Positions 1 through 64,000 of a DNA stretch of 64,000 nt are shown one piece after another; within the stretch, counting starts at the first letter, position 1, and every line of letters begins with the position of its first letter. The notes under the pieces were generated by a model. The model was not told the DNA's origin, did no database searches, and was given only the letters and a program-made list of their open reading frames with translations. Source of the DNA: Patescibacteria group bacterium (GTDB taxonomy: Bacteria; Patescibacteriota; Minisyncoccia; Phycocordibacterales; JAACPR01); NCBI GenBank assembly GCA_022711495.1, contig JAKLEX010000001.1, positions 23,058-87,057 of the forward strand, written 5' to 3'. The position numbers were made by a program, and so were the translations under genes.

Positions 1-193
1 TGCCTGAATTTTGCTGAATTTTTTTCAACAAGCCCTCGGCTATTTCTCTCGGATTGCCACCGTTTTTCTGCGCTAAAACTAAAGCGACATTGGTAGAATA
101 ATCGCCGTGTTTCAGTTCGGTCGGGTGTTCAACGATAAAATCAACCTCGTCTGGTAGATTTTCCTTGATTAGTTGTTGAATTATTTCTTTCAC
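1..193 (-). CDS. argS: Arginyl-tRNA synthetase, N-terminal fragment; the gene continues beyond the window start
   Basis: The minus-strand translation reads (V/M)KEIIQQLIKENLPDEVDFIVEHPTELKHGDYSTNVALVLAQKNGGNPREIAEGLL. This matches the ArgS N-terminal domain motif (HGDY-S/A-TN-x-A). The probable start is a GTG at 193-191. The ORF is absent from the supplied track because it lacks an ATG. Confidence 0.5.
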   Translation of the reverse strand, partial: MKEIIQQLIKENLPDEVDFIVEHPTELKHGDYSTNVALVLAQKNGGNPREIAEGLLKKIQQNSG

Positions 194-280
194 TACTAAT
201 AGTATAGCAAAAAAGAAAGGGTAAATATTTCCAAGTGACTCCCTATATTAAACGGGAATCCCATATCCCCATATCAAAAC

Positions 281-1456
281 CTATCCAACAGACCATTTAA
301 TCCAATTAGCCTGAAAGGTGGTGGTATCTACCCAGTCGCCGTAGATGGTAGCCATAAAGGGCATTCCGCCTTCATATGGACGTGATTGGGCGAATGGATA
401 AAAATCTGCCCATTTTTTCAACTCTTCGTTTGGCCCCATCACAAATCGTAATCTCGTCTCAATATCGATCAATATCTTTATCTTTTTGTTATCGTCTATT
501 AAGTAAAAGTCCGAACGAGCGGAATTCATTCCGAATGTATTACATTTTATCATTTGTGGGCAGGACTTACCTGTAGAATCTGTACATTCCGATCCGGGAA
601 TCAATTCTAGACGACTACAATCTATTATGAGAGTTGAACTACCCAATGGCGGTAAGACATCTTTAAATTTCATAGTCGAAATTATCTGATCTATAATATC
701 CTCCCCGTTGATTTCATAGATAAAGCTGTCGGTGTATACGACAAAGACGGTCCAGGAGGTTTGGTCAGAAATATTGCTCAGACCCGAATAGACTAACTTG
801 GTTGCCGGTTTGCCCCCTATCATCATGTCGATTTCTTGCTTAAGAATAAGATTGGAAAATTCGGCCAAAATAGATTCGATATCCGCGGTTGATCTCCAAA
901 CATCAATCTTGAAGGACTCGCCATCGCAGCGACCAACAAAATTATCACCAGAAAACAGCGGATCATCTGGTTGCGTAATAACCTCGTCACAAAGTTGGTA
1001 AAAATTATAGAGTCCTGGTGATTTGTGATCATCAACACCATCACGCAATTTCATCATCGACGGATATTTAAATTCAAATCCGTATTTATCATTTACATAA
1101 GTATTCCAGTCACTGGTATCGGCGACGGTTTCATCACTCTCACACTCCTCTTCCCAACTTCTCAAGCATTTGTTTTTGGCTTCACACCAAGTATATCCGG
1201 CTGAACCAATACAGCCGTGTTCATCTCTATCGCCCCCGACAATATTATTGCCACCTTTATTTCCTGAACTTTCGACGGGAGCTGGATTTCTGTCGTATTC
1301 GACTACGGGACCGTCTTGAGTGGGGGCCTCATCTCTGCCATTTACGAGCAAAAACCCCCAATTGTGAAACCAACTGAAAGGGTTCCACCAGGCCGCCGAG
1401 GCAATAATCGGGGTTATCAACAACAAGACAAAGATAACTCGTAAGATATTTTTCAT
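281..1456 (-). CDS. Secreted hypothetical protein with an N-terminal signal peptide and a Cys-rich segment
   Basis: 391-aa ORF. The N-terminus MKNILRVIFVLLLITPIIASA looks like a signal peptide. A CxxxxxxxxCxxxxxC region is present (HGCIGSAGYTWCEAKNKC). I recognise no family. Confidence 0.5.
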   Translation of the reverse strand: MKNILRVIFVLLLITPIIASAAWWNPFSWFHNWGFLLVNGRDEAPTQDGPVVEYDRNPAPVESSGNKGGNNIVGGDRDEHGCIGSAGYTWCEAKNKCLRSWEEECESDETVADTSDWNTYVNDKYGFEFKYPSMMKLRDGVDDHKSPGLYNFYQLCDEVITQPDDPLFSGDNFVGRCDGESFKIDVWRSTADIESILAEFSNLILKQEIDMMIGGKPATKLVYSGLSNISDQTSWTVFVVYTDSFIYEINGEDIIDQIISTMKFKDVLPPLGSSTLIIDCSRLELIPGSECTDSTGKSCPQMIKCNTFGMNSARSDFYLIDDNKKIKILIDIETRLRFVMGPNEELKKWADFYPFAQSRPYEGGMPFMATIYGDWVDTTTFQANWIKWSVG

Positions 1457-1503
1457 ATTGAAGAATCATAACAAAAAAATAGGAAAACAGCCTAAGTTCC
1501 TTC

Positions 1504-2250
1504 TTACAAAATCCCCTTCTTTTTAAGAAGAGCGACGATATCTTGATGAATCTCCTGGGGTGGACGGACACCAATCTCCGAATCGTCAGAGCAGTCAATA
1601 ACGTGCCAGCCATATTTTTTGGCGGCCCACAAATATCTGCTGGATGATTTTTTCATAAAACTCAAACTGTCTTCATGGATATCCCTCTGAAGCCCGTGGG
1701 TATAAGTTCGCGCAGCTTTTTGATTTATTAATTTCTGGCTGACTTCTGGCTTGATATACAGACAAATAACAAAATCCGGACGCGGAATATGCAAAAAATC
1801 ATACTCTAGCTCCGTCAACCAATTAAGAAAAATCACGCGCCCCTCATCGTCATCAATTTTCGCCGCCTGATGCCCGATATTTGATGTCGTATATCGGTTG
1901 CTGACGACGACATATCCTTGATCAAGCCACTTTTTCAACTCAAATGATTGATCAAAACGATCTAGCGCGTAAAAAAGAGAAGCTTTTCTTGGGCCGACTT
2001 CTTTAACCCCGCCATACTCGCCGCGCAAATATTTCTCCACGAAATAAGCCGAAGCGTGACCATACCTAGGATAATCTAAAACTTGATACGGAATTTTATT
2101 TCCGATTAAATATGTCGCTAGTAATTGCATTTGCGTTCCCTTACCAGCTCCGTCAATGCCATCAATAACGATTAATACGCCCTTTTTTCTCTTGATCCAT
2201 TCGCCGGTTGTTTTTTTGGCGGCTATTTTTTTATTTTTTGAGGATTTCAT
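1504..2250 (-). CDS. tmk: Thymidylate kinase (dTMP kinase)
   Basis: It has the P-loop IVIDGIDGAGKGTQ and a DRY/DRF-like motif (ALDRF). Its length and architecture are typical of Tmk. Confidence 0.9.
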   Translation of the reverse strand: MKSSKNKKIAAKKTTGEWIKRKKGVLIVIDGIDGAGKGTQMQLLATYLIGNKIPYQVLDYPRYGHASAYFVEKYLRGEYGGVKEVGPRKASLFYALDRFDQSFELKKWLDQGYVVVSNRYTTSNIGHQAAKIDDDEGRVIFLNWLTELEYDFLHIPRPDFVICLYIKPEVSQKLINQKAARTYTHGLQRDIHEDSLSFMKKSSSRYLWAAKKYGWHVIDCSDDSEIGVRPPQEIHQDIVALLKKKGIL

Positions 2251-3475
2251 CTATTTTTTTTGCTATTTTCTTAAAATCTTTCTCACTTTTCCCGCGAGTT
2301 GTTTCGGCGGCGGAACCCAGACGAATTCCCGACGGATCAAACGGCGATCTCTTATCAAAAGGAACAGTGTTTTTGTTGACAATGATTCCGGACCTCTCTA
2401 AACGACTCTCGGCTTCTTTGCCGGTCAATCCACCAGCGCCTTTTTCATTTTTCAATCCGCCGTTCCAGACATCAACTAAAACCAAGTGGCTGTCTGTTCC
2501 GCCGGAGACAATTCGCCAACCTTGCCTTGCCAATTCCGTGGCTAAAATATTGGCGTTTTTAACAACTTGCTTGGCGTATTTTTTGAAAGCCGGCGACGCG
2601 GCTTCAGCCAAAGCCACTGCTACCGCGGCAATCTGATTGTTATGCGGACCGCCCTGCAATCCCGGAAAGACAGCTTTGTCAATTTTTTTCGGAAGTTCTC
2701 GTTCATCAATTCGATTGAAAATTAAAGCGGCTCTCGGCCCTCGCAAAGTTTTGTGGGTTGTCGTGGTGATCACGTCAGCATATTCAAACGGCGAAGGATA
2801 AACTTTCCCAGCGATCAGTCCGGCAATATGCGACATGTCCACCATCAAAATCGCGCCGCAAGAATCGGCCACTTCACGCATCTTTTTCCAATCAACTTTT
2901 CTCGGATAAGCCGTGTAACCAGAAACAATCAGATCGGGTTTTTCTCTTTGCGCCAATTCTTTCAAATCAGAATAGTTTATCGTCTCGGTTTTCGGATCAA
3001 CTCCATATAAAACCGAATCCCAGAATTTTCCCGTGGCTGAAACTTTTTGTCCGTGAGTTAAATGTCCGCCCTGATCCAGTGACATGCCCATGATTTTTCC
3101 GCGGAATTTTATTTTTCCATCAGACATTGTTCCACCAAGTGGCACTAAAGCAAGATAAACCGCCAGATTTGCCGGTGAACCGGAAAGTAGCTGGACATTC
3201 ACCGCCCATTTATTTTTGTCCAGTCCAAAAAGTTTAAGGGCTCGCTTCTGGCAAAGTTCTTCAATCTCATCAACGACAGAATTACCGCCATAATATCTTT
3301 TGCGCGGATAACCTTCGGAATATTTATTAGTCAAAACCGAGCCGAGGGCGGATAAAACATCTTTTGAAACGTAATTTTCGGAAGCGATTAAGTTGATGAC
3401 AGATTTCTGGCGCGTTGCCTCTTTTTTGAGAAGGTTGTTGATCTGGCGATCTTTCATTAAGATGAATTCTATCAC
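2231..3475 (-). CDS. glyA: Serine hydroxymethyltransferase
   Basis: 414 aa with LIASENYVS, YSEGYPRKRYYGG and the PLP-lysine region TTTTHKTLRGPR. These are canonical SHMT motifs. Confidence 0.95.
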   Translation of the reverse strand: MIEFILMKDRQINNLLKKEATRQKSVINLIASENYVSKDVLSALGSVLTNKYSEGYPRKRYYGGNSVVDEIEELCQKRALKLFGLDKNKWAVNVQLLSGSPANLAVYLALVPLGGTMSDGKIKFRGKIMGMSLDQGGHLTHGQKVSATGKFWDSVLYGVDPKTETINYSDLKELAQREKPDLIVSGYTAYPRKVDWKKMREVADSCGAILMVDMSHIAGLIAGKVYPSPFEYADVITTTTHKTLRGPRAALIFNRIDERELPKKIDKAVFPGLQGGPHNNQIAAVAVALAEAASPAFKKYAKQVVKNANILATELARQGWRIVSGGTDSHLVLVDVWNGGLKNEKGAGGLTGKEAESRLERSGIIVNKNTVPFDKRSPFDPSGIRLGSAAETTRGKSEKDFKKIAKKIDEILKK

Positions 3476-3502
3476 GACCAGACAAGTCGGCGAGAAAAAT
3501 TC

Positions 3503-3979
3503 TCATCTTCTAAACTCTTCTTCGCTTGTGTCAAGGAGATAAACATCTCTAATGCCCGCCCCGATCATCTTGTCCCAGCAAGGTTTGCAAGACCACCAGT
3601 GTCCCCACAGATATAGATCGGCACAATCTGGATTATGGCCGTTTTTTAGGGCGTCTTTTATCGCTCTTTGCTCGCTATGATCGGAAAATCTGGCGCATCC
3701 TGGACAGAGCCAATACTTGGTCCCCGTCTCTACCCTGAGCAGACGTCTGATACACAGTCCCTTCTTATGAAGCCAGTTTAATGGCCGAATATGGCCCAAT
3801 GGGGCCCGATTAGCGGCCCTTCCGATGATTCTCCCGTCTTTTACCACGACGGAACCGGTCGGCTGACCGAGATCATTAGATTCCGTCAGTGCCGTTTTCT
3901 TGGCTAAAGCCATAAATTCATTGGTAATCGGCACATACAAAAACTGCCGACCTTTCGGTAAATACGGATATTCCTTCAT
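3503..3979 (-). CDS. dCMP (deoxycytidylate) deaminase, CMP/dCMP deaminase zinc-binding family
   Basis: It has an H-(S/A)-E zinc-ligand motif (HSEQRAI) and a PCxxC motif (KPCWDKM). At 158 aa it fits ComEB-like dCMP deaminases. Confidence 0.8.
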   Translation of the reverse strand: MKEYPYLPKGRQFLYVPITNEFMALAKKTALTESNDLGQPTGSVVVKDGRIIGRAANRAPLGHIRPLNWLHKKGLCIRRLLRVETGTKYWLCPGCARFSDHSEQRAIKDALKNGHNPDCADLYLWGHWWSCKPCWDKMIGAGIRDVYLLDTSEEEFRR

Positions 3980-4032
3980 GGCTTTTATTATACAAGATTT
4001 TGAATACTTTTTAATGTTATAATTCCACTGTC

Positions 4033-4869
4033 ATGACAAAGTTTGATCAAATTTATCAGAGAATCCTCAAGGATATAATGACAAATGGGATCAAAGAATA
4101 TTCGGAACGAACCAAACTGGAATGCACTGTTTTGCCGGGCGTTCACTTCTCCATAGATCCAGAAAAGGACGGCTTTCCTCTCCAAACTTTGCGAAAGATT
4201 CCTCTCAAATCAGTAATCGCCGAACAGATTTGGTTTTTAAGCGGAGCCCGGAAACCCGAAGATTTTTTACGTGACTACACAAAAATCTGGGACGCCTTTA
4301 CCAACCCAGGAGACGTCGTAACCGTCGCTTACGGCTATCGCTGGAGAAAACATTTTGGACGCGACCAAATCGGCGCGCTGATTAAACTTCTGCAAAAAGA
4401 GCCGAGTTCGCGACAGGGAGTCGTCGTGACTTGGGATCCTGGACAAGATGGTTTGGGCGCCGCCAAAAAAGCCAACGTCCCCTGCCCTTACACTTTCACC
4501 GTCAATATCATCGGCGGTAAATTACATTTGCATAACATGGTTCGCTCAAACGACATGATGCTTGGCTTTCCATTTGATGTCGCCGGTTTTTGTTTGCTTC
4601 AATATATTTTGGCACAAAAATTGGGAGTTGGCGTTGGAATTTATTCTCACTCTATTTCCAACGCCCATGTTTATGAAAATCATTACGAGGGAGCACGAGA
4701 AATTTTGAAGAGAGAAAATGATCATCCGCCAATAAAATTGATTTTGCCGAAAAATAGTCTGGCTCGTGCTGAAAAAAAAGATAAAAAGCTTCTTGACGAA
4801 ATATTTGATATCCTTAATAAACAATATCACCCACTTGAAAATATTGGCGGCTTAAAAATAGCAAAATAA
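4033..4869 (+). CDS. thyA: Thymidylate synthase (ThyA family)
   Basis: It has RSNDMMLGFPFDVAGFCLLQYILAQ (compare RSxDxxLGxPFNIASYALL in ThyA). A catalytic-Cys-like region is present (VPCPYTF), along with Arg/Trp motifs (YGYRWR). Confidence 0.85.
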   Translation: MTKFDQIYQRILKDIMTNGIKEYSERTKLECTVLPGVHFSIDPEKDGFPLQTLRKIPLKSVIAEQIWFLSGARKPEDFLRDYTKIWDAFTNPGDVVTVAYGYRWRKHFGRDQIGALIKLLQKEPSSRQGVVVTWDPGQDGLGAAKKANVPCPYTFTVNIIGGKLHLHNMVRSNDMMLGFPFDVAGFCLLQYILAQKLGVGVGIYSHSISNAHVYENHYEGAREILKRENDHPPIKLILPKNSLARAEKKDKKLLDEIFDILNKQYHPLENIGGLKIAK

Positions 4870-4871
4870 AT

Positions 4872-5546
4872 ATGTCAGTTTTAACAAGCAAACAAATATT
4901 GGAAAGAATCAAAAAAGGCGACATTGTTTTCAAGCCGGCGCTGGATTCCTTTCAATTGCAGGCGCACGCGGTTGATTTGCGGTTGGGCTATACTTTCATG
5001 ATTCCGAAAAGCTGGCACCTAACGGAAAATGGTCGTGAATCTCTGAGGGTGGACCATTTGAACAGCGAAAATGTTTCTAATTTATATGAGGTGGTTGAAC
5101 TTGAAAAGGGCCAATATTTTGAACTTTTACCGGAGGAACATGTCCTGGCGGCGACTCTTGAATCAATAAAATGGCCAAGCGATTTAATGTCAGTGCTTTA
5201 CCCAAAATCTTCAACCAATCGACGCGGATTGGCCGTAGATTTAACCGGAATTGTTGACGCCGGTTTTGAAGGACAATTGATTATTCCGATTAGAAACAAC
5301 ACCAGCGCTCATGCCATTCGGCTTTATCCCGGTGAAAGATTTTGCCAAATAACTTTTCACGAATTGTACGAACCGGCACGAAAACCAAACGGAACTTATC
5401 ATCAGAAAGATGTCGTTGAGGGCTTTATCTTGAACAAAAAATATAAAGACTATGATATGATCAAGAAAGGACAGATCTTGGAAATGAAGGAGAAATTTAA
5501 AATAGAAGTCAACGAGGGAGTCAAAGATGACAAAGACAAAAAATAG
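4872..5546 (+). CDS. dcd: dCTP deaminase (dUTPase superfamily)
   Basis: The N-terminus MSVLTSKQILERIKKGDIVFKPALDSFQLQAHAVDLRLG matches the Dcd N-terminal consensus. It sits directly between thyA and folA. Confidence 0.7.
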   Translation: MSVLTSKQILERIKKGDIVFKPALDSFQLQAHAVDLRLGYTFMIPKSWHLTENGRESLRVDHLNSENVSNLYEVVELEKGQYFELLPEEHVLAATLESIKWPSDLMSVLYPKSSTNRRGLAVDLTGIVDAGFEGQLIIPIRNNTSAHAIRLYPGERFCQITFHELYEPARKPNGTYHQKDVVEGFILNKKYKDYDMIKKGQILEMKEKFKIEVNEGVKDDKDKK

Positions 5547-6060
5547 TGCGCGAATTAGTCTAATCGCCGCCATAGCAAGAGGCACTCGTACCGTCGGTAA
5601 AGAAGGCGGCGGTATACCTTGGCATATCAAAGAAGATTTCAGGGATTTTAAAGAAAAGACAATGGGACACCCATTGATTTTCGGACGAAAAACTTGGGAA
5701 GAATTTGGTGGAAGGCCGCTTCCGGGACGAACGCACATAATTGTGACTAAGGACACGGGATATGAGGTTCCAGAAGGACACTTTGTCTGTGATTCGGTTG
5801 AATCGGCCATAGAAAAAGCGCAAGAAATAGAAGAAGCGCAAAATTCTAACGGCGGAGAAATTTTTGTCGCCGGCGGCGCACAGATTTATGCGGCCGCCAT
5901 AAAACACGCCGACCGAGTTTATCTGACCGTGGTTGATGTTGATATGGACGGTCCGACAAAATTCCCTGACTACACCGCCGAGGGCTTCACAAAAGTAGTC
6001 TCCAGTCGAAAATCAAGCGACGAAAACTACTCGTACGAATTCTTGGTTTTGGAAAAATAA
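5527..6060 (+). CDS. folA: Dihydrofolate reductase
   Basis: ISLIAAIA...GGIPWHIKEDFRDFKEKTMGHPLIFGRKTWE...RPLPGRTHIIVT is the classic DHFR signature (IGxxxxLPWxLPxDLxxFKxxT, GRKT, RPLPGR). Confidence 0.9.
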   Translation: MTKTKNSARISLIAAIARGTRTVGKEGGGIPWHIKEDFRDFKEKTMGHPLIFGRKTWEEFGGRPLPGRTHIIVTKDTGYEVPEGHFVCDSVESAIEKAQEIEEAQNSNGGEIFVAGGAQIYAAAIKHADRVYLTVVDVDMDGPTKFPDYTAEGFTKVVSSRKSSDENYSYEFLVLEK

Positions 6061-6097
6061 AAACACTTTTTGAGATTACTTCAAAAAAGTGTTTTTT
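6061..6097. terminator. Bidirectional rho-independent terminator between convergent folA and rplK
   Basis: A perfect inverted repeat aaacacttttttga...tcaaaaaagtgttt is followed by T-runs on both strands. Confidence 0.6.
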
Positions 6098-6105
6098 ATT
6101 TGTCC

Positions 6106-6528
6106 TTACTTCACCTCTACGCCCATTGAGCGACAACTGCCTTCAATTATTTTCATGGCCGCCTCAACTGAATTAGCATTCAAATCAGCCATTTTCTTTT
6201 GGGCAATTTCTTTGATTTGGGCCTTGGTAATTGTGCCGGCTTTTTGTGTTTTATTGGCGCCAGAGCCTTTGTCTTTACCAATGGCTTTTAAAATAAGAGC
6301 CGTGGCCGGAGCAGTTTTGTATTCCAATTTGAAACTGCGATCTTCAAAGACCGTGATAATCGTCGGAACAACTTCTCCCATTCTGTCCTTAGTTTCAGTA
6401 TTGAACTTGTTGATGAATTCGCCAATGTTGATTCCGGCCTGACCAAGAGTCGGACCCAAAGGAGGCGCTGGTTTAGCTTGCCCGCCGACCGCTTGAACTT
6501 TTATTACTTTTGAAATTTTTTTCGCCAT
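6106..6528 (-). CDS. rplK: 50S ribosomal protein L11
   Basis: MAKKISKVIKVQAVGGQAKPAPPLGPTLGQAGINIGEFINKFN is canonical L11. Confidence 0.95.
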   Translation of the reverse strand: MAKKISKVIKVQAVGGQAKPAPPLGPTLGQAGINIGEFINKFNTETKDRMGEVVPTIITVFEDRSFKLEYKTAPATALILKAIGKDKGSGANKTQKAGTITKAQIKEIAQKKMADLNANSVEAAMKIIEGSCRSMGVEVK

Positions 6529-6564
6529 AATTTTTCGTCCTAAATTAGTGTCTGGGATATTAGC

Positions 6565-7110
6565 TTAAATTTTCTTAACTTGCAAGAAATCAAGCTCAAC
6601 CGGCGTTTCGCGGCCGAACATGGAAACGTTGACCTTGATTTTCCCGCGAGTTTCGTCAATCTCTTCAACTCGTCCCTCCAATTCCTTAAACGGTCCCTCA
6701 ACAACGATGATAACGTCGCCAACCATCAAATCAATTTTGTGTTTAGCCGTATCGGTTTTCATGCGGTTGAACAAGTCTTCAACTTCTTTCTTAGAAAGAG
6801 GGACCGGATAGACGCCAGACCCAACAAAACCAGTGACTCGCGGAGTATTTCTGACCACATACCAGGAATCGTCGGTCACAATCATATCAACCAGAACATA
6901 TCCGGGATAAATTTTTTCCTCAACTTCCACTCGTTTATTGCCTTTTATCCTGATTTTTTTCTCGGTAGGGACAAGAACATTAAAGATTCTGTCCCCCATG
7001 GCCAAAGATTCTATTCGCTGGGCCAAGTTTTTAGCAACGGCGTTTTCATAGCCAGCATAAGTATGAATGGCATACCAGTTGCGTTCACGTGTTGGTTGTT
7101 GTTTTGACAT
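6565..7110 (-). CDS. nusG: Transcription termination/antitermination factor NusG
   Basis: It has an NGN domain (WYAIHTYAGYENAVAKNL) and a C-terminal KOW motif (GDVIIVVEGPFKELEGRVEEID). It lies between secE and rplK, as is usual. Confidence 0.95.
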   Translation of the reverse strand: MSKQQPTRERNWYAIHTYAGYENAVAKNLAQRIESLAMGDRIFNVLVPTEKKIRIKGNKRVEVEEKIYPGYVLVDMIVTDDSWYVVRNTPRVTGFVGSGVYPVPLSKKEVEDLFNRMKTDTAKHKIDLMVGDVIIVVEGPFKELEGRVEEIDETRGKIKVNVSMFGRETPVELDFLQVKKI

Positions 7111-7113
7111 ATT

Positions 7114-7296
7114 TTACGAAACAAAGAAGTTCTTAATAATGTTAACGAAAGCAAAATCAAAAAAGCCCAAATAAAGTGAAACAGCGACAGAGATAATTAT
7201 CACCAAAGCCGTGTAAACTATTGTCTGCTTTCTTGACGGCCAGCTGACATGCTTCAATTCGCTTGTCGTCTCCTTGAAAAAATTCATTAATCCCAT
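7114..7296 (-). CDS. secE: Preprotein translocase subunit SecE
   Basis: A 60-aa single-TM protein (FFKETTSELKHVSWPSRKQTIVYTALVIII) sits immediately upstream of nusG. Confidence 0.8.
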   Translation of the reverse strand: MGLMNFFKETTSELKHVSWPSRKQTIVYTALVIIISVAVSLYLGFFDFAFVNIIKNFFVS

Positions 7297-7321
7297 AATG
7301 TTGTTTGGTTATTTAAAAAAG

Positions 7322-7372
7322 CCCCTTTCAGGGCGGTGATTCTTATGCTATCACCAGGGGCTTTTTTAGTCA
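7322..7372. terminator. Rho-independent terminator hairpin, readable on both strands; 3' of the SIMPL gene
   Basis: aaaaagcccctttcagggcggtgattcttatgctatcaccaggggctttttt is a GC-rich stem flanked by A/T runs. Confidence 0.55.
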
Positions 7373-7384
7373 AGCGATGTAACG

Positions 7385-8173
7385 CTACTTTATTTCGTAA
7401 TCAACGTGAACTGTATAAGTTATTTTCTGTTCTCCAACCGGGATATCTGGAGAGGCTACTGATTTGGCGCCCATTCCGCCCGCTTCTTCATAGCCGTAAT
7501 CATACATCGGGTAACTGCCGGAATCTTCATAGAAGCCGACAACTCTAACCAGTCTGACACCGAGACTTTCTGCCAATTCTTTTGCCTTTGCTTGAGCATC
7601 TTCAATCGCCAACTTTTTAGCTTGTTCTTCCAAAGCATCGCGATCGTCAGAAGTGAAACTTAGTCCACTGACATTAGAAATTCCCAGTGATCCTATACCG
7701 GACAAAAGGTCTCCGGCCTTAGAGGTGTCTCGGACTTTTACCGTAACGGTTTGGCTGACTTCATAGCCGATGATCTCTTCATATCCGCCCGGACAATAAT
7801 AATCGCTACAAACTTCGGAAATCCAACGAGTTTTCGGATAGATGTTATAGCTTGAAGTCTCCAAGTCCTTTTCCTCAACTCCGTTATCCTTCAAATATTT
7901 TAAAGCTTTGTTAGTTTTTTCGGAAGCCGCCGACTGAGCTAACTCAACATTTTCTGACGCTTCGGTAATAGAAAAGTTGAAAGTCGCTATATCCGGAACA
8001 GCCACAACCTCGCCTTCTCCCGCGATAGAAATGCTTGAATAAAAATCATCATCAAAAGAATCAATGGTGATGCTGACTAGATATACCGATAAAAGTATGG
8101 CCACAATCAAAACCGCTACAACCACCCACCCAAAAGCATACTGCCAATTCTCAAATATTTTCTTAAGATTCAT
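7385..8173 (-). CDS. SIMPL/DUF541 family periplasmic protein (YggE-like), membrane-anchored
   Basis: It has an N-terminal TM segment. The domain's length and organisation match SIMPL-domain proteins (e.g. KALKYLKDNGVEEKDLETSSYNIYP ... EQAKKLAIEDAQAKAKELAESLGV). Confidence 0.65.
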   Translation of the reverse strand: MNLKKIFENWQYAFGWVVVAVLIVAILLSVYLVSITIDSFDDDFYSSISIAGEGEVVAVPDIATFNFSITEASENVELAQSAASEKTNKALKYLKDNGVEEKDLETSSYNIYPKTRWISEVCSDYYCPGGYEEIIGYEVSQTVTVKVRDTSKAGDLLSGIGSLGISNVSGLSFTSDDRDALEEQAKKLAIEDAQAKAKELAESLGVRLVRVVGFYEDSGSYPMYDYGYEEAGGMGAKSVASPDIPVGEQKITYTVHVDYEIK

Positions 8174-8208
8174 GTTATTAAATTACCCGATAATAATGCT
8201 AGATTATA

Positions 8209-9039
8209 TCACCCGCGCCTTTTACAAGCACGAAACAGATTTTGGAAAAGACAGGCCACGGTCATCGGCCCAACCCCACCAAGAGCCGGCGCCAGCGCGG
8301 CAACTTCTAGGCCAACAGTTTTGATGTCGCCAACGATCTTCCCGTCTTTATCGCGGGAAATACCGACATTGATCACAGTTTGTTTTTTGTTAAAAAAGCT
8401 CTTGTCTAAAAATTCCGGTTTACCAACAGCGGAGATAACAATGTCGGCCGTACGCAGAATTTCTTTGAGATTTTTAGTGCGACTGTGACAAATCATTACC
8501 GTCGCGTCCAAATTCAGAAACTGCGCCGCCGTCGGCCGCCCCACTAAATTTGAACGCCCCACGATCGCCACCTTTTTGCCGACAATAGGAACCTTATAAA
8601 ACTTCAACAATTCAATAATGCCCTGCGTCGTAGCCGGGATCATACCATCTTTATCGCCGCGGAATAGTTTTGAAATATTTAAGCCGGTTAATCCGTCAAC
8701 ATCTTTGGCCGGATCAATGGAGTCAATTATTTTGTTTCTGTCCAATCTGCCCGGCAGAGGGAGTTGAACGATAATTCCGTGAACTTTTTCATCGGCATTT
8801 ATTTTTTTGATAACCGAGACGATTTCCGTTTGCCGAGCATCGGCGCCGAATCGGAGAACTTCGGCACGTGCGCCGATGGTTTCGGCGAATTTGATCTTTT
8901 GAGCAATATAAATATTTGAGGCTCCGTTATCGCCGACTTGAATAATCTTCAGCGTCGGTTGGCTTTTCAAAATTTTAGATTCTCTAAGGAGAGATCGCCG
9001 GATCTTTTCATTTACTTTTTTACCATCAAGAATCTTCAT
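8209..9039 (-). CDS. folD: Bifunctional methylene-THF dehydrogenase/methenyl-THF cyclohydrolase
   Basis: MKILDGKKV...HGIIVQLPLP...IDPAKDVDGL...GRSNLVGRP...GGVGPMTVA are FolD hallmarks. Confidence 0.9.
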   Translation of the reverse strand: MKILDGKKVNEKIRRSLLRESKILKSQPTLKIIQVGDNGASNIYIAQKIKFAETIGARAEVLRFGADARQTEIVSVIKKINADEKVHGIIVQLPLPGRLDRNKIIDSIDPAKDVDGLTGLNISKLFRGDKDGMIPATTQGIIELLKFYKVPIVGKKVAIVGRSNLVGRPTAAQFLNLDATVMICHSRTKNLKEILRTADIVISAVGKPEFLDKSFFNKKQTVINVGISRDKDGKIVGDIKTVGLEVAALAPALGGVGPMTVACLFQNLFRACKRRG

Positions 9040-9042
9040 TAA

Positions 9043-9219
9043 GAAATGTAGAACATTATCACCGCCAACAAGAGCCCGAGAACGAAATAATCAACGAGTT
9101 TTTTAACTTTGTCATATTCGCTAAGCGCCCGATTTAGATTACGTTTTATTTCGTCGCCCTCGCTAGCCACGTTTCCGTGGGGATGAGTTTTAACAATTTT
9201 TCGTTCTACTTCTTCCATT
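9043..9219 (-). CDS. Small hypothetical protein (58 aa) with a C-terminal hydrophobic tail
   Basis: This minus-strand ORF (MEEVERKIVKTHPHGNVASEGDEIKRNLNRALSEYDKVKKLVDYFVLGLLLAVIMFYIS) fills the folD-dsbA gap. It is below the track's length cutoff and has no family assignment. Confidence 0.25.
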
Positions 9220-9236
9220 CGCTAAATTATAGCAAA

Positions 9237-10022
9237 TCACTCTCCCAAAAGCGTGTTAATCATAAACTGCCACTCCTCTTTTGGTTGAGCGCCGCTAACG
9301 GTTTGTCCGGTTCCATCAGAGACAACGAGTGAGAACGGTGTACCAAAATTGCCAGCCGTGGCTTGTAAAACATCGTTGTAGACGCCTTCAATCTTGGAGA
9401 CATAACGCTGTTCAACATTGCACTCGTCAAATTTTTCCAGATCAATTCCGATTGACTCGGCGATTCGCGGAAGTTCATTTATATCAAGCCCGTCGTTAGA
9501 GGTTGTGATGTTGTAAATAGTGTTCAAGTATTCCCAAAATTTTTCATTGCCACCGATTTCTGCCACACATTCTGCCGCGTGAGCCTCAAGGATGGCTTTT
9601 TTGTGTAAGGTTGGTAGCGGTAACGGACGATAAATCCAAGCGATTTTGTCGCCGTATTCTTCAGTCAGTTCTTTTAACGTCTCGTGCAAGATGGCGCAGT
9701 AAGGACATTCCGTGTCGGAGTATTCAACGATTACGACTTTGGCGTTCAAATTGCCGACGATATGGTCATTTTCGTTTGGTTGAGGAATTTTTGTAATGTC
9801 GGCCGCTATCGGAGAAGTTTCTTGATTTTCAAAGAAAGTTTTAAAGACGCCGATAATTCTGGAGTTTACTTCAGAAACATATTTTGAATAAAGCATCTGA
9901 TAATTGGTTGAGCTGCCACCAGTTGAATCACCTCTAGTAAAAATCAACGCCGCGGCAATCAGCGCGCCAGCAATGATAATTGAGATCGCCATCCAAATAT
10001 TGTTTTTCTTTTCCTCGGGCAT
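9237..10022 (-). CDS. DsbA-like thioredoxin-fold thiol:disulfide oxidoreductase, membrane-anchored
   Basis: It has an N-terminal TM helix. The CPYC active-site motif sits in ECPYCAILHETLKEL, in the thioredoxin fold context of DsbA/BdbD-like proteins. Confidence 0.8.
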   Translation of the reverse strand: MPEEKKNNIWMAISIIIAGALIAAALIFTRGDSTGGSSTNYQMLYSKYVSEVNSRIIGVFKTFFENQETSPIAADITKIPQPNENDHIVGNLNAKVVIVEYSDTECPYCAILHETLKELTEEYGDKIAWIYRPLPLPTLHKKAILEAHAAECVAEIGGNEKFWEYLNTIYNITTSNDGLDINELPRIAESIGIDLEKFDECNVEQRYVSKIEGVYNDVLQATAGNFGTPFSLVVSDGTGQTVSGAQPKEEWQFMINTLLGE

Positions 10023-10133
10023 ATTTTTAAATTAAATTATTAATAAAGTTTCAGCAAAGGTAAGTGAGTATTATAGTAACATAGATTCCGAAGACGAGAA
10101 AAATAAAAACCCGCCGATCGCTTTCGCGCCCCC

Positions 10134-10166
10134 TCCTTTGTTTCATGGGCGACTATCGGGAATCGG
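10134..10166. repeat. Distal copy of a 33-bp perfect direct repeat that duplicates the tRNA-His 3' end (18 nt) plus 15 nt of downstream flank
   Basis: ctcctttgtttcatgggcgactatcgggaatcg is identical to 10278-10310, 144 bp away. Confidence 0.9.
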
Positions 10167-10277
10167 TCACAGGTTCGGCTACGCCGACCCGCGACCCCGA
10201 CTCACTCGCTACGCTCGCTCCGTCTTTCGATTCCGAAGTCTTCCTGAAACAAAAGTCGCCGACTCGTTCCGAGCCGG

Positions 10278-10310
10278 CTCCTTTGTTTCATGGGCGACTA
10301 TCGGGAATCG
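10278..10310. repeat. Proximal copy of the 33-bp direct repeat; it overlaps the genuine 3' end of tRNA-His
   Basis: Identical 33-mer. It includes the T-arm 3' half and the acceptor 3' strand of the tRNA-His gene on the minus strand. Confidence 0.9.
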
Positions 10311-10365
10311 AACCCGAATCGAGAGTTCCACAAACTCTTGTGTTAACCGTTACACCATAGTCGCC
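10293..10365 (-). tRNA. tRNA-His (anticodon GTG) with a genomically encoded G-1
   Basis: I folded this cloverleaf by hand. The acceptor is GCGACTA/TAGTCGC, and an extra 5' G pairs with C73. D-stem GTGT/ACAC. Anticodon stem AGAGT/ACTCT with loop TTGTGGA. T-arm TCGGG-TTCGATT-CCCGA. No CCA is encoded. Confidence 0.85.
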
Positions 10366-10465
10366 ATTTTCAACCACACTTCCCCGCGCGACGCATTTGA
10401 AATTTTTTGCCGCTCGTCACTCGGGAACTCTTCTTTTATACCAGACAAATGGCTGGCAAGTCTAG

Positions 10466-11473
10466 CTAAAATAGATTAAAAAGTTTGGCGGCAAAAACAG
10501 CGTAGAGCAAAACATATAGCACTCCTTCTTGGATATGAATCCGGCGCGAGATGCCAGAAATGACAAACAATATGGTGGCAATAACTAGAACGGGCAGACC
10601 CAAAGTGAGAGTTTTTTCGTCAATCGGAAGCGAACTGATCAATCCGGGTATGCCGATGACAAATAGAGCGTTAAAAATATTGGAACCAAAGATATTACCG
10701 ATGGACAGTTCCGATTTGTGGGCCATGGCGGCTCTAGTCGAGACCGCTAGTTCGGGTAGAGACGTTCCGATGGCCACTCCGGTAATAGCAATAACGCCAG
10801 TGGCGATATTTAGAAGGCCGGATAATTCAACAACAGAGATAATAAGATATCTTGATCCGACAATCAGGCCCACGAAACCAGTGATTAACAGGACAAAATC
10901 TTTAGCTGATAATTTTGGCCTTTTGGCCTTTAACTCGGCGATTTCATGCGGCTCGTCAGCCTCGTCTGGTTTGTAGATAACGGAAAAGCCAAGATAGATC
11001 AAGAACGTCAGTATCAAAAAGACAGCCTCAAAAAAAGTTATGACTCCGTCCCAGGCGGTAATCAAAAAGATTGAACCCGTAATGGCGATCGTCGGTAATT
11101 CCAAATCAATCAAGTCTTTTGTCACAACTAATCTGCGCGCCAGAATGGCCGAAAAACCAACGATAACTAAAATATTAAAGATGTTGGAACCAACGACATT
11201 GGCTACCACGATTTCCGGAGCTTGATGCAAGACGGCGACAATTGACGACGCTAGTTCTGGCAAAGAAGTCCCGAAACCGATGATGGTTACGCCGATTACG
11301 AATGGAGAAAGGCCAACGGCCAAGCCGATCCTTTCAGCGCTAACTAATGTCCAATCGGATCCCTTGACCAGAATGCTCAACGAAAGAACAAAAATAACAA
11401 CCCACAAAAATATCATGCGATTAATTTTAACACTGAATTTATCCGCGACAAAATGACAAGCGCGGAATTGCAA
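10466..11473 (-). CDS. Na+/Ca2+ exchanger (CaCA/YrbG) family membrane transporter
   Basis: Two alpha-repeat signatures are present: GTSLPELASSIVA and GTSLPELAVSTRAA. It has a polytopic membrane profile. The true start may be the internal Met near 11416. Confidence 0.8.
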   Translation of the reverse strand: MQFRACHFVADKFSVKINRMIFLWVVIFVLSLSILVKGSDWTLVSAERIGLAVGLSPFVIGVTIIGFGTSLPELASSIVAVLHQAPEIVVANVVGSNIFNILVIVGFSAILARRLVVTKDLIDLELPTIAITGSIFLITAWDGVITFFEAVFLILTFLIYLGFSVIYKPDEADEPHEIAELKAKRPKLSAKDFVLLITGFVGLIVGSRYLIISVVELSGLLNIATGVIAITGVAIGTSLPELAVSTRAAMAHKSELSIGNIFGSNIFNALFVIGIPGLISSLPIDEKTLTLGLPVLVIATILFVISGISRRIHIQEGVLYVLLYAVFAAKLFNLF

Positions 11474-11503
11474 ATGAAGCGGATGTCGGGCAAAATACGT
11501 CTA

Positions 11504-11585
11504 CGCCCAGGTGGTGGAATTGGTATACACGTACGCTTGAGGTGCGTATGCCGAAAGGCTTGGAGGTTCAAGTCCTCTCTTGGGC
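11504..11585 (+). tRNA. tRNA-Leu (anticodon GAG), class II with a long variable arm
   Basis: Hand-folded: acceptor GCCCAGG/CTTGGGC, anticodon stem TACGC/GCGTA with loop TTGAGGT, long variable arm TGCCGAAAGGCT, T-loop TTCAAGT. Confidence 0.8.
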
Positions 11586-11587
11586 AC

Positions 11588-11615
11588 ACAAAAAACCGGC
11601 TTCAGGGCCGGTTTT
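11588..11615. terminator. Bidirectional rho-independent terminator between tRNA-Leu and rplS
   Basis: aaaaaaccggcttcagggccggttttt is a stem ccggc/gccgg flanked by A/T runs. Confidence 0.6.
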
Positions 11616-11622
11616 TGATTTC

Positions 11623-12081
11623 TTATTTCTTCTCTTCAATCTTCTCCGTTTCAGTTTTTACTTCGTCTGCCGCAACTTCTTTGTTGTCAGCTGTCCCAGC
11701 GGCTTCACTCGGAACTTCTTTCTCTTCTGTCGTAATATCAACCATCATCATTCTCATTCTCTTACTCATCTGTTTGATGGCTTGTCGGCGAATATTATAA
11801 AGTTTGCTTCGGCGAGTCTTTGATCTTTTAACAATCTCGATTTTATCAATTGTCGGAGAATATAATGGAAAGATTTTTTCCGTTCCGTAACCATCGGTTG
11901 TTCGACGAACAGTAAAAGTCGCGCCCGCTTCAGCGCCATGCTTTCGAGCTAAAACTAAGCCCTCAAATTGCTGAACACGAGTCTTGCCCTTTTCTTCAAC
12001 TTTTTGATAAACCCGAACGGTATCGCCGGTTCTTAAATCAAGATTTTTTCGCTGATCTGTTTTTACTTGCGAGAGTTGCAT
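11623..12081 (-). CDS. rplS: 50S ribosomal protein L19 with a charged C-terminal extension
   Basis: GDTVRVYQKVEEKGKTRVQQFEGLVLARKHGAEAGATFTVRR...KLYNIRRQ is the L19 core. It is followed by a Glu/Lys-rich tail. Confidence 0.9.
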   Translation of the reverse strand: MQLSQVKTDQRKNLDLRTGDTVRVYQKVEEKGKTRVQQFEGLVLARKHGAEAGATFTVRRTTDGYGTEKIFPLYSPTIDKIEIVKRSKTRRSKLYNIRRQAIKQMSKRMRMMMVDITTEEKEVPSEAAGTADNKEVAADEVKTETEKIEEKK

Positions 12082-12108
12082 AGTGGCTCACAATTTAACA
12101 CAGGCTCT

Positions 12109-12864
12109 TTATTTAATCAAGGAAATCGCCCTCTCAAAATCTAGCGGATAAGGCGCCTCAAAAGAAAGTATTTGCCCCTTCGGATCAATAAATCGCAAAC
12201 TTTTCGCGTGTAGGGCCATCCTTGAAAATCCAAGCAGAGATTCTCGGTTAGGCGCGTAAAGATTGTCGCAAACAATCGGATGATAAATGTGTTTTAAGTG
12301 AACTCTTATTTGATGAGTCCGACCGGTTTTGGGAGAAGCTTCAATGAAAGTTACGGATTTGTCGGTGGCTCTTTTCAGAACTTCAATATTTGTAACGGCT
12401 TCCCTTTTTTCACCGCGAGCACGCAAGCCGGCCAGCCATTGGCGAAAATTCTTTTTGCTTCGACCGATTGGTTCGTCAATGGTCAAAAACTTTTCTTTAA
12501 TATTTCCATAAACAAAGGCGTGATATTTTTTCTCAATTAAACGATCTTGAAATTGCTTTTTTAAATATTCAAAAAACTTCTGGTTGCGGGCGACAATCAT
12601 CACGCCGGAAGTATCGCGATCCAAACGGTGAACGATTCCCGGCCGATCAATTGAAATTTTTTTGCCGGTTTCTTGATCTAGAATAAGCGCCGGCTCGCCG
12701 ACGCCCTTAATTGCAGGATATTTTTTTAAAAGAAAATCGCAGAGCGTCGACTCTTTTGTCCGGCCGTCGGAGTGAACGACAAGGTCGGCCGGCTTATTTA
12801 TTATCAAAAAGTCTTTATCAGCTTTGAGGATTTCGGGGGTTAGATTGTAAGTACCGCGAGGCAT
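12109..12864 (-). CDS. RluA-family pseudouridine synthase
   Basis: The catalytic motif HRLDRDTSGVMIVARN is present. The length and the C-terminal region are typical of RluA/RluD-like enzymes. Confidence 0.85.
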   Translation of the reverse strand: MPRGTYNLTPEILKADKDFLIINKPADLVVHSDGRTKESTLCDFLLKKYPAIKGVGEPALILDQETGKKISIDRPGIVHRLDRDTSGVMIVARNQKFFEYLKKQFQDRLIEKKYHAFVYGNIKEKFLTIDEPIGRSKKNFRQWLAGLRARGEKREAVTNIEVLKRATDKSVTFIEASPKTGRTHQIRVHLKHIYHPIVCDNLYAPNRESLLGFSRMALHAKSLRFIDPKGQILSFEAPYPLDFERAISLIK

Positions 12865-12869
12865 CTGTG

Positions 12870-12943
12870 TGGGCGCTAAGGGACTTGAACCCCTGACCTA
12901 CCCGGTGTAAACGGGTTGCTCTAGCCAACTGAGCTAAGCGCCC
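12870..12943 (-). tRNA. tRNA-Val (anticodon TAC)
   Basis: Hand-folded: acceptor GGGCGCT/AGCGCCC, D-stem GCTC/GAGC, anticodon stem ACCCG/CGGGT with loop TTTACAC, T-arm AGGGG-TTCAAGT-CCCTT. Confidence 0.85.
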
Positions 12944-12974
12944 AAATTCAATTTTCTATTTTAATACAAGTTAC

Positions 12975-13038
12975 GGTCCTGACCTGCCCGGTGTCTGTCT
13001 GAAGCTGGGGTTGCTCTAGCCAACTGAGCTAAGCGCCC
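12975..13038 (-). pseudogene. Truncated tandem copy of tRNA-Val: 5' 31 nt identical, anticodon region replaced, no T-arm/acceptor 3' strand
   Basis: GGGCGCTTAGCTCAGTTGGCTAGAGCAACCC is identical to tRNA-Val positions 1-31. It continues CAGCTTCAGACAGACACCGGGCAGGTCAGG, retaining ACACCGGG-AGGTCAGG but with a 15-nt substitution in the anticodon loop. It then diverges. Confidence 0.7.
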
Positions 13039-13094
13039 AACAGAATGAGAATACCAAAAAAAAAGAAGAGTGGCTAGATAGTAAATAGAATTAA

Positions 13095-13136
13095 ATAAAA
13101 AAGAGGGAGCTGTTTTCACATACTCCCCCGAGCTCC
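13095..13136 (-). terminator. Rho-independent terminator 3' of the GC-rich hypothetical gene
   Basis: On the minus strand, gaggagctcgggggagtatgtgaaaacagctccctc is followed by tttttt. Confidence 0.5.
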
Positions 13137-13901
13137 TCACCACAACATAAGACTCGCCCGATATTGCTCCAACTGCGCCGTCCAATCATGTATGACCTTC
13201 AATTGGCCGTGGCGGCTGATAAAGATCCTCTGCTGAAATCCGGGATCAGAATAGTACGGCCTCGGATTAAAAATTTCTCCGCGATGGCCGAGACTCTCTA
13301 TTGCTCCATTTCCGCGGGCAAACTGCGAGAACAGGGCAGATGTTTCCATGAGTCCCTCCAAACCAATCTCCTGCCAAGAGACGAGGCTTTGTCCATCACT
13401 CGCGGCCAATCTTTTGGCAATCTCGGGCACATTCTCATCGCCCGAAACCAACGCCCGAAACATCCGGGCGTGGGAGAGCGCACCGGCCGGTGAAACAAAC
13501 GACCCGTGAGCTTTTGACAAAAGCCAGATCCCTCGTCCGCTCTGGTCAAGGTGAAAATCCACGGAAAGAGTAATCTGAAGATCAAATCTGGAACCGCCCT
13601 CTTCCGCCGGTTTGAAATTCCAGAAATTGCTTGGGACCCACCCAGGAATCTGTTCGTGGGGATTTTCATCAATGAGCGTAAAAACGGTGTCCTGACAATC
13701 CGGACGGGGCTGGCGATTAATTTTGTGCCCTGCCAATGTGGCCAGTAACTTATCGTCCAGCTCATACACCTTGATCGGACCGGAGTACGCTTTGGACACT
13801 CCGATATGAAGTGCCAGATTGCAGTGACTGGCTACCCTTTGCAACAAATCAGCAAGGGTAAAGCAATCAACACCGACCACTAAGTGCGGCAAACCATTCA
13901 T
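13137..13901 (-). CDS. Hypothetical protein encoded in a GC-rich islet between tRNA-Val and tRNA-Arg
   Basis: 254-aa ORF. It is noticeably more G+C-rich by eye than the surrounding genes, which also gives long antisense shadow ORFs. It has no signal peptide and no family I recognise. Confidence 0.45.
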   Translation of the reverse strand: MNGLPHLVVGVDCFTLADLLQRVASHCNLALHIGVSKAYSGPIKVYELDDKLLATLAGHKINRQPRPDCQDTVFTLIDENPHEQIPGWVPSNFWNFKPAEEGGSRFDLQITLSVDFHLDQSGRGIWLLSKAHGSFVSPAGALSHARMFRALVSGDENVPEIAKRLAASDGQSLVSWQEIGLEGLMETSALFSQFARGNGAIESLGHRGEIFNPRPYYSDPGFQQRIFISRHGQLKVIHDWTAQLEQYRASLMLW

Positions 13902-13986
13902 CGTAGTCTCCTTTGACTTATATTAGGTTGTGAACTATGCAGATCCAAATCTGAGACTAACAAAGAGAGAAGTAAAAATCAACTTG

Positions 13987-14058
13987 TCCTCTCGGCAGGA
14001 ATCGAACCCACATCAATGCCTTAGAAGAGCACTGCTCTATCCATTGAGCTACGAGAGG
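13987..14058 (-). tRNA. tRNA-Arg (anticodon TCT)
   Basis: Hand-folded: acceptor CCTCTCG/CGAGAGG, D-stem GCTC/GAGC, anticodon loop CTTCTAA, T-loop TTCGATT. Confidence 0.75.
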
Positions 14059-14099
14059 AATACTAAAAAAATAACAACGAAACGGCCTCTGGTCAAATA

Positions 14100-14378
14100 T
14101 TATTCAGACAAAAGTTGATTGAAATTATCTTTTCTAACTTCAAAGTCGTAAATAACGCGGTTGATCTTTCCCGCGTCAACAGACTTACCGTTGGCGGCAG
14201 GACTAACCGCACCGCCGCCAACCTCGCCCATAATGTGCCGATAGACAAAAAATCCCGCAACCAGCGCCAACAGCGCTATCACCACAAAACCAGTCAGAAG
14301 AACCTTCCAATCGCCCCGCTGATCTTTGCCAAAAATCGCCACTTCTTGTTTTCTGTTTTGAGATTTCATTAAGTTCAT
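14100..14378 (-). CDS. Small single-TM protein, translationally coupled to pilO; possibly a T4P assembly accessory protein (PilP-like?)
   Basis: 92 aa from the MNLMKSQ start. Its ATG overlaps the pilO stop (ATGA). It has a central TM helix LLTGFVVIALLALVAGFFVY. Confidence 0.4.
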   Translation of the reverse strand: MNLMKSQNRKQEVAIFGKDQRGDWKVLLTGFVVIALLALVAGFFVYRHIMGEVGGGAVSPAANGKSVDAGKINRVIYDFEVRKDNFNQLLSE

Positions 14379-14929
14379 ATTGATTTCACGGCAATTTTCA
14401 AAGAAAATATCGCCTTCCATGGATCGGCCGGGTCTTCCGCGTTACGACTTAATTTAAGCGAATTGATTTGCGAATAATAAGGTGAGTTTTCAACCAATTT
14501 TATAAATTTTATGACACCCGCCCAGTCGCCGCTAATTTCCAAAACAACGGACAAGTCTCCGTAAATAATTTTACCCGACACTCGACTGGCGGCATCATCC
14601 AGACCGGAGACATCAACGGCTTTAGTGACAACAACCACGCCATTATTTATGCCCAACGCCTCAAGATAACTGATAAATTCAACGATTTCGTTTTCCGGCA
14701 AGAACATCCGGCTGATGAAAATCTCCTTAACCGTGGCCTCCGCCAATTTTCTTTCCGTGTTCAACGAGCTGTAATTTTGAGAATATTCTTCCAAAAAAGT
14801 TCTTCGCAGGTTCCCGACCGTGTTGGATTCGCTTCTTAAAAAATTAAGCAATAAAACGTCAGCGATCAGAAGAAGCGCGAAAACAGCCACGGTAATTATC
14901 AATATTATTTTAGTCTTACTAGTTTTCAT
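14375..14929 (-). CDS. pilO: Type IV pilus assembly protein PilO-like
   Basis: It has an N-terminal TM helix followed by a periplasmic domain. It lies third in an overlapping pilM-pilN-pilO arrangement. Confidence 0.6.
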   Translation of the reverse strand: MKTSKTKIILIITVAVFALLLIADVLLLNFLRSESNTVGNLRRTFLEEYSQNYSSLNTERKLAEATVKEIFISRMFLPENEIVEFISYLEALGINNGVVVVTKAVDVSGLDDAASRVSGKIIYGDLSVVLEISGDWAGVIKFIKLVENSPYYSQINSLKLSRNAEDPADPWKAIFSLKIAVKSI

Positions 14930-15506
14930 CGCTTAAATTTAAAATCTTTGATTTATCTGAAAACAACGTAGCGGTAAATGAGATGTCGGTTGTTTGAGCA
15001 AAGTTGGAATAAGGAATGTCTATCTTGGCGAATAAATCGCTCTTTCCCAGTCGGTCCTGAAACGCCAGAAGTTCCGCGCGAGTTTCAGCCAACCCGCGGA
15101 AAGTAATTTTGATAATCTTCCCCGGAACCTTATTATCAGCGTCGGTGTATTGAGTCTCAATCTGCAGTCCATCCAAAGAAACGCCGGCGCCGGACGACAA
15201 ATCCAAAGTTTCAATCAAAATCGACGGATTTATAACCTTCGATCCGACATACTTTATTTGCTCGTCTAACAAATCCAGTTTTTCGGTCAGGGCCTTTCTA
15301 TCCGCGGCTAATTCAGTAGAATTGATTTTCCGCATCTGGTCCTGGACAATGTCTCCGGCGATGGATACTTGAAGAAGGGCGGCAAACAACACCCCGCTGA
15401 AAATAATCAGGGCGACAATCAAAAACGCCGTAGCAACAGTGAAAAACCTGACGGCGTATTCCCCCTTCAATTTATCTATGTTTTCTTGTAGAAGTAACCT
15501 AGCCAT
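14919..15506 (-). CDS. pilN: Type IV pilus assembly protein PilN-like
   Basis: A short cytoplasmic N-terminus is followed by a TM helix (FFTVATAFLIVALIIFSGVLF) and then a coiled-coil/periplasmic domain. It overlaps both pilM and pilO. Confidence 0.6.
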   Translation of the reverse strand: MARLLLQENIDKLKGEYAVRFFTVATAFLIVALIIFSGVLFAALLQVSIAGDIVQDQMRKINSTELAADRKALTEKLDLLDEQIKYVGSKVINPSILIETLDLSSGAGVSLDGLQIETQYTDADNKVPGKIIKITFRGLAETRAELLAFQDRLGKSDLFAKIDIPYSNFAQTTDISFTATLFSDKSKILNLSDEN

Positions 15507-16530
15507 GAAGTTTTAATTTAAGAGCCAGCCCGATAACCGCGGCGTAATTTAACGAAGCGGCTCGATCAATCGTCGGTATTTGTTTTTCCAAATCCAGACA
15601 ATTCGTCCAGGCGTTTCCGGCTCTGACGCCGATTTTTAGGTGCCTCTCCAAAAATTCGTCTATCTCCTGCGACAAGCTTTCTTCTCCGGCGACAATTGCC
15701 GTGTTGATCTTTTTATGCTCTTCGCCGAAATCCCTGTTGGTAAACCAGAAAATAAGTAATTTATTCAAGGCGTTTTTGAGTTCCGTCGCTTTTTCACCGG
15801 CCGGATCGGCAACAGCGTCTCTAACGCTGACCTGAATTGAAGAAGAATATTGAACGACATTTCTCTCAACGATGGCGACATTCGTACGATCAGCCGCCAG
15901 ACGAATTAACAAATAAGGTTCAATGTCACCGTCTCCGACCACCGCTTCCGCCAACGCGGCGGATTCCGATTCAAAACAAACTGGCGTCAGGCCGGCTCGT
16001 TCCAAAATCTCCGTGTAGGCGGCAATAACTTTTTTTGGAAAAACATTGACGATGACATCAATTTTGCCTTTTTTCAGAAGTGACTCGTCGTCTATAACCG
16101 AATAATCAAAAACTGATTCCTCAAAAGACAGCGGCACATTTTCTTCCAACGAAAACTTCACGGCCGAAAGAACGTCGGCGCGAGCGGCGGCCGGCAGTTG
16201 AATTTTATAAACGTAAGACTCAATATCCGGCAAGATGGCGCCGACATATTTCAAATCAAGCTCCTTTCGCAGTTTCGTTAAGGTTTCAATCAAGACTTGT
16301 GCGTCTTTTGAAGAGGCGTCGCAATCCCGAGAAATACTTGATGAATCATATTGGCCGGCGACGGTGACTTCGCGGAAAATTTGCGGCAGAAGTTGATCTC
16401 CAGATCTTCGCAGTCTCATCAAACGAATTTTTTGAGTAGAAATGTCAATAGCCACCGGGTTAAGACTCAAGAATCTCGGCACCGGGAAACTTTCTTTTAT
16501 GCGAGAAAAGAAACGAACGGCTCTAGACAT
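15499..16530 (-). CDS. pilM: Type IV pilus assembly ATPase-fold protein PilM (actin-like)
   Basis: 343 aa. Its position directly upstream of pilN and its actin/FtsA-like pattern (IDISTQKIRLMRL...; GLALK) support the call. Confidence 0.7.
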   Translation of the reverse strand: MSRAVRFFSRIKESFPVPRFLSLNPVAIDISTQKIRLMRLRRSGDQLLPQIFREVTVAGQYDSSSISRDCDASSKDAQVLIETLTKLRKELDLKYVGAILPDIESYVYKIQLPAAARADVLSAVKFSLEENVPLSFEESVFDYSVIDDESLLKKGKIDVIVNVFPKKVIAAYTEILERAGLTPVCFESESAALAEAVVGDGDIEPYLLIRLAADRTNVAIVERNVVQYSSSIQVSVRDAVADPAGEKATELKNALNKLLIFWFTNRDFGEEHKKINTAIVAGEESLSQEIDEFLERHLKIGVRAGNAWTNCLDLEKQIPTIDRAASLNYAAVIGLALKLKLHG

Positions 16531-16590
16531 ATAGCAAATTATACTACTTTTAAAACTTTTTATAAAATTTCTAAACTCTTTATGAGGTCT

Positions 16591-16935
16591 TTAAGATATC
16601 AACGCTCCCACTGAAATTTCATCGTCTATGTTGAGCAGAGAAAATTTATTGTTGGTTCTGTCCAAGACGGCCAGAATCATGCCGTTACTTTCAAGGCCGC
16701 GAAGAACGCGCGGCTGCAAGTTTGTGACAAAAGGACATTTTTTGCCGACCAAATCTTCCGGGTTCGGATAGTATTCGGCGATGCCGGAGACGATCTGCCT
16801 GGCGTGATCGCCAAAATCTACTTCCAGGCGCAATAATTTATCAGCGCCGGTAACTTTCTCGGCCGATTTTATCTGGCCGACCTTAATTTCCACTTTTTTA
16901 AAATCATCAATTGAAATTTTTTGTGATTCTTCCAT
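16591..16935 (-). CDS. tRNA-binding protein (CsaA/YgjH family, EMAP/MetRS C-terminal-like OB fold)
   Basis: VEIKVGQIKSAEKVTGADKLLRLEVDFGD...QIVSGIA is the classic tRNA-binding-domain signature. Confidence 0.8.
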   Translation of the reverse strand: MEESQKISIDDFKKVEIKVGQIKSAEKVTGADKLLRLEVDFGDHARQIVSGIAEYYPNPEDLVGKKCPFVTNLQPRVLRGLESNGMILAVLDRTNNKFSLLNIDDEISVGALIS

Positions 16936-16967
16936 GTCTTTGATTTTAACACGATTTATCGGCGGAA

Positions 16968-17354
16968 TTACCGACGATTTTGCCCATCCAAATAGTCCTG
17001 CAAAATAATAGCCGCGGCCGAAGCGTCCAGTTTTTCGCTCTTGCCGGTGATCTTTCGCGCTTCAACGCTGGTCAAAAATTCCGGATGCAAGTGAACATCA
17101 ATGTTAAGCTCCGATTCTAAGATTTTTTTCAGATCAAGAATTTCCGTCATGATTTCGTTATCTTCCATTTTGAAATTCTTGGACTCGCCGAGAATAATTT
17201 TGCCAACAGAATTCTTTCTGGCGATTTTCAGCAACTCTTCAATTATCTTAGAATTGTTCTCCAAGATGACTTTCGGAAAAGCAATTTTGCCATCGTCGTC
17301 CGACAGAGCGACGCCGATTCTCTTTGTTCCATAATCTATGCCGAGATATTTCAT
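16968..17354 (-). CDS. ruvX: RuvX/YqgF Holliday-junction-resolvase-like putative pre-16S rRNA nuclease
   Basis: MKYLGIDYGTKRIGVALSD is the YqgF N-terminal catalytic motif. Confidence 0.9.
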   Translation of the reverse strand: MKYLGIDYGTKRIGVALSDDDGKIAFPKVILENNSKIIEELLKIARKNSVGKIILGESKNFKMEDNEIMTEILDLKKILESELNIDVHLHPEFLTSVEARKITGKSEKLDASAAAIILQDYLDGQNRR

Positions 17355-17404
17355 AAAGGTATCATTGCAAATCAGGCCTTTTTTGGCTAGTATTTTCTAC
17401 TATT

Positions 17405-17491
17405 GGAGAGATGGCAGAGTGGTTGAATGCACCGGTCTTGAAAACCGGAACATCCGAAAGGGTGTCGTGAGTTCGAATCTCACTCTCTCCG
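17405..17491 (+). tRNA. tRNA-Ser (anticodon TGA), class II
   Basis: Hand-folded: acceptor GGAGAGA/TCTCTCC, anticodon stem ACCGG/CCGGA with loop TCTTGAAAA (anticodon TGA), long variable arm, T-arm GTGAG-TTCGAAT-CTCAC, discriminator G. Confidence 0.8.
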
Positions 17492-17675
17492 CAACGACTT
17501 GTGAAGACGGGCAAAGCTCGTCTGAACAAGGCGTCTGCGAAAATAGCGAGGGTGAGATGAGAAAGACGGACTGAGCGAAAATGAGCGAAGCGAATTTTTG
17601 CGAAGGAGTCGGGGTCGCGAACACTTAGATTTTTACGAGCCGAGTTTAGCGAGGCGAAGTAAAAAGCTTAGTGAT

Positions 17676-17703
17676 TCGTGACCGAATCTCACTCTCTCCG
17701 CAA
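17676..17703. repeat. Direct repeat of the tRNA-Ser 3' end, 190-209 bp downstream of the tRNA
   Basis: cgaatctcactctctccgcaa at 17683-17703 is identical to 17474-17494 (21 bp exact), with an imperfect extension (tcgtga-ccgaatctc vs tcgtgagttcgaatctc). It overlaps the stop codon of the HD-domain gene. Confidence 0.85.
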
Positions 17704-18171
17704 ATTATCCAAATACCCCACTGCCCCATCCGTCATCTTTTTTATAAAAGCAACGTCTTCAGGAAGAACTTTCTCTTGTTCTAAAATTAATTTCAGTGTC
17801 GGAATATTTAAGATGCTTAATTTGTCCGCCATCTGCAAAATTTTTGCTTCTTGAGATTCCGGCTTTCCGCCCGTTCCGTGATTCAAGATACAATCTCTCA
17901 TCTCCGACGATAGTTCAAAACCTTTCTGCTCAAGCAATTTAACACTATGCTCTGCGTGATTATCTTTTTCCACTAAATACCCGATGTCATGAACCCAGGC
18001 GGCCGTTTCAACCAACTCCTGATCGCAATTCGCTTTTTTAGCAAGGGTAACCGCGATCTCCGCCACTGAAGCGGAGTGAATTCTGGCAAAATCGCCTTCA
18101 ATTCTATCTCGGTAAGACTGAAAACAGTCTCGAGCAATTTGTTTTGCCAACTCTAGTGTAAGTTTTTTCAT
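17689..18171 (-). CDS. HD-domain phosphohydrolase (HDIG-like)
   Basis: The HD motif is present in AAWVHDIGYLVEKDNHAEHS. The likely true start is MKKLTLELAK at 18171. The 88-aa N-terminal extension in the track (17689-18432) runs through GC-rich sequence and is probably spurious. Confidence 0.7.
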   Translation of the reverse strand: MKKLTLELAKQIARDCFQSYRDRIEGDFARIHSASVAEIAVTLAKKANCDQELVETAAWVHDIGYLVEKDNHAEHSVKLLEQKGFELSSEMRDCILNHGTGGKPESQEAKILQMADKLSILNIPTLKLILEQEKVLPEDVAFIKKMTDGAVGYLDNLRRE

Positions 18172-18175
18172 ATAA

Positions 18176-18226
18176 AAAATTATACAACAAAAAAACAAAA
18201 GCGCGTCATTGCTGACGCGCTCGTAC
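18176..18226 (-). terminator. Rho-independent terminator 3' of the small GC-rich ORF
   Basis: On the minus strand, agcgcgtcagcaatgacgcgct is followed by tttgtttttttg. Confidence 0.55.
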
Positions 18227-18244
18227 AAACAACATCTCGCGGAA

Positions 18245-18472
18245 TCATTCTTGGTCGGCCACGACCATTGCAGCGCTGGACGACGAACCTCCGGCGCGTG
18301 CCCGAGCGTACTGGCCCCGAACCCAATTGAAGGTAAGCCCGGCAATAATCGCCAAAACGGCCAGAATGCCGACGGCGGCGGCCGTCTCCAGAGACGGCGA
18401 TATCTGCCTTGCCTCGTGCGCGTCTCGCTCAATCAGCTCTTCATCCGGCATGTCTTGAATATTTTCGTTCAT
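18245..18472 (-). CDS. Small (75 aa) membrane-anchored hypothetical protein in a GC-rich islet
   Basis: It has an acidic N-terminus, a TM helix (AAAVGILAVLAIIAGLTF) and an Ala/Ser/Arg-rich C-terminus. It has its own terminator. Its composition differs from the neighbouring genes. Confidence 0.4.
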   Translation of the reverse strand: MNENIQDMPDEELIERDAHEARQISPSLETAAAVGILAVLAIIAGLTFNWVRGQYARARAGGSSSSAAMVVADQE

Positions 18473-18567
18473 CTGATCCGCTCCTGTTTTGATGTCTTTA
18501 TATGTACTCGAACTCCTCCACTTCCTGGCGGATTATAACAACACGAGTGGACATTTGTCAAATGCCC

Positions 18568-18610
18568 GCATCTAAAACACCGCGTCTAAAACACCGCGTC
18601 TAAAACACGC
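18568..18610. repeat. Three tandem copies of a 14-bp unit (c[a/g]tctaaaacaccg), ~100 bp upstream of the small GC-rich ORF
   Basis: catctaaaacaccg-cgtctaaaacaccg-cgtctaaaacacgc. Iteron- or operator-like. Confidence 0.8.
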
Positions 18611-18615
18611 TGACG

Positions 18616-18888
18616 TTACTTCGCCAGACTATTCATGTGATCTTCCAGATCCTTCAGTCGGTCATCGGAAATATTACTCGTCTTTCTTAAAATTTCTATT
18701 CCCTGTTTTATCTCCTTTTTATCAATTCCAGATTCAGAATTTGACTCATCCAAGTGGCCGGCAAAAGCCATCTTAACCTTGTCCCGATCGGCGGAACTCC
18801 AATTTCGAGCGGAAAGATGACTCAAGACCCTTTCTCGAAACTCGGTCTTGGAAACATTCGGCTTTGAACTGTTCCAAAATAATCCCAT
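18616..18888 (-). CDS. Hypothetical 90-aa protein
   Basis: An ORF with plausible coding composition. It has no TM segment and no family I recognise. Confidence 0.4.
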   Translation of the reverse strand: MGLFWNSSKPNVSKTEFRERVLSHLSARNWSSADRDKVKMAFAGHLDESNSESGIDKKEIKQGIEILRKTSNISDDRLKDLEDHMNSLAK

Positions 18889-18955
18889 AGAATTATGATT
18901 AGTTGATAACAGTTAAATTATATCTAAACGCACAGAAAATGTTAAAATAGTTTCA

Positions 18956-19972
18956 ATGACCCTTTTCATAATAAATTTAATATTGGCCTTAGCCGGAATC
19001 TGTATTACAAGAAAGATTTCGTCAAAGAAACTTCGGGAAAAACAATTTGTCTGCTATGTCGGCGGTGATTGTGAGAACGTCCTAAGCAGTAAGTTTTCAA
19101 AATTTCTCGGAATAAACATAGAAAAAATCGGACTCCTTTATTATTCAGTCCTTTTTCTTGGTTATATTTATCTCCTGGCCGTAAATCCCGCGCCCGTCAT
19201 AATTTTCGGCCTATTTGTTCTAAATTTCATCGGCCTGATTTTCTCCTTGTACCTTACCTTTGTCCAACTAACTTACTTGAGAAAATGGTGCCTCTACTGT
19301 CTGGCCTCGGCCTTCAACACAATTATCATGTTTACAGTAGCAATGTTTATTTTCTCAGATCATTTCGGAGTTTTATCTCTTTACCTGGCACAAGTCATCA
19401 GCGTTTTGAACGTCTTCCAGGTTATCGGTATCGCCGTTGGATTAAGTAGCGCCACCGTCAGCGGAGTTCTTGTCATAAAATTTCTAAAAGATTTCAAAAT
19501 AGATCCTCTGGAAGATAAAAAACTGGCGATTTTGGATCAAATAATCTGGTCGTCAATCATAATTTTGCTGGTCGTAAATTTGTGTTACTACATCGCCGAT
19601 TTGGAAGTTTACTTCCATTCAACTCGTCTACTGGCTCAATTTATCATCCTGTTAATTCTCGTCGTCAATGACGCGTTTCTTGGCTTGTGCGTCAATCCGA
19701 AACTTATCGGTGTCAGAATGGATTTGAAATCTCTTCATGTCTCAAAAACTCTCCGACTTCGCCAGGCGGCCCTGGCTTTGGGCGTGATTTCCATTGTCTC
19801 GTGGTATGCCGTCCTGTTTGTCTCTTTCTTCATTCAAGGAGATATAGATATCATCAGTATCATCAGTCATTATTTAGCCATAACAATCGCCGCCGTCGTC
19901 ATCAGCCAATCTGTCATTCTGCTTGTTGATAAAATAAAGATTACGAGCGATAATACATATAAGTTTAAATAA
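18956..19972 (+). CDS. VKOR-family (vitamin K epoxide reductase-like) membrane protein with an extra C-terminal polytopic domain
   Basis: The loop Cys pair (CYVGGDCENV) and the intramembrane CXXC (WCLYCLASA) in TM helices are the defining features of bacterial VKOR homologues. These re-oxidise DsbA-like proteins. Confidence 0.65.
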   Translation: MTLFIINLILALAGICITRKISSKKLREKQFVCYVGGDCENVLSSKFSKFLGINIEKIGLLYYSVLFLGYIYLLAVNPAPVIIFGLFVLNFIGLIFSLYLTFVQLTYLRKWCLYCLASAFNTIIMFTVAMFIFSDHFGVLSLYLAQVISVLNVFQVIGIAVGLSSATVSGVLVIKFLKDFKIDPLEDKKLAILDQIIWSSIIILLVVNLCYYIADLEVYFHSTRLLAQFIILLILVVNDAFLGLCVNPKLIGVRMDLKSLHVSKTLRLRQAALALGVISIVSWYAVLFVSFFIQGDIDIISIISHYLAITIAAVVISQSVILLVDKIKITSDNTYKFK

Positions 19973-19973
19973 C

Positions 19974-20444
19974 ATGGCGCAAAAAAGTATATCCTGGAGA
20001 GCCCTAGATCATATCAAGGAAGCCAAGTCCGAAGATTGGTTTTGGATTGTCGGAATTGTCGCCATCGGATTGGTAGTCTTGGCGATTTTCTTTGACAATA
20101 TTTTGTTCGCACTTTTAATCGCGTTGGCCACTTTCGCCTCGTTCTTGTTGGCACACAGCGCTCCTAGAGAAATTGATTACGAAATTAGCCGGAAGGGCAT
20201 CCGTTCCGGCGATATTATTTATCCGTTCTCAAGTTTGGAAGCTTTTTGGGTTATAGATGAGGATGGCTATGAACGTGATCGAGTTTTGGTCAAATCCAAG
20301 AAATTTTTCATGCCGGTAATCACGATTCCGGTTGGCAACGGCGCAGATCTGGAAGAAGTGCGAGATTGTCTCTTGCAATATCTGGAAGAAGAAGAAATCC
20401 GCGAACCTTTTTACGAGCACTTGATGCACCGGCTTGGTTTCTAG
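19974..20444 (+). CDS. Hypothetical membrane protein (two TM helices near the N-terminus)
   Basis: 156 aa with TM helices WFWIVGIVAIGLVVLAIFF and LFALLIALATFASFLLA. No family assignment. Confidence 0.45.
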   Translation: MAQKSISWRALDHIKEAKSEDWFWIVGIVAIGLVVLAIFFDNILFALLIALATFASFLLAHSAPREIDYEISRKGIRSGDIIYPFSSLEAFWVIDEDGYERDRVLVKSKKFFMPVITIPVGNGADLEEVRDCLLQYLEEEEIREPFYEHLMHRLGF

Positions 20445-20477
20445 TTTCAATTTATTGCCGGAGCGCGATTTCATAAA

Positions 20478-20549
20478 GTCCCCATAGTTTAATGGATAAA
20501 ATGCAAGATTGCGGATCTTGCGATCCAGGTTCGATTCCTGGTGGGGGCA
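20478..20549 (+). tRNA. tRNA-Arg (anticodon GCG)
   Basis: Hand-folded: acceptor GTCCCCA/TGGGGGC, anticodon stem CAAGA/TCTTG with loop TTGCGGA, T-arm CCAGG-TTCGATT-CCTGG. Confidence 0.75.
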
Positions 20550-20675
20550 CTAATATTAAACTTTCCGATTTTTTGAAAGGTTTATGTTAAAATATAGAAG
20601 GATTGAATTATTACTAGCTTAATTAATAACGCCCGCATTCGGCCCTTGTTGATTCGGGCGAAAAAGGTAAATAAT

Positions 20676-21419
20676 ATGAATAAAATTATAACAATCAGCC
20701 TTTTAGCGATAATTCTTGCCCTTGCTAACGATGCCGCAGCAGTAAGCCCAAACAGTAGTGCCGGTGCCAGTGGGAAAAATCAAGTCCAGCAGCAAACTCA
20801 AACTGTCAATCAGGGCGAAAGCGACCAGATTCAAACACAAAACAACGAGCAAACTGGCGGGGGCATCGACCAAACAGAGACGGGAGCGCAAGCACAACAA
20901 GACGAGGACGAGACTGGAGACGATCAGGCTGATGAGCAAAATAAAGGCAAAAGTGGCGAAGTCAAAACTAATAAACAAGAAGAGAAAGTTAATAATGAGG
21001 TGGCCGAACAAAGAAGGAGTCAGGTCGCTAATGCAGTGCAAGAGATGCTACAAGTCGCCGATAGAAACGGCGGAATTGGTCAGCAAGTAAGGGTTATCGC
21101 CCAAGCTCAAAATCAGAACCAAGAGGAGTTGGAGGTCAGCCTACAAAATGTCCAGAATCGAGGTGGTTTCGCGAGATTTTTCATCGGACCAAATTACGGC
21201 GAAATCAACAATGCACAAAAATTACTAGAACAGAATCGCGAACAAATTGAGCAGTTGAATCAAATCAAGAACCAGCTCTCTAACCAGAGTGATGCACAAA
21301 CTTTAACGGAACAGATCCAGACGTTGGAACAAGCCAATTTAGAGATCGAAAATTCCCTACAAAATGCGCAAGGCGGGTTTAGTTTGTTCGGCTGGGCGTT
21401 TAGATTGTTTTCTAAATAG
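20676..21419 (+). CDS. Secreted low-complexity Gln/Asn/Glu-rich coiled-coil protein
   Basis: It has a signal peptide (MNKIITISLLAIILALANDAAAV). Long Q/N/E-rich heptad-like stretches follow. No enzymatic motifs. Confidence 0.5.
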   Translation: MNKIITISLLAIILALANDAAAVSPNSSAGASGKNQVQQQTQTVNQGESDQIQTQNNEQTGGGIDQTETGAQAQQDEDETGDDQADEQNKGKSGEVKTNKQEEKVNNEVAEQRRSQVANAVQEMLQVADRNGGIGQQVRVIAQAQNQNQEELEVSLQNVQNRGGFARFFIGPNYGEINNAQKLLEQNREQIEQLNQIKNQLSNQSDAQTLTEQIQTLEQANLEIENSLQNAQGGFSLFGWAFRLFSK

Positions 21420-21461
21420 CAAAAAACAAGTTATCATATCCAAAAGCGCCATAATATCCCC

Positions 21462-22433
21462 ATGTCATTACTGTTCGTTTTAGTTTTCTTCTTGTCCTGC
21501 GCGCTTTTGATGATTTCTGGAAATTGGATAATAAAAGCTCTCTCCGGCATTTCTGAATTTCTCGGCTGGAAAGAATTCACCGTGGCTTTTATTATCATGT
21601 CAATCGCCACCGCCTCGCCGGAATTACTCGTCGGCGTCAGCTCCGCTATCAGAGGAATACCGGAACTTTCTCTTGGAAATATTATCGGACAAAATATCAT
21701 TCACTTTACCGTGGCAATTTTCATTCTGGTTTTGATTCGCGGACGATTTTCCGTAAGATCCCGCGCGACCCGAACAGCAACTCTTTTTTCGGCTTTCATG
21801 GCGATTTTCCCGCTGATTTTGGTTTTGGACGGATCGCTTTCAAGAATTGACGGGCTCATTTTAATCCTACTCTTCCTCGTCTATACAATACGCTTAATTC
21901 AGAATTCAAAGAGGCGGGAAAGTGTCTATGACGTAGAAGCTGATTCACCGGCCACCGGTAAATTTATACTGACAGATTTTACTTCATTTCTAAAAGACGT
22001 GGGAATTTTATTGATCGGTGTAGCAGTTTTATTAATCGCTTCGCAAGGAATCATCAGTTCCTCAATTCACTTCGTTCAATTATTGAATTTACCGTTAGTA
22101 ATTGTCGGCGCGGTTATCGTCGGCATCGGCACTTCCCTGCCGGAAATTTATTTTTCGGCGGCATCGGCCAGAAAAGAAGAACCGGAATTAATGGCCGGCA
22201 ATTTGTTGGGTTCAACGGTAGTCTCAACCAGCTTAGTTCTAGGAATCGTCTCTCTAATCTCGCCGGTGACAGGAATTTCCTGGCATTCCTACGCCACAAG
22301 CAGAATTTTTCTATTCATCTCGGTTTGTCTATTTATATCTTTCATTTGGCCAGACAAAAAAATCAGCCGGACCGAGGCTTGGATATTATTCACGATCTAC
22401 TTGTTGTTTATCGCGACGGAAATGCTGTTATAA
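21462..22433 (+). CDS. Na+/Ca2+ exchanger (CaCA) family membrane transporter, a second paralogue
   Basis: The alpha-repeats GNIIGQNI and GTSLPEIYFS are present. It is polytopic. Confidence 0.8.
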   Translation: MSLLFVLVFFLSCALLMISGNWIIKALSGISEFLGWKEFTVAFIIMSIATASPELLVGVSSAIRGIPELSLGNIIGQNIIHFTVAIFILVLIRGRFSVRSRATRTATLFSAFMAIFPLILVLDGSLSRIDGLILILLFLVYTIRLIQNSKRRESVYDVEADSPATGKFILTDFTSFLKDVGILLIGVAVLLIASQGIISSSIHFVQLLNLPLVIVGAVIVGIGTSLPEIYFSAASARKEEPELMAGNLLGSTVVSTSLVLGIVSLISPVTGISWHSYATSRIFLFISVCLFISFIWPDKKISRTEAWILFTIYLLFIATEMLL

Positions 22434-22464
22434 AGCAAGGGGGGCGGATTCTTGGTTATTTTTT

Positions 22465-22743
22465 CTATTTCTTTTCGGCGAATTTAACTTTTTTGATTCG
22501 CGCAATTAAACGAGATTTGGTTCTGGCCGCGGCGTTTTTATGGATAGTTCGCATTTTTGCCGCCTTATCAATCGCCTTGTAAGCTTCCGGCACTTTTTTC
22601 TCCGCTTCAGCGACTTTATTTTGTTTCAACAATGCGTCAATTTCTTTGACGATATCTTTATAAACTCTTTTTCGACGAAGATTAAAGATCGCCTTGCGTT
22701 CGCTAGCGCGGATAGCTTTTTTTGCTGAACTTGTTATTGCCAT
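22465..22743 (-). CDS. rpsT: 30S ribosomal protein S20
   Basis: MAITSSAKKAIRASERKAIFNLRRKR is the S20 N-terminal signature. I chose this internal Met as the start; the track ORF extends to 22776. Confidence 0.85.
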   Translation of the reverse strand: MAITSSAKKAIRASERKAIFNLRRKRVYKDIVKEIDALLKQNKVAEAEKKVPEAYKAIDKAAKMRTIHKNAAARTKSRLIARIKKVKFAEKK

Positions 22744-22819
22744 AAGTGACGAAAACTCTACCAGACCACCTCGCAAAAAGCAAATGATTTTTCTTCGGCC
22801 ATCGTGATATTATATAAGC

Positions 22820-23386
22820 ATGATCGCCTATCTTTCGGGGAAAGTACTTGATTCAAACCTTGATTCCGTCGTCTTGGAGGTCGCCGGCGTGGGATATCGG
22901 ATTTTCGTTTTGGGTAAATTAATTCAGGAAGTTAAAAAAAATAAAGACATCTCGCTGTGGATTCATCACGCCGTCCGTGAAGATTCCGAAAAACTTTTTG
23001 GTTTCAAGAACAAGCCGGAATTGGAAATGTTTGAACTTCTCATGACCATCTCCGGAATCGGACCGAAGTCTGCCCTCTCAATATTAAACGCATCATCACT
23101 GGAAACGTTAACCGAGGGAATTCGATCCGGCGACGCTGCTTATTTGGCAAAGATTTCCGGAATCAGCCGAAAAAATTCTGAAAAAATTGTCCTCGGATTA
23201 AAAGATAAGCTAGGGGCAGATTTGTCAGGCGATGAGAATTATCAGAATCAGAATACTTTGGCCATTGACGCTCTGGTAGCCCTAGGTTACTCCGAGCGCG
23301 AATCAAGAGAGGCCGTGCGAAAAGTTGAAAAATCCGATAACCCGGAAGAAATCATCAAAAAGGCCTTAAAGAAATTAAGCGACTAG
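22820..23386 (+). CDS. ruvA: Holliday junction branch migration complex subunit RuvA
   Basis: MIAYLSGKV...GVGYRIFV is the OB domain. HhH motifs follow (LMTISGIGPKSALSIL), then a C-terminal domain III. Confidence 0.9.
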   Translation: MIAYLSGKVLDSNLDSVVLEVAGVGYRIFVLGKLIQEVKKNKDISLWIHHAVREDSEKLFGFKNKPELEMFELLMTISGIGPKSALSILNASSLETLTEGIRSGDAAYLAKISGISRKNSEKIVLGLKDKLGADLSGDENYQNQNTLAIDALVALGYSERESREAVRKVEKSDNPEEIIKKALKKLSD

Positions 23387-23395
23387 TCTGTAAAA

Positions 23396-24730
23396 ATGGA
23401 GAAAATCTTGCAAATCATAAAAAGAGCTGTCCCTCAAAAAATTTTCCGGGCCGTCCAGCCGATTTATCACTATTTGCTTGCCATTATCGGCGCGGCAGTT
23501 TATCGTTTTCCGGCCAGAAAATTATTTGTCATCGGAGTAACCGGAACTAAAGGCAAATCATCAACGACTGAAATTATAAACGCAATTCTAGAACAGGCCG
23601 GCCATAAAACTGCCGTTTGCAATACGATCCGTTTTAAAATAGGCGGGGAGTCAGTCCCCAATAAATTCAAGATGTCCATGCCGGGGCGCTTTTTTATCCA
23701 AAACTTTCTATACCGAGCGGTGAAATCGGGCTGTACTCATGCCGTAGTTGAGATCACTTCCGAAGGAGTTCGACAATTCCGCCACAAATTCGTCTGGCTT
23801 AATGTTTTCGTGTTCACCAATTTGGCACCAGAGCACATTGAATCTCACGGTTCGTATGAAAAATACAAAGAAGCCAAATTAAAAGTTGTTGATCTATTAA
23901 GAAAAAACGGCGTCGCCATTGTGAACGCCGATGATGACGAATCAGAAGCTTTTCTTAACCGAGCCCGCGTTGATAAAAAAATTAAATATTCCCTATCAGA
24001 CGCCAAGCCGATTGTCTACGGCCACGAGACAAAATTCAAAGAAGGGGCACAAAAAGAAACACTCGCGGAAACACAGGCCGGAGCCCGAACGGAAATGAGA
24101 TTCAAAAGGACAATCCTGTACCCTAAACTGGTTGGCGAATTTAATATCTACAATATTTTAGCCGCCGCAACCGCCGCCGACGCGATGGGCATCGGCGTTG
24201 AAATCATAAAAGAGGCCGTGGAAAATCTGGCCGAGATTCCGGGCCGCGTTCAGAGAGTCCGCTCTGGACAGAATTTTGATGTCATCATTGACTACGCTCA
24301 CACAGCCGAATCCTTGGAAGAATTATATAAGGCCTTTCCAGAAAAAGATAAGATTTGCGTTTTGGGAAACACCGGCGGCGGCCGTGACAAATGGAAAAGA
24401 CCGATTATGGCAAAAATCGCCGAAAAATATTGTTCGGAAATAATTCTAACCAATGAAGACCCTTACGACGAAGATCCCGAACAGATCGTGGAAGAAATGA
24501 GAAGCGCCCTAACCAAAAAGTCAGCCAAGGTTATTATGGATCGCCGAGAAGCTATTTCAGAAGCTCTAAAACTGGCCCAAAAAGCGTCCGCCACGTCTTC
24601 CAGAAGTAGCGTCGTGTTGATCACCGGAAAAGGCACCGACCCTTATCTCATGGAGAAAAATGGCAAAAAAACACCTTGGTCTGATTACGCCGTCGCCGAA
24701 GAGGAACTTAAAAAAATTCTGCGTAAATAA
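23396..24730 (+). CDS. murE: Mur ligase family protein, MurE-like
   Basis: It has the P-loop GVTGTKGKSST. The motif DYAHTAESLEELY resembles the MurE DYAHTPDAL motif. The short N-terminal domain is as seen in CPR Mur ligases. Confidence 0.6.
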   Translation: MEKILQIIKRAVPQKIFRAVQPIYHYLLAIIGAAVYRFPARKLFVIGVTGTKGKSSTTEIINAILEQAGHKTAVCNTIRFKIGGESVPNKFKMSMPGRFFIQNFLYRAVKSGCTHAVVEITSEGVRQFRHKFVWLNVFVFTNLAPEHIESHGSYEKYKEAKLKVVDLLRKNGVAIVNADDDESEAFLNRARVDKKIKYSLSDAKPIVYGHETKFKEGAQKETLAETQAGARTEMRFKRTILYPKLVGEFNIYNILAAATAADAMGIGVEIIKEAVENLAEIPGRVQRVRSGQNFDVIIDYAHTAESLEELYKAFPEKDKICVLGNTGGGRDKWKRPIMAKIAEKYCSEIILTNEDPYDEDPEQIVEEMRSALTKKSAKVIMDRREAISEALKLAQKASATSSRSSVVLITGKGTDPYLMEKNGKKTPWSDYAVAEEELKKILRK

Positions 24731-24732
24731 AC

Positions 24733-25677
24733 ATGCCGGAATTACCTGAAGTTACAACAACTGCGCGGATTCTCAATAAGATTTTGGTCAATCAGAAGAT
24801 TTTGTCTGTTTGGACGAACTACAGCAGTCCTCATTTCAAAGGGAAAAAGAATATCAAAGATAAAAAATATTTTGAGTTTTTCAAAAAAGAAGTCGTCGGC
24901 TCAAAAATAGTCAGTGTCGGCAGAATCGGAAAAAATGTTCTGATCCATCTCTCCGGAACAAAGACCGGATCAAAGACCGAATTGAGGCGCGGCCTAAAGA
25001 CAATTCTGGTTCACATGAAAATGACCGGGCATTTCTTATATGGAGATTATGAGAGACGAGGAAATGAATGGCTCGCGACAAAACCCGGCCCGTTACAAGA
25101 CAAGTTTAATGGTTATATTCGCTTAATTTTCGGTCTCTCCAGCGGCAAATACCTGGCGCTTTCCGATGTCCGTCGTTTCGCCAAAATCGCTGTCATTTCG
25201 GACGGCAACGTCAAAAATTTTGAAGACATAAAAAATCTTGGCCCGGATCCAATGGAAAAAGAATTTGACTTCAAAAAATTTAAGTCAGTGATCTCCCAAA
25301 AACCGACTGGGCGCGTAAAAAGCGTCTTGATGGATCAGGACGTTATCGCCGGGATCGGCAACATCTATTCCGATGAAGCGCTTTGGCTTTCTTCCATACA
25401 TCCGGAAACTCAAATCAAAAAATTGACAGATAATGAGCTAAAGATTTTATTAAAAAACATTAAAAAAGTTCTAAAGTTTGGAATTGACATGGGCGGTGAT
25501 TCTACTTCTGACTACCGCCGACCCGACGGTTCCCCAGGAAAATCCCACCACGCTCACAATGTCTACCAGCGCCGCGGTGAAAAGTGCTCTAAAAAAGGCT
25601 GCGCCGGCACGATCGTCCGCAAAGTTGTCGGTGGCCGCGGAGCGCATTTTTGCGATACTCACCAGAGAAAAAAATAA
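24733..25677 (+). CDS. mutM: Formamidopyrimidine-DNA glycosylase (Fpg/Nei family)
   Basis: The N-terminus is the catalytic MPELPEV. There is an H2TH region and a C-terminal zinc finger (CSKKGCAGTIVRKVVGGRGAHFC). Confidence 0.85.
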   Translation: MPELPEVTTTARILNKILVNQKILSVWTNYSSPHFKGKKNIKDKKYFEFFKKEVVGSKIVSVGRIGKNVLIHLSGTKTGSKTELRRGLKTILVHMKMTGHFLYGDYERRGNEWLATKPGPLQDKFNGYIRLIFGLSSGKYLALSDVRRFAKIAVISDGNVKNFEDIKNLGPDPMEKEFDFKKFKSVISQKPTGRVKSVLMDQDVIAGIGNIYSDEALWLSSIHPETQIKKLTDNELKILLKNIKKVLKFGIDMGGDSTSDYRRPDGSPGKSHHAHNVYQRRGEKCSKKGCAGTIVRKVVGGRGAHFCDTHQRKK

Positions 25678-25744
25678 GGGGGAAATGGGAGAAAGATGAG
25701 AGAGAAACCGGAGAAAAAGTGGCCGTTCATCCGGAGCGTAAAAA

Positions 25745-26233
25745 TTAAGATCTATCAAACAATCTAAATAACAAAACGGCCGTTGCCACAGCGACGTTCA
25801 GCGATTCTTTTTTGCCTCGCATCGGTATTTCGGCAATCACGTCACTAACTTTGAGAAACTTTTTTGAGACACCATCAATTTCATTGCCAATGACAATGGC
25901 AGCTTTGTCCAAAACCGGAATTTTCTTGTAATTCACGGACTTGCCAGATTGTTCAAGAGAAATAATCTTGAACCCGCCCCTTTTCAAGGTCTCAATTAGC
26001 GATTCGGCATCAGAATCAGAAATAGACTCCCAGAGAATATTTTTCTCCGCGCCCAAAGCGGACTTTTTCATGTCATTTCTCTCGCGACCGAAACGATCAA
26101 GAGGCGTTGGTGTGTAACCAACTAAATAAATTTTGGAAACGCCAATGGCGTCAGCCGTTCGGAAAATAGATCCGACGTTAAGAACACTTCTGACGTTATC
26201 AATAATTAAGATAATCTGCCTGGTTTTGTTCAT
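25745..26233 (-). CDS. SpoU/TrmH-family RNA 2'-O-methyltransferase (TrmL-like)
   Basis: NVGSIFRTADAIG and LVGYTPTP are SPOUT motifs. At 162 aa it is minimal. Confidence 0.8.
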   Translation of the reverse strand: MNKTRQIILIIDNVRSVLNVGSIFRTADAIGVSKIYLVGYTPTPLDRFGRERNDMKKSALGAEKNILWESISDSDAESLIETLKRGGFKIISLEQSGKSVNYKKIPVLDKAAIVIGNEIDGVSKKFLKVSDVIAEIPMRGKKESLNVAVATAVLLFRLFDRS

Positions 26234-26251
26234 CTCTGATATACTACATCT

Positions 26252-26656
26252 ATGTTCAGTATTTTTCCAAATCTTTTGAACTTTAGTTTTTTCGCCGTGT
26301 CGGTTATTAGAATCTTGATTGGGCTGGTTCTGATATATCTCGGCTTGAGAACTTACTTTTACAAAAAGGCTGCGATAATAGAAAACTTGGCGGCTCGAAA
26401 CTACCCCATGACAAGATTTATACCTATAATCTCGGCACTTTTGTCCGTCATCACCGGAGGTTTCTTGGCCGTCGGATTTTTAACTCAAATCGCCGCAATT
26501 ATCTCGGCGTACGCTTTTCTGAATTTCGGAATGATTGACTTCGGAGAAACTAAGCCGCTGGGGCAATCGTGGTTGTTTTATTTCGTGATGACGGTTTTGT
26601 CGTTGGCCCTGGTATTTCTTGGCGCCGGCGCATTCGCCGTTGATCTGCCACTTTAA
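26252..26656 (+). CDS. DoxX-family membrane protein
   Basis: 134 aa with 4 TM helices. The pattern is DoxX-like (IRILIGLVLIYLGL...). Confidence 0.6.
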   Translation: MFSIFPNLLNFSFFAVSVIRILIGLVLIYLGLRTYFYKKAAIIENLAARNYPMTRFIPIISALLSVITGGFLAVGFLTQIAAIISAYAFLNFGMIDFGETKPLGQSWLFYFVMTVLSLALVFLGAGAFAVDLPL

Positions 26657-26703
26657 TTAGACTTTTCGGCGTTTTTTGTTATAGTTTTTCTTACCATTTA
26701 TTC

Positions 26704-26776
26704 CCGCTCATAGCTCAGGTGGTAGAGCACCTGCCTTTTAAGCAGAGGGTCGTAGGTTCGAGTCCTACTGAGCGGA
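26704..26776 (+). tRNA. tRNA-Lys (anticodon TTT)
   Basis: Hand-folded: acceptor CCGCTCA/TGAGCGG, D-stem GCTC/GAGC, anticodon loop CTTTTAA, T-arm GTAGG-TTCGAGT-CCTAC. Confidence 0.85.
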
Positions 26777-26778
26777 CA

Positions 26779-27537
26779 TTAAATCCCCAACACAAACTTT
26801 TCTAACCGCGCCTCTAGATCAACTCCTCCCCTCCGCGCCTCGTGGTACATGGAGACGATTTCTCGGGAAAGATTTTCCAACTCTTCTCCAGTGAAATTTT
26901 TTGAGTATCTTTTGGCTTTTGAATAGACAAATGGTTTAAGTCCGGCTTCTGCGGCAGAATTTGTCTGACTAGCAATTAGCATCGACTTTATCTGCCACCA
27001 CAAAATTCCGTGAATTTCTTCCGGAGCGGAATTTTTAACGGCCGACAAATATAGCAACCATAATTTTTTAGAATTTCTCTCGCCAAAAGCGTCGGTCAAA
27101 GCGAAATTCGAGGAAAGATCCGCCGAATTTTTATCAGAAGATTTTGTGCCGGCGAATTCTTGCGATTTCTCGGCAAATTTTTCTATCTTTTTCAAGTTTT
27201 TTGCGTCAATGTCGGGCTCAATCCAAATAAAAACGTTCTCCGATTCCTTCAGCTGGTTGAGCTTGTCTAAGATTTCGTTAAAGACATCCTCCTTTTCAGA
27301 AACTCGAGCGATCTCAACAATATATTTTTGAGTAAACAAAGATTGCCCGCCGATTAGCTCGTCAAATCCAGATGAAGAAAAATTATCCGTGTTAATTTTA
27401 AAAACTTCCGAGTTGGGTCGCTTCAACAGCATTGAATTTCTAAGCTCTGCCGCTTTCTTGAAACATTGTTTTGATTCGCCGTGAATAAAATAGAACATGG
27501 TCGTGAATATTTCTACATTTTTTTCATGTCTCCCCAA
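26779..27537 (-). CDS. holA: DNA polymerase III delta subunit-like (HolA)
   Basis: FYFIHGESKQ...SLFTQKYIVEI resembles the HolA N-terminal consensus (iYLLyGee...slFg.krlvvi). It lies directly downstream of polA. The likely start is the internal Met near 27498. Confidence 0.5.
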   Translation of the reverse strand: MGRHEKNVEIFTTMFYFIHGESKQCFKKAAELRNSMLLKRPNSEVFKINTDNFSSSGFDELIGGQSLFTQKYIVEIARVSEKEDVFNEILDKLNQLKESENVFIWIEPDIDAKNLKKIEKFAEKSQEFAGTKSSDKNSADLSSNFALTDAFGERNSKKLWLLYLSAVKNSAPEEIHGILWWQIKSMLIASQTNSAAEAGLKPFVYSKAKRYSKNFTGEELENLSREIVSMYHEARRGGVDLEARLEKFVLGI

Positions 27538-29867
27538 CTTTTGCCCGACAAACAGTCAACAATAACCGGAACTCCAAGAGCTTCTTCTTTCGTCAGGGCA
27601 TTTTCCAGAATCTCTTGAATTTTTGGCGCGTATTTTGCCGCCAATTTTTCGTTCATCTCATATATTACCTCATCGTGAATCTGAAGAATTATTTTGACCT
27701 GATCTAAAACGCCCTCATTTTTCAAATATTCGTGAACTAAGACCATAGCTCGTTTTATCAAATCCGCGGCAGTTCCTTGAATCGGCGCGTTTATGGCCAT
27801 TCTTTCAGCTTGAGCACGAATGTAAGGTAGCGGCGACTTAAAACCATCAAAATAGCGGCGGCGGCCAAATAACGTTCTAGTAAAGCCATTTTTAGCGGCC
27901 TCAACTTTGACTTGATCCAGATAATTAGCCAGATCAGTATAAATTTTAAAGTATTGATTGTAAAAGGTTTGAGCCTCCTCGCGACTTGAATTGAGACTTT
28001 CCTTCAGGGCGTTAACGCCCATGCCATACAAAATTCCGAAATTGATAATCTTCGCTCGGCGGCGCATCTCTTTGGTAACTTTATCCGGCGACACGGCGAA
28101 AATCTTGGAAGCGACGTCGCGGTGAATATCGTCGCCATTCTTGAAGGCTCCAATCATCTTTTTATCTTTTGATAAAATAGCGGCAATCCGAAGTTCAATT
28201 TGCGAATAATCAAAAGATACAAAAACATTTCCCTCTTCGGCCACAAAAGCCTCGCGGATTTTTCGGCCGCGCTCGGTGCCAATCGGAATATTTTGCAGAT
28301 TAGGATTGTTTGACGACATCCGTCCAGTTGTGGTGCCAGTCTGTGGAAAATTTGCATGCAAACGTCCGTCTGGGCCGACCAGTTTCGGAATATTGTCAAT
28401 GTAGGTTGACAATAATTTCTGAAATTCCCGATATTCCAAAATCTTTCCGACAATTTCGTGTTCGCTTTTGAGTTTTTGCAAAACATCTTCGCGCGTTGAT
28501 AAGCGACCGGTTGAAGTTTTGCGCATGCCCTTGTATTTTAACTGCATTTTTTCAAATAAAACTTGCGATAACTGTTGCGAAGAATTGATATTGAACTCCG
28601 CGCCGGACATTTTCCAGATTTCTCTTTCAAGTTTGGACAATTCGGCGGAATATTCAGAAGAAAGCCGCTCCAAAAAAACTTTATCTATTTTTACGCCGTT
28701 CTTTTCCATTTCCGACACTACTGGGATAAGCGGCTTCTCAATATCTTCAAAAACTTTTTTGAGGCCGTCTTTATCAATCTCTTTAAGAAGCTTGCTCCGC
28801 GCTGATTTTAAATCGCTTTCACCGGTATAATTTAAAATATCAAGCAACTGCGGGTCATTGATAGACGAATTCACCAGCCACAAAGCTATTTTGGTTTCAG
28901 CCAGAAGATCGGAGCTGCTATTATCCAAATTGAGAGCCGTTTGGCCAGAACTTTCCGCGGGTAAAATATCTTTGACTCGAACGGCCAGAGTTCTGAAATC
29001 CAATTCCCGAAACAGGGCTTGAACCGCGTCAGCCGAGACCGTCTCCCGCCAAGTTTTCTCTGGAATTTTAAATTCCACCGGCGCGTCTCGTCGAATCGTC
29101 GCCAACATTTTACTGAATTCAGCTTCTTCTTCGTTGTCTTTCAGCAGATTCAGTATCCGGTCAGTAATTCCGGCTTCCTTTAATTTTTCTGGGAACTTTC
29201 TGAGAGTTTTGTAGATGTCTTTGATTGACCCAAATTTAGAAATCAAAGTCGTGGCGGTCTTTTCGCCGATTCCACTGACGCCGATAATGTTGTCGCTCGG
29301 ATCGCCGCGCAGGCCCTTGTAATCCGGCAAAAGTTCCGGGCCGAATCCGAATCTCTCTCGCACGGCATTCTCATCATAGAGAATCGTATCTTTAATTCCC
29401 TTTTTCAGGGTATAGACCTGAACCGATTTCTTATCAACTAACTGCAAAGTGTCCATGTCACCAGAAGCAATTATCACTTCGGATTCGGATTTTAACTTCT
29501 CGGCCAGAGTTCCGAGGACATCATCGGCTTCATATCCTTCTTTCTCATAGATTGGGATATTAAAAGCCCGAAAGAAATCGTAAGCACGTTTTATTTGAGC
29601 GACCAATTCCTTATCGGCCTCTTTGCGACCGGCTTTGTAATCGGTGTAAGCTTCGTGGCGATAAGTTGGTTTGGGCAAATCAAAAGCAGCAATAATGTAA
29701 TCCGGTTTAAGTTCTTTGACGATTGAGATCAACATGGAGGCCAGGCCGTAAAGAGCGCCGGTTGGTTCTCCGTTCCGCGAAGAAAAATCCGGCAGCGCGT
29801 GATAGGCCCGATGCAAAATCGCGTGTGAATCAAGAAGCACTATTCTTTTTTTATTTTTTGAAGACAT
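27513..29867 (-). CDS. polA: DNA polymerase I, with a 5'-3' exonuclease domain and the polymerase domain
   Basis: The N-terminal 5'-nuclease motifs are present (LLDSHAILHRAYHAL; EADDVLGTLA). The polymerase motifs A/B/C are RRRAKIINFGILYG and HDE. At 784 aa, a 3'-5' exonuclease domain is either reduced or absent. Confidence 0.95.
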   Translation of the reverse strand: MSSKNKKRIVLLDSHAILHRAYHALPDFSSRNGEPTGALYGLASMLISIVKELKPDYIIAAFDLPKPTYRHEAYTDYKAGRKEADKELVAQIKRAYDFFRAFNIPIYEKEGYEADDVLGTLAEKLKSESEVIIASGDMDTLQLVDKKSVQVYTLKKGIKDTILYDENAVRERFGFGPELLPDYKGLRGDPSDNIIGVSGIGEKTATTLISKFGSIKDIYKTLRKFPEKLKEAGITDRILNLLKDNEEEAEFSKMLATIRRDAPVEFKIPEKTWRETVSADAVQALFRELDFRTLAVRVKDILPAESSGQTALNLDNSSSDLLAETKIALWLVNSSINDPQLLDILNYTGESDLKSARSKLLKEIDKDGLKKVFEDIEKPLIPVVSEMEKNGVKIDKVFLERLSSEYSAELSKLEREIWKMSGAEFNINSSQQLSQVLFEKMQLKYKGMRKTSTGRLSTREDVLQKLKSEHEIVGKILEYREFQKLLSTYIDNIPKLVGPDGRLHANFPQTGTTTGRMSSNNPNLQNIPIGTERGRKIREAFVAEEGNVFVSFDYSQIELRIAAILSKDKKMIGAFKNGDDIHRDVASKIFAVSPDKVTKEMRRRAKIINFGILYGMGVNALKESLNSSREEAQTFYNQYFKIYTDLANYLDQVKVEAAKNGFTRTLFGRRRYFDGFKSPLPYIRAQAERMAINAPIQGTAADLIKRAMVLVHEYLKNEGVLDQVKIILQIHDEVIYEMNEKLAAKYAPKIQEILENALTKEEALGVPVIVDCLSGKSWGDMKKM

Positions 29868-30387
29868 TTTTGAAAGCTTGAGCCAGGCGCCGGAACACGT
29901 TTGTTATAACACTCGCTCGCGGAGATTCAATCACTTCAACTTCACGGGTGTTTTCATCTATAAAAGTAAAATTGATTTTGGTCGTCTTTCTTGGCAAAGC
30001 TGACGCGATTTTTTCCGGCCACTCAATAAAGACGAGGTTCTCTGGATTGGCGATGGTGTCATCAAACCCGATAGGCCCAAGCTCATCAGTGGACTCAACT
30101 CTGTACATATCAAAATGATAGAGATTTTTCCAAGGAAAATTCTCGCTACCAGACAATCTAAAACGTCGTCTCATGATAAAAGTCGGGCTGGTTACTTCTT
30201 CCGTTATCCCCAATTCTTTGGCGAAGTACTTCATAAAAGTCGTCTTGCCGGATCCCAGATTTCCACACAGACCGACAATAATGGCTTTATTAGAAGATCC
30301 GCTTTCAGACACAAGTTTCTTTAGATGATTTAAAACGTGGTCCGCAACCCGCGTGAGTCCTCCCTCATTCTCAATCCGAAATTTCAT
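29851..30387 (-). CDS. tsaE: tRNA t6A37 biosynthesis ATPase TsaE (YjeE)
   Basis: GNLGSGKTTFMKYFAKELG...SPTFIMRRRF...HFDMYRV matches the TsaE signature. Confidence 0.85.
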   Translation of the reverse strand: MKFRIENEGGLTRVADHVLNHLKKLVSESGSSNKAIIVGLCGNLGSGKTTFMKYFAKELGITEEVTSPTFIMRRRFRLSGSENFPWKNLYHFDMYRVESTDELGPIGFDDTIANPENLVFIEWPEKIASALPRKTTKINFTFIDENTREVEVIESPRASVITNVFRRLAQAFKNVFKK

Positions 30388-30452
30388 GAGTCTATTTTAA
30401 CATTTAAAACGAAACTAACCTTTTCGCCGAAAATCTGTTAAAATAACTACAA

Positions 30453-32123
30453 ATGGTTCTCAAGTTTGATGAGGAAAAACAAAATAGCCGCGTGGCAGAG
30501 CTTCGACAAAAAGAAAGCGAAGATTTGGCCCAATACATGGCTTCAAAATATGGCATTCCATATGTGAATTTGTCTGAAATCACTATAGATACTAACGCCC
30601 TTAGACTTATTCGCGAAGACGAGGCTCGCTCCGCCCAGGTCGCCGGTTTTCAATTATTCAACAAAAAACTTGGCTTGGCCGTTCTGTCGGCTCAATCCGA
30701 AGCGGTACAGAAAATTGTTGAAGATTTTAACGCCCAAGGATACAACGTCCAGTTGGCCATCTGTTCGCCAAGCAGTCTTGAGCACGCCTGGACTAGATAC
30801 AAGGATATTTCTTTCGCCACCGCGACTGATGCCGGAACGTTGGACGTGGCCAGCGATTTCGTTGAGGAATTCATCAAAAAAGTCCGCTCAATTGACGGCG
30901 CTCGTAAACTGATTGAAGACGTCAAACAGATGAAGAAAAGTTTTCGCGTCTCGCGAATCGTGGAGATCGTCGTAGCCGCAGCCATCGCCTCAAAATCTTC
31001 CGACATACACGTTGAACCGGAAGAAGAATCCATCACAGTTCGCTTCAGAATAGACGGTGTTCTAACAAAGGTCACTTCGCTTGATTTTGAAACATATAAT
31101 TTGTTGCTATCAAGAATAAAACTTCTATCAGGATTAAAACTGAACATTAAAAACCAGGCGCAGAACGGACGCTTCAGCGTAAAGATCGGAGAGATTGAGT
31201 TTGAAATCCGAACCTCTACCCTACCGGGCAACAACGGTGAGTCTATCGTCATGAGATTACTTGACCCGAACTCGTTGTCCGTCCCTTTAACCGATTTGGG
31301 AATTCCTCAAAAACTGTTGGGCCTCTTAAATAAAGAAATTGAAAAACCGAACGGCTTGATCCTAAACACTGGACCGACCGGTTCCGGTAAGACCACGGCT
31401 CTTTACGCCTTTTTAAGCCGAATTAAAAACCCGGGCATAAAGATAATCACCATTGAAGACCCAATAGAATATCACCTCACCGGCGTTGTTCAAACACAAG
31501 TTGATCAGCACAAAAACTACGATTTTGCTTCCGGTTTGAAAAACTCCTTGCGACAAGATCCCGATGTCATCATGGTCGGCGAGATCCGTGACAACGACAC
31601 GGCCGAAACGGCTGTTCAAGCGGCGCTAACCGGCCACTTGGTCTTATCAACTCTTCACACCAACAGCGCCGCCGGCGCCTTTCCGCGGCTGACCGATCTT
31701 GGAGTTGACCCGAAAATCACGACCTCGGCCGTAAACGTCGTCATCGCTCAAAGATTGGTCCGAAGGATTTGCAAACATTGTGGTAAAAAAGTAAAAATCT
31801 CTTCCGACAAAATTGAAAGAGTCAAAAAATGTTACGACGGAATCGTTGACCGAGACATCCCGGCCTGGTCAGAGGAGGTTTACGAGGCTCAAGGCTGCGA
31901 GAAGTGCAACAACACGGGTTACTCCGGCCGAATAGGAATTTTCGAGGCGATTTTCATGGACAAAAAAGTTGAAGCGGCCGTCCACTCAATCGCCAGTGAA
32001 GACGAAATCGCAGAAACTGCCCGACCGCAAGGGGTCATGAACATGCAAGAAGACGGCTTAGTAAAAATCTTAGACGGAATCACGACCATTGATGAAGTTG
32101 AGAGAGTTGTTGGTTCCTTCTAG
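30453..32123 (+). CDS. pilB: Type IV pilus assembly ATPase PilB (GspE/PilB family)
   Basis: An N-terminal GspII_E-like domain is present. The Walker A is GPTGSGKTT. The Asp/His boxes and the tetra-Cys motif are CKHCGKK...CEKCNNTG. Confidence 0.9.
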   Translation: MVLKFDEEKQNSRVAELRQKESEDLAQYMASKYGIPYVNLSEITIDTNALRLIREDEARSAQVAGFQLFNKKLGLAVLSAQSEAVQKIVEDFNAQGYNVQLAICSPSSLEHAWTRYKDISFATATDAGTLDVASDFVEEFIKKVRSIDGARKLIEDVKQMKKSFRVSRIVEIVVAAAIASKSSDIHVEPEEESITVRFRIDGVLTKVTSLDFETYNLLLSRIKLLSGLKLNIKNQAQNGRFSVKIGEIEFEIRTSTLPGNNGESIVMRLLDPNSLSVPLTDLGIPQKLLGLLNKEIEKPNGLILNTGPTGSGKTTALYAFLSRIKNPGIKIITIEDPIEYHLTGVVQTQVDQHKNYDFASGLKNSLRQDPDVIMVGEIRDNDTAETAVQAALTGHLVLSTLHTNSAAGAFPRLTDLGVDPKITTSAVNVVIAQRLVRRICKHCGKKVKISSDKIERVKKCYDGIVDRDIPAWSEEVYEAQGCEKCNNTGYSGRIGIFEAIFMDKKVEAAVHSIASEDEIAETARPQGVMNMQEDGLVKILDGITTIDEVERVVGSF

Positions 32124-32223
32124 CCCGACGAAAAATAGAAAACAAAAAAAGGGGCTTGGCTAGTTGAATTTGAAATAGATATAACTAATATAACTTACAG
32201 AACGCCAAGTGACGGAAAGTTCC

Positions 32224-32379
32224 AAGACATAAACCTCTAAGCAAAACCTTTAAATACTGAGACCTAAAGGCAGGTAATTATCTAAGGATGGCATCAGTTA
32301 AACGACTTGCGTCGTCACCAAAAGCGTCCTCGATGAAACACCGATGGGATCGCCCCCTTTGCTTAGAGATTTATGTCTT
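32224..32379. repeat. A 22-bp inverted repeat pair (1 mismatch) enclosing 112 bp, inside the 323-bp non-coding pilB-ruvB spacer; candidate structured RNA or miniature inverted-repeat element
   Basis: aagacataaacctctaagcaaa (32224-32245) is the reverse complement of tttgcttagagatttatgtctt (32358-32379), apart from one c/t mismatch. A GGGGC...GCCCCC complementarity is also present (32151-32155 vs 32352-32357). Confidence 0.7.
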
Positions 32380-32446
32380 CGAGCGGTAGAAATTCAGGTA
32401 TTGTGTAAAAAGCTTTATACCTGGTATAATAACATATACGAATATT

Positions 32447-33478
32447 ATGTCAAGTACTTCCCCCAAACAAAACGACACGGCCCAAAATAATAAGATAGAT
32501 AGCTTTTTAGATCAAGAGCTACGACCAACAACATGGGATGAATATGTCGGTCAAAAAAACACCAAAGATAACCTCAATATCCTCCTAAAAGCCGCCAAAC
32601 AAAGGGCTCATCCGCCGGAACATTTACTATTTTACGGTCCGCCAGGGTTGGGGAAAACTACTCTGGCCTATCTTATCGCTCATCATACAAATTCACAGAT
32701 TAAAACGACCTCCGGTCCGGCCATAGAAAAAGTCGGCGACATCGCTTCAATTCTAACGAACCTAAATCCAGGAGATATTTTATTCATAGATGAAGTTCAT
32801 CGACTTAATAAATCCATAGAAGAAGTACTTTACCCCGCTATGGAATCGGGAAGTTTAAATATAATAATCGGCAAGGGACCATCAGCGAGAACTTTGCAAC
32901 TTGAATTGCCGCCTTTTACCCTAATCGCGGCCACAACAAGAATCTCCATGATTTCTTCCCCGCTCCGCTCTCGTTTTTCCGGCGGAATTTATAAATTAGA
33001 ATTCTATTCGGAAGAAGAGATAGAGAAAATCCTTGAGCGTTCGGCGAAGATTTTAGGAATTAAAATAGACAAGGACGCGGCCAAAGAAATCGCCAAGAGA
33101 AGCCGCCAAACGCCGCGCACTGCGAACTATTTATTGCGACGATGCCGAGATTACGCACAAGTTCACGGTTTGGATCTTGATGAAGAGACCGTAGAGAAAA
33201 CTCTTTCCATGTTGCAGATAGACAAAATTGGCTTAACTCGGGCCGATCTAACTATTCTGAAGACAATCATAGAAAAATTCGGCGGCGGACCGGTCGGTTT
33301 AAATACTCTGGCCACGGCTCTGTCGGAAGAAACCGGCACATTGGAAGAATTTAACGAACCATATCTGATTCAGCTTGGTTTTATAGAAAGAACACAACGG
33401 GGCCGAGTGGCGACCGAACTTGGTTATAAGCACCTGGGTATAGAACCGCCCGCGGATTTGCAAAAAAAGCTTATCTAA
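32447..33478 (+). CDS. ruvB: Holliday junction DNA helicase RuvB
   Basis: The AAA+ Walker A is LLFYGPPGLGKTTLA and the Walker B is FIDEVHRL. A C-terminal winged helix follows. Confidence 0.95.
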   Translation: MSSTSPKQNDTAQNNKIDSFLDQELRPTTWDEYVGQKNTKDNLNILLKAAKQRAHPPEHLLFYGPPGLGKTTLAYLIAHHTNSQIKTTSGPAIEKVGDIASILTNLNPGDILFIDEVHRLNKSIEEVLYPAMESGSLNIIIGKGPSARTLQLELPPFTLIAATTRISMISSPLRSRFSGGIYKLEFYSEEEIEKILERSAKILGIKIDKDAAKEIAKRSRQTPRTANYLLRRCRDYAQVHGLDLDEETVEKTLSMLQIDKIGLTRADLTILKTIIEKFGGGPVGLNTLATALSEETGTLEEFNEPYLIQLGFIERTQRGRVATELGYKHLGIEPPADLQKKLI

Positions 33479-33507
33479 ACTTATTAAAAATAGAAAATAT
33501 TAAATCC

Positions 33508-34038
33508 ATGTCAGGTCACAATAAGTGGTCAAAAATAAAGAACAAAAAAGGCGCTGAAGACGCGAAGAAAAGCCGAGTTTTTTCAAAGTATTCAAAACTA
33601 ATCACGGCCGAATCTAAAAAGGCCGGAGGCAATGTCTCTTCCCCATCTTTAGCCGCGGTGATTGAAACGGCCAAGAAAGAAAACATGCCCAAAGACACCA
33701 TTGAGCGCGCGGTGAAAAAAGGAATGGACCCCGGCACAGCAAACATAGAGGCCGTAATGTATGAAACCTACGGACCAGGCGGAGTAGCCATCATCATTGA
33801 GGCCTTGACCGACAACAAAAATCGAACGGCGCCAGAAATTCGTCACCTTTTAACGAAAAATGGTTATGAACTGGCTCAACCCGGAGCGGCTTCTTGGGCT
33901 TTTAAAAAAGAAAACGGCAAATGGGTAGCACAAACATTGATAAGTCTGTCGGACGCGGACTTGGAGCTCCTCTCAAAACTCGTTGAGGAGTTGGAAGACA
34001 CGGAAGACGTTCAGGAAGTGTTCACTAACGCCGAATAA
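33508..34038 (+). CDS. YebC/PmpR (TACO1) family transcriptional regulator-like protein, short form
   Basis: MSGHNKWSKIKNKKGAEDAKKSRVFSKYSK...NMPKDTIERAVKKG matches the YebC N-terminal consensus (MAGHSKWANIKHRK...NMPKDNIERAIKKG). It lies between ruvB and ruvC, as is common. Confidence 0.8.
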   Translation: MSGHNKWSKIKNKKGAEDAKKSRVFSKYSKLITAESKKAGGNVSSPSLAAVIETAKKENMPKDTIERAVKKGMDPGTANIEAVMYETYGPGGVAIIIEALTDNKNRTAPEIRHLLTKNGYELAQPGAASWAFKKENGKWVAQTLISLSDADLELLSKLVEELEDTEDVQEVFTNAE

Positions 34039-34055
34039 AGTTAAAATTTAACTAA

Positions 34056-34541
34056 ATGAAAATCATCGCCGTTGATCCTGGTTATGAAAGATTGGGAATC
34101 GCCATCTTGGACGCAGAGAAACCAGAAAAAGAATCTTTGGTTTTTTCCGAGTGTTTTAGAACTTCGGCAAAAGAAAGTCACCCAGAACGTCTAGCCAAAA
34201 TTCAAAACGAGATCGGTAATTTAATAAATAAATTCAAGCCGAAAGAATTGGCCATTGAAAGTCTGTTCTTCAACTCTAACCAAAAAACAGCCCTGAAGGT
34301 CGCCGAGACGCGCGGTACGATAATCTCCCTAGCCAAGAATTCGGAATTGGAAGTTTTTGAATACTCTCCTCAAGAAATCAAAATCGCCATCACCGGCAAC
34401 GGCCGAAGCGACAAAAGTTCCGTCGCCAAAATGCTCTCTTTGATATTAAAACTAGGACCAGAGATAAAATACGACGACGAATTTGACGCCATCGCCTGTG
34501 GCGTAACACATCTATCTTCATTGAAAACACGGGGGCGATAG
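34056..34541 (+). CDS. ruvC: Crossover junction endodeoxyribonuclease RuvC
   Basis: MKIIAVDPGYERLGIAIL is the RNase H-like fold with the catalytic Asp/Glu pattern. 161 aa. Confidence 0.9.
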   Translation: MKIIAVDPGYERLGIAILDAEKPEKESLVFSECFRTSAKESHPERLAKIQNEIGNLINKFKPKELAIESLFFNSNQKTALKVAETRGTIISLAKNSELEVFEYSPQEIKIAITGNGRSDKSSVAKMLSLILKLGPEIKYDDEFDAIACGVTHLSSLKTRGR

Positions 34542-34714
34542 ACTTCATGTCGCCGCCTCTGGAGGTAAATGGCCGATTTCTGGGGTCAAATGACCGATTT
34601 TCTAGAGATAACTTGACTCGCGGATATTTTTTCCACAGGTTTCTGCTTTTAGCCATTGGCGACTAAAAAAATATTTGCTACAAGTATATCTAATTAGTTT
34701 TTTAATTTAAAACC

Positions 34715-34957
34715 ATGGATGAAGTTGAAGAAACAAACAGCCCCGGAGAAAACGAAGATATTGATTCTTTGCTGGAAATTGATAATGCCGAGGACGGCGA
34801 TTTGGTGGACGATGGAGAGGAACTGACCGTGGATCCGTTGATAACTAAGACCGCCCATGTCGAGGAAGAAGGTCCTGCGGAAGAAAATGGGGATGACGAG
34901 GAAGAGGAAGACGATGGGGTAGACACCGAAAGTTTTGAAGACGTCGTAAATTTTTAA
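34715..34957 (+). CDS. Small, extremely acidic hypothetical protein (80 aa, ~45% Asp/Glu)
   Basis: MDEVEETNSPGENEDIDSLLEIDNAEDGDLVDDGEELTVD...EEEEDDGVDTESFEDVVNF. I prefer it over the antisense Ser-rich ORF (34702-34926) because of its strand context and its ATG start after an AT-rich spacer. Confidence 0.4.
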   Translation: MDEVEETNSPGENEDIDSLLEIDNAEDGDLVDDGEELTVDPLITKTAHVEEEGPAEENGDDEEEEDDGVDTESFEDVVNF

Positions 34958-34986
34958 ATCACCTCAACCTTAGCAGCTTATCTTCA

Positions 34987-36261
34987 TTAACGTAAGTTGG
35001 GCTCTACTTTAATAAACCGACGTTTGCCAATTCTGTAAGTCTCACTTTTCTCTACTTTGTAATCAAAATCCGAGATTTTACTGTCGTCTTCCATGCGGCT
35101 GATTCCACCTTGCTCAATCAATCTGCGCCACTCGCTTTTTGATGAAATAATTTTGTTTGCTAACAGGATCTCGGCCAACAGGGTCCCGGATTTTACAGGA
35201 ACAACCGATATGTCTTCGGGAATTTCTTTCTTTGAAAAAGTTTTATCAAATTTTTCTGCCGCCATTATGGCTTTATCTTTGCCGTGGTAGATGCTGACAA
35301 TTTCCACTGCCAATTGTTTTTTAGCGCCCATCGGATTGATAGAACCAGAATTGAGACGACCCTCAATTTCAGAAATCGTCGACATCGGCACGCCGGTTAC
35401 GCCGGTAAACAATGGCACGATCACGTTATCCGGCAAGGTCATAATTCCACCAAACATATCGTCCGGGCCGTCTTTTAGAGAAACATAGCTACCCTCGCTT
35501 TTACTCATCAATTTTTTACCAGTCTTCGTGTCTTCCAATAAGGTCGTGGCCATAACATACTTTTCTTTTTGTCCAAGTTTTTTCCTCAAAACCCGTCCGG
35601 CTAGCATGTTAAAAATCTGGTCGGTTCCGCCGATTTCAACATCAACATCAAGCATTTCGCTGTCATAACCCTGCATCAGAGGATACAAAAACTCATGCAA
35701 ATATATCGGCCGATTTTCTTTAAGCCGCTTCTGGAACATATCGCGTTCAATCATTTGTTGAACAGTAAGATTAGAAGCCAATTCAATAACATCTTCAAAA
35801 GAAAGCTTTGACAACCAACGACCGTTTCTTCTTATCTTGATTGGATTTGAACCGTTCAGGGTAACAATTTTTGAAATTTGTTTTTTCCAGGTTTTTAAAT
35901 TTTCCTCAACTTCTTTTTTGGACAAGCGCACCCGAGCGGCCGATTTATCCGTCGGATCGCCAATTCGCGCCGTGAAATCTCCGAACAGCAAAATCACCTC
36001 GTGGCCAAGTTTTCTGAATTTTTCTAATAAAAGAAGATTTTTAGTATGGCCAAGGTGAAGTTCGCGGCCGGTCGCGTCAATTCCGGCGTAAATACGCAAT
36101 CTCCTGCCACTCAAAAGCTCCTTTTTCAAGGCTTCTTTTGAAGGAAAAATCTGGCCAACGCCTCTGGTCAAGATTTCCTCTATCTTGCCCTCATCCGTAT
36201 CAATTTTTTGATTAAACCCAAACATTAGATAGATTTTAGCATCTAAAACCAAGCAAAACAA
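34987..36261 (-). CDS. tyrS: Tyrosyl-tRNA synthetase
   Basis: The class I HIGH-type motif is ELHLGH and the KMSKS motif is present. A C-terminal S4-like domain follows. The start may be the second Met (36225). Confidence 0.9.
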   Translation of the reverse strand: MFCLVLDAKIYLMFGFNQKIDTDEGKIEEILTRGVGQIFPSKEALKKELLSGRRLRIYAGIDATGRELHLGHTKNLLLLEKFRKLGHEVILLFGDFTARIGDPTDKSAARVRLSKKEVEENLKTWKKQISKIVTLNGSNPIKIRRNGRWLSKLSFEDVIELASNLTVQQMIERDMFQKRLKENRPIYLHEFLYPLMQGYDSEMLDVDVEIGGTDQIFNMLAGRVLRKKLGQKEKYVMATTLLEDTKTGKKLMSKSEGSYVSLKDGPDDMFGGIMTLPDNVIVPLFTGVTGVPMSTISEIEGRLNSGSINPMGAKKQLAVEIVSIYHGKDKAIMAAEKFDKTFSKKEIPEDISVVPVKSGTLLAEILLANKIISSKSEWRRLIEQGGISRMEDDSKISDFDYKVEKSETYRIGKRRFIKVEPNLR

Positions 36262-36324
36262 AGAAGCTTTGACGTTTGGGATATTTTCTAATAATCTTAC
36301 TAAATTGAGGATATAATGGTGTAA

Positions 36325-38772
36325 GTGCTAAAAACAAGACAAGTGGCTCGTAACTCAAAAATAAAAAACCTGGTCAAACTCGCAGCCGTCGGTTTTCTGG
36401 TGGCGGCAGGAATAATCTTTATCTGGATTTCCACCTTGGACCTGCCAAACCTAGCCAACTTCGAAGAAAGAAAAGTCGCTCAATCAACCAAAATTTTGGA
36501 CAGAACCGGCGAAATTGTTCTTTATGACATTCACGGAGACATAAAAAGAACCATCATACCTTTGGGTGAAATATCTTCCTATCTACAAAAAGCCACTATC
36601 GCCATAGAAGACAAAGATTTTTACGAACATTCTGGAATTCAAATTTCAGCAATCATTCGGGCAGTTTTCAGCAACCTTTCTCAAGGAGATTTGTTAAGCG
36701 GCCAAGGCGGTTCAACCATAACGCAACAAGTAATAAAAAACGCGCTTCTGACGACGGACAAAAAGATCTCTCGAAAAATCAAGGAGTGGGTTCTGGCGCC
36801 GAGGTTAGAAAAGATTCTGACTAAAGATCAGATTTTGGAAATATATTTAAACGAAATACCTTATGGCGGCAACGTTTACGGCGCGGAAGAAGCTTCGTTA
36901 AAATTTTTTGGCAAGCAAGCTAAAGACTTGAGTCTGGTGGAATCGGCCTACCTGGCAGCGTTGCCCCAAGCTCCAACTTATTTCTCGCCATACGGAACTC
37001 ACACTGACGCTCTGGAGGCGCGAAAAAATTATGTCCTGGAACAGATGCGCAACCAAGGTTACATAAATCAAACCGAACTTGAGACCGCTCAATCAGCAAA
37101 AGTTGAATTTGAAAAACAAGAGGAATTCGGCATCAAAGCTCCGCACTTCGTCATGTACGTCAGAGAATTGTTGGAAGAAAAATTCGGCAAAGACGTCATA
37201 GAAGAAGGCGGCCTAAGGGTCGTCACGACGCTTGATTGGGATCTTCAGAAGAAAGCTGAAGAAATAGTAAAGAAATATTCACTGGAAAACGCCGAGAAAT
37301 ATTCGGCCGAAAACGGCGCCATGGTCGCGACTGATCCAAGCACCGGAGAAATTTTGGTCATGGTCGGTTCAAGAGATTATTTTGACGAAGAGATTGACGG
37401 TAACTTTAATATCGCCACCGCCAAGAGGCAGCCAGGATCTGCTTTTAAGCCAATAGTTTACGCCGAGGCCTTCACCAAGGGATACCGTCCGGAAACGGTC
37501 GTTTTTGACGTTTCAACTGAATTCTCAACGGCCTGCAAAAACGGTGGCAGTTGTTATCGTCCCTCAGACTATGACGGAAAATTCCGTGGTCCGATTTCTT
37601 TGAGAAATGCTTTAGCTCAATCTCTAAATATTCCGGCGGTGAAAGTCTTGTACTTGGCCGGGCTGCGCGACTCTTTAAATCTGGCGAAAAAAATGGGCAT
37701 TCAGACCTTAACAAACGTAGATCAATATGGATTAACCTTGGTTTTGGGAGGTGGAGAAGTCCGATTGATTGATATAACAAGCGCTTATGAAGTTTTCGCC
37801 AATGAAGGAAATAAATACGAACAAGAGGCCGTTCTAAGAGTGGAAGATAAGAACGGCAATGTCCTCTTTGAAAATAAAAACAATGAGCCAGAAAGAGTCC
37901 TGTCGGAAAATGTCGCCAGAATGATAAGCGATATTCTTTCGGATAACGCCGCGCGAGCTCCGATATTCGGCTCGAACTCGCCTCTCAACGTCCCAGGTGT
38001 AGCGGTCAAAACTGGAACGACCGACGATTATCGCGACGCTTGGATCATTGGCTACACGCCAAACATTTCCGTCGGCGCCTGGGTGGGAAACAACGACAAT
38101 TCGCCGATTGATAAAAGAGTCGCCGGTTTTATCGTCGGTCCGATGTGGAACGAATACATGCAATTTATCTTGCAAGAGAGAAGCAACGCCCAATTTAATA
38201 AACCAGAAAAACAGTCGCTTGACGTGAAGCCGATCATAAATGGATTTTGGAAAGGTGAAAAGACAAAAGTTTTGACCGACGACAACGGCAATGAACAAGT
38301 TGTGGTAACCGGCAAAGGTGACGGCATTCACAGCATCTTATACTGGGTTGATAAAAGCAATCCGTTGGGTCCGGCGCCATCAAATCCTTATGATGACCCT
38401 CAATATGAAGAATGGGAAAAAGCAGTCAGAAGTTGGGTGAGAGAAAATAACATCAGCGATAATGTCAAAGTATCTGATCCGCAAAAAATTACTACTCCAA
38501 AATTAGAAATCACCAATCTGACCAATAACGCCTCATATTTGACGAATCATCCGCTTGTCATCATTGTCGCCATGTCCGATGGCCGTCTATTACGCAGTGG
38601 CGAAGTCTTTTTAAATGATCAGAAAATTGGCGACATCAATGTGGAAACAATGTCGTTCATGTTCATTCCAGAAGAGAATTCTTTCATTAAAGACAGAAAC
38701 GAACTTAGAGTTGAAGCTCTCGACGAAGTCGGAAATGCCTTCAAAGCGGAAGTAGACTTCCGTATCAACTGA
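36325..38772 (+). CDS. Class A penicillin-binding protein (PBP1A: transglycosylase plus transpeptidase)
   Basis: The GT51 motifs are EDKDFYEHSGI and GGSTITQQVIKN. The transpeptidase SxxK region is present (QPGSAFKP), along with SxN and KTG(T) (VKTGTTDD). An N-terminal TM anchor is present. Confidence 0.9.
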   Translation: MLKTRQVARNSKIKNLVKLAAVGFLVAAGIIFIWISTLDLPNLANFEERKVAQSTKILDRTGEIVLYDIHGDIKRTIIPLGEISSYLQKATIAIEDKDFYEHSGIQISAIIRAVFSNLSQGDLLSGQGGSTITQQVIKNALLTTDKKISRKIKEWVLAPRLEKILTKDQILEIYLNEIPYGGNVYGAEEASLKFFGKQAKDLSLVESAYLAALPQAPTYFSPYGTHTDALEARKNYVLEQMRNQGYINQTELETAQSAKVEFEKQEEFGIKAPHFVMYVRELLEEKFGKDVIEEGGLRVVTTLDWDLQKKAEEIVKKYSLENAEKYSAENGAMVATDPSTGEILVMVGSRDYFDEEIDGNFNIATAKRQPGSAFKPIVYAEAFTKGYRPETVVFDVSTEFSTACKNGGSCYRPSDYDGKFRGPISLRNALAQSLNIPAVKVLYLAGLRDSLNLAKKMGIQTLTNVDQYGLTLVLGGGEVRLIDITSAYEVFANEGNKYEQEAVLRVEDKNGNVLFENKNNEPERVLSENVARMISDILSDNAARAPIFGSNSPLNVPGVAVKTGTTDDYRDAWIIGYTPNISVGAWVGNNDNSPIDKRVAGFIVGPMWNEYMQFILQERSNAQFNKPEKQSLDVKPIINGFWKGEKTKVLTDDNGNEQVVVTGKGDGIHSILYWVDKSNPLGPAPSNPYDDPQYEEWEKAVRSWVRENNISDNVKVSDPQKITTPKLEITNLTNNASYLTNHPLVIIVAMSDGRLLRSGEVFLNDQKIGDINVETMSFMFIPEENSFIKDRNELRVEALDEVGNAFKAEVDFRIN

Positions 38773-38803
38773 TTCGGCTAGCTAACCTGGCTAGCTGATT
38801 CGG

Positions 38804-39055
38804 CTAACTAATTCGCCGATCAATTTGCAGTCTGTCTCGCACAAGATTTTCAATTTTTGACTTATTAATAAAAATTTCGGTCTTCTCCACTCCAACCTTG
38901 TTTATTCTAACCTGTCTGTTAGTAACATCTATTTCTTTCGGTGAAAGTTCAATGCCGGTGGCGTCTTTAACACATTCCACGACGACTCTCTTGATATTAT
39001 TTTCCTTCAGACCGAGATTTTCAAACTTTTTTAAGTAGAACGATATTGATTCCAT
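38804..39055 (-). CDS. Small dnaN-associated protein (DUF721-like?)
   Basis: This 83-aa ORF lies immediately downstream of dnaN, which is the usual position of DUF721/YaaA-type small proteins. The family assignment is tentative. Confidence 0.35.
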   Translation of the reverse strand: MESISFYLKKFENLGLKENNIKRVVVECVKDATGIELSPKEIDVTNRQVRINKVGVEKTEIFINKSKIENLVRDRLQIDRRIS

Positions 39056-39070
39056 AAAGCCATAAGAAAA

Positions 39071-40174
39071 TTAGCGGTTCATCGGCATAACCAAGTACAA
39101 AAAGCTCTTGTCACTAGTTCCCTGAATAATCATCGGCTTTTCCGCGCCACTGAATTTCAGAGTCAGACCGTCTGATTTTATTGAATTAAAACAATCATTG
39201 ATATATCTGCTGTTAAAACTCAATTTCAGGCTGTCTCCGTTAATCTGGCACTTAATATTATTTTTGGTTTCACCAACTTCACTAGAATTTGATTCTATCT
39301 GAAATATCTCGTCTTTCGGAGAAATAGTGAAAGTAACCTGATTGAATTTATCGGCAAAAACACTAGAAACTTTCAAACACTGTTGCAAATCGTCTTTCAA
39401 GACATGAACTTCCGTTTTCACTTCCTTGGGAATAATCTGGCGGTAGTCCGGAAAAACACCGTCTATAACGCGTGAAATTATGGTCATTTCGTGCGTTTCC
39501 ACGATAATCTTGTCTTGCTCAAAACAAACCTCTATTTCTTCGTCCAAGTCCTCAAGAAGACGAACCATTTCCACGGTATTCTTATAAGGAATTAGGATGT
39601 TCTCAAAAGTATCAACATTTTTGACTAAAATTCGGCTTTCGGCCAATCTAAACGAGTCAGTGCCAACGAAAACCAAATCCCCATCGTCATGATAGACATA
39701 AACGCTGGACAATTCCGGCTTAATACTTGAAGTGGCGGTGCTGTACCAGACCGAATTTAAGCCTTTAACCAAATCCGAGGAGCTAATTTTGAATAATTTG
39801 TCGGATTTCTTATCGGAAATAACTGGAAAATCATCAACTGATTGGGTGTTTATAATCGTGTCGGTAGATTCGCTAGTCACATGTAGCTTGGAATTGTTGG
39901 CTTCCAGTTTGATGACTGAATCTCGCTTAGGCAAATTTGTCAGAAAAGAATTTAAAATAGCCGCCGGGACTAAAACTTTGCCAGTTCCACTGCCTTTCAC
40001 CTTAGAGACGATTTTCAGACTAATATCCAGATTGGTTGAATTGATTGTCAGATCCGTGCCGTCAAAATCAAACATCAAACAAGACAAAGCCGGCAAGGTT
40101 GAACCTTTGGTGGCAATTTTTTCGGCTTTACTGACGATCCTTGTTAGTCTTTCTTTATTAATCTCTATTTTCAT
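39071..40174 (-). CDS. dnaN: DNA polymerase III beta sliding clamp
   Basis: 367 aa with a three-domain beta-clamp pattern. It follows dnaA. Confidence 0.9.
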   Translation of the reverse strand: MKIEINKERLTRIVSKAEKIATKGSTLPALSCLMFDFDGTDLTINSTNLDISLKIVSKVKGSGTGKVLVPAAILNSFLTNLPKRDSVIKLEANNSKLHVTSESTDTIINTQSVDDFPVISDKKSDKLFKISSSDLVKGLNSVWYSTATSSIKPELSSVYVYHDDGDLVFVGTDSFRLAESRILVKNVDTFENILIPYKNTVEMVRLLEDLDEEIEVCFEQDKIIVETHEMTIISRVIDGVFPDYRQIIPKEVKTEVHVLKDDLQQCLKVSSVFADKFNQVTFTISPKDEIFQIESNSSEVGETKNNIKCQINGDSLKLSFNSRYINDCFNSIKSDGLTLKFSGAEKPMIIQGTSDKSFLYLVMPMNR

Positions 40175-40199
40175 TTTATATAAAATTATTTTTTATTAT

Positions 40200-40345
40200 T
40201 AATCCTGTGGATTTGTGTATAAGTCCGGCAGAGCTTTAAATATCTCGGTTAAATTGAAATCTTTTTTCAGACAAACTGTGAAATAAAAATGGATAACGCA
40301 TTTTTATGTGAATAACTTTTTGTCTTGTTAATTCTTATCCACATT
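40200..40345. promoter_or_regulatory. Predicted oriC: a cluster of DnaA-box motifs in the AT-rich dnaA-dnaN spacer
   Basis: A perfect TTATCCACA lies at 40335-40343. Near-matches are TGTGAATAA (40307-40315), TGTGTATAA (40215-40223), TGTGGATTT (40207-40215) and TGGATAACG (40291-40299). The flanks are AT-rich. Confidence 0.6.
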
Positions 40346-40411
40346 TTCCTGAAACTTTTCAGAAGCTTTTTAACAAAGAACGCAAACCTTTCCCACAGCT
40401 TTTCCGCAAAT

Positions 40412-41761
40412 TTATAACATCGACCGGATTTGCGTTAGCTGCTGTGAGAGAGAGTTGTCGGTTTTAAGATCCCCTTTAATCTTTTCGCAAGAATGAATGA
40501 CCGTGGTGTGATCTCGGCCGCCCAATTTTTCACCAATGGTCGGATATGAAATGCTAAAGTCTTCTCGCAAGATATACATTACTATCTGACGAGGTCTAAC
40601 GACTTCTTTTCGTCGAGTTTTATCGCAGATGCTCTTTTCTTCTATATTGAAGAAGTCGGAGACGATCTTTATCAATTCGTTAACCGAGACCATTTTCTTT
40701 GGTTTGGCGCTATTTTTGATTAAATCCTTAATCTCATTGAAAGACAGGGCCTTTCCTTTCAGTTGAGTCTGACAAATGATTGAATTTACCGCCCCTTCAA
40801 GCTCTCTAATGCTTCCCTCAACGGCTTTGGCAATGTAGTCAAAGGTTTCCTTATCCAAGCGAATATTGTTCTTTTCAGCCTTAGATTTGAGGATGGCGAC
40901 CCGGGATTCATGGTCGGGAGCGGTAATGTCAACCATCATACCCTGATTAAAGCGGGATTTTAGCCTCTCTTCCAGGCCAGGGATAAAATTTGGGTGTTTA
41001 TCCGAAGAAAAGATGATTTGTTTATTGTTGTCATACAGAGTGTTGAACAAGTGGAACAGTTCTTCTTGCGTTTTTTCCTTGCCGGACAAAAACTGAATGT
41101 CGTCCATGATCAAGACATCATATTTTCTGTATTTGTCCTTGAAAAGGTTTACTTTGTTTGTTTGGACGGCGCCGATGTATTCAATAGCGAATTTTTCCGA
41201 GGTCAGATAGTAAATTCGTTTGTCGGGGTTTTGCGTTTTTATGGTATTCCCTACCGCTTGAAGCAAGTGAGTCTTTCCGTTTCCGGTGTTTCCATAAATG
41301 AACAACGGGTTGTAAACAATTCCCGGTTGTTTGATGACAGCTTGCGAAGCGGCGTGAGCTAACTCATTGAACGGACCGATGATAAAATTTTCAAAGGTAT
41401 ATCGCGGATTTAAATTATCTTCTTTGTTGATGTAAAAATCGGCCAAAGGAAGTTCATTGACTTGCGTTTTTGGTTTGACGATGACATTTTTCTTTACTTT
41501 GTCGGTCTTAGAAACGATAAACTCAAGAGATCGGACCTCGTCGGAGATATCCCGCAGAGTTTTTAGGATGTCTTTGTGAAATTTGCTGTTCAACCAGTCC
41601 TTTACGAAGCTGTTGGGTACGCCGATATGGACAACGCCGTCGTCAATTTTAGTAATAAACGTATCTTTAAACCAAGTATTGAAATTCGCTTTAGAAACCT
41701 GATTTTCTAAAATATTCAGAGCGTCTTCCCAGATGTTTTTGTGTTCAAAGATTCCCGACAT
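40412..41761 (-). CDS. dnaA: Chromosomal replication initiator protein DnaA
   Basis: The AAA+ Walker A is GNTGNGKTHLLQAVGN. The DnaA signature includes the basic loop GRDHTTVIHSCEKI in domain IV. Confidence 0.95.
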   Translation of the reverse strand: MSGIFEHKNIWEDALNILENQVSKANFNTWFKDTFITKIDDGVVHIGVPNSFVKDWLNSKFHKDILKTLRDISDEVRSLEFIVSKTDKVKKNVIVKPKTQVNELPLADFYINKEDNLNPRYTFENFIIGPFNELAHAASQAVIKQPGIVYNPLFIYGNTGNGKTHLLQAVGNTIKTQNPDKRIYYLTSEKFAIEYIGAVQTNKVNLFKDKYRKYDVLIMDDIQFLSGKEKTQEELFHLFNTLYDNNKQIIFSSDKHPNFIPGLEERLKSRFNQGMMVDITAPDHESRVAILKSKAEKNNIRLDKETFDYIAKAVEGSIRELEGAVNSIICQTQLKGKALSFNEIKDLIKNSAKPKKMVSVNELIKIVSDFFNIEEKSICDKTRRKEVVRPRQIVMYILREDFSISYPTIGEKLGGRDHTTVIHSCEKIKGDLKTDNSLSQQLTQIRSML

Positions 41762-41870
41762 TGCTTAGATTTAAAATGTTGCTCCATTATATACCCGAAA
41801 GCAAGATGGGGAACTTGCTCAAAATAATTAATTATGTTAAAAACATGTTAATAACCTGTTAATTATTTTT

Positions 41871-42005
41871 ATGTCAATTACATATCAACCGAAGAAAAGA
41901 AAGCGATCAAAGACCCATGGCTTTTTAGTGCGTAGCCGCTCTAAAGGTGGCCGAAGAGTTCTCAAAAGCCGAAGACAAAAGGGCCGAAAAAGAATCTCAG
42001 TTTAA
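41871..42005 (+). CDS. rpmH: 50S ribosomal protein L34
   Basis: [44 protein letters not shown] is canonical L34 at 44 aa. It is not in the ORF track because it is below the length cutoff. Confidence 0.9.
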
Positions 42006-42322
42006 TGCTTCTCTCAAAAAATAGAATATCCGCCGGAGACCTTCAGGAAATATTTAAGAGTGTCAGCAACTCTGTCAGTTCCAAATTCTTTTATCTCAAA
42101 AAAAGATTGAACAATTTGAATTATTCCAGATTTGCGGTGATCATCCCCCAGAAGATTTCTAAGTTGTCAGTGGCCCGGCACCGAAACAAGAGAAAAGTTA
42201 TGAACCTACTCAAAAAAATCGGCACTACTGGTAATTATGATTACGTTTTAACTTTGAAAAAGAGGGTCGACGATGTCGTGACCGGAGAATTGGAGGCCGA
42301 CTTGGTTAAAATTTTAATTTAG
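42005..42322 (+). CDS. rnpA: Ribonuclease P protein component
   Basis: It has a 4-nt ATGA overlap with rpmH. It is basic, at 105 aa. The central RNR-like region is ARHRNKRK. This is the classic rpmH-rnpA-yidC context. Confidence 0.8.
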   Translation: MLLSKNRISAGDLQEIFKSVSNSVSSKFFYLKKRLNNLNYSRFAVIIPQKISKLSVARHRNKRKVMNLLKKIGTTGNYDYVLTLKKRVDDVVTGELEADLVKILI

Positions 42323-42339
42323 GATATCATTTCATTAAT

Positions 42340-43101
42340 ATGAAAGCGTTGTTTGTTAGTCTTGTTGTTCGACCATTTTATAATGCTTTGATTTTGTTAA
42401 TGGATTTTGTCACCAGCGATATCGGCATTGCGTTGGTAATTTTAACTTTAGTTTTTCGTTTTATTCTCTTCCCTCTTTATCGAAGTCAGATTCGCACGCA
42501 AATAAAAATGGGACAGGTTCAAGAACCGCTCAAAAAAATTCAAGAGAAGTATAAAGACGATCGCGAAACAATGGGGCGGGAGATGTTGAAACTCTATCGG
42601 CAAAACAAAATTAATCCATTTTCTGGAATTCTGATAATGATTATTCAGTTGCCATTGCTTATCGGTTTTTATTATGTTTTTTCCAGATCAGGTCTGCCGA
42701 ATATAAATGAAAATCTTTTATACTCATTCGTTTCGTGGCCGGAAAACATTAACACCATGTTTCTTGGTTTAATTGATATGACCGGTAAAAGTCTGCCGTT
42801 GGCGATTATCGTCGGCATAACGCACTTTTTCCAAATGCGCCTAATGCTACCGAAGAAAAAGGAGGCTCAAGAGGGCGATAAACCCGGGGGTTCTAAAGAA
42901 AATATGATGAGGAGCATGCAGACGCAGATGAGCTATTTTATGCCTGGAATGATGGCGGTGATGGCCTATACGCTTGGTTCAATGGTGGGCTTGTATTTCT
43001 TTGTCGGTGGACTTATTTCCATCGGACAGGAATTTTATATAAGAGAAAACATCCGCAAACCGGAAGAAGAAAGATTGAAAAAAGAGAAAAACGGCAACTA
43101 A
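42340..43101 (+). CDS. yidC: Membrane protein insertase YidC (short Oxa1-like form)
   Basis: 253 aa with 5 TM helices. The conserved YidC core is present (IALVILTLVFRFILFPL; NPFSGILIMIIQLPLLIGFYYVF) and there is a basic C-terminal tail. Confidence 0.85.
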   Translation: MKALFVSLVVRPFYNALILLMDFVTSDIGIALVILTLVFRFILFPLYRSQIRTQIKMGQVQEPLKKIQEKYKDDRETMGREMLKLYRQNKINPFSGILIMIIQLPLLIGFYYVFSRSGLPNINENLLYSFVSWPENINTMFLGLIDMTGKSLPLAIIVGITHFFQMRLMLPKKKEAQEGDKPGGSKENMMRSMQTQMSYFMPGMMAVMAYTLGSMVGLYFFVGGLISIGQEFYIRENIRKPEEERLKKEKNGN

Positions 43102-43102
43102 A

Positions 43103-44392
43103 CTATTCCGTGATTTCAGCGTTCGGTCGGATGTCTAAACTCCAAAGTGACAAATCTTTTTTATTTTGAAAGACCAAATATTCCTCCTGTTCGTTTAGGG
43201 AAATGTTTGAGATGTCAAAAATTAATGGAAAGCCGGTGAACATCGTGGCGGTGTCTTCTTTCAGATTGATTTCAAAAATACTGTCGTTAAACGAGACGGC
43301 ACCCAAATACCAATCGTCCGGATAATCCGCCGAAGCTAAATTCGTCGGAACGGCGCAATAAACAATGTCAGTATTTTTTTTGCCCCAAACACATTTGTCG
43401 GCCAAAGTGCGAACGGTGAGTGGCTTATCCTCGTTAGTGCTTAGATCATAAATGCCGGTGGAAATCGTATCGCCGTTATATTCCGAATATAAAATTTTTG
43501 TTAAGTCCGGGCTAGTTTTGGTTGCCAATCCGTATTTGTCATCAAGAAGTTTTGAGAGGTTTCCGTTTGTTGGATTCATGGCAAAAGCGAATCCTTCTGA
43601 AAGCCACGAAGGTTTTGTCGTCAAAATAATTGTGTTGTTAATCCACTCCGCCAACCATTCGGTTATAGGATATTCAAAAACTAAGGTTTGAGCTTGCGGA
43701 GCCGCGCCATCAAAAGTGTAACCGCGGTTATCTTTTATGAAGAAGAAGGAATCTTTGGTTGGAGATTTGATCAAAGTCGAGACGTTTTTTGGTAGAAATG
43801 ACCCATTCAAAGCTGAATAAATGCTTTCGTCTTCGGCAATGTTAGGATCGGCTGGGGCGTCTTCAATCTTGCCGACGAAGGTCTCAATATCATTATTATC
43901 GTCCAGATATCTCAATATCACGCCGTCTCCGGAGTTAAAGAACATTGCTTCTTGGACTTTAGGTATGGTCGTGTTTGTAACTCGACTGACAGTTAGGCGA
44001 TTCTCGGTGGTTTCATAGACATTTCCAGAGGCCCTATGAACGAAGCGATAAACCGTTTCAGTTTGATTCCTTTGAGACTCGGGAATTGTCGTGTCGTTCG
44101 GATTTATTTTTCTCTCAAAAGTCGTGAAGCCGGAAACTAATGTTGGAGTGATTTGTCGCAATTTTGGAATCTGACCGATATTTTCCAATTCCGTCGAGGT
44201 TGTTTCTTCGGCGGCAGTGGTGTCGGCGCTTGTGCCGGATGTTGGGAAAGAGAATTCGGCGTCTGTTCCGCCCGAAGTTTCACCGCCGGTTGTGCCAGCC
44301 TCTTGTCCGGAGAAGATAATAAGATAGCCGACCGATAGTCCGGCCAAGACGACTACTGTTGCTAATATTATTATGGCTGTTTTGCGTGTCAT
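43103..44392 (-). CDS. Membrane-anchored hypothetical protein, last gene of the T4SS-like module
   Basis: It has an N-terminal TM helix and a Gly/Thr-rich linker. A ~350-aa beta-rich ectodomain follows. No motifs I recognise. Confidence 0.4.
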   Translation of the reverse strand: MTRKTAIIILATVVVLAGLSVGYLIIFSGQEAGTTGGETSGGTDAEFSFPTSGTSADTTAAEETTSTELENIGQIPKLRQITPTLVSGFTTFERKINPNDTTIPESQRNQTETVYRFVHRASGNVYETTENRLTVSRVTNTTIPKVQEAMFFNSGDGVILRYLDDNNDIETFVGKIEDAPADPNIAEDESIYSALNGSFLPKNVSTLIKSPTKDSFFFIKDNRGYTFDGAAPQAQTLVFEYPITEWLAEWINNTIILTTKPSWLSEGFAFAMNPTNGNLSKLLDDKYGLATKTSPDLTKILYSEYNGDTISTGIYDLSTNEDKPLTVRTLADKCVWGKKNTDIVYCAVPTNLASADYPDDWYLGAVSFNDSIFEINLKEDTATMFTGFPLIFDISNISLNEQEEYLVFQNKKDLSLWSLDIRPNAEITE

Positions 44393-44401
44393 GGATTGTC
44401 T

Positions 44402-45235
44402 TTATGGTACGAGTCCTTCCATCTCCAAGACTCTTTGAATGTTTGGCGGAGAGGTTGGATCTGAGTTTTGATTACTGAAAAAATCAATTTGTGATTCCGT
44501 AGCTATTGGTCCACTATCGATCTGATTATTAATTTCTGCCTGTGCGGCCGGACTCAGTGTGGGGGCGGGACCACTGATACTTAACTGTTGGCCCATAAAC
44601 GAGGAGTTTATTTTTGTTTCTGTCGCGTTGCCAGGTTTTTTTAACTCAGATGAAACGTAGGCGGCATCAACTTTATTTGCTGGCTGCGTGTCCGATATAT
44701 CACCCAGACTAGGAGACACAACCCTGGGGCGATTTGCGCCGTCGCCGCTAGCGCCGGAAACGCTATTATCCGCCGTATTTTTTACCCCAATATCCAAATT
44801 CAACAGCGCCGGATTTATCTCGTGCAAAATCAGCCACGATACCAAAGCCAAAATTAGACCGGCGATTGCCGACTCTATTTTTGCCCAGCCTTCTTTTTTG
44901 TCAAAAACTGCATCAGTCGTCATATATTGTATGGCGCCGAGCAGAATAAACAGAACGGCTAAAATAATGGCGATAGCCACGGTCCAATTAAAAAGTTGCT
45001 TTAAGACTGCACTTAAAGATGTCTTTGAGGTACCAGTTCCCTGACCTTGATCAAACAATCCTTTGCCGGATATCGGAACATAGTTTGCCACGGATTGTCC
45101 GGCTTGGGCCAAGCTTTGCTCGCCGGAATTTCTTGTTGCTGTTAAGACATCCGATTGAAAAAGCACGGCGACAAAAATCACCAAGGTGAAAACTATGGCG
45201 GATCCTAATATTATTTTGTTTTGGCGGCTTATCAT
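44402..45235 (-). CDS. Membrane protein with a two-helix hairpin reminiscent of VirB2/TrbC-type pilins, plus a Ser/Pro-rich C-terminal tail
   Basis: It has an N-terminal anchor. Two closely spaced TM helices follow (WTVAIAIILAVLFILLGAIQY; IAGLILALVSWLILHEI), separated by a short loop. Confidence 0.35.
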   Translation of the reverse strand: MISRQNKIILGSAIVFTLVIFVAVLFQSDVLTATRNSGEQSLAQAGQSVANYVPISGKGLFDQGQGTGTSKTSLSAVLKQLFNWTVAIAIILAVLFILLGAIQYMTTDAVFDKKEGWAKIESAIAGLILALVSWLILHEINPALLNLDIGVKNTADNSVSGASGDGANRPRVVSPSLGDISDTQPANKVDAAYVSSELKKPGNATETKINSSFMGQQLSISGPAPTLSPAAQAEINNQIDSGPIATESQIDFFSNQNSDPTSPPNIQRVLEMEGLVP

Positions 45236-46308
45236 ATTGAACTGTTAGCGGAATAAGTTAAAGTCAAGTTGGAAGAAGCGCTTGAATACAAGTTGTTCTT
45301 GTCCAGAATTTTAGCCGAAATGGTGAACTGGCCGGATTCTCCAGAATTACGCCCGAGGATGATTGAATTTGTATTGCCGACGGTTTCAATTCTTGAATTA
45401 TTCAAATACCAGTTATAAGTCAATGATCCCAGATTTCCCAGATTGAAGTAAAGAGGCAAAGCCGTTATCTCAACTTCTTGTCCACTGAGAGTCATGTTCC
45501 CCGTAGCTAGTCTGCTTAATATCAAGCCATTTGTCGGCGCTTTGGCGTAGAGCAGGGTTCTTGATTCGGAATAGCCGATATTTTCAATGGCTTGATTTTG
45601 CAAATTCTGCCCGACGACTTTAGCGGTTACGGTGACGGTGGAAGGATTAGTGAATTCTGTTTTTGGCACAGCAATATAAACATTGCGTCCGGTTCCAGAA
45701 GCCGGTCCGTCCGTCTGACCATTTATTCTCCAGGTGTAGACTATATTTGAGTCATCTATTCTGCGGCCGGCGGAATTCCGGAAATCCGAAATGGCGATGA
45801 ATTTGTGAATTGAACCTGGCACCGGCAGAGCTCGACCTTTATAGAAAGGTGGCGTTGAGGTCAGAGCCTCATCCAATATTGATAATTCGGATGGTGAGAC
45901 TGTGTGCGCCACTTCATACTCACCAGTAGATGTTTTGACTACGGCTTTTATGTTAATGTTTCGGGCGTTTTCACCAACTGTCGTGTTGATACTTTTTAGA
46001 CCAAGACCGCTTGAAATGAATTTTCCGTCAATGTACCAAGAAATCGTGGCTTCATCCACTGGCAGAGAATAACTCTGGATATATATTGAAATGTTGTCGC
46101 CCGGACTTGGGTAGGCGGGGTCGGTGTAGATGGAAATATTTGGAGTTATTTCAGGCAAAGAGTCCAGAAATCCTTCAATATCAGTTAAGTCAACGGTGGT
46201 GTTGTCACCGGCCCCGTTAGCTGGAATAGTTTGAGCAGACACAATTGACGTGCCGAGAACGAGAGAGAAAAATAGCCAAACTATTAGAAATAAGCCTAGT
46301 TTTTTCAT
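45232..46308 (-). CDS. Secreted repetitive beta-rich protein (three related ~90-aa repeats); possible surface or pilus-associated adhesin
   Basis: It has a signal peptide (MKKLGLFLIVWLFFSLVLGTSIVSA). Repeated motifs are ISWYIDGKF / IVYTWRINGQ / LTYNWYLNNSRI. Confidence 0.45.
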   Translation of the reverse strand: MKKLGLFLIVWLFFSLVLGTSIVSAQTIPANGAGDNTTVDLTDIEGFLDSLPEITPNISIYTDPAYPSPGDNISIYIQSYSLPVDEATISWYIDGKFISSGLGLKSINTTVGENARNINIKAVVKTSTGEYEVAHTVSPSELSILDEALTSTPPFYKGRALPVPGSIHKFIAISDFRNSAGRRIDDSNIVYTWRINGQTDGPASGTGRNVYIAVPKTEFTNPSTVTVTAKVVGQNLQNQAIENIGYSESRTLLYAKAPTNGLILSRLATGNMTLSGQEVEITALPLYFNLGNLGSLTYNWYLNNSRIETVGNTNSIILGRNSGESGQFTISAKILDKNNLYSSASSNLTLTYSANSSI

Positions 46309-46381
46309 CAGTATAATTATAGCAAACCGCCTGTTTTTGTTAATTAAAGCGAGCAGGTTTCGGGCGAGGAATTGATGTGCC

Positions 46382-48262
46382 TTAAAATCCCTCCAAATCC
46401 TTCTGAATTTTTCTAATACTGGATTCCTGCAAGTCTTGTTTGCCGGAATTTTTCAATTCCTGCTTGCTTCTCTTGATACTTAAAATTTGGGCCGGATCGG
46501 AAGTGATGATCTGATCTTCAGCGTAGGAGCCGATGACTTTAATGGCCACGTGTTTTAGTCCGGCAAAAAAGATTCCCTCTCCGACGTTGGATTCAAGCAG
46601 CAGATATTTCTCTTCCTCGGTTAAATTGAATGTTCTCTGGACAATATCAATTGATGAAACTGATTGTTTCATCAGCAGTTGCATTGAGGAGTTGCTGATA
46701 ATTGGCACGCCGTATGGAGAATTTAAGAAGTCCTCAACGTCTTGCGTGATTGTTGAAAGCCCCAAGAAATATTTTCGTCCTCTTTTAGCCAAACCAAGCA
46801 AGAACGAAGCGGTGTCTTCGGATTTCATCATCCACCAAGCTTCGTCAATGACCAGCAGTCTCTTTCTCAAATCTTTTCGTATGGCCGTCCAAATGTAGCG
46901 GGTGATGATGTACATGGCGATCGGCTTCAATTCGTCTTCCATGTCGCGCAGAGCGAAGACGATGAAGTTTTTATTGATGTTGACGTTGGTTGGTTTATTC
47001 AAAAATCCCGCCCAAGTTCCTTGAGTGTATTTCGTTAATTTCTGTGCCAAATTTTCCGCTCCTTCCATTCCGGCCAAAACAAGGGCAAAGTCGGACATCA
47101 AAGGTGGCTCAATTTGCGAGAAGTCAGATTCCGGCGTGATATCTTTTAGAGCGTAAGTCTCGGTGATGGCGCGATCAATGATGGCGTCTTCTTCTGGTGT
47201 TAATCCGCCGAACATTAGTCGGAATAAACCGACCAAGTTTATAATGTTTGATCGCAAAACATCAGCTGGTTGTTCGTCCGGCCGCGGAGTCGGAATGTCA
47301 AACGGATTGATGTGGTGATTTGAAGTCAGAGAGATGGTAAAGAAGCGTCCGCCAGCGGCTTCGGCCATGTATTCGTATTCTCTTTCCGGGTCAATGACGA
47401 TGACTTCTATGCCGAACATCAAAGAACGCAGAATTTCCAGTTTGGTGGTATATGATTTTCCGGCACCGGCTTTGGCGAAGGTAACAGAGTTATAGTTTTC
47501 CAATGAGAACCGGTCAAATAGAATCAATCCGGAATTGTGTCGGTTTATTCCGTAAAGAATTCCGCGGTCGGAAGTCAATTCAAATGAGATGAATGGGAAG
47601 ATGCTGGAAAGGGGCTCAGAATTTAATTGCGTGTGAATTCCCAGTAAGTCGGTTCCGACCGGAATAATACTTTTGAAAGCTTCTTCTTGTTGGAAAATGG
47701 CTGGTTTTACATAAACGAGCTTTGATTCTAGAAGTGACTTGAATTCGGATTCAAACTTATCAAGTTCGTCGTCGGTGTTTCCGTATATTGAAATGTATAA
47801 TCCGACGTCAAAAACCTTCTCTGTGGCTTGTTGCAGACTATCTCGCAGAGCCTCCAGGTCGCGGTAAGCCGTGTCTAACTTTGGGTCGCGCACTAGACCT
47901 TTTTCCGTGCGAAGGTTGATTTGACTCTCTACCTCGGCGACTTTCTTTTGGAATTTTCTCAAAATAACAGTGGTGTCTATCGGGTGAACGAAAATTGAAA
48001 CGTCAAAAATTTTATCTAGATTGATTACCGGCGAGAACCAGCTGTCGGCCAAAAAGCGCGGATAAGAAATGACGAAGAAACTGCGAACGACTTTATCACC
48101 CAAATTCAATTCCCTCGGTGAAACTTTCAAGGCTGGTGGGGCGATGATGTCCCGTAATTCCAAAACTCCCGCTTCATATATTTGTTGCGGCAAAAACGAA
48201 GTGATCCTTGGATCCTCTATTTTTGTGTTTTTTTTGCCTTTTAGAAAATCTAAGATTCCCAT
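46382..48262 (-). CDS. VirB4/TrbE/CagE-family T4SS ATPase, C-terminal 626-aa portion (ATPase domain)
   Basis: The Walker A is FAKAGAGKSYTT and the Walker B is LLVIDEAWWMM. The size and order match VirB4 homologues. Confidence 0.8.
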   Translation of the reverse strand: MGILDFLKGKKNTKIEDPRITSFLPQQIYEAGVLELRDIIAPPALKVSPRELNLGDKVVRSFFVISYPRFLADSWFSPVINLDKIFDVSIFVHPIDTTVILRKFQKKVAEVESQINLRTEKGLVRDPKLDTAYRDLEALRDSLQQATEKVFDVGLYISIYGNTDDELDKFESEFKSLLESKLVYVKPAIFQQEEAFKSIIPVGTDLLGIHTQLNSEPLSSIFPFISFELTSDRGILYGINRHNSGLILFDRFSLENYNSVTFAKAGAGKSYTTKLEILRSLMFGIEVIVIDPEREYEYMAEAAGGRFFTISLTSNHHINPFDIPTPRPDEQPADVLRSNIINLVGLFRLMFGGLTPEEDAIIDRAITETYALKDITPESDFSQIEPPLMSDFALVLAGMEGAENLAQKLTKYTQGTWAGFLNKPTNVNINKNFIVFALRDMEDELKPIAMYIITRYIWTAIRKDLRKRLLVIDEAWWMMKSEDTASFLLGLAKRGRKYFLGLSTITQDVEDFLNSPYGVPIISNSSMQLLMKQSVSSIDIVQRTFNLTEEEKYLLLESNVGEGIFFAGLKHVAIKVIGSYAEDQIITSDPAQILSIKRSKQELKNSGKQDLQESSIRKIQKDLEGF

Positions 48263-48264
48263 AA

Positions 48265-48882
48265 TTATTTGTTAGCTTTGAAATCAACATCGCCCGGATT
48301 GAAGATTTTGTAATAAACTTCAATGATTTCTTCCGTGCCAAGATTGGCGGCGCGAACGCCACAACGGCTGATTCCCTGTTTGACGACGGCCACTCTCTGT
48401 TCCAACTGGCTGCGGCTTTCTTCAAAATCGTCAATGCTTTGTTGCTTCTTGTCTTTCTTCGGTCCAAAAAACTTAGCGCCTTTCGTTATATCCAGACTTG
48501 GCGGAGTATAAGGGATGACGATAAAAAAATTTTTAGTCATGATGTTGACGCTCTCGGTGAAACTTTTTATGAAGTTTATGTATTCTCGGCCTTGTATTTT
48601 CAGCAAGTCGTTGGTTTGTTCTTTGACTCGGCCATCAAGCATGGACAAGTAGGGTTTGATATCTAGCTTTCTGGATTGGATGAAAATCTGAATGGTAAAG
48701 TCCAAAGAGTTAAGAAAGTTTTGAAATTGGGAGATGATGGCCTGTTGCTCGTCGGTGGATTTTAGAGCGAAGTTCAAGGAAGAAGTCATCAACAAGGCCC
48801 GCATTGAGCCGTCTTTCAAGATGGCGATACCGTCTCGGACCTCTTTAATTGGGACAAACTCTTGTGATGTCTTAGGGACCAT
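48265..48882 (-). CDS. VirB4-family N-terminal domain encoded as a separate 205-aa ORF
   Basis: VPIKEVRDGIAILKDGSMRALLMTSSLNFALKSTDEQQAII matches the N-terminal consensus of Gram-positive-type VirB4/TrsE proteins. Its stop lies 2 nt before the ATG of the ATPase ORF, in a different frame. Confidence 0.65.
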   Translation of the reverse strand: MVPKTSQEFVPIKEVRDGIAILKDGSMRALLMTSSLNFALKSTDEQQAIISQFQNFLNSLDFTIQIFIQSRKLDIKPYLSMLDGRVKEQTNDLLKIQGREYINFIKSFTESVNIMTKNFFIVIPYTPPSLDITKGAKFFGPKKDKKQQSIDDFEESRSQLEQRVAVVKQGISRCGVRAANLGTEEIIEVYYKIFNPGDVDFKANK

Positions 48883-48897
48883 TCCTGATATTATACA

Positions 48898-49305
48898 CTA
48901 TTTTATATTCTCATTAATATCCAAACTCCAAGAAAGATCTTTCAGTTTGCTGTCGGAAAGCTTCGGTATGGCGATAGGCGATTCGGCGGCGGAAGTTTCT
49001 TCTTTTTTCTCCTCAAGTTTTTTTGGAACTTTTTTCCAGATATATTTCTTATTACCGATGAAATATTTCATGGAGTTTTCAAAAGTCTGAACAAACGGTT
49101 GCCAGCCGTCAAATTTAAAGAAGGCAAACATTAACAATAAAATGACTATCGGCGCACCGACAATTACGGCGATAATCGGCGGAAGGATGTTCCAGACGAT
49201 AAATCCGGTCGCGGCCGCGCCACCGACATACAAAAATTGCTTAGCGGTGAGCGAACCGAATATTTTGTCTTCTACTTCTAGGAATTGTGGAACTTGGTAT
49301 CTCAT
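48898..49305 (-). CDS. PrgI-family (VirB3-like) small T4SS membrane protein
   Basis: MRYQVPQFLEVEDKIFGSLTAKQFLYVGGAAATGFIVW is the hallmark N-terminal motif of the PrgI family (MxYQVPQFIxxEDKIxGPLTxKQF). Two TM helices follow. Confidence 0.8.
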   Translation of the reverse strand: MRYQVPQFLEVEDKIFGSLTAKQFLYVGGAAATGFIVWNILPPIIAVIVGAPIVILLLMFAFFKFDGWQPFVQTFENSMKYFIGNKKYIWKKVPKKLEEKKEETSAAESPIAIPKLSDSKLKDLSWSLDINENIK

Positions 49306-49314
49306 GATCAGTGT

Positions 49315-49965
49315 CTAATCTAGCGGTTCTCGGTACGGATCAACCGGTCGGGATTTTTGAATGTTGGCGTTAGTGTTGGCGACATCGGCACCACCGGTTG
49401 AAATGACATGACTTTCTTTTTGGGCTTCGGTGGTGTTCAATAATTTCTTTTCAAGAATGGTGTCTTTAGGTAAGTCCTCAATAACAACTTCATTATCTAT
49501 TCCGAGAGCTGGCTCAGGCGGTATTTCCGGAACCGGAGCAACAGATTCTCCGCCGGCCGAGATGATTTCTACCTCAGAATTTTCTCGAGAGCTTCCTTGT
49601 TCTACTGCTTTCTTGGCAGCCTCTTCGGCTTTTTTCTCTTCCTCCTCAAGTTCTATGAGTTGTTGCTTGATGTTTTGGAAGATTTCTTCTTCAACCGAAT
49701 TTACTATTTTACTCAAAACCTCCGGACTTAGATTAAGTTCTTGTCTTAATTTATTCATGTAGTCGCGCGGACTGGTTATGCCGAGCATCACGAGAAATGT
49801 TTCAGTTTCCAGAACGCTAGCATCACCGATGACTAAGTTATTTTTTTGAGCGATGATTCGGATTTTTTGTTCCCAATGTGAATTGACAATGGCCTCTTGA
49901 ATAGACTTTGGTAGCGCCCGGAAGCGTTCGATGATTATTTGGTTGTTGGATTCGCCTGATTCCAT
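49315..49965 (-). CDS. Hypothetical acidic protein within the T4SS-like module
   Basis: 216 aa, soluble and Glu-rich in the middle. Unknown function. Confidence 0.4.
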   Translation of the reverse strand: MESGESNNQIIIERFRALPKSIQEAIVNSHWEQKIRIIAQKNNLVIGDASVLETETFLVMLGITSPRDYMNKLRQELNLSPEVLSKIVNSVEEEIFQNIKQQLIELEEEEKKAEEAAKKAVEQGSSRENSEVEIISAGGESVAPVPEIPPEPALGIDNEVVIEDLPKDTILEKKLLNTTEAQKESHVISTGGADVANTNANIQKSRPVDPYREPLD

Positions 49966-49984
49966 AATACGCTATTAAATTATT

Positions 49985-52204
49985 TTATTTCTTTTTGTTA
50001 TCACCGCCCCCGCCGGATTTTTCTTCTTTGTCCTCTTTCTTTATTTCTTCTCTCATCTCTTTTGCCATTTCTTCTTTTAATTTGTCGCGCTCACTTTTTT
50101 TCATTTGCTTTAGACGAGCTTGAACTGCGGCATTTGAATGAGTCCTGTGTATTAGGTTGCCTCTAAATGGATTAAAACGAGCGCCAGCGTATTTGCCGCC
50201 CAAGCTTTTAACCGCTTGTTCCATGGCCGCGTCAATCATTTTGTTTTGTGCTTTTTCTGCTTCCGATTTTAGTCCCTCCTGTTTTTTTATCTCTTCTCCT
50301 GAAGTGCCTATTGAATTTTGTGCGGCTGTTTTTATCTGAGTCAGACGATTCATTTCTTGTTGTGTCTGTGTTAGTTCGGCGTTGGAGAGGCCTCCTTTTT
50401 GTAATTTTACAGTTAAGGCAGCAATTTCGGCGTCAACCTGGTCTAACTTGGCCTTGTTGTCTTTGGTTGACTGATTTTCAGAATCAATTTTTGATTGTGC
50501 CTGCTTAATTTTGTCTGTCTCGTCTCTATATTCCTGTCTGTTCTTTGCTATGTCCCCAGCTTTCTTTTTGATATTATCGTCGGTCTGTCTATCTTCTGGT
50601 CTTCTGAACTTGTCTCGTTCCTTTTCCAATTTCAGATCTTCTTTGACTCTCTCTTCCGTCAGACCGGCGTAACCTTTATCGGCGCCCTTGGCGGGTTTAC
50701 CAAAATCAAGGCCTGCGCCTTTCAGGCCGGCCTTAGCTCCTGCGGCTTGTCTAATATCAAAACTTCTCTTTGAGGCCCAGTCGCCGACTCTTCCCAATGA
50801 TCTCGCGATTTTGCCGGCTCCCTCTCGTTGCCCGACTGCGCTTAGAGCCGCACCAACTCGTCCGAATGTGCCACGGCCAACCGCGGCGATGCCTCCGGCG
50901 CCAATGGCCGCTCCAAACTCCGCACCAACTGCGCCGAGTTTTTTGCCGATCATCACGGAGCCGATTATGAAGCCAAGGACGATTATTAGATTAATGAATA
51001 TTCCAATGGTACTGGTATCGTTTTGAGTCGCTATCGATAAGGCGTTATCAGTTGAAACAAAAGTTGTGGTTCCCTTGAGTAGGCCGCCAGATATTTCATA
51101 TGTTATGTAGAGCATCAAGAACATCACTGGAAGTGATATGAGCTGCTCTGATAATTTCTTTGACCAACTTTTTGTGTGTTCTTCTAGTTTTGGTAATATC
51201 CATCCGCCGAACATGATTGGCGAAAGTATTAGCAGGAATATTAGGGTTATGAATCTGGAGAATATAACTGCCGAAACGCTGAATAGTACGACGGCCACAA
51301 TCAGAAGTACTACGCCGATAGCAATATATCCCAAAATTTTTTGTCCCAGATTTAATTGATTGCTTTCCAGAATGTCTGTCGCTGCGCTGTCATTATTACC
51401 TATCATTCCGCTATTAGGTTTATAGGCGCCTGACAACTGTAATTTATTGACTAAACAATTTGATAGGCCGCCGTCGGTGAAATATTCCACTCTATTAATC
51501 TTGGATTCGCTGGTAAGCGGTTCGAGAGTTTCTTTTTTTGCCCCCAAGGTTTCGGTCGGGATATCGCACCCGGTCATTTTGTCGTAGAAACTTAGTGCCA
51601 ATATATTTGATATGTCGATCAATACTGTGGTGAAGAAGAAACTAAAATTTATCAAAAGTGCGGCCATTATGACCATTCCCAGTCTCTTTCTAATGTTTTC
51701 CGTCCACCCGCTGACTATTGTCAATATTGATATATATAACAGACCGAATATAAACAGGATATTTATTACATCTCTAAAAACTGACCAACCCAGTCTTATG
51801 GCCTCCGAGTTTGTAATCGTATAACCCATTTTCATGATCCCCAGTATGACAGAGGCATTTAGTATCGTACCTGCGGCGAACAAGACCCACGCGCATAGTT
51901 GTTTAAACACCTTGGGCAAGAATAGTATAATGGATTGAATTCCTTCGACGAAACCGGTATAAATTTCACTAAACCAGCCCCTTTTTTCTTTTCTTAATTC
52001 ATCCCTAGTAACAGCCTGGTCATCAGGGTTTGACGCGGCTGATGCCGCGCTAGTATCACCCGCATAATACTCGGAGTAATCGTACTCTCCGACTTGAGCG
52101 AGTGCCCTTGGGCTTGTTCGTGATGGCAGAATAAAGGCACATGCTACCAGTATAATCAGCAACCACTTTACAAGCACAATTCTTTTGTTCAAGAGTGTAG
52201 GCAT
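49985..52204 (-). CDS. VirB6/TrbL-like polytopic membrane protein with a long C-terminal coiled-coil/charged tail
   Basis: 739 aa. It has a signal/anchor and at least 6-8 TM helices in the first ~430 aa. A Gly-rich segment follows, then a Lys/Glu/Gln-rich coiled-coil. This architecture is typical of VirB6-type channel subunits. Confidence 0.55.
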   Translation of the reverse strand: MPTLLNKRIVLVKWLLIILVACAFILPSRTSPRALAQVGEYDYSEYYAGDTSAASAASNPDDQAVTRDELRKEKRGWFSEIYTGFVEGIQSIILFLPKVFKQLCAWVLFAAGTILNASVILGIMKMGYTITNSEAIRLGWSVFRDVINILFIFGLLYISILTIVSGWTENIRKRLGMVIMAALLINFSFFFTTVLIDISNILALSFYDKMTGCDIPTETLGAKKETLEPLTSESKINRVEYFTDGGLSNCLVNKLQLSGAYKPNSGMIGNNDSAATDILESNQLNLGQKILGYIAIGVVLLIVAVVLFSVSAVIFSRFITLIFLLILSPIMFGGWILPKLEEHTKSWSKKLSEQLISLPVMFLMLYITYEISGGLLKGTTTFVSTDNALSIATQNDTSTIGIFINLIIVLGFIIGSVMIGKKLGAVGAEFGAAIGAGGIAAVGRGTFGRVGAALSAVGQREGAGKIARSLGRVGDWASKRSFDIRQAAGAKAGLKGAGLDFGKPAKGADKGYAGLTEERVKEDLKLEKERDKFRRPEDRQTDDNIKKKAGDIAKNRQEYRDETDKIKQAQSKIDSENQSTKDNKAKLDQVDAEIAALTVKLQKGGLSNAELTQTQQEMNRLTQIKTAAQNSIGTSGEEIKKQEGLKSEAEKAQNKMIDAAMEQAVKSLGGKYAGARFNPFRGNLIHRTHSNAAVQARLKQMKKSERDKLKEEMAKEMREEIKKEDKEEKSGGGGDNKKK

Positions 52205-52211
52205 AATTCAT

Positions 52212-53246
52212 TTACAAACTAATCGGTCCTCCCTGGAACATATTAAACGCTTTGGTTACAAGCAGATCTACGACGGCCGTCATCAATTCGTCAAACTCAT
52301 CGGCAAAGGCCATTTTATCTTCCGGTATGCCGGAGATTTTAGATATTTTTTCTACCAAAAGTTTTCCGGGCCACTTCAAAGTCCCGTCTTCGTCTCTTGG
52401 GCCGAGAAATCCATTGCCCCAATTTAGTTCCATCTTTAGGGCATTAGCCTTTGCTCCAGCGGCCGCGATCGCATCTCTCTCTATCTCGTATTCAGCGATT
52501 TCTGGGTTATTAATCTGCGACAACTCAAACCAACCTCTCCAGCCGCCCTTTTCAAAATCTCCTTCAATAAACTCCTCCATGTTGTCCGTTATTTCTGACA
52601 ACGTACAGACGTCTTCTTTTTTCCTCATTTGTTGACCGCTTAAAAGATTTAATTTAATACTGATTTGAAACGGTTCACACAATGTAGCCCCGGAAGTTGT
52701 TCCAAATACTAGAGTGTTAACGGCTTTGCCGAACTCTTCGTCGGCCAAATCGGTGAAAAATTGTTGCGGGTTTTCCAAAAATAACGGACTGCCATGGGCG
52801 CCGGTTTGCACCCAGCGAGTTGTATCTACCAATATTGCCTCAATCAAACCGTTCATGATGCAGTTGGCGATTCCGTCGGTTGATGGTGTTCCGATTCTCC
52901 CGGTTTCTTTGTTTCGGAACAGGCCCTCTCTCACCGGGACTTCTAATGACAAGATACTGCTGGCGACCTCTTGTATGGCATTTCCCATAAAATTAACTAT
53001 CCAGCTGCTAACCATGTTTGCTGCTAAGGTAGACAAACATCTCGCGGCGACGGCGCCGACTCCGGTGGCGATGGCCGATGCCGTGTCTGAATCGGAATCT
53101 CTCGTATATGGATCCAAAACTGACCCGCTGCTACTTTGAGCGCTGGCCATTCGCGGGTTGTATATAGAGACAAAACTAAAAACCAAGACGAAAGTGAGAA
53201 TTGGTGACAGGCATCCAGCTATTTTTCTTGAAAAAGTATTAGACAT
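52212..53246 (-). CDS. Secreted or membrane-anchored hypothetical protein of the T4SS-like module
   Basis: 344 aa with an N-terminal hydrophobic segment followed by ASAQSS. No family I recognise. Confidence 0.4.
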   Translation of the reverse strand: MSNTFSRKIAGCLSPILTFVLVFSFVSIYNPRMASAQSSSGSVLDPYTRDSDSDTASAIATGVGAVAARCLSTLAANMVSSWIVNFMGNAIQEVASSILSLEVPVREGLFRNKETGRIGTPSTDGIANCIMNGLIEAILVDTTRWVQTGAHGSPLFLENPQQFFTDLADEEFGKAVNTLVFGTTSGATLCEPFQISIKLNLLSGQQMRKKEDVCTLSEITDNMEEFIEGDFEKGGWRGWFELSQINNPEIAEYEIERDAIAAAGAKANALKMELNWGNGFLGPRDEDGTLKWPGKLLVEKISKISGIPEDKMAFADEFDELMTAVVDLLVTKAFNMFQGGPISL

Positions 53247-53250
53247 TTAC

Positions 53251-54189
53251 TTAATCTGTCCAGACAAAGTCCTCGCCATTAAATATTATACCATTGTTTC
53301 TTATATATTGAAACATTATAGCCAGGTTTTCCGCCGCCGAAGCGGAGCTTTGTGAAAATAAAGTCAAACCAACCAGCGCCAGAGCCGGATCGGCATTTTC
53401 TTGTGCCATCAAAACGATAGCTGAACCTATATTGTAGTAATTGTTGGCCAGCGCCGCTTGGTATGACACCAATTGTTCCGGCGTTTCAAGGCCGATTAAG
53501 TATTCAGCCATCTGGGTGGTCGCCGTCGATAACTCTGAATAGTCTTCGGGGCCGATTTGGGTCGAAGCCATTTTGAGGCGATCCTCCCCTTCAATCAAGG
53601 CGTTGGCATAGGACAATAATTTATCTTTATCCGTGGCGCCGTCAAAGGTTACCAAGCTATCTTTGTTGTACCGGTTTCTAAAAGTGTATCTCCCCAAAGC
53701 GCTGTCGGTGACGTTTTCTATCAAATTTGTTTTTTGTTCAAGCGACAGCGCGCCGCCGGTTTGGCTTCGCAGAGAAAAATAGCTTGAAATCAAATCGCTT
53801 GAAATTTCTTTGGTTAGTCCGGTTGTCTCTGGCCACTTCTTTTCCAAATCAGCCAAAAGTTTTTCTTCAATTTCGTAATTGCTGTCATCTGGTCCGACGA
53901 CAAGTGGATTTCTATCGGCGTCAACTTCGGCGCCGTCCGTTGTTCCGTCTTTATCGGTATCTGGCTCATTTATATCAGTGCCCCACAGAGATTCTTCCCA
54001 ATCCAAAAGTCCGTCGGCGTCCGCGTCTTGAGTCGCGTCGCTTTGCAAGTTTACCGGCACAGATAAACTGACTTCGGTCGTTGGTGTCGGAACGAAATTT
54101 TCTTCTTGGCTGTTGATCAGCACTATTGCCGTCACGACAATTACGGTGCCCAACAATACCGCCGAGACCTTTTTGCTTGGCATTTTCAT
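53251..54189 (-). CDS. Membrane-anchored protein with Asp-rich, calcium-binding-like repeats; first gene of the T4SS-like module
   Basis: It has an N-terminal TM helix. DADADGLLDWEE...DTDKDGTTDGAEVDADRN resembles DxDxDG Ca-binding loops. Positionally it could be a VirB8-like bitopic component, but that is speculative. Confidence 0.4.
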   Translation of the reverse strand: MKMPSKKVSAVLLGTVIVVTAIVLINSQEENFVPTPTTEVSLSVPVNLQSDATQDADADGLLDWEESLWGTDINEPDTDKDGTTDGAEVDADRNPLVVGPDDSNYEIEEKLLADLEKKWPETTGLTKEISSDLISSYFSLRSQTGGALSLEQKTNLIENVTDSALGRYTFRNRYNKDSLVTFDGATDKDKLLSYANALIEGEDRLKMASTQIGPEDYSELSTATTQMAEYLIGLETPEQLVSYQAALANNYYNIGSAIVLMAQENADPALALVGLTLFSQSSASAAENLAIMFQYIRNNGIIFNGEDFVWTD

Positions 54190-54243
54190 TTGGCTCTTAT
54201 TATAGCAGATAAACCGCTTTTATTTGCTATAATACTGCTTGAG

Positions 54244-55671
54244 ATGTCATTATTTTTTTCTCATACCAAGAGACTGGCGATTTGCCTGAAAATAATTCTG
54301 GGATTTGCGCTTGTTTCGCTGATTTTTTTCACTGGTGGTTTTAGCACTGTTTTTGCCGGTGTATCTGTGCCCGCCATTCCGATAAGCGCGGCAGTTATAA
54401 CTCCTTATGGGGGACAGGTCATGTTTACTGTGCCGTGTCCATGTTCCGGCGGAAACCTTTACGTGATACACGACTATCGGTCAAAGTTGGTTTTACCGAT
54501 ATATCAGAGCTTCGCCACGACCATCTATCATACTCGTCAGAATATTGGTTCATTATTTACTCCTGGGCACTTTCAGCTGGGTAATTTATTAGGTACAAAT
54601 GCTTGTGTGTTAGGGGTACCGCCCCTCTGTCTTCTCCCAATCCCGGCGCTGAACATCAAAAACTTTGGTAATGGCGGACTTCCGCTTGGCGGATTTGCGG
54701 TCGGACCGCTGGCTTATGGGGCGTTGGCCACGACACTTGCCATCGCGGGCGCGTCTATTATTTATCCGAGCGATGTTCCGGCGATAGACCCAGATAATCC
54801 GGATACTTGTTACGCCGCTTCTTTTGAGTCGGCGTCTTTTTCTGGCAGCGGCGACAACGTTACTCTTCATGTCTCAACTCCGGGCAGAGAAAATTGGCCG
54901 ATGGTTCCAAATCCTGATGCCGAAGAGCCAGTTACGGGCTGCACGATCACCGGAATGAACATTCCTTTTGATCAAGATTTTACTTTTGTCGTCTCCGGCC
55001 AGTTGAGCACGGACATGAGCGCTGATAGCGGTGTGGCAACTCGTCTTTGGTTTGCCAATGATCGGGACAAATATACGATGTTTGAACTTTTTTATCACGG
55101 TTCTCTCAACATGAGGTTGGCCAACAGAATGATCCATTTTTCTCGGGCCATTCTAGGCAGTATCGCTCGACCGAATAGTGACACTGACCACTGGGCCAAG
55201 GCTGCCGGTGCGGCTTTCAGTGCTGGAATACACAAATTCCGAATCGAATATTCTTATGCCAACAAAAACGTAAAGCTTTATGAGGACGATAAGAAAATCG
55301 GCGATTGGGATTTTGAGATGAATACTCTTCCTCCGCCGATAACCAGTCTGACTTTCATTCTTTTGTCGCCGCAGTTCCTTGGTTACAAAGTCGGCACGGC
55401 CAATGCCACAGAAGCCGAATTGGAAGGGCCTCTAGGCGCAGCCGCTTCAGCCTGTATTTTGACCAATCTTTCTGAAGGAGATGATCAATATGTTAACGCC
55501 GAGATTTTAATAGACGGTCAGCACGCTGGCTGGATGGTTGAGGGCGCGAATGAGGCTGTTTTGAAATTTGAAGAAGGGGCCGATCGACCTAATTCAGGCG
55601 ATGAAGTTGATATTGAATTACGTTCTGTTGACGCGGCTTGTTCAATCAGCGAATCTGCCGAGTGGCCGTGA
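54244..55671 (+). CDS. Secreted hypothetical protein, divergently transcribed from the T4SS-like module
   Basis: The likely start is MSLFFSHTKRLAICLKIILGFALVSLIFF (signal peptide). The upstream part of the track ORF overlaps the neighbouring gene. There are Cys pairs (CPCSGG) and a large beta-rich domain. Confidence 0.45.
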   Translation: MSLFFSHTKRLAICLKIILGFALVSLIFFTGGFSTVFAGVSVPAIPISAAVITPYGGQVMFTVPCPCSGGNLYVIHDYRSKLVLPIYQSFATTIYHTRQNIGSLFTPGHFQLGNLLGTNACVLGVPPLCLLPIPALNIKNFGNGGLPLGGFAVGPLAYGALATTLAIAGASIIYPSDVPAIDPDNPDTCYAASFESASFSGSGDNVTLHVSTPGRENWPMVPNPDAEEPVTGCTITGMNIPFDQDFTFVVSGQLSTDMSADSGVATRLWFANDRDKYTMFELFYHGSLNMRLANRMIHFSRAILGSIARPNSDTDHWAKAAGAAFSAGIHKFRIEYSYANKNVKLYEDDKKIGDWDFEMNTLPPPITSLTFILLSPQFLGYKVGTANATEAELEGPLGAAASACILTNLSEGDDQYVNAEILIDGQHAGWMVEGANEAVLKFEEGADRPNSGDEVDIELRSVDAACSISESAEWP

Positions 55672-56473
55672 TTTTTTGTAATTTAGCGTAAATTTTCTGC
55701 CAATTCCCCAAAGAAAGTTCTTCGGCGCGAGTATTTTTATCAAATCCGACGAGGTTGGAATTTTCTCCGCCTTTTATACTTTTGGTTCGAAAAATTTCTT
55801 TTAAATTTGAAGTTAACTTCTTTCTTTTGTGTGCGAATCCGGTTTTTACCAATTCAAAAAACTTTTTCTCGTCAATATTATTTTTCTCAAAGAAATCTTT
55901 TGAGATGTTTTCAAATAAAATTATGGCCGAGTCAACCTTTGGTGGTGGGCTGAAAGACCCGGCCTTTACCGTGCCGATGAATTTCGGTTGGCAATAAGCT
56001 CGAACCGAAATTGATAAAATACTTTCTTTGCCGTCTTGCGTCATAATCCGATTGGCGACTTCTTTTTGTACCAGCAGAACCATTTTTTCCGGCGCCTTCT
56101 CCGCGGTCAAAAATTTTCTTATGATTTCTCCGGTAATGTAGTAAGGAATATTGGCGATTAATTTGTATTTTCGGTTTCGCAGTAGACTATTTTTGGTCGG
56201 ATCAAAATCAAGGATGTCTTTTTCTAACAGAACCAGCTCTTCTTTTTCTAATTCAGTGCGGAATTTTTCCGAAAGGACTTTCAACATTTCCGAATCTTTT
56301 TCCACGGCCAGAATTTTGGCGCCGGTCGCCAATAAGGGCGCTGTCAAAGCGCCTTGTCCCGGCCCGATTTCTAAAATAACATCGTTAGCCGTTACTTCTC
56401 CGGCCCTGACTATGTCTTGTAGGGCCGATTTTGATTTTAAGAAATGTTGCCCGAGTGATTTTTTGGCGCGCAT
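55646..56473 (-). CDS. rsmA: 16S rRNA (adenine1518/1519-N6)-dimethyltransferase
   Basis: MRAKKSLGQHFLKS...ILEIGPGQGALT is the KsgA/Dim1 signature. Confidence 0.9.
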   Translation of the reverse strand: MRAKKSLGQHFLKSKSALQDIVRAGEVTANDVILEIGPGQGALTAPLLATGAKILAVEKDSEMLKVLSEKFRTELEKEELVLLEKDILDFDPTKNSLLRNRKYKLIANIPYYITGEIIRKFLTAEKAPEKMVLLVQKEVANRIMTQDGKESILSISVRAYCQPKFIGTVKAGSFSPPPKVDSAIILFENISKDFFEKNNIDEKKFFELVKTGFAHKRKKLTSNLKEIFRTKSIKGGENSNLVGFDKNTRAEELSLGNWQKIYAKLQKITATRQIR

Positions 56474-56514
56474 ATTGAATTTTGGTACTTAGTACGACTA
56501 TTTTTCCCAGATAT

Positions 56515-58512
56515 CTAGTAATCTATCAAGTACTCAATGGAATTACCATCACCATAAGAATTTCCGCCGAAGTCTCCCCCATTATAAATTTCTCCGTTGA
56601 AATTTTCTCTCTCAATTATTTCTTCGCTGATATCGCCCAGAAATTCCGATTGCAAGTTGTTTTGTTTGTTGCCGTAAATCGTTCGGAAATTTGTCCAAGT
56701 CAAGAAAAGTTTTTTTCGGGCTCTGGTCAGAGCGACATAAAAGAGCCGACGCTCTTCCTCGGCGTCTTCCATATTTTCATTTTGGTTGTCTCGCTCCATT
56801 GGGAACAAGCCGCTTTCTAGCCCGACGACAAAGACATAATCAAATTCCAGACCCTTGGCGGCGTGAACCGTCATAAGTTTTACCCCATAATGTTTTCTTT
56901 CCAAATCATCTTGATCCGTCGCCAAAGAGGCGTCATCAAGAAAATTATTCATCGCCTCTTTCGGATTGAGACCGTCGTATTTCTTTGCCAAAGAGACCAG
57001 CTCTTTTATATTTTGAATTTTTTCCAAGCCGTCTTCGCCTTGTTCTTTCAGGAAATTTTCCAGGCCCGATTCCTTAAAAATCATTGAGACAATATCTGCC
57101 GGCGTTTTAACAGCGGACTCTTTTTCAATCTTCTCCAAAAAATTCTGAAATTTTTCTACGCGCTCTTTCATCGCCGGAGTCAGGTCTTTTTTCTGGCCGG
57201 CGTGTATTTTTAAAGCGGTTGATTTACCAATTCCGCGCGGCGGTGTATTTATGATTCTGTTCAAACTGGCAAAATCGTTTTTATTCAGCGCCGCTTTAAT
57301 GTATGAGAGAACGTCTTTGATTTCTTTTCTGTCAAAGAATCTGGTGCCGACAATTTGGTGTGGTAATTTATATCTAAGACAGATTTCCTCCAGAACCCGT
57401 GACTGAAAATTAGCTCTATAAAGAATGGCGATTTCGTTTGGCGAAACTCCGTCGGCCATAAGTTCCCGGGCTTTTTTGACTGCATAAATGGCCTCGTCAT
57501 ATTCATCCAAGGCCGAGTAAATTCGAATCTTTTCGCCCTCGCCGTTTTGAGTGAAAAGATTTTTTTCCTTGCGGATGGAGTTTTTAGAGATAATTTCGTT
57601 GGCCGCTTTTAAAATATTTTGAGTTGAACGGTAGTTTTCTTCTAGAACGATTTCTCGAGTTCCTTCATAATCTTGCTCAAAACTCATGATGTTTTTTATG
57701 GTTGCGCCCCGCCAAGTATAAATATTTTGATCAATATCGCCGACAGCGCAAATGTTTTTGTGTTCAGCTGCCAACATTTTGGCCAACTGATATTGTACTT
57801 CGTTGGTGTCTTGGTATTCATCAATGTGGATGTAGCGCCACCGATTTTGGCAGGATTTTCTTATTTCGGGATTTTCTTTTAGCAAAGAAACGGTTCTGGT
57901 CAACAGATCGTCAAAATCAAGCGCGCCGTTTTTTTGTAAGTGATCATCGTATTTTCTCCAAACGGTTGAAACCAAATCATTCCAGAAATCTCCCCGTCCA
58001 CCAGAGTCCTCATATTCTTCGGGGGTGAGAAAATCGCCTTTTTGGCGAGAAATTGTCGCCAAGATTTTGGCCGGATCGTACTGCCGCGGGTCATAACCTT
58101 CGGATTTCAAAATATCACGGATTATTTTCTTTGAATCCGCTCTGTCCAATATTGAAAATCTCTTTGGCAATGCGGCTTTCTGGAAATTTTCTCTTAGGAT
58201 CATGACTCCAAGCGAGTGAAAAGTCCTAACCGTCGGTCGTTCCGTGAATTCCACCGGCCTTTTCAAGGTCTTTTCTTCTCCAAGTAATTTTTCCACTCTC
58301 TCTCGCATCTCATTGGCCGCCTTGTTGGTGAAGGTCACGGCCAAAATGTTCTCCGGATTAACTCCGTTAGAGATTAGATGAGCTATTCGGTAGACAATCG
58401 TTTTGGTTTTTCCTGCTCCGGCGCCGGCGATAATCAGGAGCGGCCCTTCGGTGTGTTGGGCGGCCTCTCTTTGTCTCGGGTTTAGTTCATTTAGATAGGA
58501 CATCCCGGTCAT
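56515..58512 (-). CDS. pcrA: ATP-dependent DNA helicase PcrA/UvrD (SF1)
   Basis: The Walker A is AGAGAGKT. SF1 motifs include TFHSLG and a VGDIDQNIY-type DEXX region. 665 aa. Confidence 0.9.
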   Translation of the reverse strand: MTGMSYLNELNPRQREAAQHTEGPLLIIAGAGAGKTKTIVYRIAHLISNGVNPENILAVTFTNKAANEMRERVEKLLGEEKTLKRPVEFTERPTVRTFHSLGVMILRENFQKAALPKRFSILDRADSKKIIRDILKSEGYDPRQYDPAKILATISRQKGDFLTPEEYEDSGGRGDFWNDLVSTVWRKYDDHLQKNGALDFDDLLTRTVSLLKENPEIRKSCQNRWRYIHIDEYQDTNEVQYQLAKMLAAEHKNICAVGDIDQNIYTWRGATIKNIMSFEQDYEGTREIVLEENYRSTQNILKAANEIISKNSIRKEKNLFTQNGEGEKIRIYSALDEYDEAIYAVKKARELMADGVSPNEIAILYRANFQSRVLEEICLRYKLPHQIVGTRFFDRKEIKDVLSYIKAALNKNDFASLNRIINTPPRGIGKSTALKIHAGQKKDLTPAMKERVEKFQNFLEKIEKESAVKTPADIVSMIFKESGLENFLKEQGEDGLEKIQNIKELVSLAKKYDGLNPKEAMNNFLDDASLATDQDDLERKHYGVKLMTVHAAKGLEFDYVFVVGLESGLFPMERDNQNENMEDAEEERRLFYVALTRARKKLFLTWTNFRTIYGNKQNNLQSEFLGDISEEIIERENFNGEIYNGGDFGGNSYGDGNSIEYLIDY

Positions 58513-58638
58513 TTTATCAGAAAAAATAGGTCAAGTACCCCCTGTTGATAGCTGTTTGACACCCTCTCCACCGACTCTATAATTAACCATACCACTGAAA
58601 AGGGAAACCGAGGGCGATCCGTAGATCAATCTGACAGG

Positions 58639-59847
58639 ATGACAGAGATACCGCTTAAAATAAGGCTTATTTTACGAAAAACCTCTATATTTGATTACCT
58701 TATCCGCCTTTTCCCCTGCGGCAAGGGCCAGGTGAATAACGCGGGATTAAAGGTCTCCAGGAAGTTTTACCTGTGGACGCTTTCCAGATTTATTTTCACT
58801 TCTCTGTTTTTACCGTTTTTCTCTCATGCCGCTTCTTTTTCTGATATCTCGCTTTCGTCCATTATCGGCATCAATTTTGCTTTAGGCGCGGAGACGATTA
58901 GAGAAATTAGCGACGTTGACTTTGAATACAACTCTCAAAACATAGACATTCTTATACCAGAAGCCGACAACAACCAAACTGTCGGCTCAATCGGTGGTGG
59001 GAAAGTTACGGTTGTGGACGAGGTGGCTCTTGTGCCGGAAATTGGGTCCGTCGGAACAACATTAGACATTGATCAGACTCAAAACGGTGGAAAAATTTCT
59101 GTCTATGAGGTTCGCGAAGGGGATACTTTGTCTCAAATCGCCGAGATGTTTGATATTTCGGCCAATACCATCCGTTGGGCCAATGACATTGATGGCTCAA
59201 TCCGACCTGGCCAAGTTTTAATTATCTTGCCGGTTACGGGCGTAACTCATAAAGTCAAAAACGGGGGCACCATTGCTGATGTCGCCAAGATCTATGGTGC
59301 CGATGTCCGAGAAATTGCTTTATTCAACGGAATTGATGAAGAAGCACAGCTTAAACCAGGAGATGAAGTCATTGTTCCGAATGTTGATCCGGTTGTTAAG
59401 AGTAGCGGCAAGAAGACTACGAAATTAACCCAACCTTACGTTGCTTCTTATTCTGGTCCAGCCGCAACGGCCGGTTATTATCAAAACCCTGTGCCCGGAG
59501 CAACCATGACGCAAAATCTACACGGATACAACGCGGTTGATCTGGGCGCTCCGGTGGGCACGCCAGTTTATGCCTCCGCTGACGGGCGAATCATTGATAG
59601 CCGATACGGTGGCTGGAACGGAGGATACGCCATTATGATTATTATCTCTCACGACAACGGAACACAGACGCTATATGCGCACTTGAGCCAGAACCTGGTA
59701 AAAGTTGGACAGAAAGTTGAACAGGGCGAAGTCATTGGATACGTTGGCTCAACCGGAAACTCCACCGGCCCTCATTTGCACTTTGAAGTCCGTGGCGCGA
59801 AAAATCCTCTTGCCGCTTGTCGCGTCGGTTCAACCTGCTCCATCTAA
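58639..59847 (+). CDS. LysM-domain M23-family peptidoglycan endopeptidase
   Basis: Two LysM repeats are present (YEVREGDTLSQIAEMFDIS; HKVKNGGTIADVAKIYGAD). The C-terminal M23 motifs are HxxxD-like (YAHLS) and GSTGNSTGPHLHFEV. Confidence 0.85.
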   Translation: MTEIPLKIRLILRKTSIFDYLIRLFPCGKGQVNNAGLKVSRKFYLWTLSRFIFTSLFLPFFSHAASFSDISLSSIIGINFALGAETIREISDVDFEYNSQNIDILIPEADNNQTVGSIGGGKVTVVDEVALVPEIGSVGTTLDIDQTQNGGKISVYEVREGDTLSQIAEMFDISANTIRWANDIDGSIRPGQVLIILPVTGVTHKVKNGGTIADVAKIYGADVREIALFNGIDEEAQLKPGDEVIVPNVDPVVKSSGKKTTKLTQPYVASYSGPAATAGYYQNPVPGATMTQNLHGYNAVDLGAPVGTPVYASADGRIIDSRYGGWNGGYAIMIIISHDNGTQTLYAHLSQNLVKVGQKVEQGEVIGYVGSTGNSTGPHLHFEVRGAKNPLAACRVGSTCSI

Positions 59848-61385
59848 CCGTACAAATCTTTTGGTCTATATCTTAACGCCTCTAAAATATGAGGCTCTTT
59901 TATTTTCTCTGATGACTCAATGTCGGCGATGGTGCGAGCCAGTTTGATTATTTTGTAGTAACTTCTGGCCGACAGGTCTAATCTCTCGGCCGATCTATTT
60001 AAAAGATTTTGAGTTTTCTCATCCAAGACGCAGAATTTCTTTATCTCTCTCGGGGCAAGTTCACTGTTTAATTTTCCGGCTCGCTTTACTTGGATTTCTC
60101 GAGCGGTTTTAATGGAGAGTCGGGCCTCATTAGATTTTCGTCCAGAAATTGGGAGTTTTTCTCCCGGACAAAGTTTTTTATAATCCACTTTCGCCACTTC
60201 TACCCAAAGATCTATTCGATCAACGATCGGCCCAGAGATTTTTCTGCGATAATTTTGTATTGAATTTTGACTGCACAGACATGGCTTGATGCCGGTTTTG
60301 AAATATCCGCAAGGACAAGGATTCATAGACACGATTAAAATAAATTTGGCCGGAAATTTAATTGTTCCGACTGCTCTAGAGACGGTGATATTTTTCTCCT
60401 CAAGCGGTTGGCGGAGCGAGTCTATAACGCGACGGTCAAATTCTGGAAATTCGTCCAAAAAGAGCACGCCATTGTGAGCCAGGGTGATCTCTCCGGATTT
60501 AAGATTATTCCCGCCGCCGATAATTGAAGCGTACGAAGAGGTGTGATGCGGCGCGCGAAATGGCGGCTCCCCCACCATCGGCTCGTTCAGTTGCCCATTG
60601 ACTGAGTAGATTGATGAACACTCTATTGATTCGGAGTCGTTCAGCGGTGGCAGAATTTCCGGTAAAGATTTCGCCAGCATTGTCTTGCCGGTCCCGGGCG
60701 GGCCATACAAAGCGATATTGTGTCCGCCCGAGGCCGCAATGACCAATCCCCTTTTAGCGATTTCCGCGCCGACAATTTCATCAAATATCTTTTCTGTTTT
60801 TTTATCTGACGGTGCGGCGATTTTATTATTTTGTTCGTTTTTATCGTTTGTCGCTACGATTTCTTTTTTGCCGGAAATATGGTCTATAATCTCATTCAAA
60901 TTTTTAGCGCCGAATACCTTGATCCCACCGGCGATAAAAGTTTCTGACAGATTTTCGGCCGGCACGAAAACTTCTTTGAATCCGCGCTGTTTTGCGAACA
61001 AAACTACTGGCAGAACGCCGCATACTGGTCTCAACTTTCCATCCAGCGATAATTCTCCGATAAAAAGTCGGTGCTCCGTTGCGGCGTTTATATCTCTTGA
61101 GGCTAGCAAGTAAGCGATGGCGATGGGCACGTCAAAACAAGTTCCTGATTTTTTCAGATCGGCTGGCGCTAGAGAAATCACCAGTTTTTGATTTTTCTGT
61201 TTGGGCGCGATAAAACCGGAGTTTTTTATAGCCGCGGAGACGCGGTCTTTTGCTTCTTCCACGGCCTTGTCTGGCAGGCCGACAATAATAATTGAGTACA
61301 GGCCCCTTGTTATGTCTACCTCAACGTCCACGCCATCCGCGCCCAGCAGTTTGGCTTGAGCGCTATGAACTTTAGAAAAATACAC
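59844..61385 (-). CDS. comM: YifB/ComM-family Mg-chelatase-like AAA+ ATPase
   Basis: It has an N-terminal Lon-like domain. The Walker A is GPPGTGKTMLA. A C-terminal MCM/ChlI-like domain follows. This is the competence-associated ComM family. Confidence 0.85.
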   Translation of the reverse strand: MYFSKVHSAQAKLLGADGVDVEVDITRGLYSIIIVGLPDKAVEEAKDRVSAAIKNSGFIAPKQKNQKLVISLAPADLKKSGTCFDVPIAIAYLLASRDINAATEHRLFIGELSLDGKLRPVCGVLPVVLFAKQRGFKEVFVPAENLSETFIAGGIKVFGAKNLNEIIDHISGKKEIVATNDKNEQNNKIAAPSDKKTEKIFDEIVGAEIAKRGLVIAASGGHNIALYGPPGTGKTMLAKSLPEILPPLNDSESIECSSIYSVNGQLNEPMVGEPPFRAPHHTSSYASIIGGGNNLKSGEITLAHNGVLFLDEFPEFDRRVIDSLRQPLEEKNITVSRAVGTIKFPAKFILIVSMNPCPCGYFKTGIKPCLCSQNSIQNYRRKISGPIVDRIDLWVEVAKVDYKKLCPGEKLPISGRKSNEARLSIKTAREIQVKRAGKLNSELAPREIKKFCVLDEKTQNLLNRSAERLDLSARSYYKIIKLARTIADIESSEKIKEPHILEALRYRPKDLYG

Positions 61386-61435
61386 AGGGTGTATCTTGGA
61401 GCGCGTGTTTAAAATTTATATAAATTTTAAATGAA

Positions 61436-61819
61436 TTATTCGCAGATTTTAGCGCAGGATCTTGCCGCTGGATAAGCCTCCAGTCTTTTTAGCGGAATTT
61501 GTTTTCCGGTTTTTTCACATATTCCATAGGTGCCATCATCTATTCTTTTCAGGGCGGCTTTTATTTCTACTAGTTCAGTTTCCAACTCCTTCAAAATGGC
61601 GGAATTTTGTTCAAACTGCTCTATTTCATCGGCGAAGTCATTTGGATCAGAGACATTTGATTCTAATTCCCCAGGAACTGGTTCCCAGTCGTTCGGGTTG
61701 TCAGGATTTACTCGGCCGACCGATTTCAATTCGGCGACAATTCGCGCCTCTTCTTTTAGGAGTTTGTCTTTGAAATACTTAAGATCGATTTTTTCTTTTT
61801 CCATAATTTTATTTAACAC
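61436..61819 (-). CDS. DksA/TraR-family C4-type zinc-finger protein
   Basis: It has an N-terminal coiled-coil. A C-terminal CxxC...CxxC is present (YGICEKTGKQIPLKRLEAYPAARSCAKIC). Confidence 0.7.
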   Translation of the reverse strand: MLNKIMEKEKIDLKYFKDKLLKEEARIVAELKSVGRVNPDNPNDWEPVPGELESNVSDPNDFADEIEQFEQNSAILKELETELVEIKAALKRIDDGTYGICEKTGKQIPLKRLEAYPAARSCAKICE

Positions 61820-61835
61820 TTTAACTTATAAAACT

Positions 61836-62852
61836 CTATCTGACAATGTTTTGGAGATTTAGCTTGGTCGCAATTTCTTGGACAAGCTCGGGTTTAATAG
61901 CTAGCAATAAGTGGTTGTTGTTTACAAAAGTGTAGAAAAATAAAATCTGATTGTCGGTGCTGACTATTGCTCTAGCATCCCGATTGTATATAACTATATC
62001 ATTAAATTTGTTAGGGTCAAAAGCGGCGCCGCTGGTGTTGCCTGCTGACAGAGTCAAAAAGTCGTCCGTCCCGAGCGTCTTAAAAAAGATGTCGTTTATT
62101 TCTCTATACAATGATCTCTCCCAAGCTAACATGCCGGAAAAAACTCTCTCGTATTCAAGCGTCTTTATCAAAATAAACGGCACGGTTTCGCCGCCCAGTT
62201 TTATCAAGCCGAGCAGATAATTCTCGTCCAGTGCTCTGATGAAAGTGTCGTCCGGATAAAGTTCCAGAATGTCTAACAATTCGGCGAAGCTAACTTTTTG
62301 TTTGATCTCAATTGTCTCGTCTCCGATTGTCTGTGATATTTTTTTGGTAACAAGAATTTCCGCGATTTCCCTTTCGTTTAGATCGGAAGGCGGGACGTCA
62401 ATATTTCTAATGATTTGCGTTTTAATTTCGGAGTTTAATTTGTAATCGGTCGGTATTTCTATTATCTGCTTTTTGTCTATCAGAATATTGCCAAAATTGT
62501 TCGGCTGGTTTTGCCCAGGTTCTTCCTTGGATTTAAATATAAAGTAAATACCCCACAGAATTAAGATGGCCAAAACAACAAGGCCCAGGCTGACTTTCAG
62601 CATCAGATGAGTTCTTTTTTTGATGTTTTCGGCTTCCGCGACCGAAGCGGTCTCTCTCTGTCTTTTTTGTTCGGCGGCGATTATTTTAGACGTGGAGATT
62701 TGTCCGCGTTTAACAAAATTAGCCACGTCTTCTTCGTAGGTGCGAAGCGGCCTGATGACAAACTTGTCTTTGGCAGGCGCCCTTTCCGGATTGTCCGCGC
62801 CTCCTTGAACGTTTGTGTCAATATTTATTGGGTTGTTAAACTCTTCAGCCAT
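61836..62852 (-). CDS. Hypothetical bitopic membrane protein
   Basis: 338 aa. After ~90 residues there is a single TM helix (LMLKVSLGLVVLAILILWGIYFIF). No family assignment. Confidence 0.4.
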   Translation of the reverse strand: MAEEFNNPINIDTNVQGGADNPERAPAKDKFVIRPLRTYEEDVANFVKRGQISTSKIIAAEQKRQRETASVAEAENIKKRTHLMLKVSLGLVVLAILILWGIYFIFKSKEEPGQNQPNNFGNILIDKKQIIEIPTDYKLNSEIKTQIIRNIDVPPSDLNEREIAEILVTKKISQTIGDETIEIKQKVSFAELLDILELYPDDTFIRALDENYLLGLIKLGGETVPFILIKTLEYERVFSGMLAWERSLYREINDIFFKTLGTDDFLTLSAGNTSGAAFDPNKFNDIVIYNRDARAIVSTDNQILFFYTFVNNNHLLLAIKPELVQEIATKLNLQNIVR

Positions 62853-62885
62853 GAATAGATTCTAATGTTTTTTATCTTTGTCTTT

Positions 62886-63419
62886 TTATTTCCTCCAAAT
62901 CTTCTGACGTTGCGGACCGATTAGAAATCTTCCCGGTTCGCGATCCATATCAATAAAGTCATCGGCGATCTCTATCAATCTTGAAGAAGTCGAGCGCCCG
63001 AAAGAAATCGCTTCAACTTGGCAGCCTCCGCTGGTTTTTAGATATTCCACCAACGGAACAAAGTCGCCGTCGCCGGAGGCGATGACGATGGCATCAACCT
63101 TGGCCATAATTTTAACGGCGTCAATGGCCAGACCGACATCCCAATCGGCCTTTTTAGCTCCGCCAGGGAAAATCTGTAAATCTTTTGTTTTGGTCTCTAT
63201 TCCCAGTTTGCCCAACGCGTCAAAAAAACCCTGCTCTTCACCGGTCTCGGAAGTAATAACGTAAGCGATGGCTCGAGCCAACTTTCTGCCGGCTAAAGCT
63301 TCTTTTAAAACTGCACCAAAATTTACTTTCTTCTTATATAAATTCTTCGCGCTGTGATATAGATTTTGTGTATCAATGAAAACAGCGACTCTCTGCTCTT
63401 TATGTTTGATTACTGACAT
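62886..63419 (-). CDS. NYN-domain (LabA/DUF88-like, PIN-related) protein
   Basis: RVAVFIDTQNLYHSAK ... AIVIASGDGDFVPLVEYLKTSG matches the LabA-like NYN nuclease fold pattern. Confidence 0.7.
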   Translation of the reverse strand: MSVIKHKEQRVAVFIDTQNLYHSAKNLYKKKVNFGAVLKEALAGRKLARAIAYVITSETGEEQGFFDALGKLGIETKTKDLQIFPGGAKKADWDVGLAIDAVKIMAKVDAIVIASGDGDFVPLVEYLKTSGGCQVEAISFGRSTSSRLIEIADDFIDMDREPGRFLIGPQRQKIWRK

Positions 63420-63514
63420 ATTAAATAAATATTAAAAACCATGCTCCTTATAAAATTGTATCAAAAAACCACAAAGCCCGCTTCTCGACTGATCTCAGTG
63501 ACTCCTTTTAAGTT

Positions 63515-63775
63515 TTAAAGCCCGATCTTTTTAGCTAAAGATTTGTATCGTCTCGGGCTCTTTTTTTGCAAATATTTAAGCGTTGATTGTCTATCGGCAA
63601 CCATGCCCAAAAGTCCGCGTCTTGAGTGATTGTCCCGAGGGTGCTTTTTCAGGTGCCTCGTCAACTCCTCTATCTCTTTGGTTAGTATAGAAACTTGAAC
63701 TTCAGGGGACCCCGTGTCTTTGGCATGGGTTTGAACGTCTTTTATAGCTTTTGTTTTCTTTGATTTTGTAAGCAC
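63515..63775 (-). CDS. rpsO: 30S ribosomal protein S15
   Basis: SILTKEIEELTRHLKKHPRDNHSRRGLLGMVADRQSTLKYL is the S15 signature. Confidence 0.9.
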   Translation of the reverse strand: MLTKSKKTKAIKDVQTHAKDTGSPEVQVSILTKEIEELTRHLKKHPRDNHSRRGLLGMVADRQSTLKYLQKKSPRRYKSLAKKIGL

Positions 63776-63851
63776 GACAGGAAAGATGGTAACACGGATT
63801 ATTTATTATTGCAAGACAGCGAGATATATTGTGCGACACTATAAATGCTAT

Positions 63852-64000
63852 AATAAAAATATGGCAATAAAGTCAGAAATTGATTCTCTTCGCCAAGGAT
63901 TTCTGGAATACATTGAGATTGAAAGGGGGCGGAGCGTTAAAACGGTGGAGAATTACGACCACTACTTGAACCGTTTTTTCCAACAGCAAAATATTAGGAA
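63852..64000 (+). CDS. Tyrosine recombinase XerC/XerD-like, N-terminal fragment; the gene continues beyond the window end
   Basis: MAIKSEIDSLRQGFLEYIEIERGRSVKTVENYDHYLNRFF matches the N-terminal SAM-like domain of Xer/phage-integrase proteins. Confidence 0.55.

Follow-up and report, generated by a model that had tools for sequence, protein, structure and literature searches.

A predicted structured small RNA gene of a new family, encoded opposite to pilB and ruvB in Patescibacteria

A structured small RNA, encoded on the strand opposite to pilB and ruvB, is closed by a helix, P1, and this helix is the inverted repeat seen in the spacer of the two genes. The locus lies in a 64,000-nucleotide (64-kb) stretch of Patescibacteria DNA, here called the window, and it is very probably an RNA gene. 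In the alignments made here, compensatory changes preserve the architecture of the RNA across more than 110 genomes of Patescibacteria of the Paceibacteria/Parcubacteria type and, judged from sequence, the RNA is a new family that has no relation to any of the 4227 families catalogued in Rfam 15. The explanation that is favored, with some confidence, is that the locus encodes a protein-binding RNA of a new family, which would be abundant, act in trans and be coupled to ruvB at the promoter level.

The pilB-ruvB spacer covers positions 32124-32446 of the window (323 bp), and ruvB is followed in the window by yebC and then ruvC. Seven neighbor genes were scanned with Pfam: polA, tsaE, pilB, ruvB, yebC, ruvC and a tyrS-like gene. 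The features of the locus, with positions in the window, are the following.

30453-32123, plus strand: pilB-like gene for a T2SSE ATPase, convergent neighbor of the RNA (Pfam T2SSE, 4.4e-119, and MshEN)
32447-33478, plus strand: ruvB, with its ATG at 32447, divergent neighbor of the RNA (Pfam RuvB_N, AAA_lid_4 and RuvB_C)
32448-32453, minus strand: -35 hexamer TTGACA of the predicted RNA promoter, over ruvB codons 1-3 (ATGTCAA on the plus strand), read as a sequence motif
32426-32434, minus strand: extended -10 element TGT-TATTAT of the predicted RNA promoter (11 of 12 promoter matches, plus the TG)
32422-32430, plus strand: candidate ruvB promoter, extended -10 element TGG-TATAAT with a weak -35 element TTGTGT at 32401-32406, read from the sequence
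32385-32419, minus strand: predicted 5' leader, highly variable in length among relatives
32220-32384, minus strand: conserved structured core of 165 nt (covariance model R1, 124.8 bits, E = 2.6e-31)
32358-32383, minus strand: 5' arm of the closing helix P1, the right-hand repeat on the plus strand (repeat search, fold and covariation)
32220-32246, minus strand: 3' arm of P1, the left-hand repeat on the plus strand (repeat search, fold and covariation)
32346-32357, minus strand: P1b, a small 5' hairpin GGGG/UCCC, variable and missing in about 10% of relatives
32339-32342, minus strand: 5' strand GGUG of helix A, partner of 32273-32276 (duplex energies of cognate strands and pair types)
32273-32276, minus strand: 3' strand UACC of helix A (duplex predictions, alignment and fold)
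32277-32284, minus strand: 3' side of a weakly paired internal region, with its 5' side at 32331-32338 (length conserved, sequence not)
32316-32330, minus strand: 5' strand of the conserved core of P2, AGGA-C-G...UUGG (AGGA, G and GG invariant or nearly so; covariation)
32285-32301, minus strand: 3' strand of the conserved core of P2, CUG....C-AU-CCU in the window and CUG....C-UA-UCCU in the family consensus (conservation and covariation)
32302-32315, minus strand: variable apical hairpin with a GCAA loop (fold)
32247-32271, minus strand: hairpin P3, which abuts the 3' arm of P1 and has 10 bp in the window (covariation)
32144-32209, minus strand: 3' extension with the hairpin CUUGGC...GCCAAG and then CCCC and U7, the predicted intrinsic terminator (fold)

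The original prediction described a 22-bp inverted repeat around 112 nt in this spacer, and the repeat is real. A repeat search determined that the arms, at 32221-32245 and 32358-32382, are 25 nt long, 92% complementary and 112 nt apart; the 22-mers, which pair at 21 of 22 positions, sit inside them. The 22-mer is present at two places only in the 64-kb window, the two arms themselves, so that the further copies for which the prediction had suggested searching did not turn up there, and two or more matches occurred in none of 100 shuffles. The single mismatch of the 22-bp stem is a C.A on the plus strand and a U.G on the minus strand, which gave a first hint on the strand of the RNA. Relative to shuffled sequence, the fold of the spacer has a z-score of about -4.9 on both strands alike. 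The description of the spacer as free of ORFs is only loosely correct, since reading frames of 33-48 aa extend over parts of it; conservation there, however, follows the pairing of an RNA rather than codons. The complementary GGGGC/GCCCCC ends that had been pointed out are also present, but they do not belong to the conserved structure; GGGGGC on the RNA strand is the 5' half of the local P1b hairpin (32357-32346) and GCCCC is the base of the terminator. The absence of a target-site duplication was borne out, and no flanking direct repeat was found. No skew switch was seen at the spacer; an origin- or dif-like explanation at the DNA level was rejected on this ground and because the pairing is strand-asymmetric.

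The fold is supported by covariation across relatives, a check that the original prediction had proposed and in which the structure is kept through compensatory changes. RNAalifold, applied to a MAFFT alignment of 13 unbiased sequences, found 24 of 40 pairs to be compensatory. In a larger alignment of 99 sequences, which was fitted to the covariance model and whose pairing percentages are inflated thereby, 93.8% of the cells are paired versus 83.1% after shuffling, both sides change in 31 of 40 pairs, and the observed values were reached by none of 500 shuffles. Sliding the partner columns of the same 99 sequences, as a control, lowered the pairing to 38-51%. P1 consists of 25 pairs that are 94.7% paired with both-side changes at 19 of them in this alignment. 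In 84 of the 99 rows the search pattern itself dictated the inner 11 + 11 nt of P1; it had no influence on P2, on P3 or on the outer part of P1. Outside the pattern columns the mean pairwise identity is 52%, and the nearest relative of the window is 68% identical. The drift of P1 can be followed in the ruvB-anchored set, in which CUCUAAG/CUUAGAG is replaced through compensatory changes by CUCUAGG/CCUAGGG, CUCUGGG/CCCAGAG and CUGUGGG/CCCACAG. In P3 the four modelled pairs reach 92% pairing, and each of them has changed on both sides. The conserved core of P2 features a tandem U.G/G.U beside an invariant G-C pair (columns 82/123, UG in 72 of 99 sequences; columns 84/122, GU in 69 of 99; columns 85/121, GC in 99 of 99).

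The two strands that join P1 and P2 required a separate treatment. All-against-all pairing of their columns is dominated by composition and was replaced by duplex energies of cognate and non-cognate strands together with anchored registers. Cognate strands pair with -5.8 kcal/mol versus -3.8 kcal/mol for non-cognate ones, and duplex predictions place a helix A of 3-6 bp at a fixed register in many different sequences. The central three pairs of helix A are 78-90% paired in the anchored registers, with UA, CG, UG, GC and AU all present, and 93%, 79% and 74% paired on the alignment. A further helix B is weak, its candidate pairs being 57-71% paired. The 3' joining strand has 14 nt in 73 of 99 sequences and 15 nt in 23 of 99, and its sequence is not conserved. 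A bubble of the 6S type between P1 and P2 was rejected because helix A covaries there at a fixed register.

The strand of the RNA is indicated by its wobble pairs. On the minus strand, the large alignment has G.U and A.C pairs in a ratio of 331:92, the ruvB-anchored subset in a ratio of 64:12 and the MAFFT alignment in a ratio of 58:12, or about 3.6-5:1. This asymmetry, together with the promoter and the terminators described below, points to a functional RNA on the minus strand of the window.

The core fold in the window runs on the minus strand from 32384 to 32220, and the cores of relatives are 141-174 nt long with a median of 166. The minimum-energy fold of the predicted window transcript matches the family model. 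In this model the core would fold into a three- or four-way junction that consists of P1, the optional P1b, a long irregular arm and P3, which would be stacked on P1. The long arm is modelled as helix A, a stretch of some 9 x 9 nt with weak pairing and fixed length, the conserved core with the tandem G.U, and a variable capped tip. The junction in this model has almost no unpaired nucleotides. All three hairpin tips carry short, variable loops of 3-6 nt that form stable tetraloops, often of the UUCG, CUUG or GCAA type; loop-loop (kissing) contacts between the tips were considered and dropped for this reason. No conserved single-stranded stretch that could serve as a base-pairing seed or catalytic core was found in the family, and the near absence of conserved unpaired nucleotides, as seen in the alignment, argues against a ribozyme or a ligand pocket. 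Given the variable length of the leader, the mature form is probably limited to the helix-closed core. In relatives, the predicted terminator is either a U-run straight after P1 or a separate hairpin terminator.

Comparisons with catalogued RNAs gave no match. At the gathering threshold, Rfam 15 detects only seven tRNAs in the window, and at E ≤ 10 it reports nothing meaningful on 32050-32520. In all, four short stretches, from the window and from L016 and L006, the two relatives with the best scores, and eight divergent whole loci gave no match at E ≤ 10. The original prediction had allowed that Rfam could assign the spacer to a known RNA, and no Rfam 15 family did so. No prior description of a 6S RNA or other structured RNA in CPR, Patescibacteria or Parcubacteria was found in the literature searched. 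The raiA-motif and OLE RNAs are likewise lineage-restricted, with a covarying multi-helix fold, conserved neighbors and no assigned function; however, they have a different fold and sequence, and neither was matched in Rfam. Bacterial Y RNA (YrlA), which binds Ro and is presumed to be a decoy or scaffold, was also compared and shares a long, sequence-conserved end stem and a multi-branched module. It was rejected because there is no Rfam match and no linkage to rsr; additionally, the present RNA has no T-loop-like conserved loop and lies in a pilB/ruvB context instead of next to rsr, and no TROVE/Rsr gene was detected among the seven neighbors scanned. SRP RNA (4.5S or large SRP), which has conserved helix-8 loops beneath a GNRA tetraloop, was rejected because there is no Rfam match and because the apical hairpin varies in length and loop. 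Parcubacteria have been reported to be without ffh and ffs (PMC4508563). Two short resemblances were dropped as well: RNase P-like strings on the plus strand (ACAGAAC and GGAAAGU) do not follow the order that P4 requires and could not build that helix, and a hammerhead-like CUGAUG in the window is not conserved among relatives.

The RuvB protein of the window is about 70% identical to its best matches, which come from Zambryskibacteria and Minisyncoccia-type MAGs and place the window in the Patescibacteria (CPR). A similar element is located just upstream of ruvB in the ruvB-anchored loci L001-L017, which share on the RNA strand a TTGACA-N17-TGnTAnnnT promoter upstream of the stem and the conserved blocks CAUAAAUCUCUAAGCAA ... 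AGGACG..UGG ... CUG....UAUCCU ... UUGCUUAGAGAUUUAUG. The covariance model R1, built from a 13-sequence alignment, revealed further copies, always just upstream of ruvB, in loci L004, L010, L013, L014, L030 and L050 and in loci from Ryan-, Sungii- and Moranii-bacteria, with a weaker match in L055. A divergent copy that R1 missed, with promoter, P1 and terminator, is present in L029, where pilB adjoins ruvB. By covariance model the RNA occurs in about 23 species-representative Patescibacteria genomes, and it was not found by R1 in about 50 non-CPR ruvB loci. Metagenome contigs that were scanned with the P1 pattern alone, independently of context, yielded at least 120 loci; among the matches listed, 117 of 120 are strong model matches of 70-144 bits and the other three are chance. 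Many of the contigs stem from groundwater samples of the Hainich (Hain-H4x). Viral contigs scanned with the same pattern gave no matches. A tblastn search with the PilB and RuvB proteins of the window showed one layout wherever the flanks were long enough: a convergent pilB-like gene on one side of the RNA and a divergent ruvB on the other, with 26-400 nt separating the ruvB start from the 5' end of the RNA. Two CPR loci without the RNA (L018 and L022) have a canonical ruvA-ruvB pair instead. In the window ruvA is unlinked, at 22820-23371, as located with a query sequence. The RNA stands at the place where ruvA adjoins ruvB in other bacteria. Among 16 non-CPR loci searched for known RNAs next to ruvB, one RNase P RNA, one tRNA and no 6S RNA were found.

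The predicted promoter of the RNA is near the sigma-70 consensus and features TTGACA, a 16-nt spacer and TGnTATTAT (32453 to 32426), with a predicted start site near 32419. The same arrangement on the RNA strand, a TTGACA-like hexamer, N16-18 and TGnTAnnnT, is present in 113 of 116 loci, and the -35 hexamer is perfect in 111. The distance from the end of the -10 element to the start of the core ranges from 3 to 131 nt across loci, with a median of 40. Only two perfect promoters of this type occur in the 64-kb window. The other one (18561 to 18532) precedes, and would drive, an ORF for a 75-aa membrane protein, and it was rejected as a second RNA gene for that reason. With its predicted own promoter and own terminator and its covarying fold, the locus has the properties of an independent structured small RNA gene.

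The RNA promoter is closely tied to ruvB. In 66 of 108 loci, the window included, the -35 hexamer is the exact reverse complement of the first ruvB codons (TTGACAT and ATGTCAA). In the window the -10 elements of the two strands have 5 of 6 bp in common: the plus strand reads TATAAT at 32425-32430, the minus strand TATTAT at 32431-32426, and a TG lies upstream of each. The predicted ruvB start, near 32437, is 18 bp from that of the RNA, and the ruvB leader would be about 10 nt long and lack a Shine-Dalgarno sequence. In published bidirectional promoters 18 bp is the commonest spacing of start sites, beside spacings of 10 and 23 bp, and strong transcription in one direction can repress the other through polymerase competition (PMC12825309). 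The window resembles the bidirectional (pseudo-symmetrical) promoters of Warman, Grainger and colleagues (PMC12825309) in its overlapping opposite-strand -10 elements and in predicted starts that are 18 bp apart; it differs in that one arm would drive a structured RNA and has a perfect -35 on the start codon of the partner, and both starts are predicted ones. A good opposing -10 element overlaps that of the RNA in a minority of loci only, and promoter competition therefore may not be general to the family. The anchoring of the promoter to ruvB, with a leader of 3-131 nt, means that the main role of the promoter could concern ruvB.

Several other explanations of the locus were weighed against a protein-binding RNA. 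6S RNA (SsrS; RF00013 and 6S-like families) is the nearest functional analogy, given the size, the closed rod shape, the strong promoter and the poorly paired middle of fixed length. A 6S-type RNA would be a rod-like mimic of an open promoter that binds the sigma-70 holoenzyme and is released by the synthesis of short templated product RNAs. The long closing and terminal stems of an RNA of about 150-200 nt that characterize 6S have their counterparts here in the end-to-end P1 of about 25 bp and in P2 with the apical hairpin, within a core of 141-174 nt. The two are split by the length-conserved, poorly paired region with a hairpin on the 3' strand, the gene would stand alone under a very strong sigma-70 promoter, the primary transcript would probably be trimmed to the helix-closed core, and no 6S RNA is reported for these bacteria in the literature searched. 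RarA belongs to the RuvB-like AAA+ ATPases. The 6S gene of Firmicutes adjoins rarA (PMC8414754). However, the Rfam 6S models are silent on the window at the gathering threshold, and on the short stretches and the eight divergent loci even at E ≤ 10. In place of a large central bubble that is open on both strands, the middle is a junction of three or four helices in which helix A covaries mid-bubble, P3 and the optional P1b stand out as one or two side hairpins, and the largest weak region is about 9 x 9 nt. Additionally, 6S product RNAs are noted to have a conserved GG at positions 4-6 (PMC8414754), whereas a product templated on the conserved P1 arm (AUUGCUUAGAG...) would be without it. A 6S-type RNA is thus an unlikely identity. 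A mainly cis-acting DNA or transcription element is about equally improbable. Its strong promoter would act against pilB read-through, either as an insulator or through antisense transcription that leads RNase III to process pilB-ruvB transcripts, and would compete with the ruvB promoter, and the folded RNA would be secondary, for example as a stable terminator. This would account for a position between pilB and ruvB that is invariant in more than 100 diverse genomes despite three separate transcription units, for a -35 element fixed on the ruvB start codon at a varying distance from the structure, and for the use of P1 and its U-run as a terminator in many loci; no obvious plus-strand terminator was seen after pilB in the window. 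A simple insulator, antisense or terminator element, however, needs no four covarying helices, asymmetric loop, tandem G.U or joining strands of fixed length, and the wobble asymmetry reveals selection on the fold of the minus-strand RNA.

The three possibilities that were offered by the original prediction fared differently. A stable structured small RNA is supported, with a predicted promoter and terminator of its own, but on the strand opposite to the one that had been written out. A plus-strand 5' leader or riboswitch of ruvB-yebC-ruvC, the suggested cis-regulatory element, is very improbable: ruvB does follow the element and the fold of the plus strand is almost as good, but a G.U pair of the minus strand would become an A.C pair in a plus-strand RNA (at ratios of 3.6-5:1), it is the minus strand and not the sense strand of the regulated gene that carries the conserved promoter and the terminators, the extended -10 of ruvB is downstream of the element in the window, and no riboswitch family in Rfam matches. 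What survives of the proposed link to ruvB is a looser one, at the level of sequence, through the overlapping divergent promoters. A MITE or another inverted repeat acting at the DNA level, such as a cruciform or protein-binding site, has hardly any probability left. Long terminal-like inverted repeats around a short non-coding segment are indeed what a MITE would have; however, in place of multiple dispersed copies at variable insertion sites the 64-kb window contains just one copy, as does each of about 140 loci, always between pilB and ruvB, with synteny fixed in more than 110 loci. No target-site duplication accompanies it, no viral contig matched, and the arms covary as RNA pairs, with compensatory changes and strand-asymmetric wobbles.

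The favored explanation remains the trans-acting, protein-binding RNA. A small RNA would be made as an independent minus-strand transcript, antisense to the reading direction of pilB and ruvB, that starts at the near-consensus extended -10 promoter and ends at the hairpin and U-run. Motifs suggest that it would be abundant and stable; like the transcription and the ends of the RNA, these properties are predictions made from motifs. It would act in trans as a scaffold or decoy for protein, a role argued by elimination. Helices, asymmetric internal loops, tandem wobbles and strand lengths are features that are read by proteins, and it is these that the family conserves, with a single asymmetric loop and one tandem wobble; the tips vary and no seed is conserved. 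The RNA promoter overlaps the ruvB start codon and, in the window, the predicted ruvB -10 element, where the polymerase would take one orientation at a time. Strong transcription of the RNA would then limit, or be co-regulated with, ruvB-yebC-ruvC. A more specific proposal, which is a long shot, is that the RNA would be a lineage-wide component of a regulatory RNP tied to DNA uptake and recombination. Its near-perfect four-way junction would mimic branched nucleic acid and bind or titrate RuvA, RuvC or an HU-like protein, and its transcription would start, divergently, in the same promoter region as that of ruvB-yebC-ruvC.

The Patescibacteria (CPR) form a very large and almost entirely uncultivated branch of the bacteria with genomes of about 1 Mb, and to our knowledge little is known of their non-coding RNAs. 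The novelty of the present finding is at the level of the RNA family, and the mechanism is a proposal. The covariance model and the alignment are an object that can be tested immediately. Orphan RNAs of this size with complex folds have repeatedly proved to be components of RNPs, regulators of core machinery or ribozymes. The four-helix fold, the near-perfect promoter and a position locked in more than 100 divergent genomes suggest that this RNA is unlikely to be dispensable to the Patescibacteria that carry it.

The promoter of the RNA, the structured small RNA encoded on the minus strand of the pilB-ruvB spacer, shares sequence with the start of ruvB on the other strand. At 32422-32453 in the window, the -35 hexamer plus one base is the reverse complement of ATGTCAA, which comprises the ruvB ATG and the next four bases. 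This ATG/-35 overlap is also found in 66 of the 108 related loci. The ruvB leader predicted in the window is only about 10 nt long and has no Shine-Dalgarno sequence, and the ruvB mRNA may therefore be near-leaderless in translation. The gene is not immediately preceded by ruvA, which lies about 9 kb away, and the usual ruvA-ruvB pair is retained in related Patescibacteria (CPR) loci that do not have the RNA (L018, L022). The Pfam comparison of the yebC homologue matched the N-terminal domain, while the model for the second and third domains matched two stretches, the best-scoring of which covers only positions 2-55 of 160. The protein may be truncated, or it may be a reduced CPR form. The features of the window considered here are:

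22820-23371, plus strand, ruvA
33508-34038, plus strand, short yebC homologue (176 aa)
18472 to 18245, minus strand, 75-aa ORF predicted to encode a single membrane helix
near 18222-18190, minus strand, clean intrinsic terminator following this ORF
14096-13987, minus strand, promoter TTGACC-N-TGTTATTTT and tRNA gene

Besides the RNA promoter, the sole perfect TTGACA-N-TGnTAnnnT promoter in the window is located at 18561 to 18532 on the minus strand and drives the 75-aa ORF, which has a Shine-Dalgarno sequence. A comparison of 18561-18185 (minus strand) with Rfam and tmRNA gave no match. The TTGACC-N-TGTTATTTT promoter is of the same type and ends about 10 nt upstream of the tRNA gene (14058 to 13987), so that the RNA promoter resembles, in its sequence, a stable-RNA promoter of the same genome. 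The region from 10293 to 26776 is tRNA-rich for a small genome, with seven tRNA genes on both strands in about 16 kb.

Three contigs retrieved with the pattern of P1, the closing helix, matched it yet are not the RNA (L097 1392-1577, L131, and L153); the L097 segment is AT-rich and features repeated GTATAAGTGTGATATATTGAA-like units in both direct and inverted orientation. L019 carries, at 7951-8025, a strong hairpin that is a perfect palindrome of about 70 nt. It scores on both strands against a microRNA model with E of about 0.002-0.005; as a microRNA it is surely spurious.

Variation within the RNA family is seen in the following loci:

L020, about 3910-3960, minus strand, hairpin rich in GC and then UUUU (GGAGGGCGUUCCUCCUUUUG) in the RNA leader, between promoter and P1
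L050 3694-3782, minus strand, divergent version
L055 3175-3257, minus strand, divergent version
L029 2290-2545, minus strand, divergent version

Judged from its sequence, the L020 hairpin looks like a terminator or attenuator within the leader. The divergent versions feature quite different P1 sequences (ACCUGGGGGC/GCCCCCAGAU; CUGUAGACAA/UUGUCUACAG). In each of them the GGN-N-G / C-UA-NCC core is retained, as are the promoter, the terminator, and the location between pilB and ruvB. The RNA family is wider than the detection range of R1, the covariance model built for the RNA.

Follow-up and report, generated by a model that had tools for sequence, protein, structure and literature searches.

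A type IV secretion module, probably inherited vertically, beside the replication origin genes of a Paceibacteria genome

Results

Organization of the module and its genomic setting

The window analysed, a stretch of 64,000 nucleotides, belongs to a Paceibacteria (Parcubacteria) MAG, and not to the Saccharibacteria, whose type of episymbiont the initial annotation had mentioned. It contains a module of ten co-directional minus-strand genes between positions 43103 and 54189, all ten of which were confirmed as open reading frames at the coordinates proposed earlier. These genes had been described as mostly overlapping, but they are rather tightly packed, with a single overlapping pair (4 nt) and intergenic gaps of 2-19 nt, except for 73 nt between virB4 (O4) and O3. 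The module and the associated features are:

41871-42005: rpmH, confirmed
43103-44392, minus strand: O1, last module gene, 429 aa, TolB-like beta-propeller protein
44402-45235, minus strand: O2, 277 aa, VirB2/TrbC-type pilin
45232-46308, minus strand: O3, 358 aa, secreted triple-repeat protein
46316-46343, minus strand: promoter-like site, TTAACA-16-TATAAT with TG extension, 11/12 matches, in the virB4-O3 gap
46382-48262, minus strand: O4, 626 aa, VirB4 ATPase
48265-48882, minus strand: O5, 205 aa, TrsD-like protein
48898-49305, minus strand: O6, 135 aa, PrgI/VirB3-like protein
49315-49965, minus strand: O7, 216 aa, DPYRE protein
49985-52204, minus strand: O8, 739 aa, probable VirB6/TrbL-like protein
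52212-53246, minus strand: O9, 344 aa, secreted or anchored protein
53251-54189, minus strand: O10, first module gene, 312 aa, anchored protein with Ca-binding repeats
54198-54234, no strand assigned: inverted repeat I1, 16 nt, 94% complementary
58639-59847, plus strand: LysM-Peptidase_M23 cell-wall hydrolase (PF01551 6.6e-32, LysM 3.7e-19)

The module is flanked by yidC-rnpA-rpmH-dnaA-dnaN on one side and by ksgA-uvrD on the other, so that the earlier recognition of rpmH, rnpA and yidC as part of the origin cluster is upheld, and three DnaA-box-like sites are clustered at 40214-40343, between dnaA and dnaN. The adjacency to yidC, first put at 2 nt, was also correct, but the module does not begin there: yidC is convergent and abuts its 3' end, meaning that the module ends at yidC and that the promoter side is at 54190. 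The inverted repeat on this side, read directly from the sequence, holds two mirrored TGCTATAAT extended -10 elements and lies within the 51-nt region between O10 and a divergent ORF, and may thus represent divergent promoters or an operator. The promoter-like site at 46316-46343 had the top score of a scan of positions 42000-56000, made by consensus match alone, and is a possible internal promoter for the surface genes O3-O2-O1.

Core components of the secretion system

The motifs on which the first assignments were based (MRYQVPQF..EDKI..QFLY, GAGKS and DEAW) are all present, and profile searches supported the PrgI, VirB4 and pilin assignments, and that of VirB6 marginally. O4 is a VirB4 ATPase of the monoderm type (MPF_FATA, CD1110), with Walker A GAGKS and Walker B DEAW, matching NF045971 (CD1110 family) at 1.9e-102 (343.9 bits, cut-off 325, model positions 185-733) and PF19044 at 8.6e-25. 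The gene upstream, O5, had been counted among the unknowns, but encodes a TrsD-like protein corresponding to a detached VirB4 N-terminal domain: it covers positions 2-118 of NF045971 and 103-233 of NF045975 (1.9e-11), and matches TrsD NF041427 at 7.5e-6, each of these matches being under its curated cut-off. The split between O5 and O4 is kept across loci (an ORF of ~211 aa in 76 loci, with a median O5 identity of 61%), which indicates that it is not a frameshift.

O6 is a PrgI/VirB3-like membrane protein (PF12666 PrgI, 1.2e-9, 39 bits versus a gathering threshold of 27) with a single strong transmembrane segment at residues 44-62, and is present in 76 of 80 loci. O2, earlier described as a two-helix VirB2/TrbC-like protein, is indeed a pilin of this type (PF18895 T4SS_pilin, 2.4e-8, 34.3 bits versus 26.6), formed by a signal segment, a two-helix hairpin (residues 72-138) and a low-complexity C-terminal extension of ~140 aa; its homologues range from 129 to 575 aa. 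O8 has a signal-like N-terminus, ~7 membrane helices and a charged coiled-coil tail of ~320 aa, predicted to be cytoplasmic. The proposed tail is supported by matches of profile positions ~430-680 to coiled-coil proteins in the PDB, whereas the proposed VirB6/TrbL family is marginal, since PF04610 TrbL (5.6e-5, 23.4 bits) falls just under the gathering threshold of 25.9 and an hhalign profile comparison with R751 TrbL gave no match. O8, found at the same position in 59/80 loci, is probably an extended VirB6/TrbL-like polytopic channel protein.

Neither a VirB8-like nor a VirB1-like gene was recognised among the ten genes of the module. A cell-wall hydrolase with LysM and M23 domains is encoded at 58639-59847, outside the coordinates first described, and occupies the same relative position in 10 loci, i.e. 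all those with a long enough flank. Since VirB1-like proteins associated with Paceibacteria virB4 contain M23/LysM domains (PMC12102498), this hydrolase is a candidate functional stand-in for VirB1.

Accessory proteins

Five accessory proteins are conserved (O1, O3, O7, O9 and O10), of which O1, O3 and O10 are surface-exposed. Four further anchored or secreted unknowns had been proposed, but such a location applies to three of the unknowns only; in O5 and O7 a hydrophobic-segment scan found no membrane or signal segment. O1 has an N-terminal transmembrane anchor (7-25), a Thr/Ser/Gly-rich linker and a TolB-like beta-propeller ectodomain; a profile of 42 homologues matches TolB propellers (7mx5, 0.0021), one relative matches the PD40 repeat, and the gene is present in 63/80 loci. 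O3 (73/80 loci) is, as first described, a secreted protein with three beta repeats: it has a signal-like N-terminus and three Ig/PKD-like repeats of ~100 aa, with W91, W193 and W300 invariant in 43 homologues, an Ig_3 match (8e-6) under the gathering threshold and weak Ig-like PDB matches (Hoc, NAR and a decoration protein), and pairwise alignment of the repeats gave no significant scores. O10 displays an N-terminal anchor (TM-like 8-26), acidic Ca-binding DxDxDG repeats at ~55-95 and a helical C-terminal domain without family; the protein matched no Pfam or NCBIfam family, and its profile (30 homologues) matches the Ca-binding region of Bap 7c7r (2.4e-7), as well as lanmodulin/calmodulin loops. 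It is found at the same position in at least 32 of the 80 loci.

O7 is a cytoplasmic protein whose conserved helical N-domain of ~110 aa is followed by a linker, variable and disordered, and by an invariant DPYRE-x(2-3) tail at the C-terminus; searches of Pfam, NCBIfam, PHROGs and PDB gave no family for it. Of the 62 occurrences of DPYRE in the 80 loci scanned, 59 adjoin a stop codon, and wherever the positions were readable the tail lies directly upstream of prgI. No description of this invariant tail (59 loci) was found in the literature searched.

O9 is a secreted or anchored, Cys-containing and mostly helical protein from a large unnamed family (6,272 representatives, as clusters, at E<=1e-3). 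The window protein has no Pfam, NCBIfam or PDB match and its AF2 models are of low confidence. Ten of 81 relatives match DUF4141 (best 3.8e-8), 17 of 146 have a TrbJ-like V-x-D-P-x-N-x-x-Q-N motif, and many end in F5/8-C, PKD or Ig-like domains, i.e. swappable adhesin domains, an extension that the window copy lacks. O9 is thus a candidate VirB5/TrbJ/TraI-like minor pilin or tip adhesin, and no description of the TrbJ/DUF4141 (VirB5-like) N-terminal motif and adhesin domains of this family was found in the literature searched.

Conservation and absence of mobile-element genes

In the comparison of synteny, ~80 species-level Paceibacteria genomes were found to share the block uvrD-ksgA-[ten genes]-yidC-rnpA-dnaA-dnaN in fixed order, with VirB4 identities of 72-84% across 80 species genomes. 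The conservation of VirB4 exceeds that of DnaA in 52/52 loci (median difference of 12.8 points) and, in all loci compared, also that of DnaN, YidC, KsgA and UvrD, although selection of the loci by their VirB4 similarity raises its identity relative to the flanking genes. The recurrence of the block with its flanks, together with this conservation, indicates a vertically inherited module and rules out an ordinary ICE, in line with the initial view that a conventional conjugative element was unlikely. The module itself had been noted to encode no VirD4, relaxase, oriT-like repeat or recombinase; profile searches found no VirD4, relaxase or element-type integrase among the ~60 window ORFs scanned, those of the module included, or in the 10 kb beyond either end, no oriT-like structure was found in the ~84 kb inspected, and apart from the module this region contains housekeeping genes only. 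The ~0.55-Mb genome may still encode a coupling protein outside these ~84 kb; VirD4 homologues are far from virB4 in most Patescibacteria (PMC12102498).

Discussion

Taken together, the region very probably encodes a chromosomal, vertically inherited T4SS of the Patescibacteria type, derived from monoderm MPF_FATA conjugation machinery. The reading as a chromosomal CPR secretion, contact or uptake apparatus is correct and agrees with published work (PMC10633639, PMC12102498, PMC12857230), yet it is already published, origin proximity included. Southlakia cannot grow as an epibiont without the T4SS cluster SEML1_0006-0019, which has no recognisable coupling protein or relaxase (Wang et al. 2023, PMC10633639), and a clade of Patescibacteria VirB4 proteins falls within MPF_FATA, with TrsD, PrgI, VirB6 and VirB2 nearby, no relaxase, and a location near dnaA, dnaN, rnpA, rpmH and ksgA (Quinonero-Coronel et al. 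2025, PMC12102498). As such clusters were described for the phylum in 2023-2025, the present locus is a further member, with a few undescribed parts.

We infer that the module functions as a host-contact conduit rather than in DNA transfer. TrsD and VirB4 would form a membrane-docked motor on PrgI and VirB6, which would pull pilin out of the membrane and polymerise it into a tube or pilus that crosses the wall, a passage that the nearby M23/LysM hydrolase may assist, while the surface proteins would grip the host cell or recognise it. The apparatus would then carry proteins, or macromolecules derived from the host, between the two partners, and not the symbiont's own DNA, there being no relaxase or coupling protein linked to the module. 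Tubular structures, possibly T4SS pili, have been observed at a parasite-host interface (bioRxiv 10.64898/2026.06.21.733656).

An unlikely alternative is a DNA-uptake (competence) T4SS like Helicobacter ComB or archaeal Ced, which would import DNA from the environment or the host as a source of nucleotides or for recombination. ComB-type systems likewise lack a relaxase and coupling protein, and genes for ComM, RuvABC, RecO and type IV pili are located within the window or shortly beyond it. VirB4 also has partial matches to the DNA-import ATPases CedB (3.3e-8) and CedD (0.0066), but these are confined to the shared P-loop region and far under the cut-offs. Moreover, Southlakia deleted for comEC could no longer be transformed yet stayed viable, whereas its T4SS is essential, so that the essential role of the T4SS is not ComEC-dependent DNA uptake (PMC12857230).

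Somewhat less likely still is a working conjugation apparatus, with relaxase, oriT and coupling protein located elsewhere or too divergent, mobilising the chromosome or an unlinked element. Its ancestry is that of a conjugative MPF_FATA system (VirB4 profile; PMC12102498), VirD4 homologues encoded far from virB4 occur in many Patescibacteria (PMC12102498), and a UvrD/PcrA-type helicase is a conserved neighbour. However, no relaxase, coupling protein or oriT-like structure was found in the ~84 kb, only 109 relaxases were reported among 3,035 Patescibacteria genomes and the distal t4cp of Southlakia is non-essential (both PMC12102498), and the fixed origin-proximal position, with purifying selection stronger than on DnaA, is atypical of mobile elements. 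The absence of conjugation-specific genes and the apparent splitting of virB4 into two ORFs could also suggest a decaying, non-functional remnant of an integrated conjugative element, but this is highly improbable and contradicted by the conservation data: the ten ORFs are intact, the split recurs in 76 loci, gene order is fixed, and VirB4 retains its high identity between species, above that of DnaA.

Comparison with known systems

The module shares with the Patescibacteria-clade T4SS, including Southlakia SEML1_0006-0019, an MPF_FATA VirB4 with an adjacent TrsD-like gene, a PrgI/VirB3, a VirB6-like protein and a VirB2-type pilin, the absence of relaxase and coupling protein nearby, the location beside dnaA, dnaN, rnpA, rpmH and ksgA, and the nearby M23/LysM hydrolase, as reported for Paceibacteria. 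Southlakia (Saccharimonadia) has a six-gene pilin array and an NTF2-like (VirB8-like) protein, whereas in the Paceibacteria module there is a single pilin, extended considerably at its C-terminus, and VirB8 could not be recognised. Its accessory genes (beta-propeller, triple Ig-like, Ca-binding anchor, DPYRE and O9) are unnamed in PMC12102498 and PMC10633639.

Compared with the VirB5/TrbJ minor pilins and with TraI (DUF4141) of Bacteroidetes conjugative transposons, the V-x-D-P-x-N-x-x-Q-N motif of O9 relatives lies directly after the signal peptide and aligns with R751 TrbJ, whereas the window protein itself is unmatched and its own motif degenerate. TrbJ has no counterpart of the ~240-aa Cys-containing core of O9, and many relatives add lectin or Ig-like domains. 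TraI_CTnDOT, from a Bacteroidetes conjugative transposon, was reported to be homologous to VirB5 (PMC4027160).

Helicobacter pylori ComB is also a chromosomally fixed T4SS without relaxase and coupling protein, but has a diderm VirB7/9/10 core and a VirB4 of another class, and in Patescibacteria the essential role that has been reported does not depend on ComEC. With the Gram-positive MPF_FATA T4SS (pGO1/pSK41 Trs, pCF10 Prg/Pcf, CTn2 CD1110) the module has in common a VirB4 above the CD1110-family cut-off, a PrgI-type VirB3, the absence of an outer-membrane core and, in pGO1, a separate TrsD-like N-domain protein. Those systems are mobile, have no VirB2 pilin, and their operons include a relaxase, a coupling protein (PcfC/TrsK), VirB1-type hydrolases and VirB8-like proteins; in contrast, the Paceibacteria module lacks DNA-processing genes, has a pilin and resides at a fixed chromosomal site.

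Organisation and genomic context of the module

The ten minus-strand genes that the initial annotation had placed at 43103-54189 were all found there, running from O10, the first gene, to O1, the last.

Genes of the T4SS-like module
43103-44392, minus strand: O1, membrane-anchored protein with a TolB-like beta-propeller (profile E-value 0.002)
44402-45235, minus strand: O2, VirB2-like T4SS pilin (PF18895; 34.3 bits, threshold 26.6)
45232-46308, minus strand: O3, secreted protein with weak Ig-like matches and invariant tryptophans 91, 193 and 300
46382-48262, minus strand: O4, VirB4 of the monoderm CD1110 family (NF045971; 343.9 bits, cut-off 325; PF19044, 8.6e-25)
48265-48882, minus strand: O5, TrsD-like protein, 205 aa (N-terminal part of the VirB4 model, 1.9e-11; TrsD, 7.5e-6; below curated cut-offs)
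48898-49305, minus strand: O6, PrgI/VirB3 (PF12666; 39 bits, threshold 27)
49315-49965, minus strand: O7, cytoplasmic protein of 216 aa without membrane segment, with a DPYRE C-terminal end
49985-52204, minus strand: O8, TrbL/VirB6 match (PF04610; 23.4 bits, just below the gathering threshold of 25.9)
52212-53246, minus strand: O9, secreted, Cys-containing, mostly helical protein, 344 aa
53251-54189, minus strand: O10, anchored protein carrying Ca-binding repeats of the acidic DxDxDG type (Bap 7c7r, 2.4e-7) and a helical domain without known family

The genes are closely packed, with successive gaps from O1 to O10 of 9, -4, 73, 2, 15, 9, 19, 7 and 4 nt; they are not mostly overlapping, as the initial annotation had it. 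The module directly adjoins yidC, whose stop codon ends at 43101, with the stop codon of O1 starting at 43103; however, it does not begin there, 2 nt after yidC, as had been stated, because the module and yidC are convergent and the yidC side is the 3' end of the module. The presence of rpmH (41871-42005), rnpA, yidC, dnaA (40412-41761) and dnaN was confirmed, and together with ksgA these genes give the module an origin-proximal context, which is shared by the related loci (one genome per species, taken from the 80 genomes with the best VirB4 matches, at 72-84% identity). Three DnaA-box-like sites, one of them perfect, are grouped at 40214-40343 between dnaA and dnaN. If this cluster is oriC, the 11-kb module would be transcribed towards the origin, head-on to replication, and rpmH-rnpA-yidC, dnaA and dnaN would be co-directional; the orientation of the module is kept in the related loci.

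The opposite flank carries a divergent ORF without family, ksgA, a UvrD/PcrA helicase, an M23-LysM peptidase, ComM and a DksA/TraR zinc-finger protein.

Flanking genes and putative regulatory sites
46316-46343, minus strand: best promoter-like site, TTAACA-16-TATAAT with a TG extension (consensus match only)
54198-54234: 16-nt inverted repeat, 94% complementary with a 5-nt spacer, containing two mirrored TGCTATAAT extended -10 elements (consensus match only)
54241-55671 (listed ORF 54106-55671), plus strand: divergent protein of about 476 aa, secreted or in the membrane, no family
58639-59847, plus strand: LysM-Peptidase_M23 hydrolase, candidate VirB1 substitute, 4.4 kb upstream of the module

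The M23/LysM hydrolase keeps its relative position in each of the 10 related loci with a flank long enough to include it. The divergent ORF was detected in only one of the 80 related loci (27.5% identity); we take it to be an insertion specific to this lineage, placed between ksgA and the module, and it may share its regulation with the latter. The inverted repeat lies within the 51-nt gap between O10 and this ORF, and may therefore represent an operator or a pair of divergent promoters. The best sigma-70-like match of the region falls in the 73-nt gap that separates O3 from virB4, the only sizeable gap in the module, which suggests a putative second transcription unit for the three surface and pilin genes (O3-O2-O1).

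Elsewhere, the window carries type IV pilus genes (30453-32123, plus strand; 15499-16530 and 14375-15506, minus strand). They include those for a PilB/T2SSE ATPase and a PilM-like protein, and two adjacent small unknowns may be PilN/PilO. A compact dTMP/folate set at 1504-9039 (thymidylate kinase, SHMT, dCMP deaminase, thymidylate synthase, dCTP deaminase, DHFR and FolD) stands out in a lineage generally without de novo nucleotide synthesis.

Core secretion components

The VirB4 is of the monoderm MPF_FATA type, and PrgI/VirB3, a VirB2-like pilin and an adjoining TrsD-like gene are encoded near it. Taken together, O5 (TrsD-like, 205 aa) and O4 (the ATPase, 626 aa) amount to a full VirB4, and this split is kept as a pair of ~211 and ~605 aa in at least 76 related loci; therefore, it is not a frameshift. 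In the pilin, a signal segment and a two-helix hairpin are followed by an unusual C-terminal extension of ~140 aa, which is of low complexity and differs widely in length between relatives. O8, a polytopic protein whose long charged tail is a coiled coil, is probably VirB6, as judged from this topology and its TrbL/VirB6 match; the profile of its family (40 homologues) gave no alignment with R751 TrbL in hhalign.

Accessory proteins

Profile searches against PDB sequences gave weak matches for O1 (TolB), O3 (Ig-like) and O10 (Ca-loop) and no family for O7, O8 and O9, and PHROGs returned nothing for seven of the proteins. The architecture of O3 fits three Ig/PKD-like repeats, a reading based on the periodicity of its invariant tryptophans; aligned pairwise, the three segments were not significantly similar (z up to 2.5).

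In O7, a variable linker connects a conserved helical N-terminal domain to an invariant DPYRE-x(2-3)-stop end. Its gene was recovered by tblastn in only 31 of the 80 loci, but judged by the motif it is nearly universal: DPYRE is present 62 times across ~1.4 Mb of related loci, 59 of these abutting a stop codon on the module strand, and the sites with a readable position lie just upstream of prgI. No family was found for the motif or the protein, and a literature search gave only irrelevant papers.

The O9 family

The family of the secreted protein O9 is large (6,272 cluster representatives at E ≤ 1e-3) and unnamed. There is no Pfam model for its core, and the window protein has neither a Pfam or NCBIfam match at E ≤ 1 nor a significant match of its own to a VirB5, TrbJ or TraI (DUF4141) profile. 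Among 81 relatives, 10 match DUF4141 (best 3.8e-8), one matches TrbJ (0.017), and many bear F5/8 type C (lectin), PKD, Ig-like or SdrD-B domains at the C-terminus. DUF4141 corresponds to the traI position in Bacteroides conjugative-transposon operons, and TraI_CTnDOT has been reported as homologous to VirB5 (PMC4027160). When the family was compared with R751 TrbJ by hhalign, the match (E-value 1.3e-3, probability 18%, 41 columns) covered only the signal peptide and a V-x-D-x-x-N-x-x-Q-N motif, of which a clear copy is present in 17 of 146 relatives; the core on its own gave no alignment with R751 TrbJ. The window protein has a degenerate copy of the motif and is a minimal version without adhesin extension.

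The AlphaFold2 models of full-length O9 (13 sequences, pLDDT 39) and of its core (26 sequences, pLDDT 54) are helical but unreliable. The word-indexed homologue searches had given only 8-16 relatives each, which limited the folding alignments. With the better model, Foldseek found nothing in the PDB at E ≤ 0.001. That O9 represents a family of VirB5-like tip adhesins is a reasonable hypothesis, about as likely to be right as wrong. The window also encodes extracytoplasmic disulfide-forming machinery, namely a DsbA-like thioredoxin (9237-10022, minus strand) and a VKOR homologue (18956-19972, plus strand), which fits the conserved cysteines of the secreted module proteins.

Conservation and alternative explanations

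The 80 genomes are labelled as Paceibacterota, Parcubacteria, Taylor-, Kaiser-, Campbell-, Nomura- or Zambryskibacteria, Candidatus Saccharibacteria, Patescibacteria group or plain 'bacterium'. None of the best 80 VirB4 matches is labelled as another phylum, all being Patescibacteria/CPR or unclassified 'bacterium' MAGs; as far as match labels go, this is consistent with a VirB4 of the Patescibacteria clade. A tblastn search of every window protein against the 80 loci gave the order uvrD-ksgA-[O10..O1]-yidC-(rnpA)-dnaA-dnaN almost everywhere. VirB4 identity exceeded that of DnaA in all 52 loci compared (medians 74.6% vs 62.1%), with a median gap of 12.8 points that is biased by the choice of loci through VirB4 similarity; in the same VirB4-selected set, DnaN, YidC, KsgA and UvrD were all far less conserved than VirB4 in every locus compared. 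Fixed order and strong conservation together characterise an ancestral operon rather than an ICE or a remnant, and on these sequence comparisons we regard the module as an ancestral, strongly selected chromosomal operon.

Neither a relaxase nor a coupling protein was found among the ~60 ORFs scanned across the 64-kb window, which are housekeeping genes (SHMT, thymidylate synthase, DHFR, PolA, PilB, RuvABC and PBP1 among them) or have no family, nor among the genes called in the 10 kb past each window end, all of them housekeeping. The ~84 kb around the module hence present no MOB relaxase or type IV coupling protein linked to virB4, as in the Patescibacteria clade and not as in an ICE or a conjugative plasmid, and an inverted-repeat scan revealed no oriT-like hairpin within the module. 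The sole recombinase, of 316 aa (Phage_int_SAM_1 and Phage_integrase), is encoded beside rpsO:

starts near 63861 and runs past 64000 (flank L082, 8609-9559), plus strand: Xer-type tyrosine recombinase, 9.7 kb from the module

Between it and the module lie 9.7 kb of housekeeping genes, and it does not mark the border of an element. An ICE should have an integrase at its border and vary in presence or position among related genomes, whereas here position and flanks are constant across species, and the ICE reading was rejected on synteny and conservation. The earlier judgement that this is unlikely to be a conventional conjugative element is borne out by this constancy and by the lack of relaxase and coupling protein in the ~84 kb. 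A cryptic form of conjugation seems quite unlikely to us. A decayed remnant, rejected on synteny and conservation as well, is extremely improbable, being contradicted by the conserved gene order, the maintained VirB4 split and the degree of conservation. DNA uptake by a ComB/Ced-type DNA-import T4SS finds some footing in the resemblance of VirB4 to CedB and CedD, which is a partial P-loop similarity only, but genetic data on Southlakia speak against a dependence on ComEC, and we consider this reading unlikely.

Proposed mechanism

Sequence analysis establishes here the parts list of the chromosomal apparatus, the predicted location of each protein (cytoplasmic, membrane or surface), a fixed gene order and strong conservation of the proteins; how the parts would work together we infer from VirB/Prg systems. 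TrsD and VirB4 would dock on PrgI and VirB6 and power the extraction and polymerisation of the pilin, the nearby M23/LysM hydrolase may open the wall, and the Ig-like, propeller, Ca-binding and O9 proteins would work at the surface in host contact. The cargo would be protein or host-derived macromolecules and not the cell's own DNA.

A more specific, tentative proposal, to which we give a low probability, is that the machine of Paceibacteria is a conduit for feeding on the host, with specificity and gating provided by two undescribed parts, O9 and the DPYRE protein. The O9 family would then act as a VirB5-like tip protein whose interchangeable lectin or Ig-like C-terminal domains set the host range, and the DPYRE protein would dock on the TrsD/VirB4 motor and serve, in place of the coupling protein, as an adaptor or gatekeeper, for instance when host RNA or nucleotides are taken in, a process that has been proposed for strain OT8. 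Two parts of the module merit further work, the DPYRE protein and the O9 family with its adhesin extensions; both could serve to study host recognition and the recruitment or receipt of cargo.

Comparison with known systems

Patescibacteria account for a large part of bacterial diversity and are dependent on host cells; to our knowledge, no type IV system before theirs had been shown to be essential to the growth of its owner. The T4SS cluster of Southlakia epibionticum, SEML1_0006-0019, is essential by Tn-seq and has pilins and no recognisable coupling protein or relaxase (Wang et al. 2023, PMC10633639). A survey of 3,035 genomes found the Patescibacteria VirB4 clade nested in MPF_FATA, with TrsD, PrgI/VirB3, VirB6 and VirB2 near virB4, relaxases almost absent, and dnaA, dnaN, rnpA, rpmH and ksgA as frequent neighbours, especially in Paceibacteria, for which a gene-dosage benefit was suggested (Quinonero-Coronel et al. 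2025, PMC12102498). Whether a pilus might serve as a conduit for uptake from the host was discussed in a 2025 review (PMC12857230), and tubular structures and host RNA uptake were described in a cultivated member of the phylum (2026 preprint, 10.64898/2026.06.21.733656). The initial annotation was thus correct in concluding that the module is a chromosomal secretion, contact or uptake apparatus of the CPR, but this conclusion, including the proximity to the origin, had already been published. The locus is a real feature that adds no news on the existence of the system; it shows that, in the class Paceibacteria, the ten genes together make up one fixed block on which selection is very strong.
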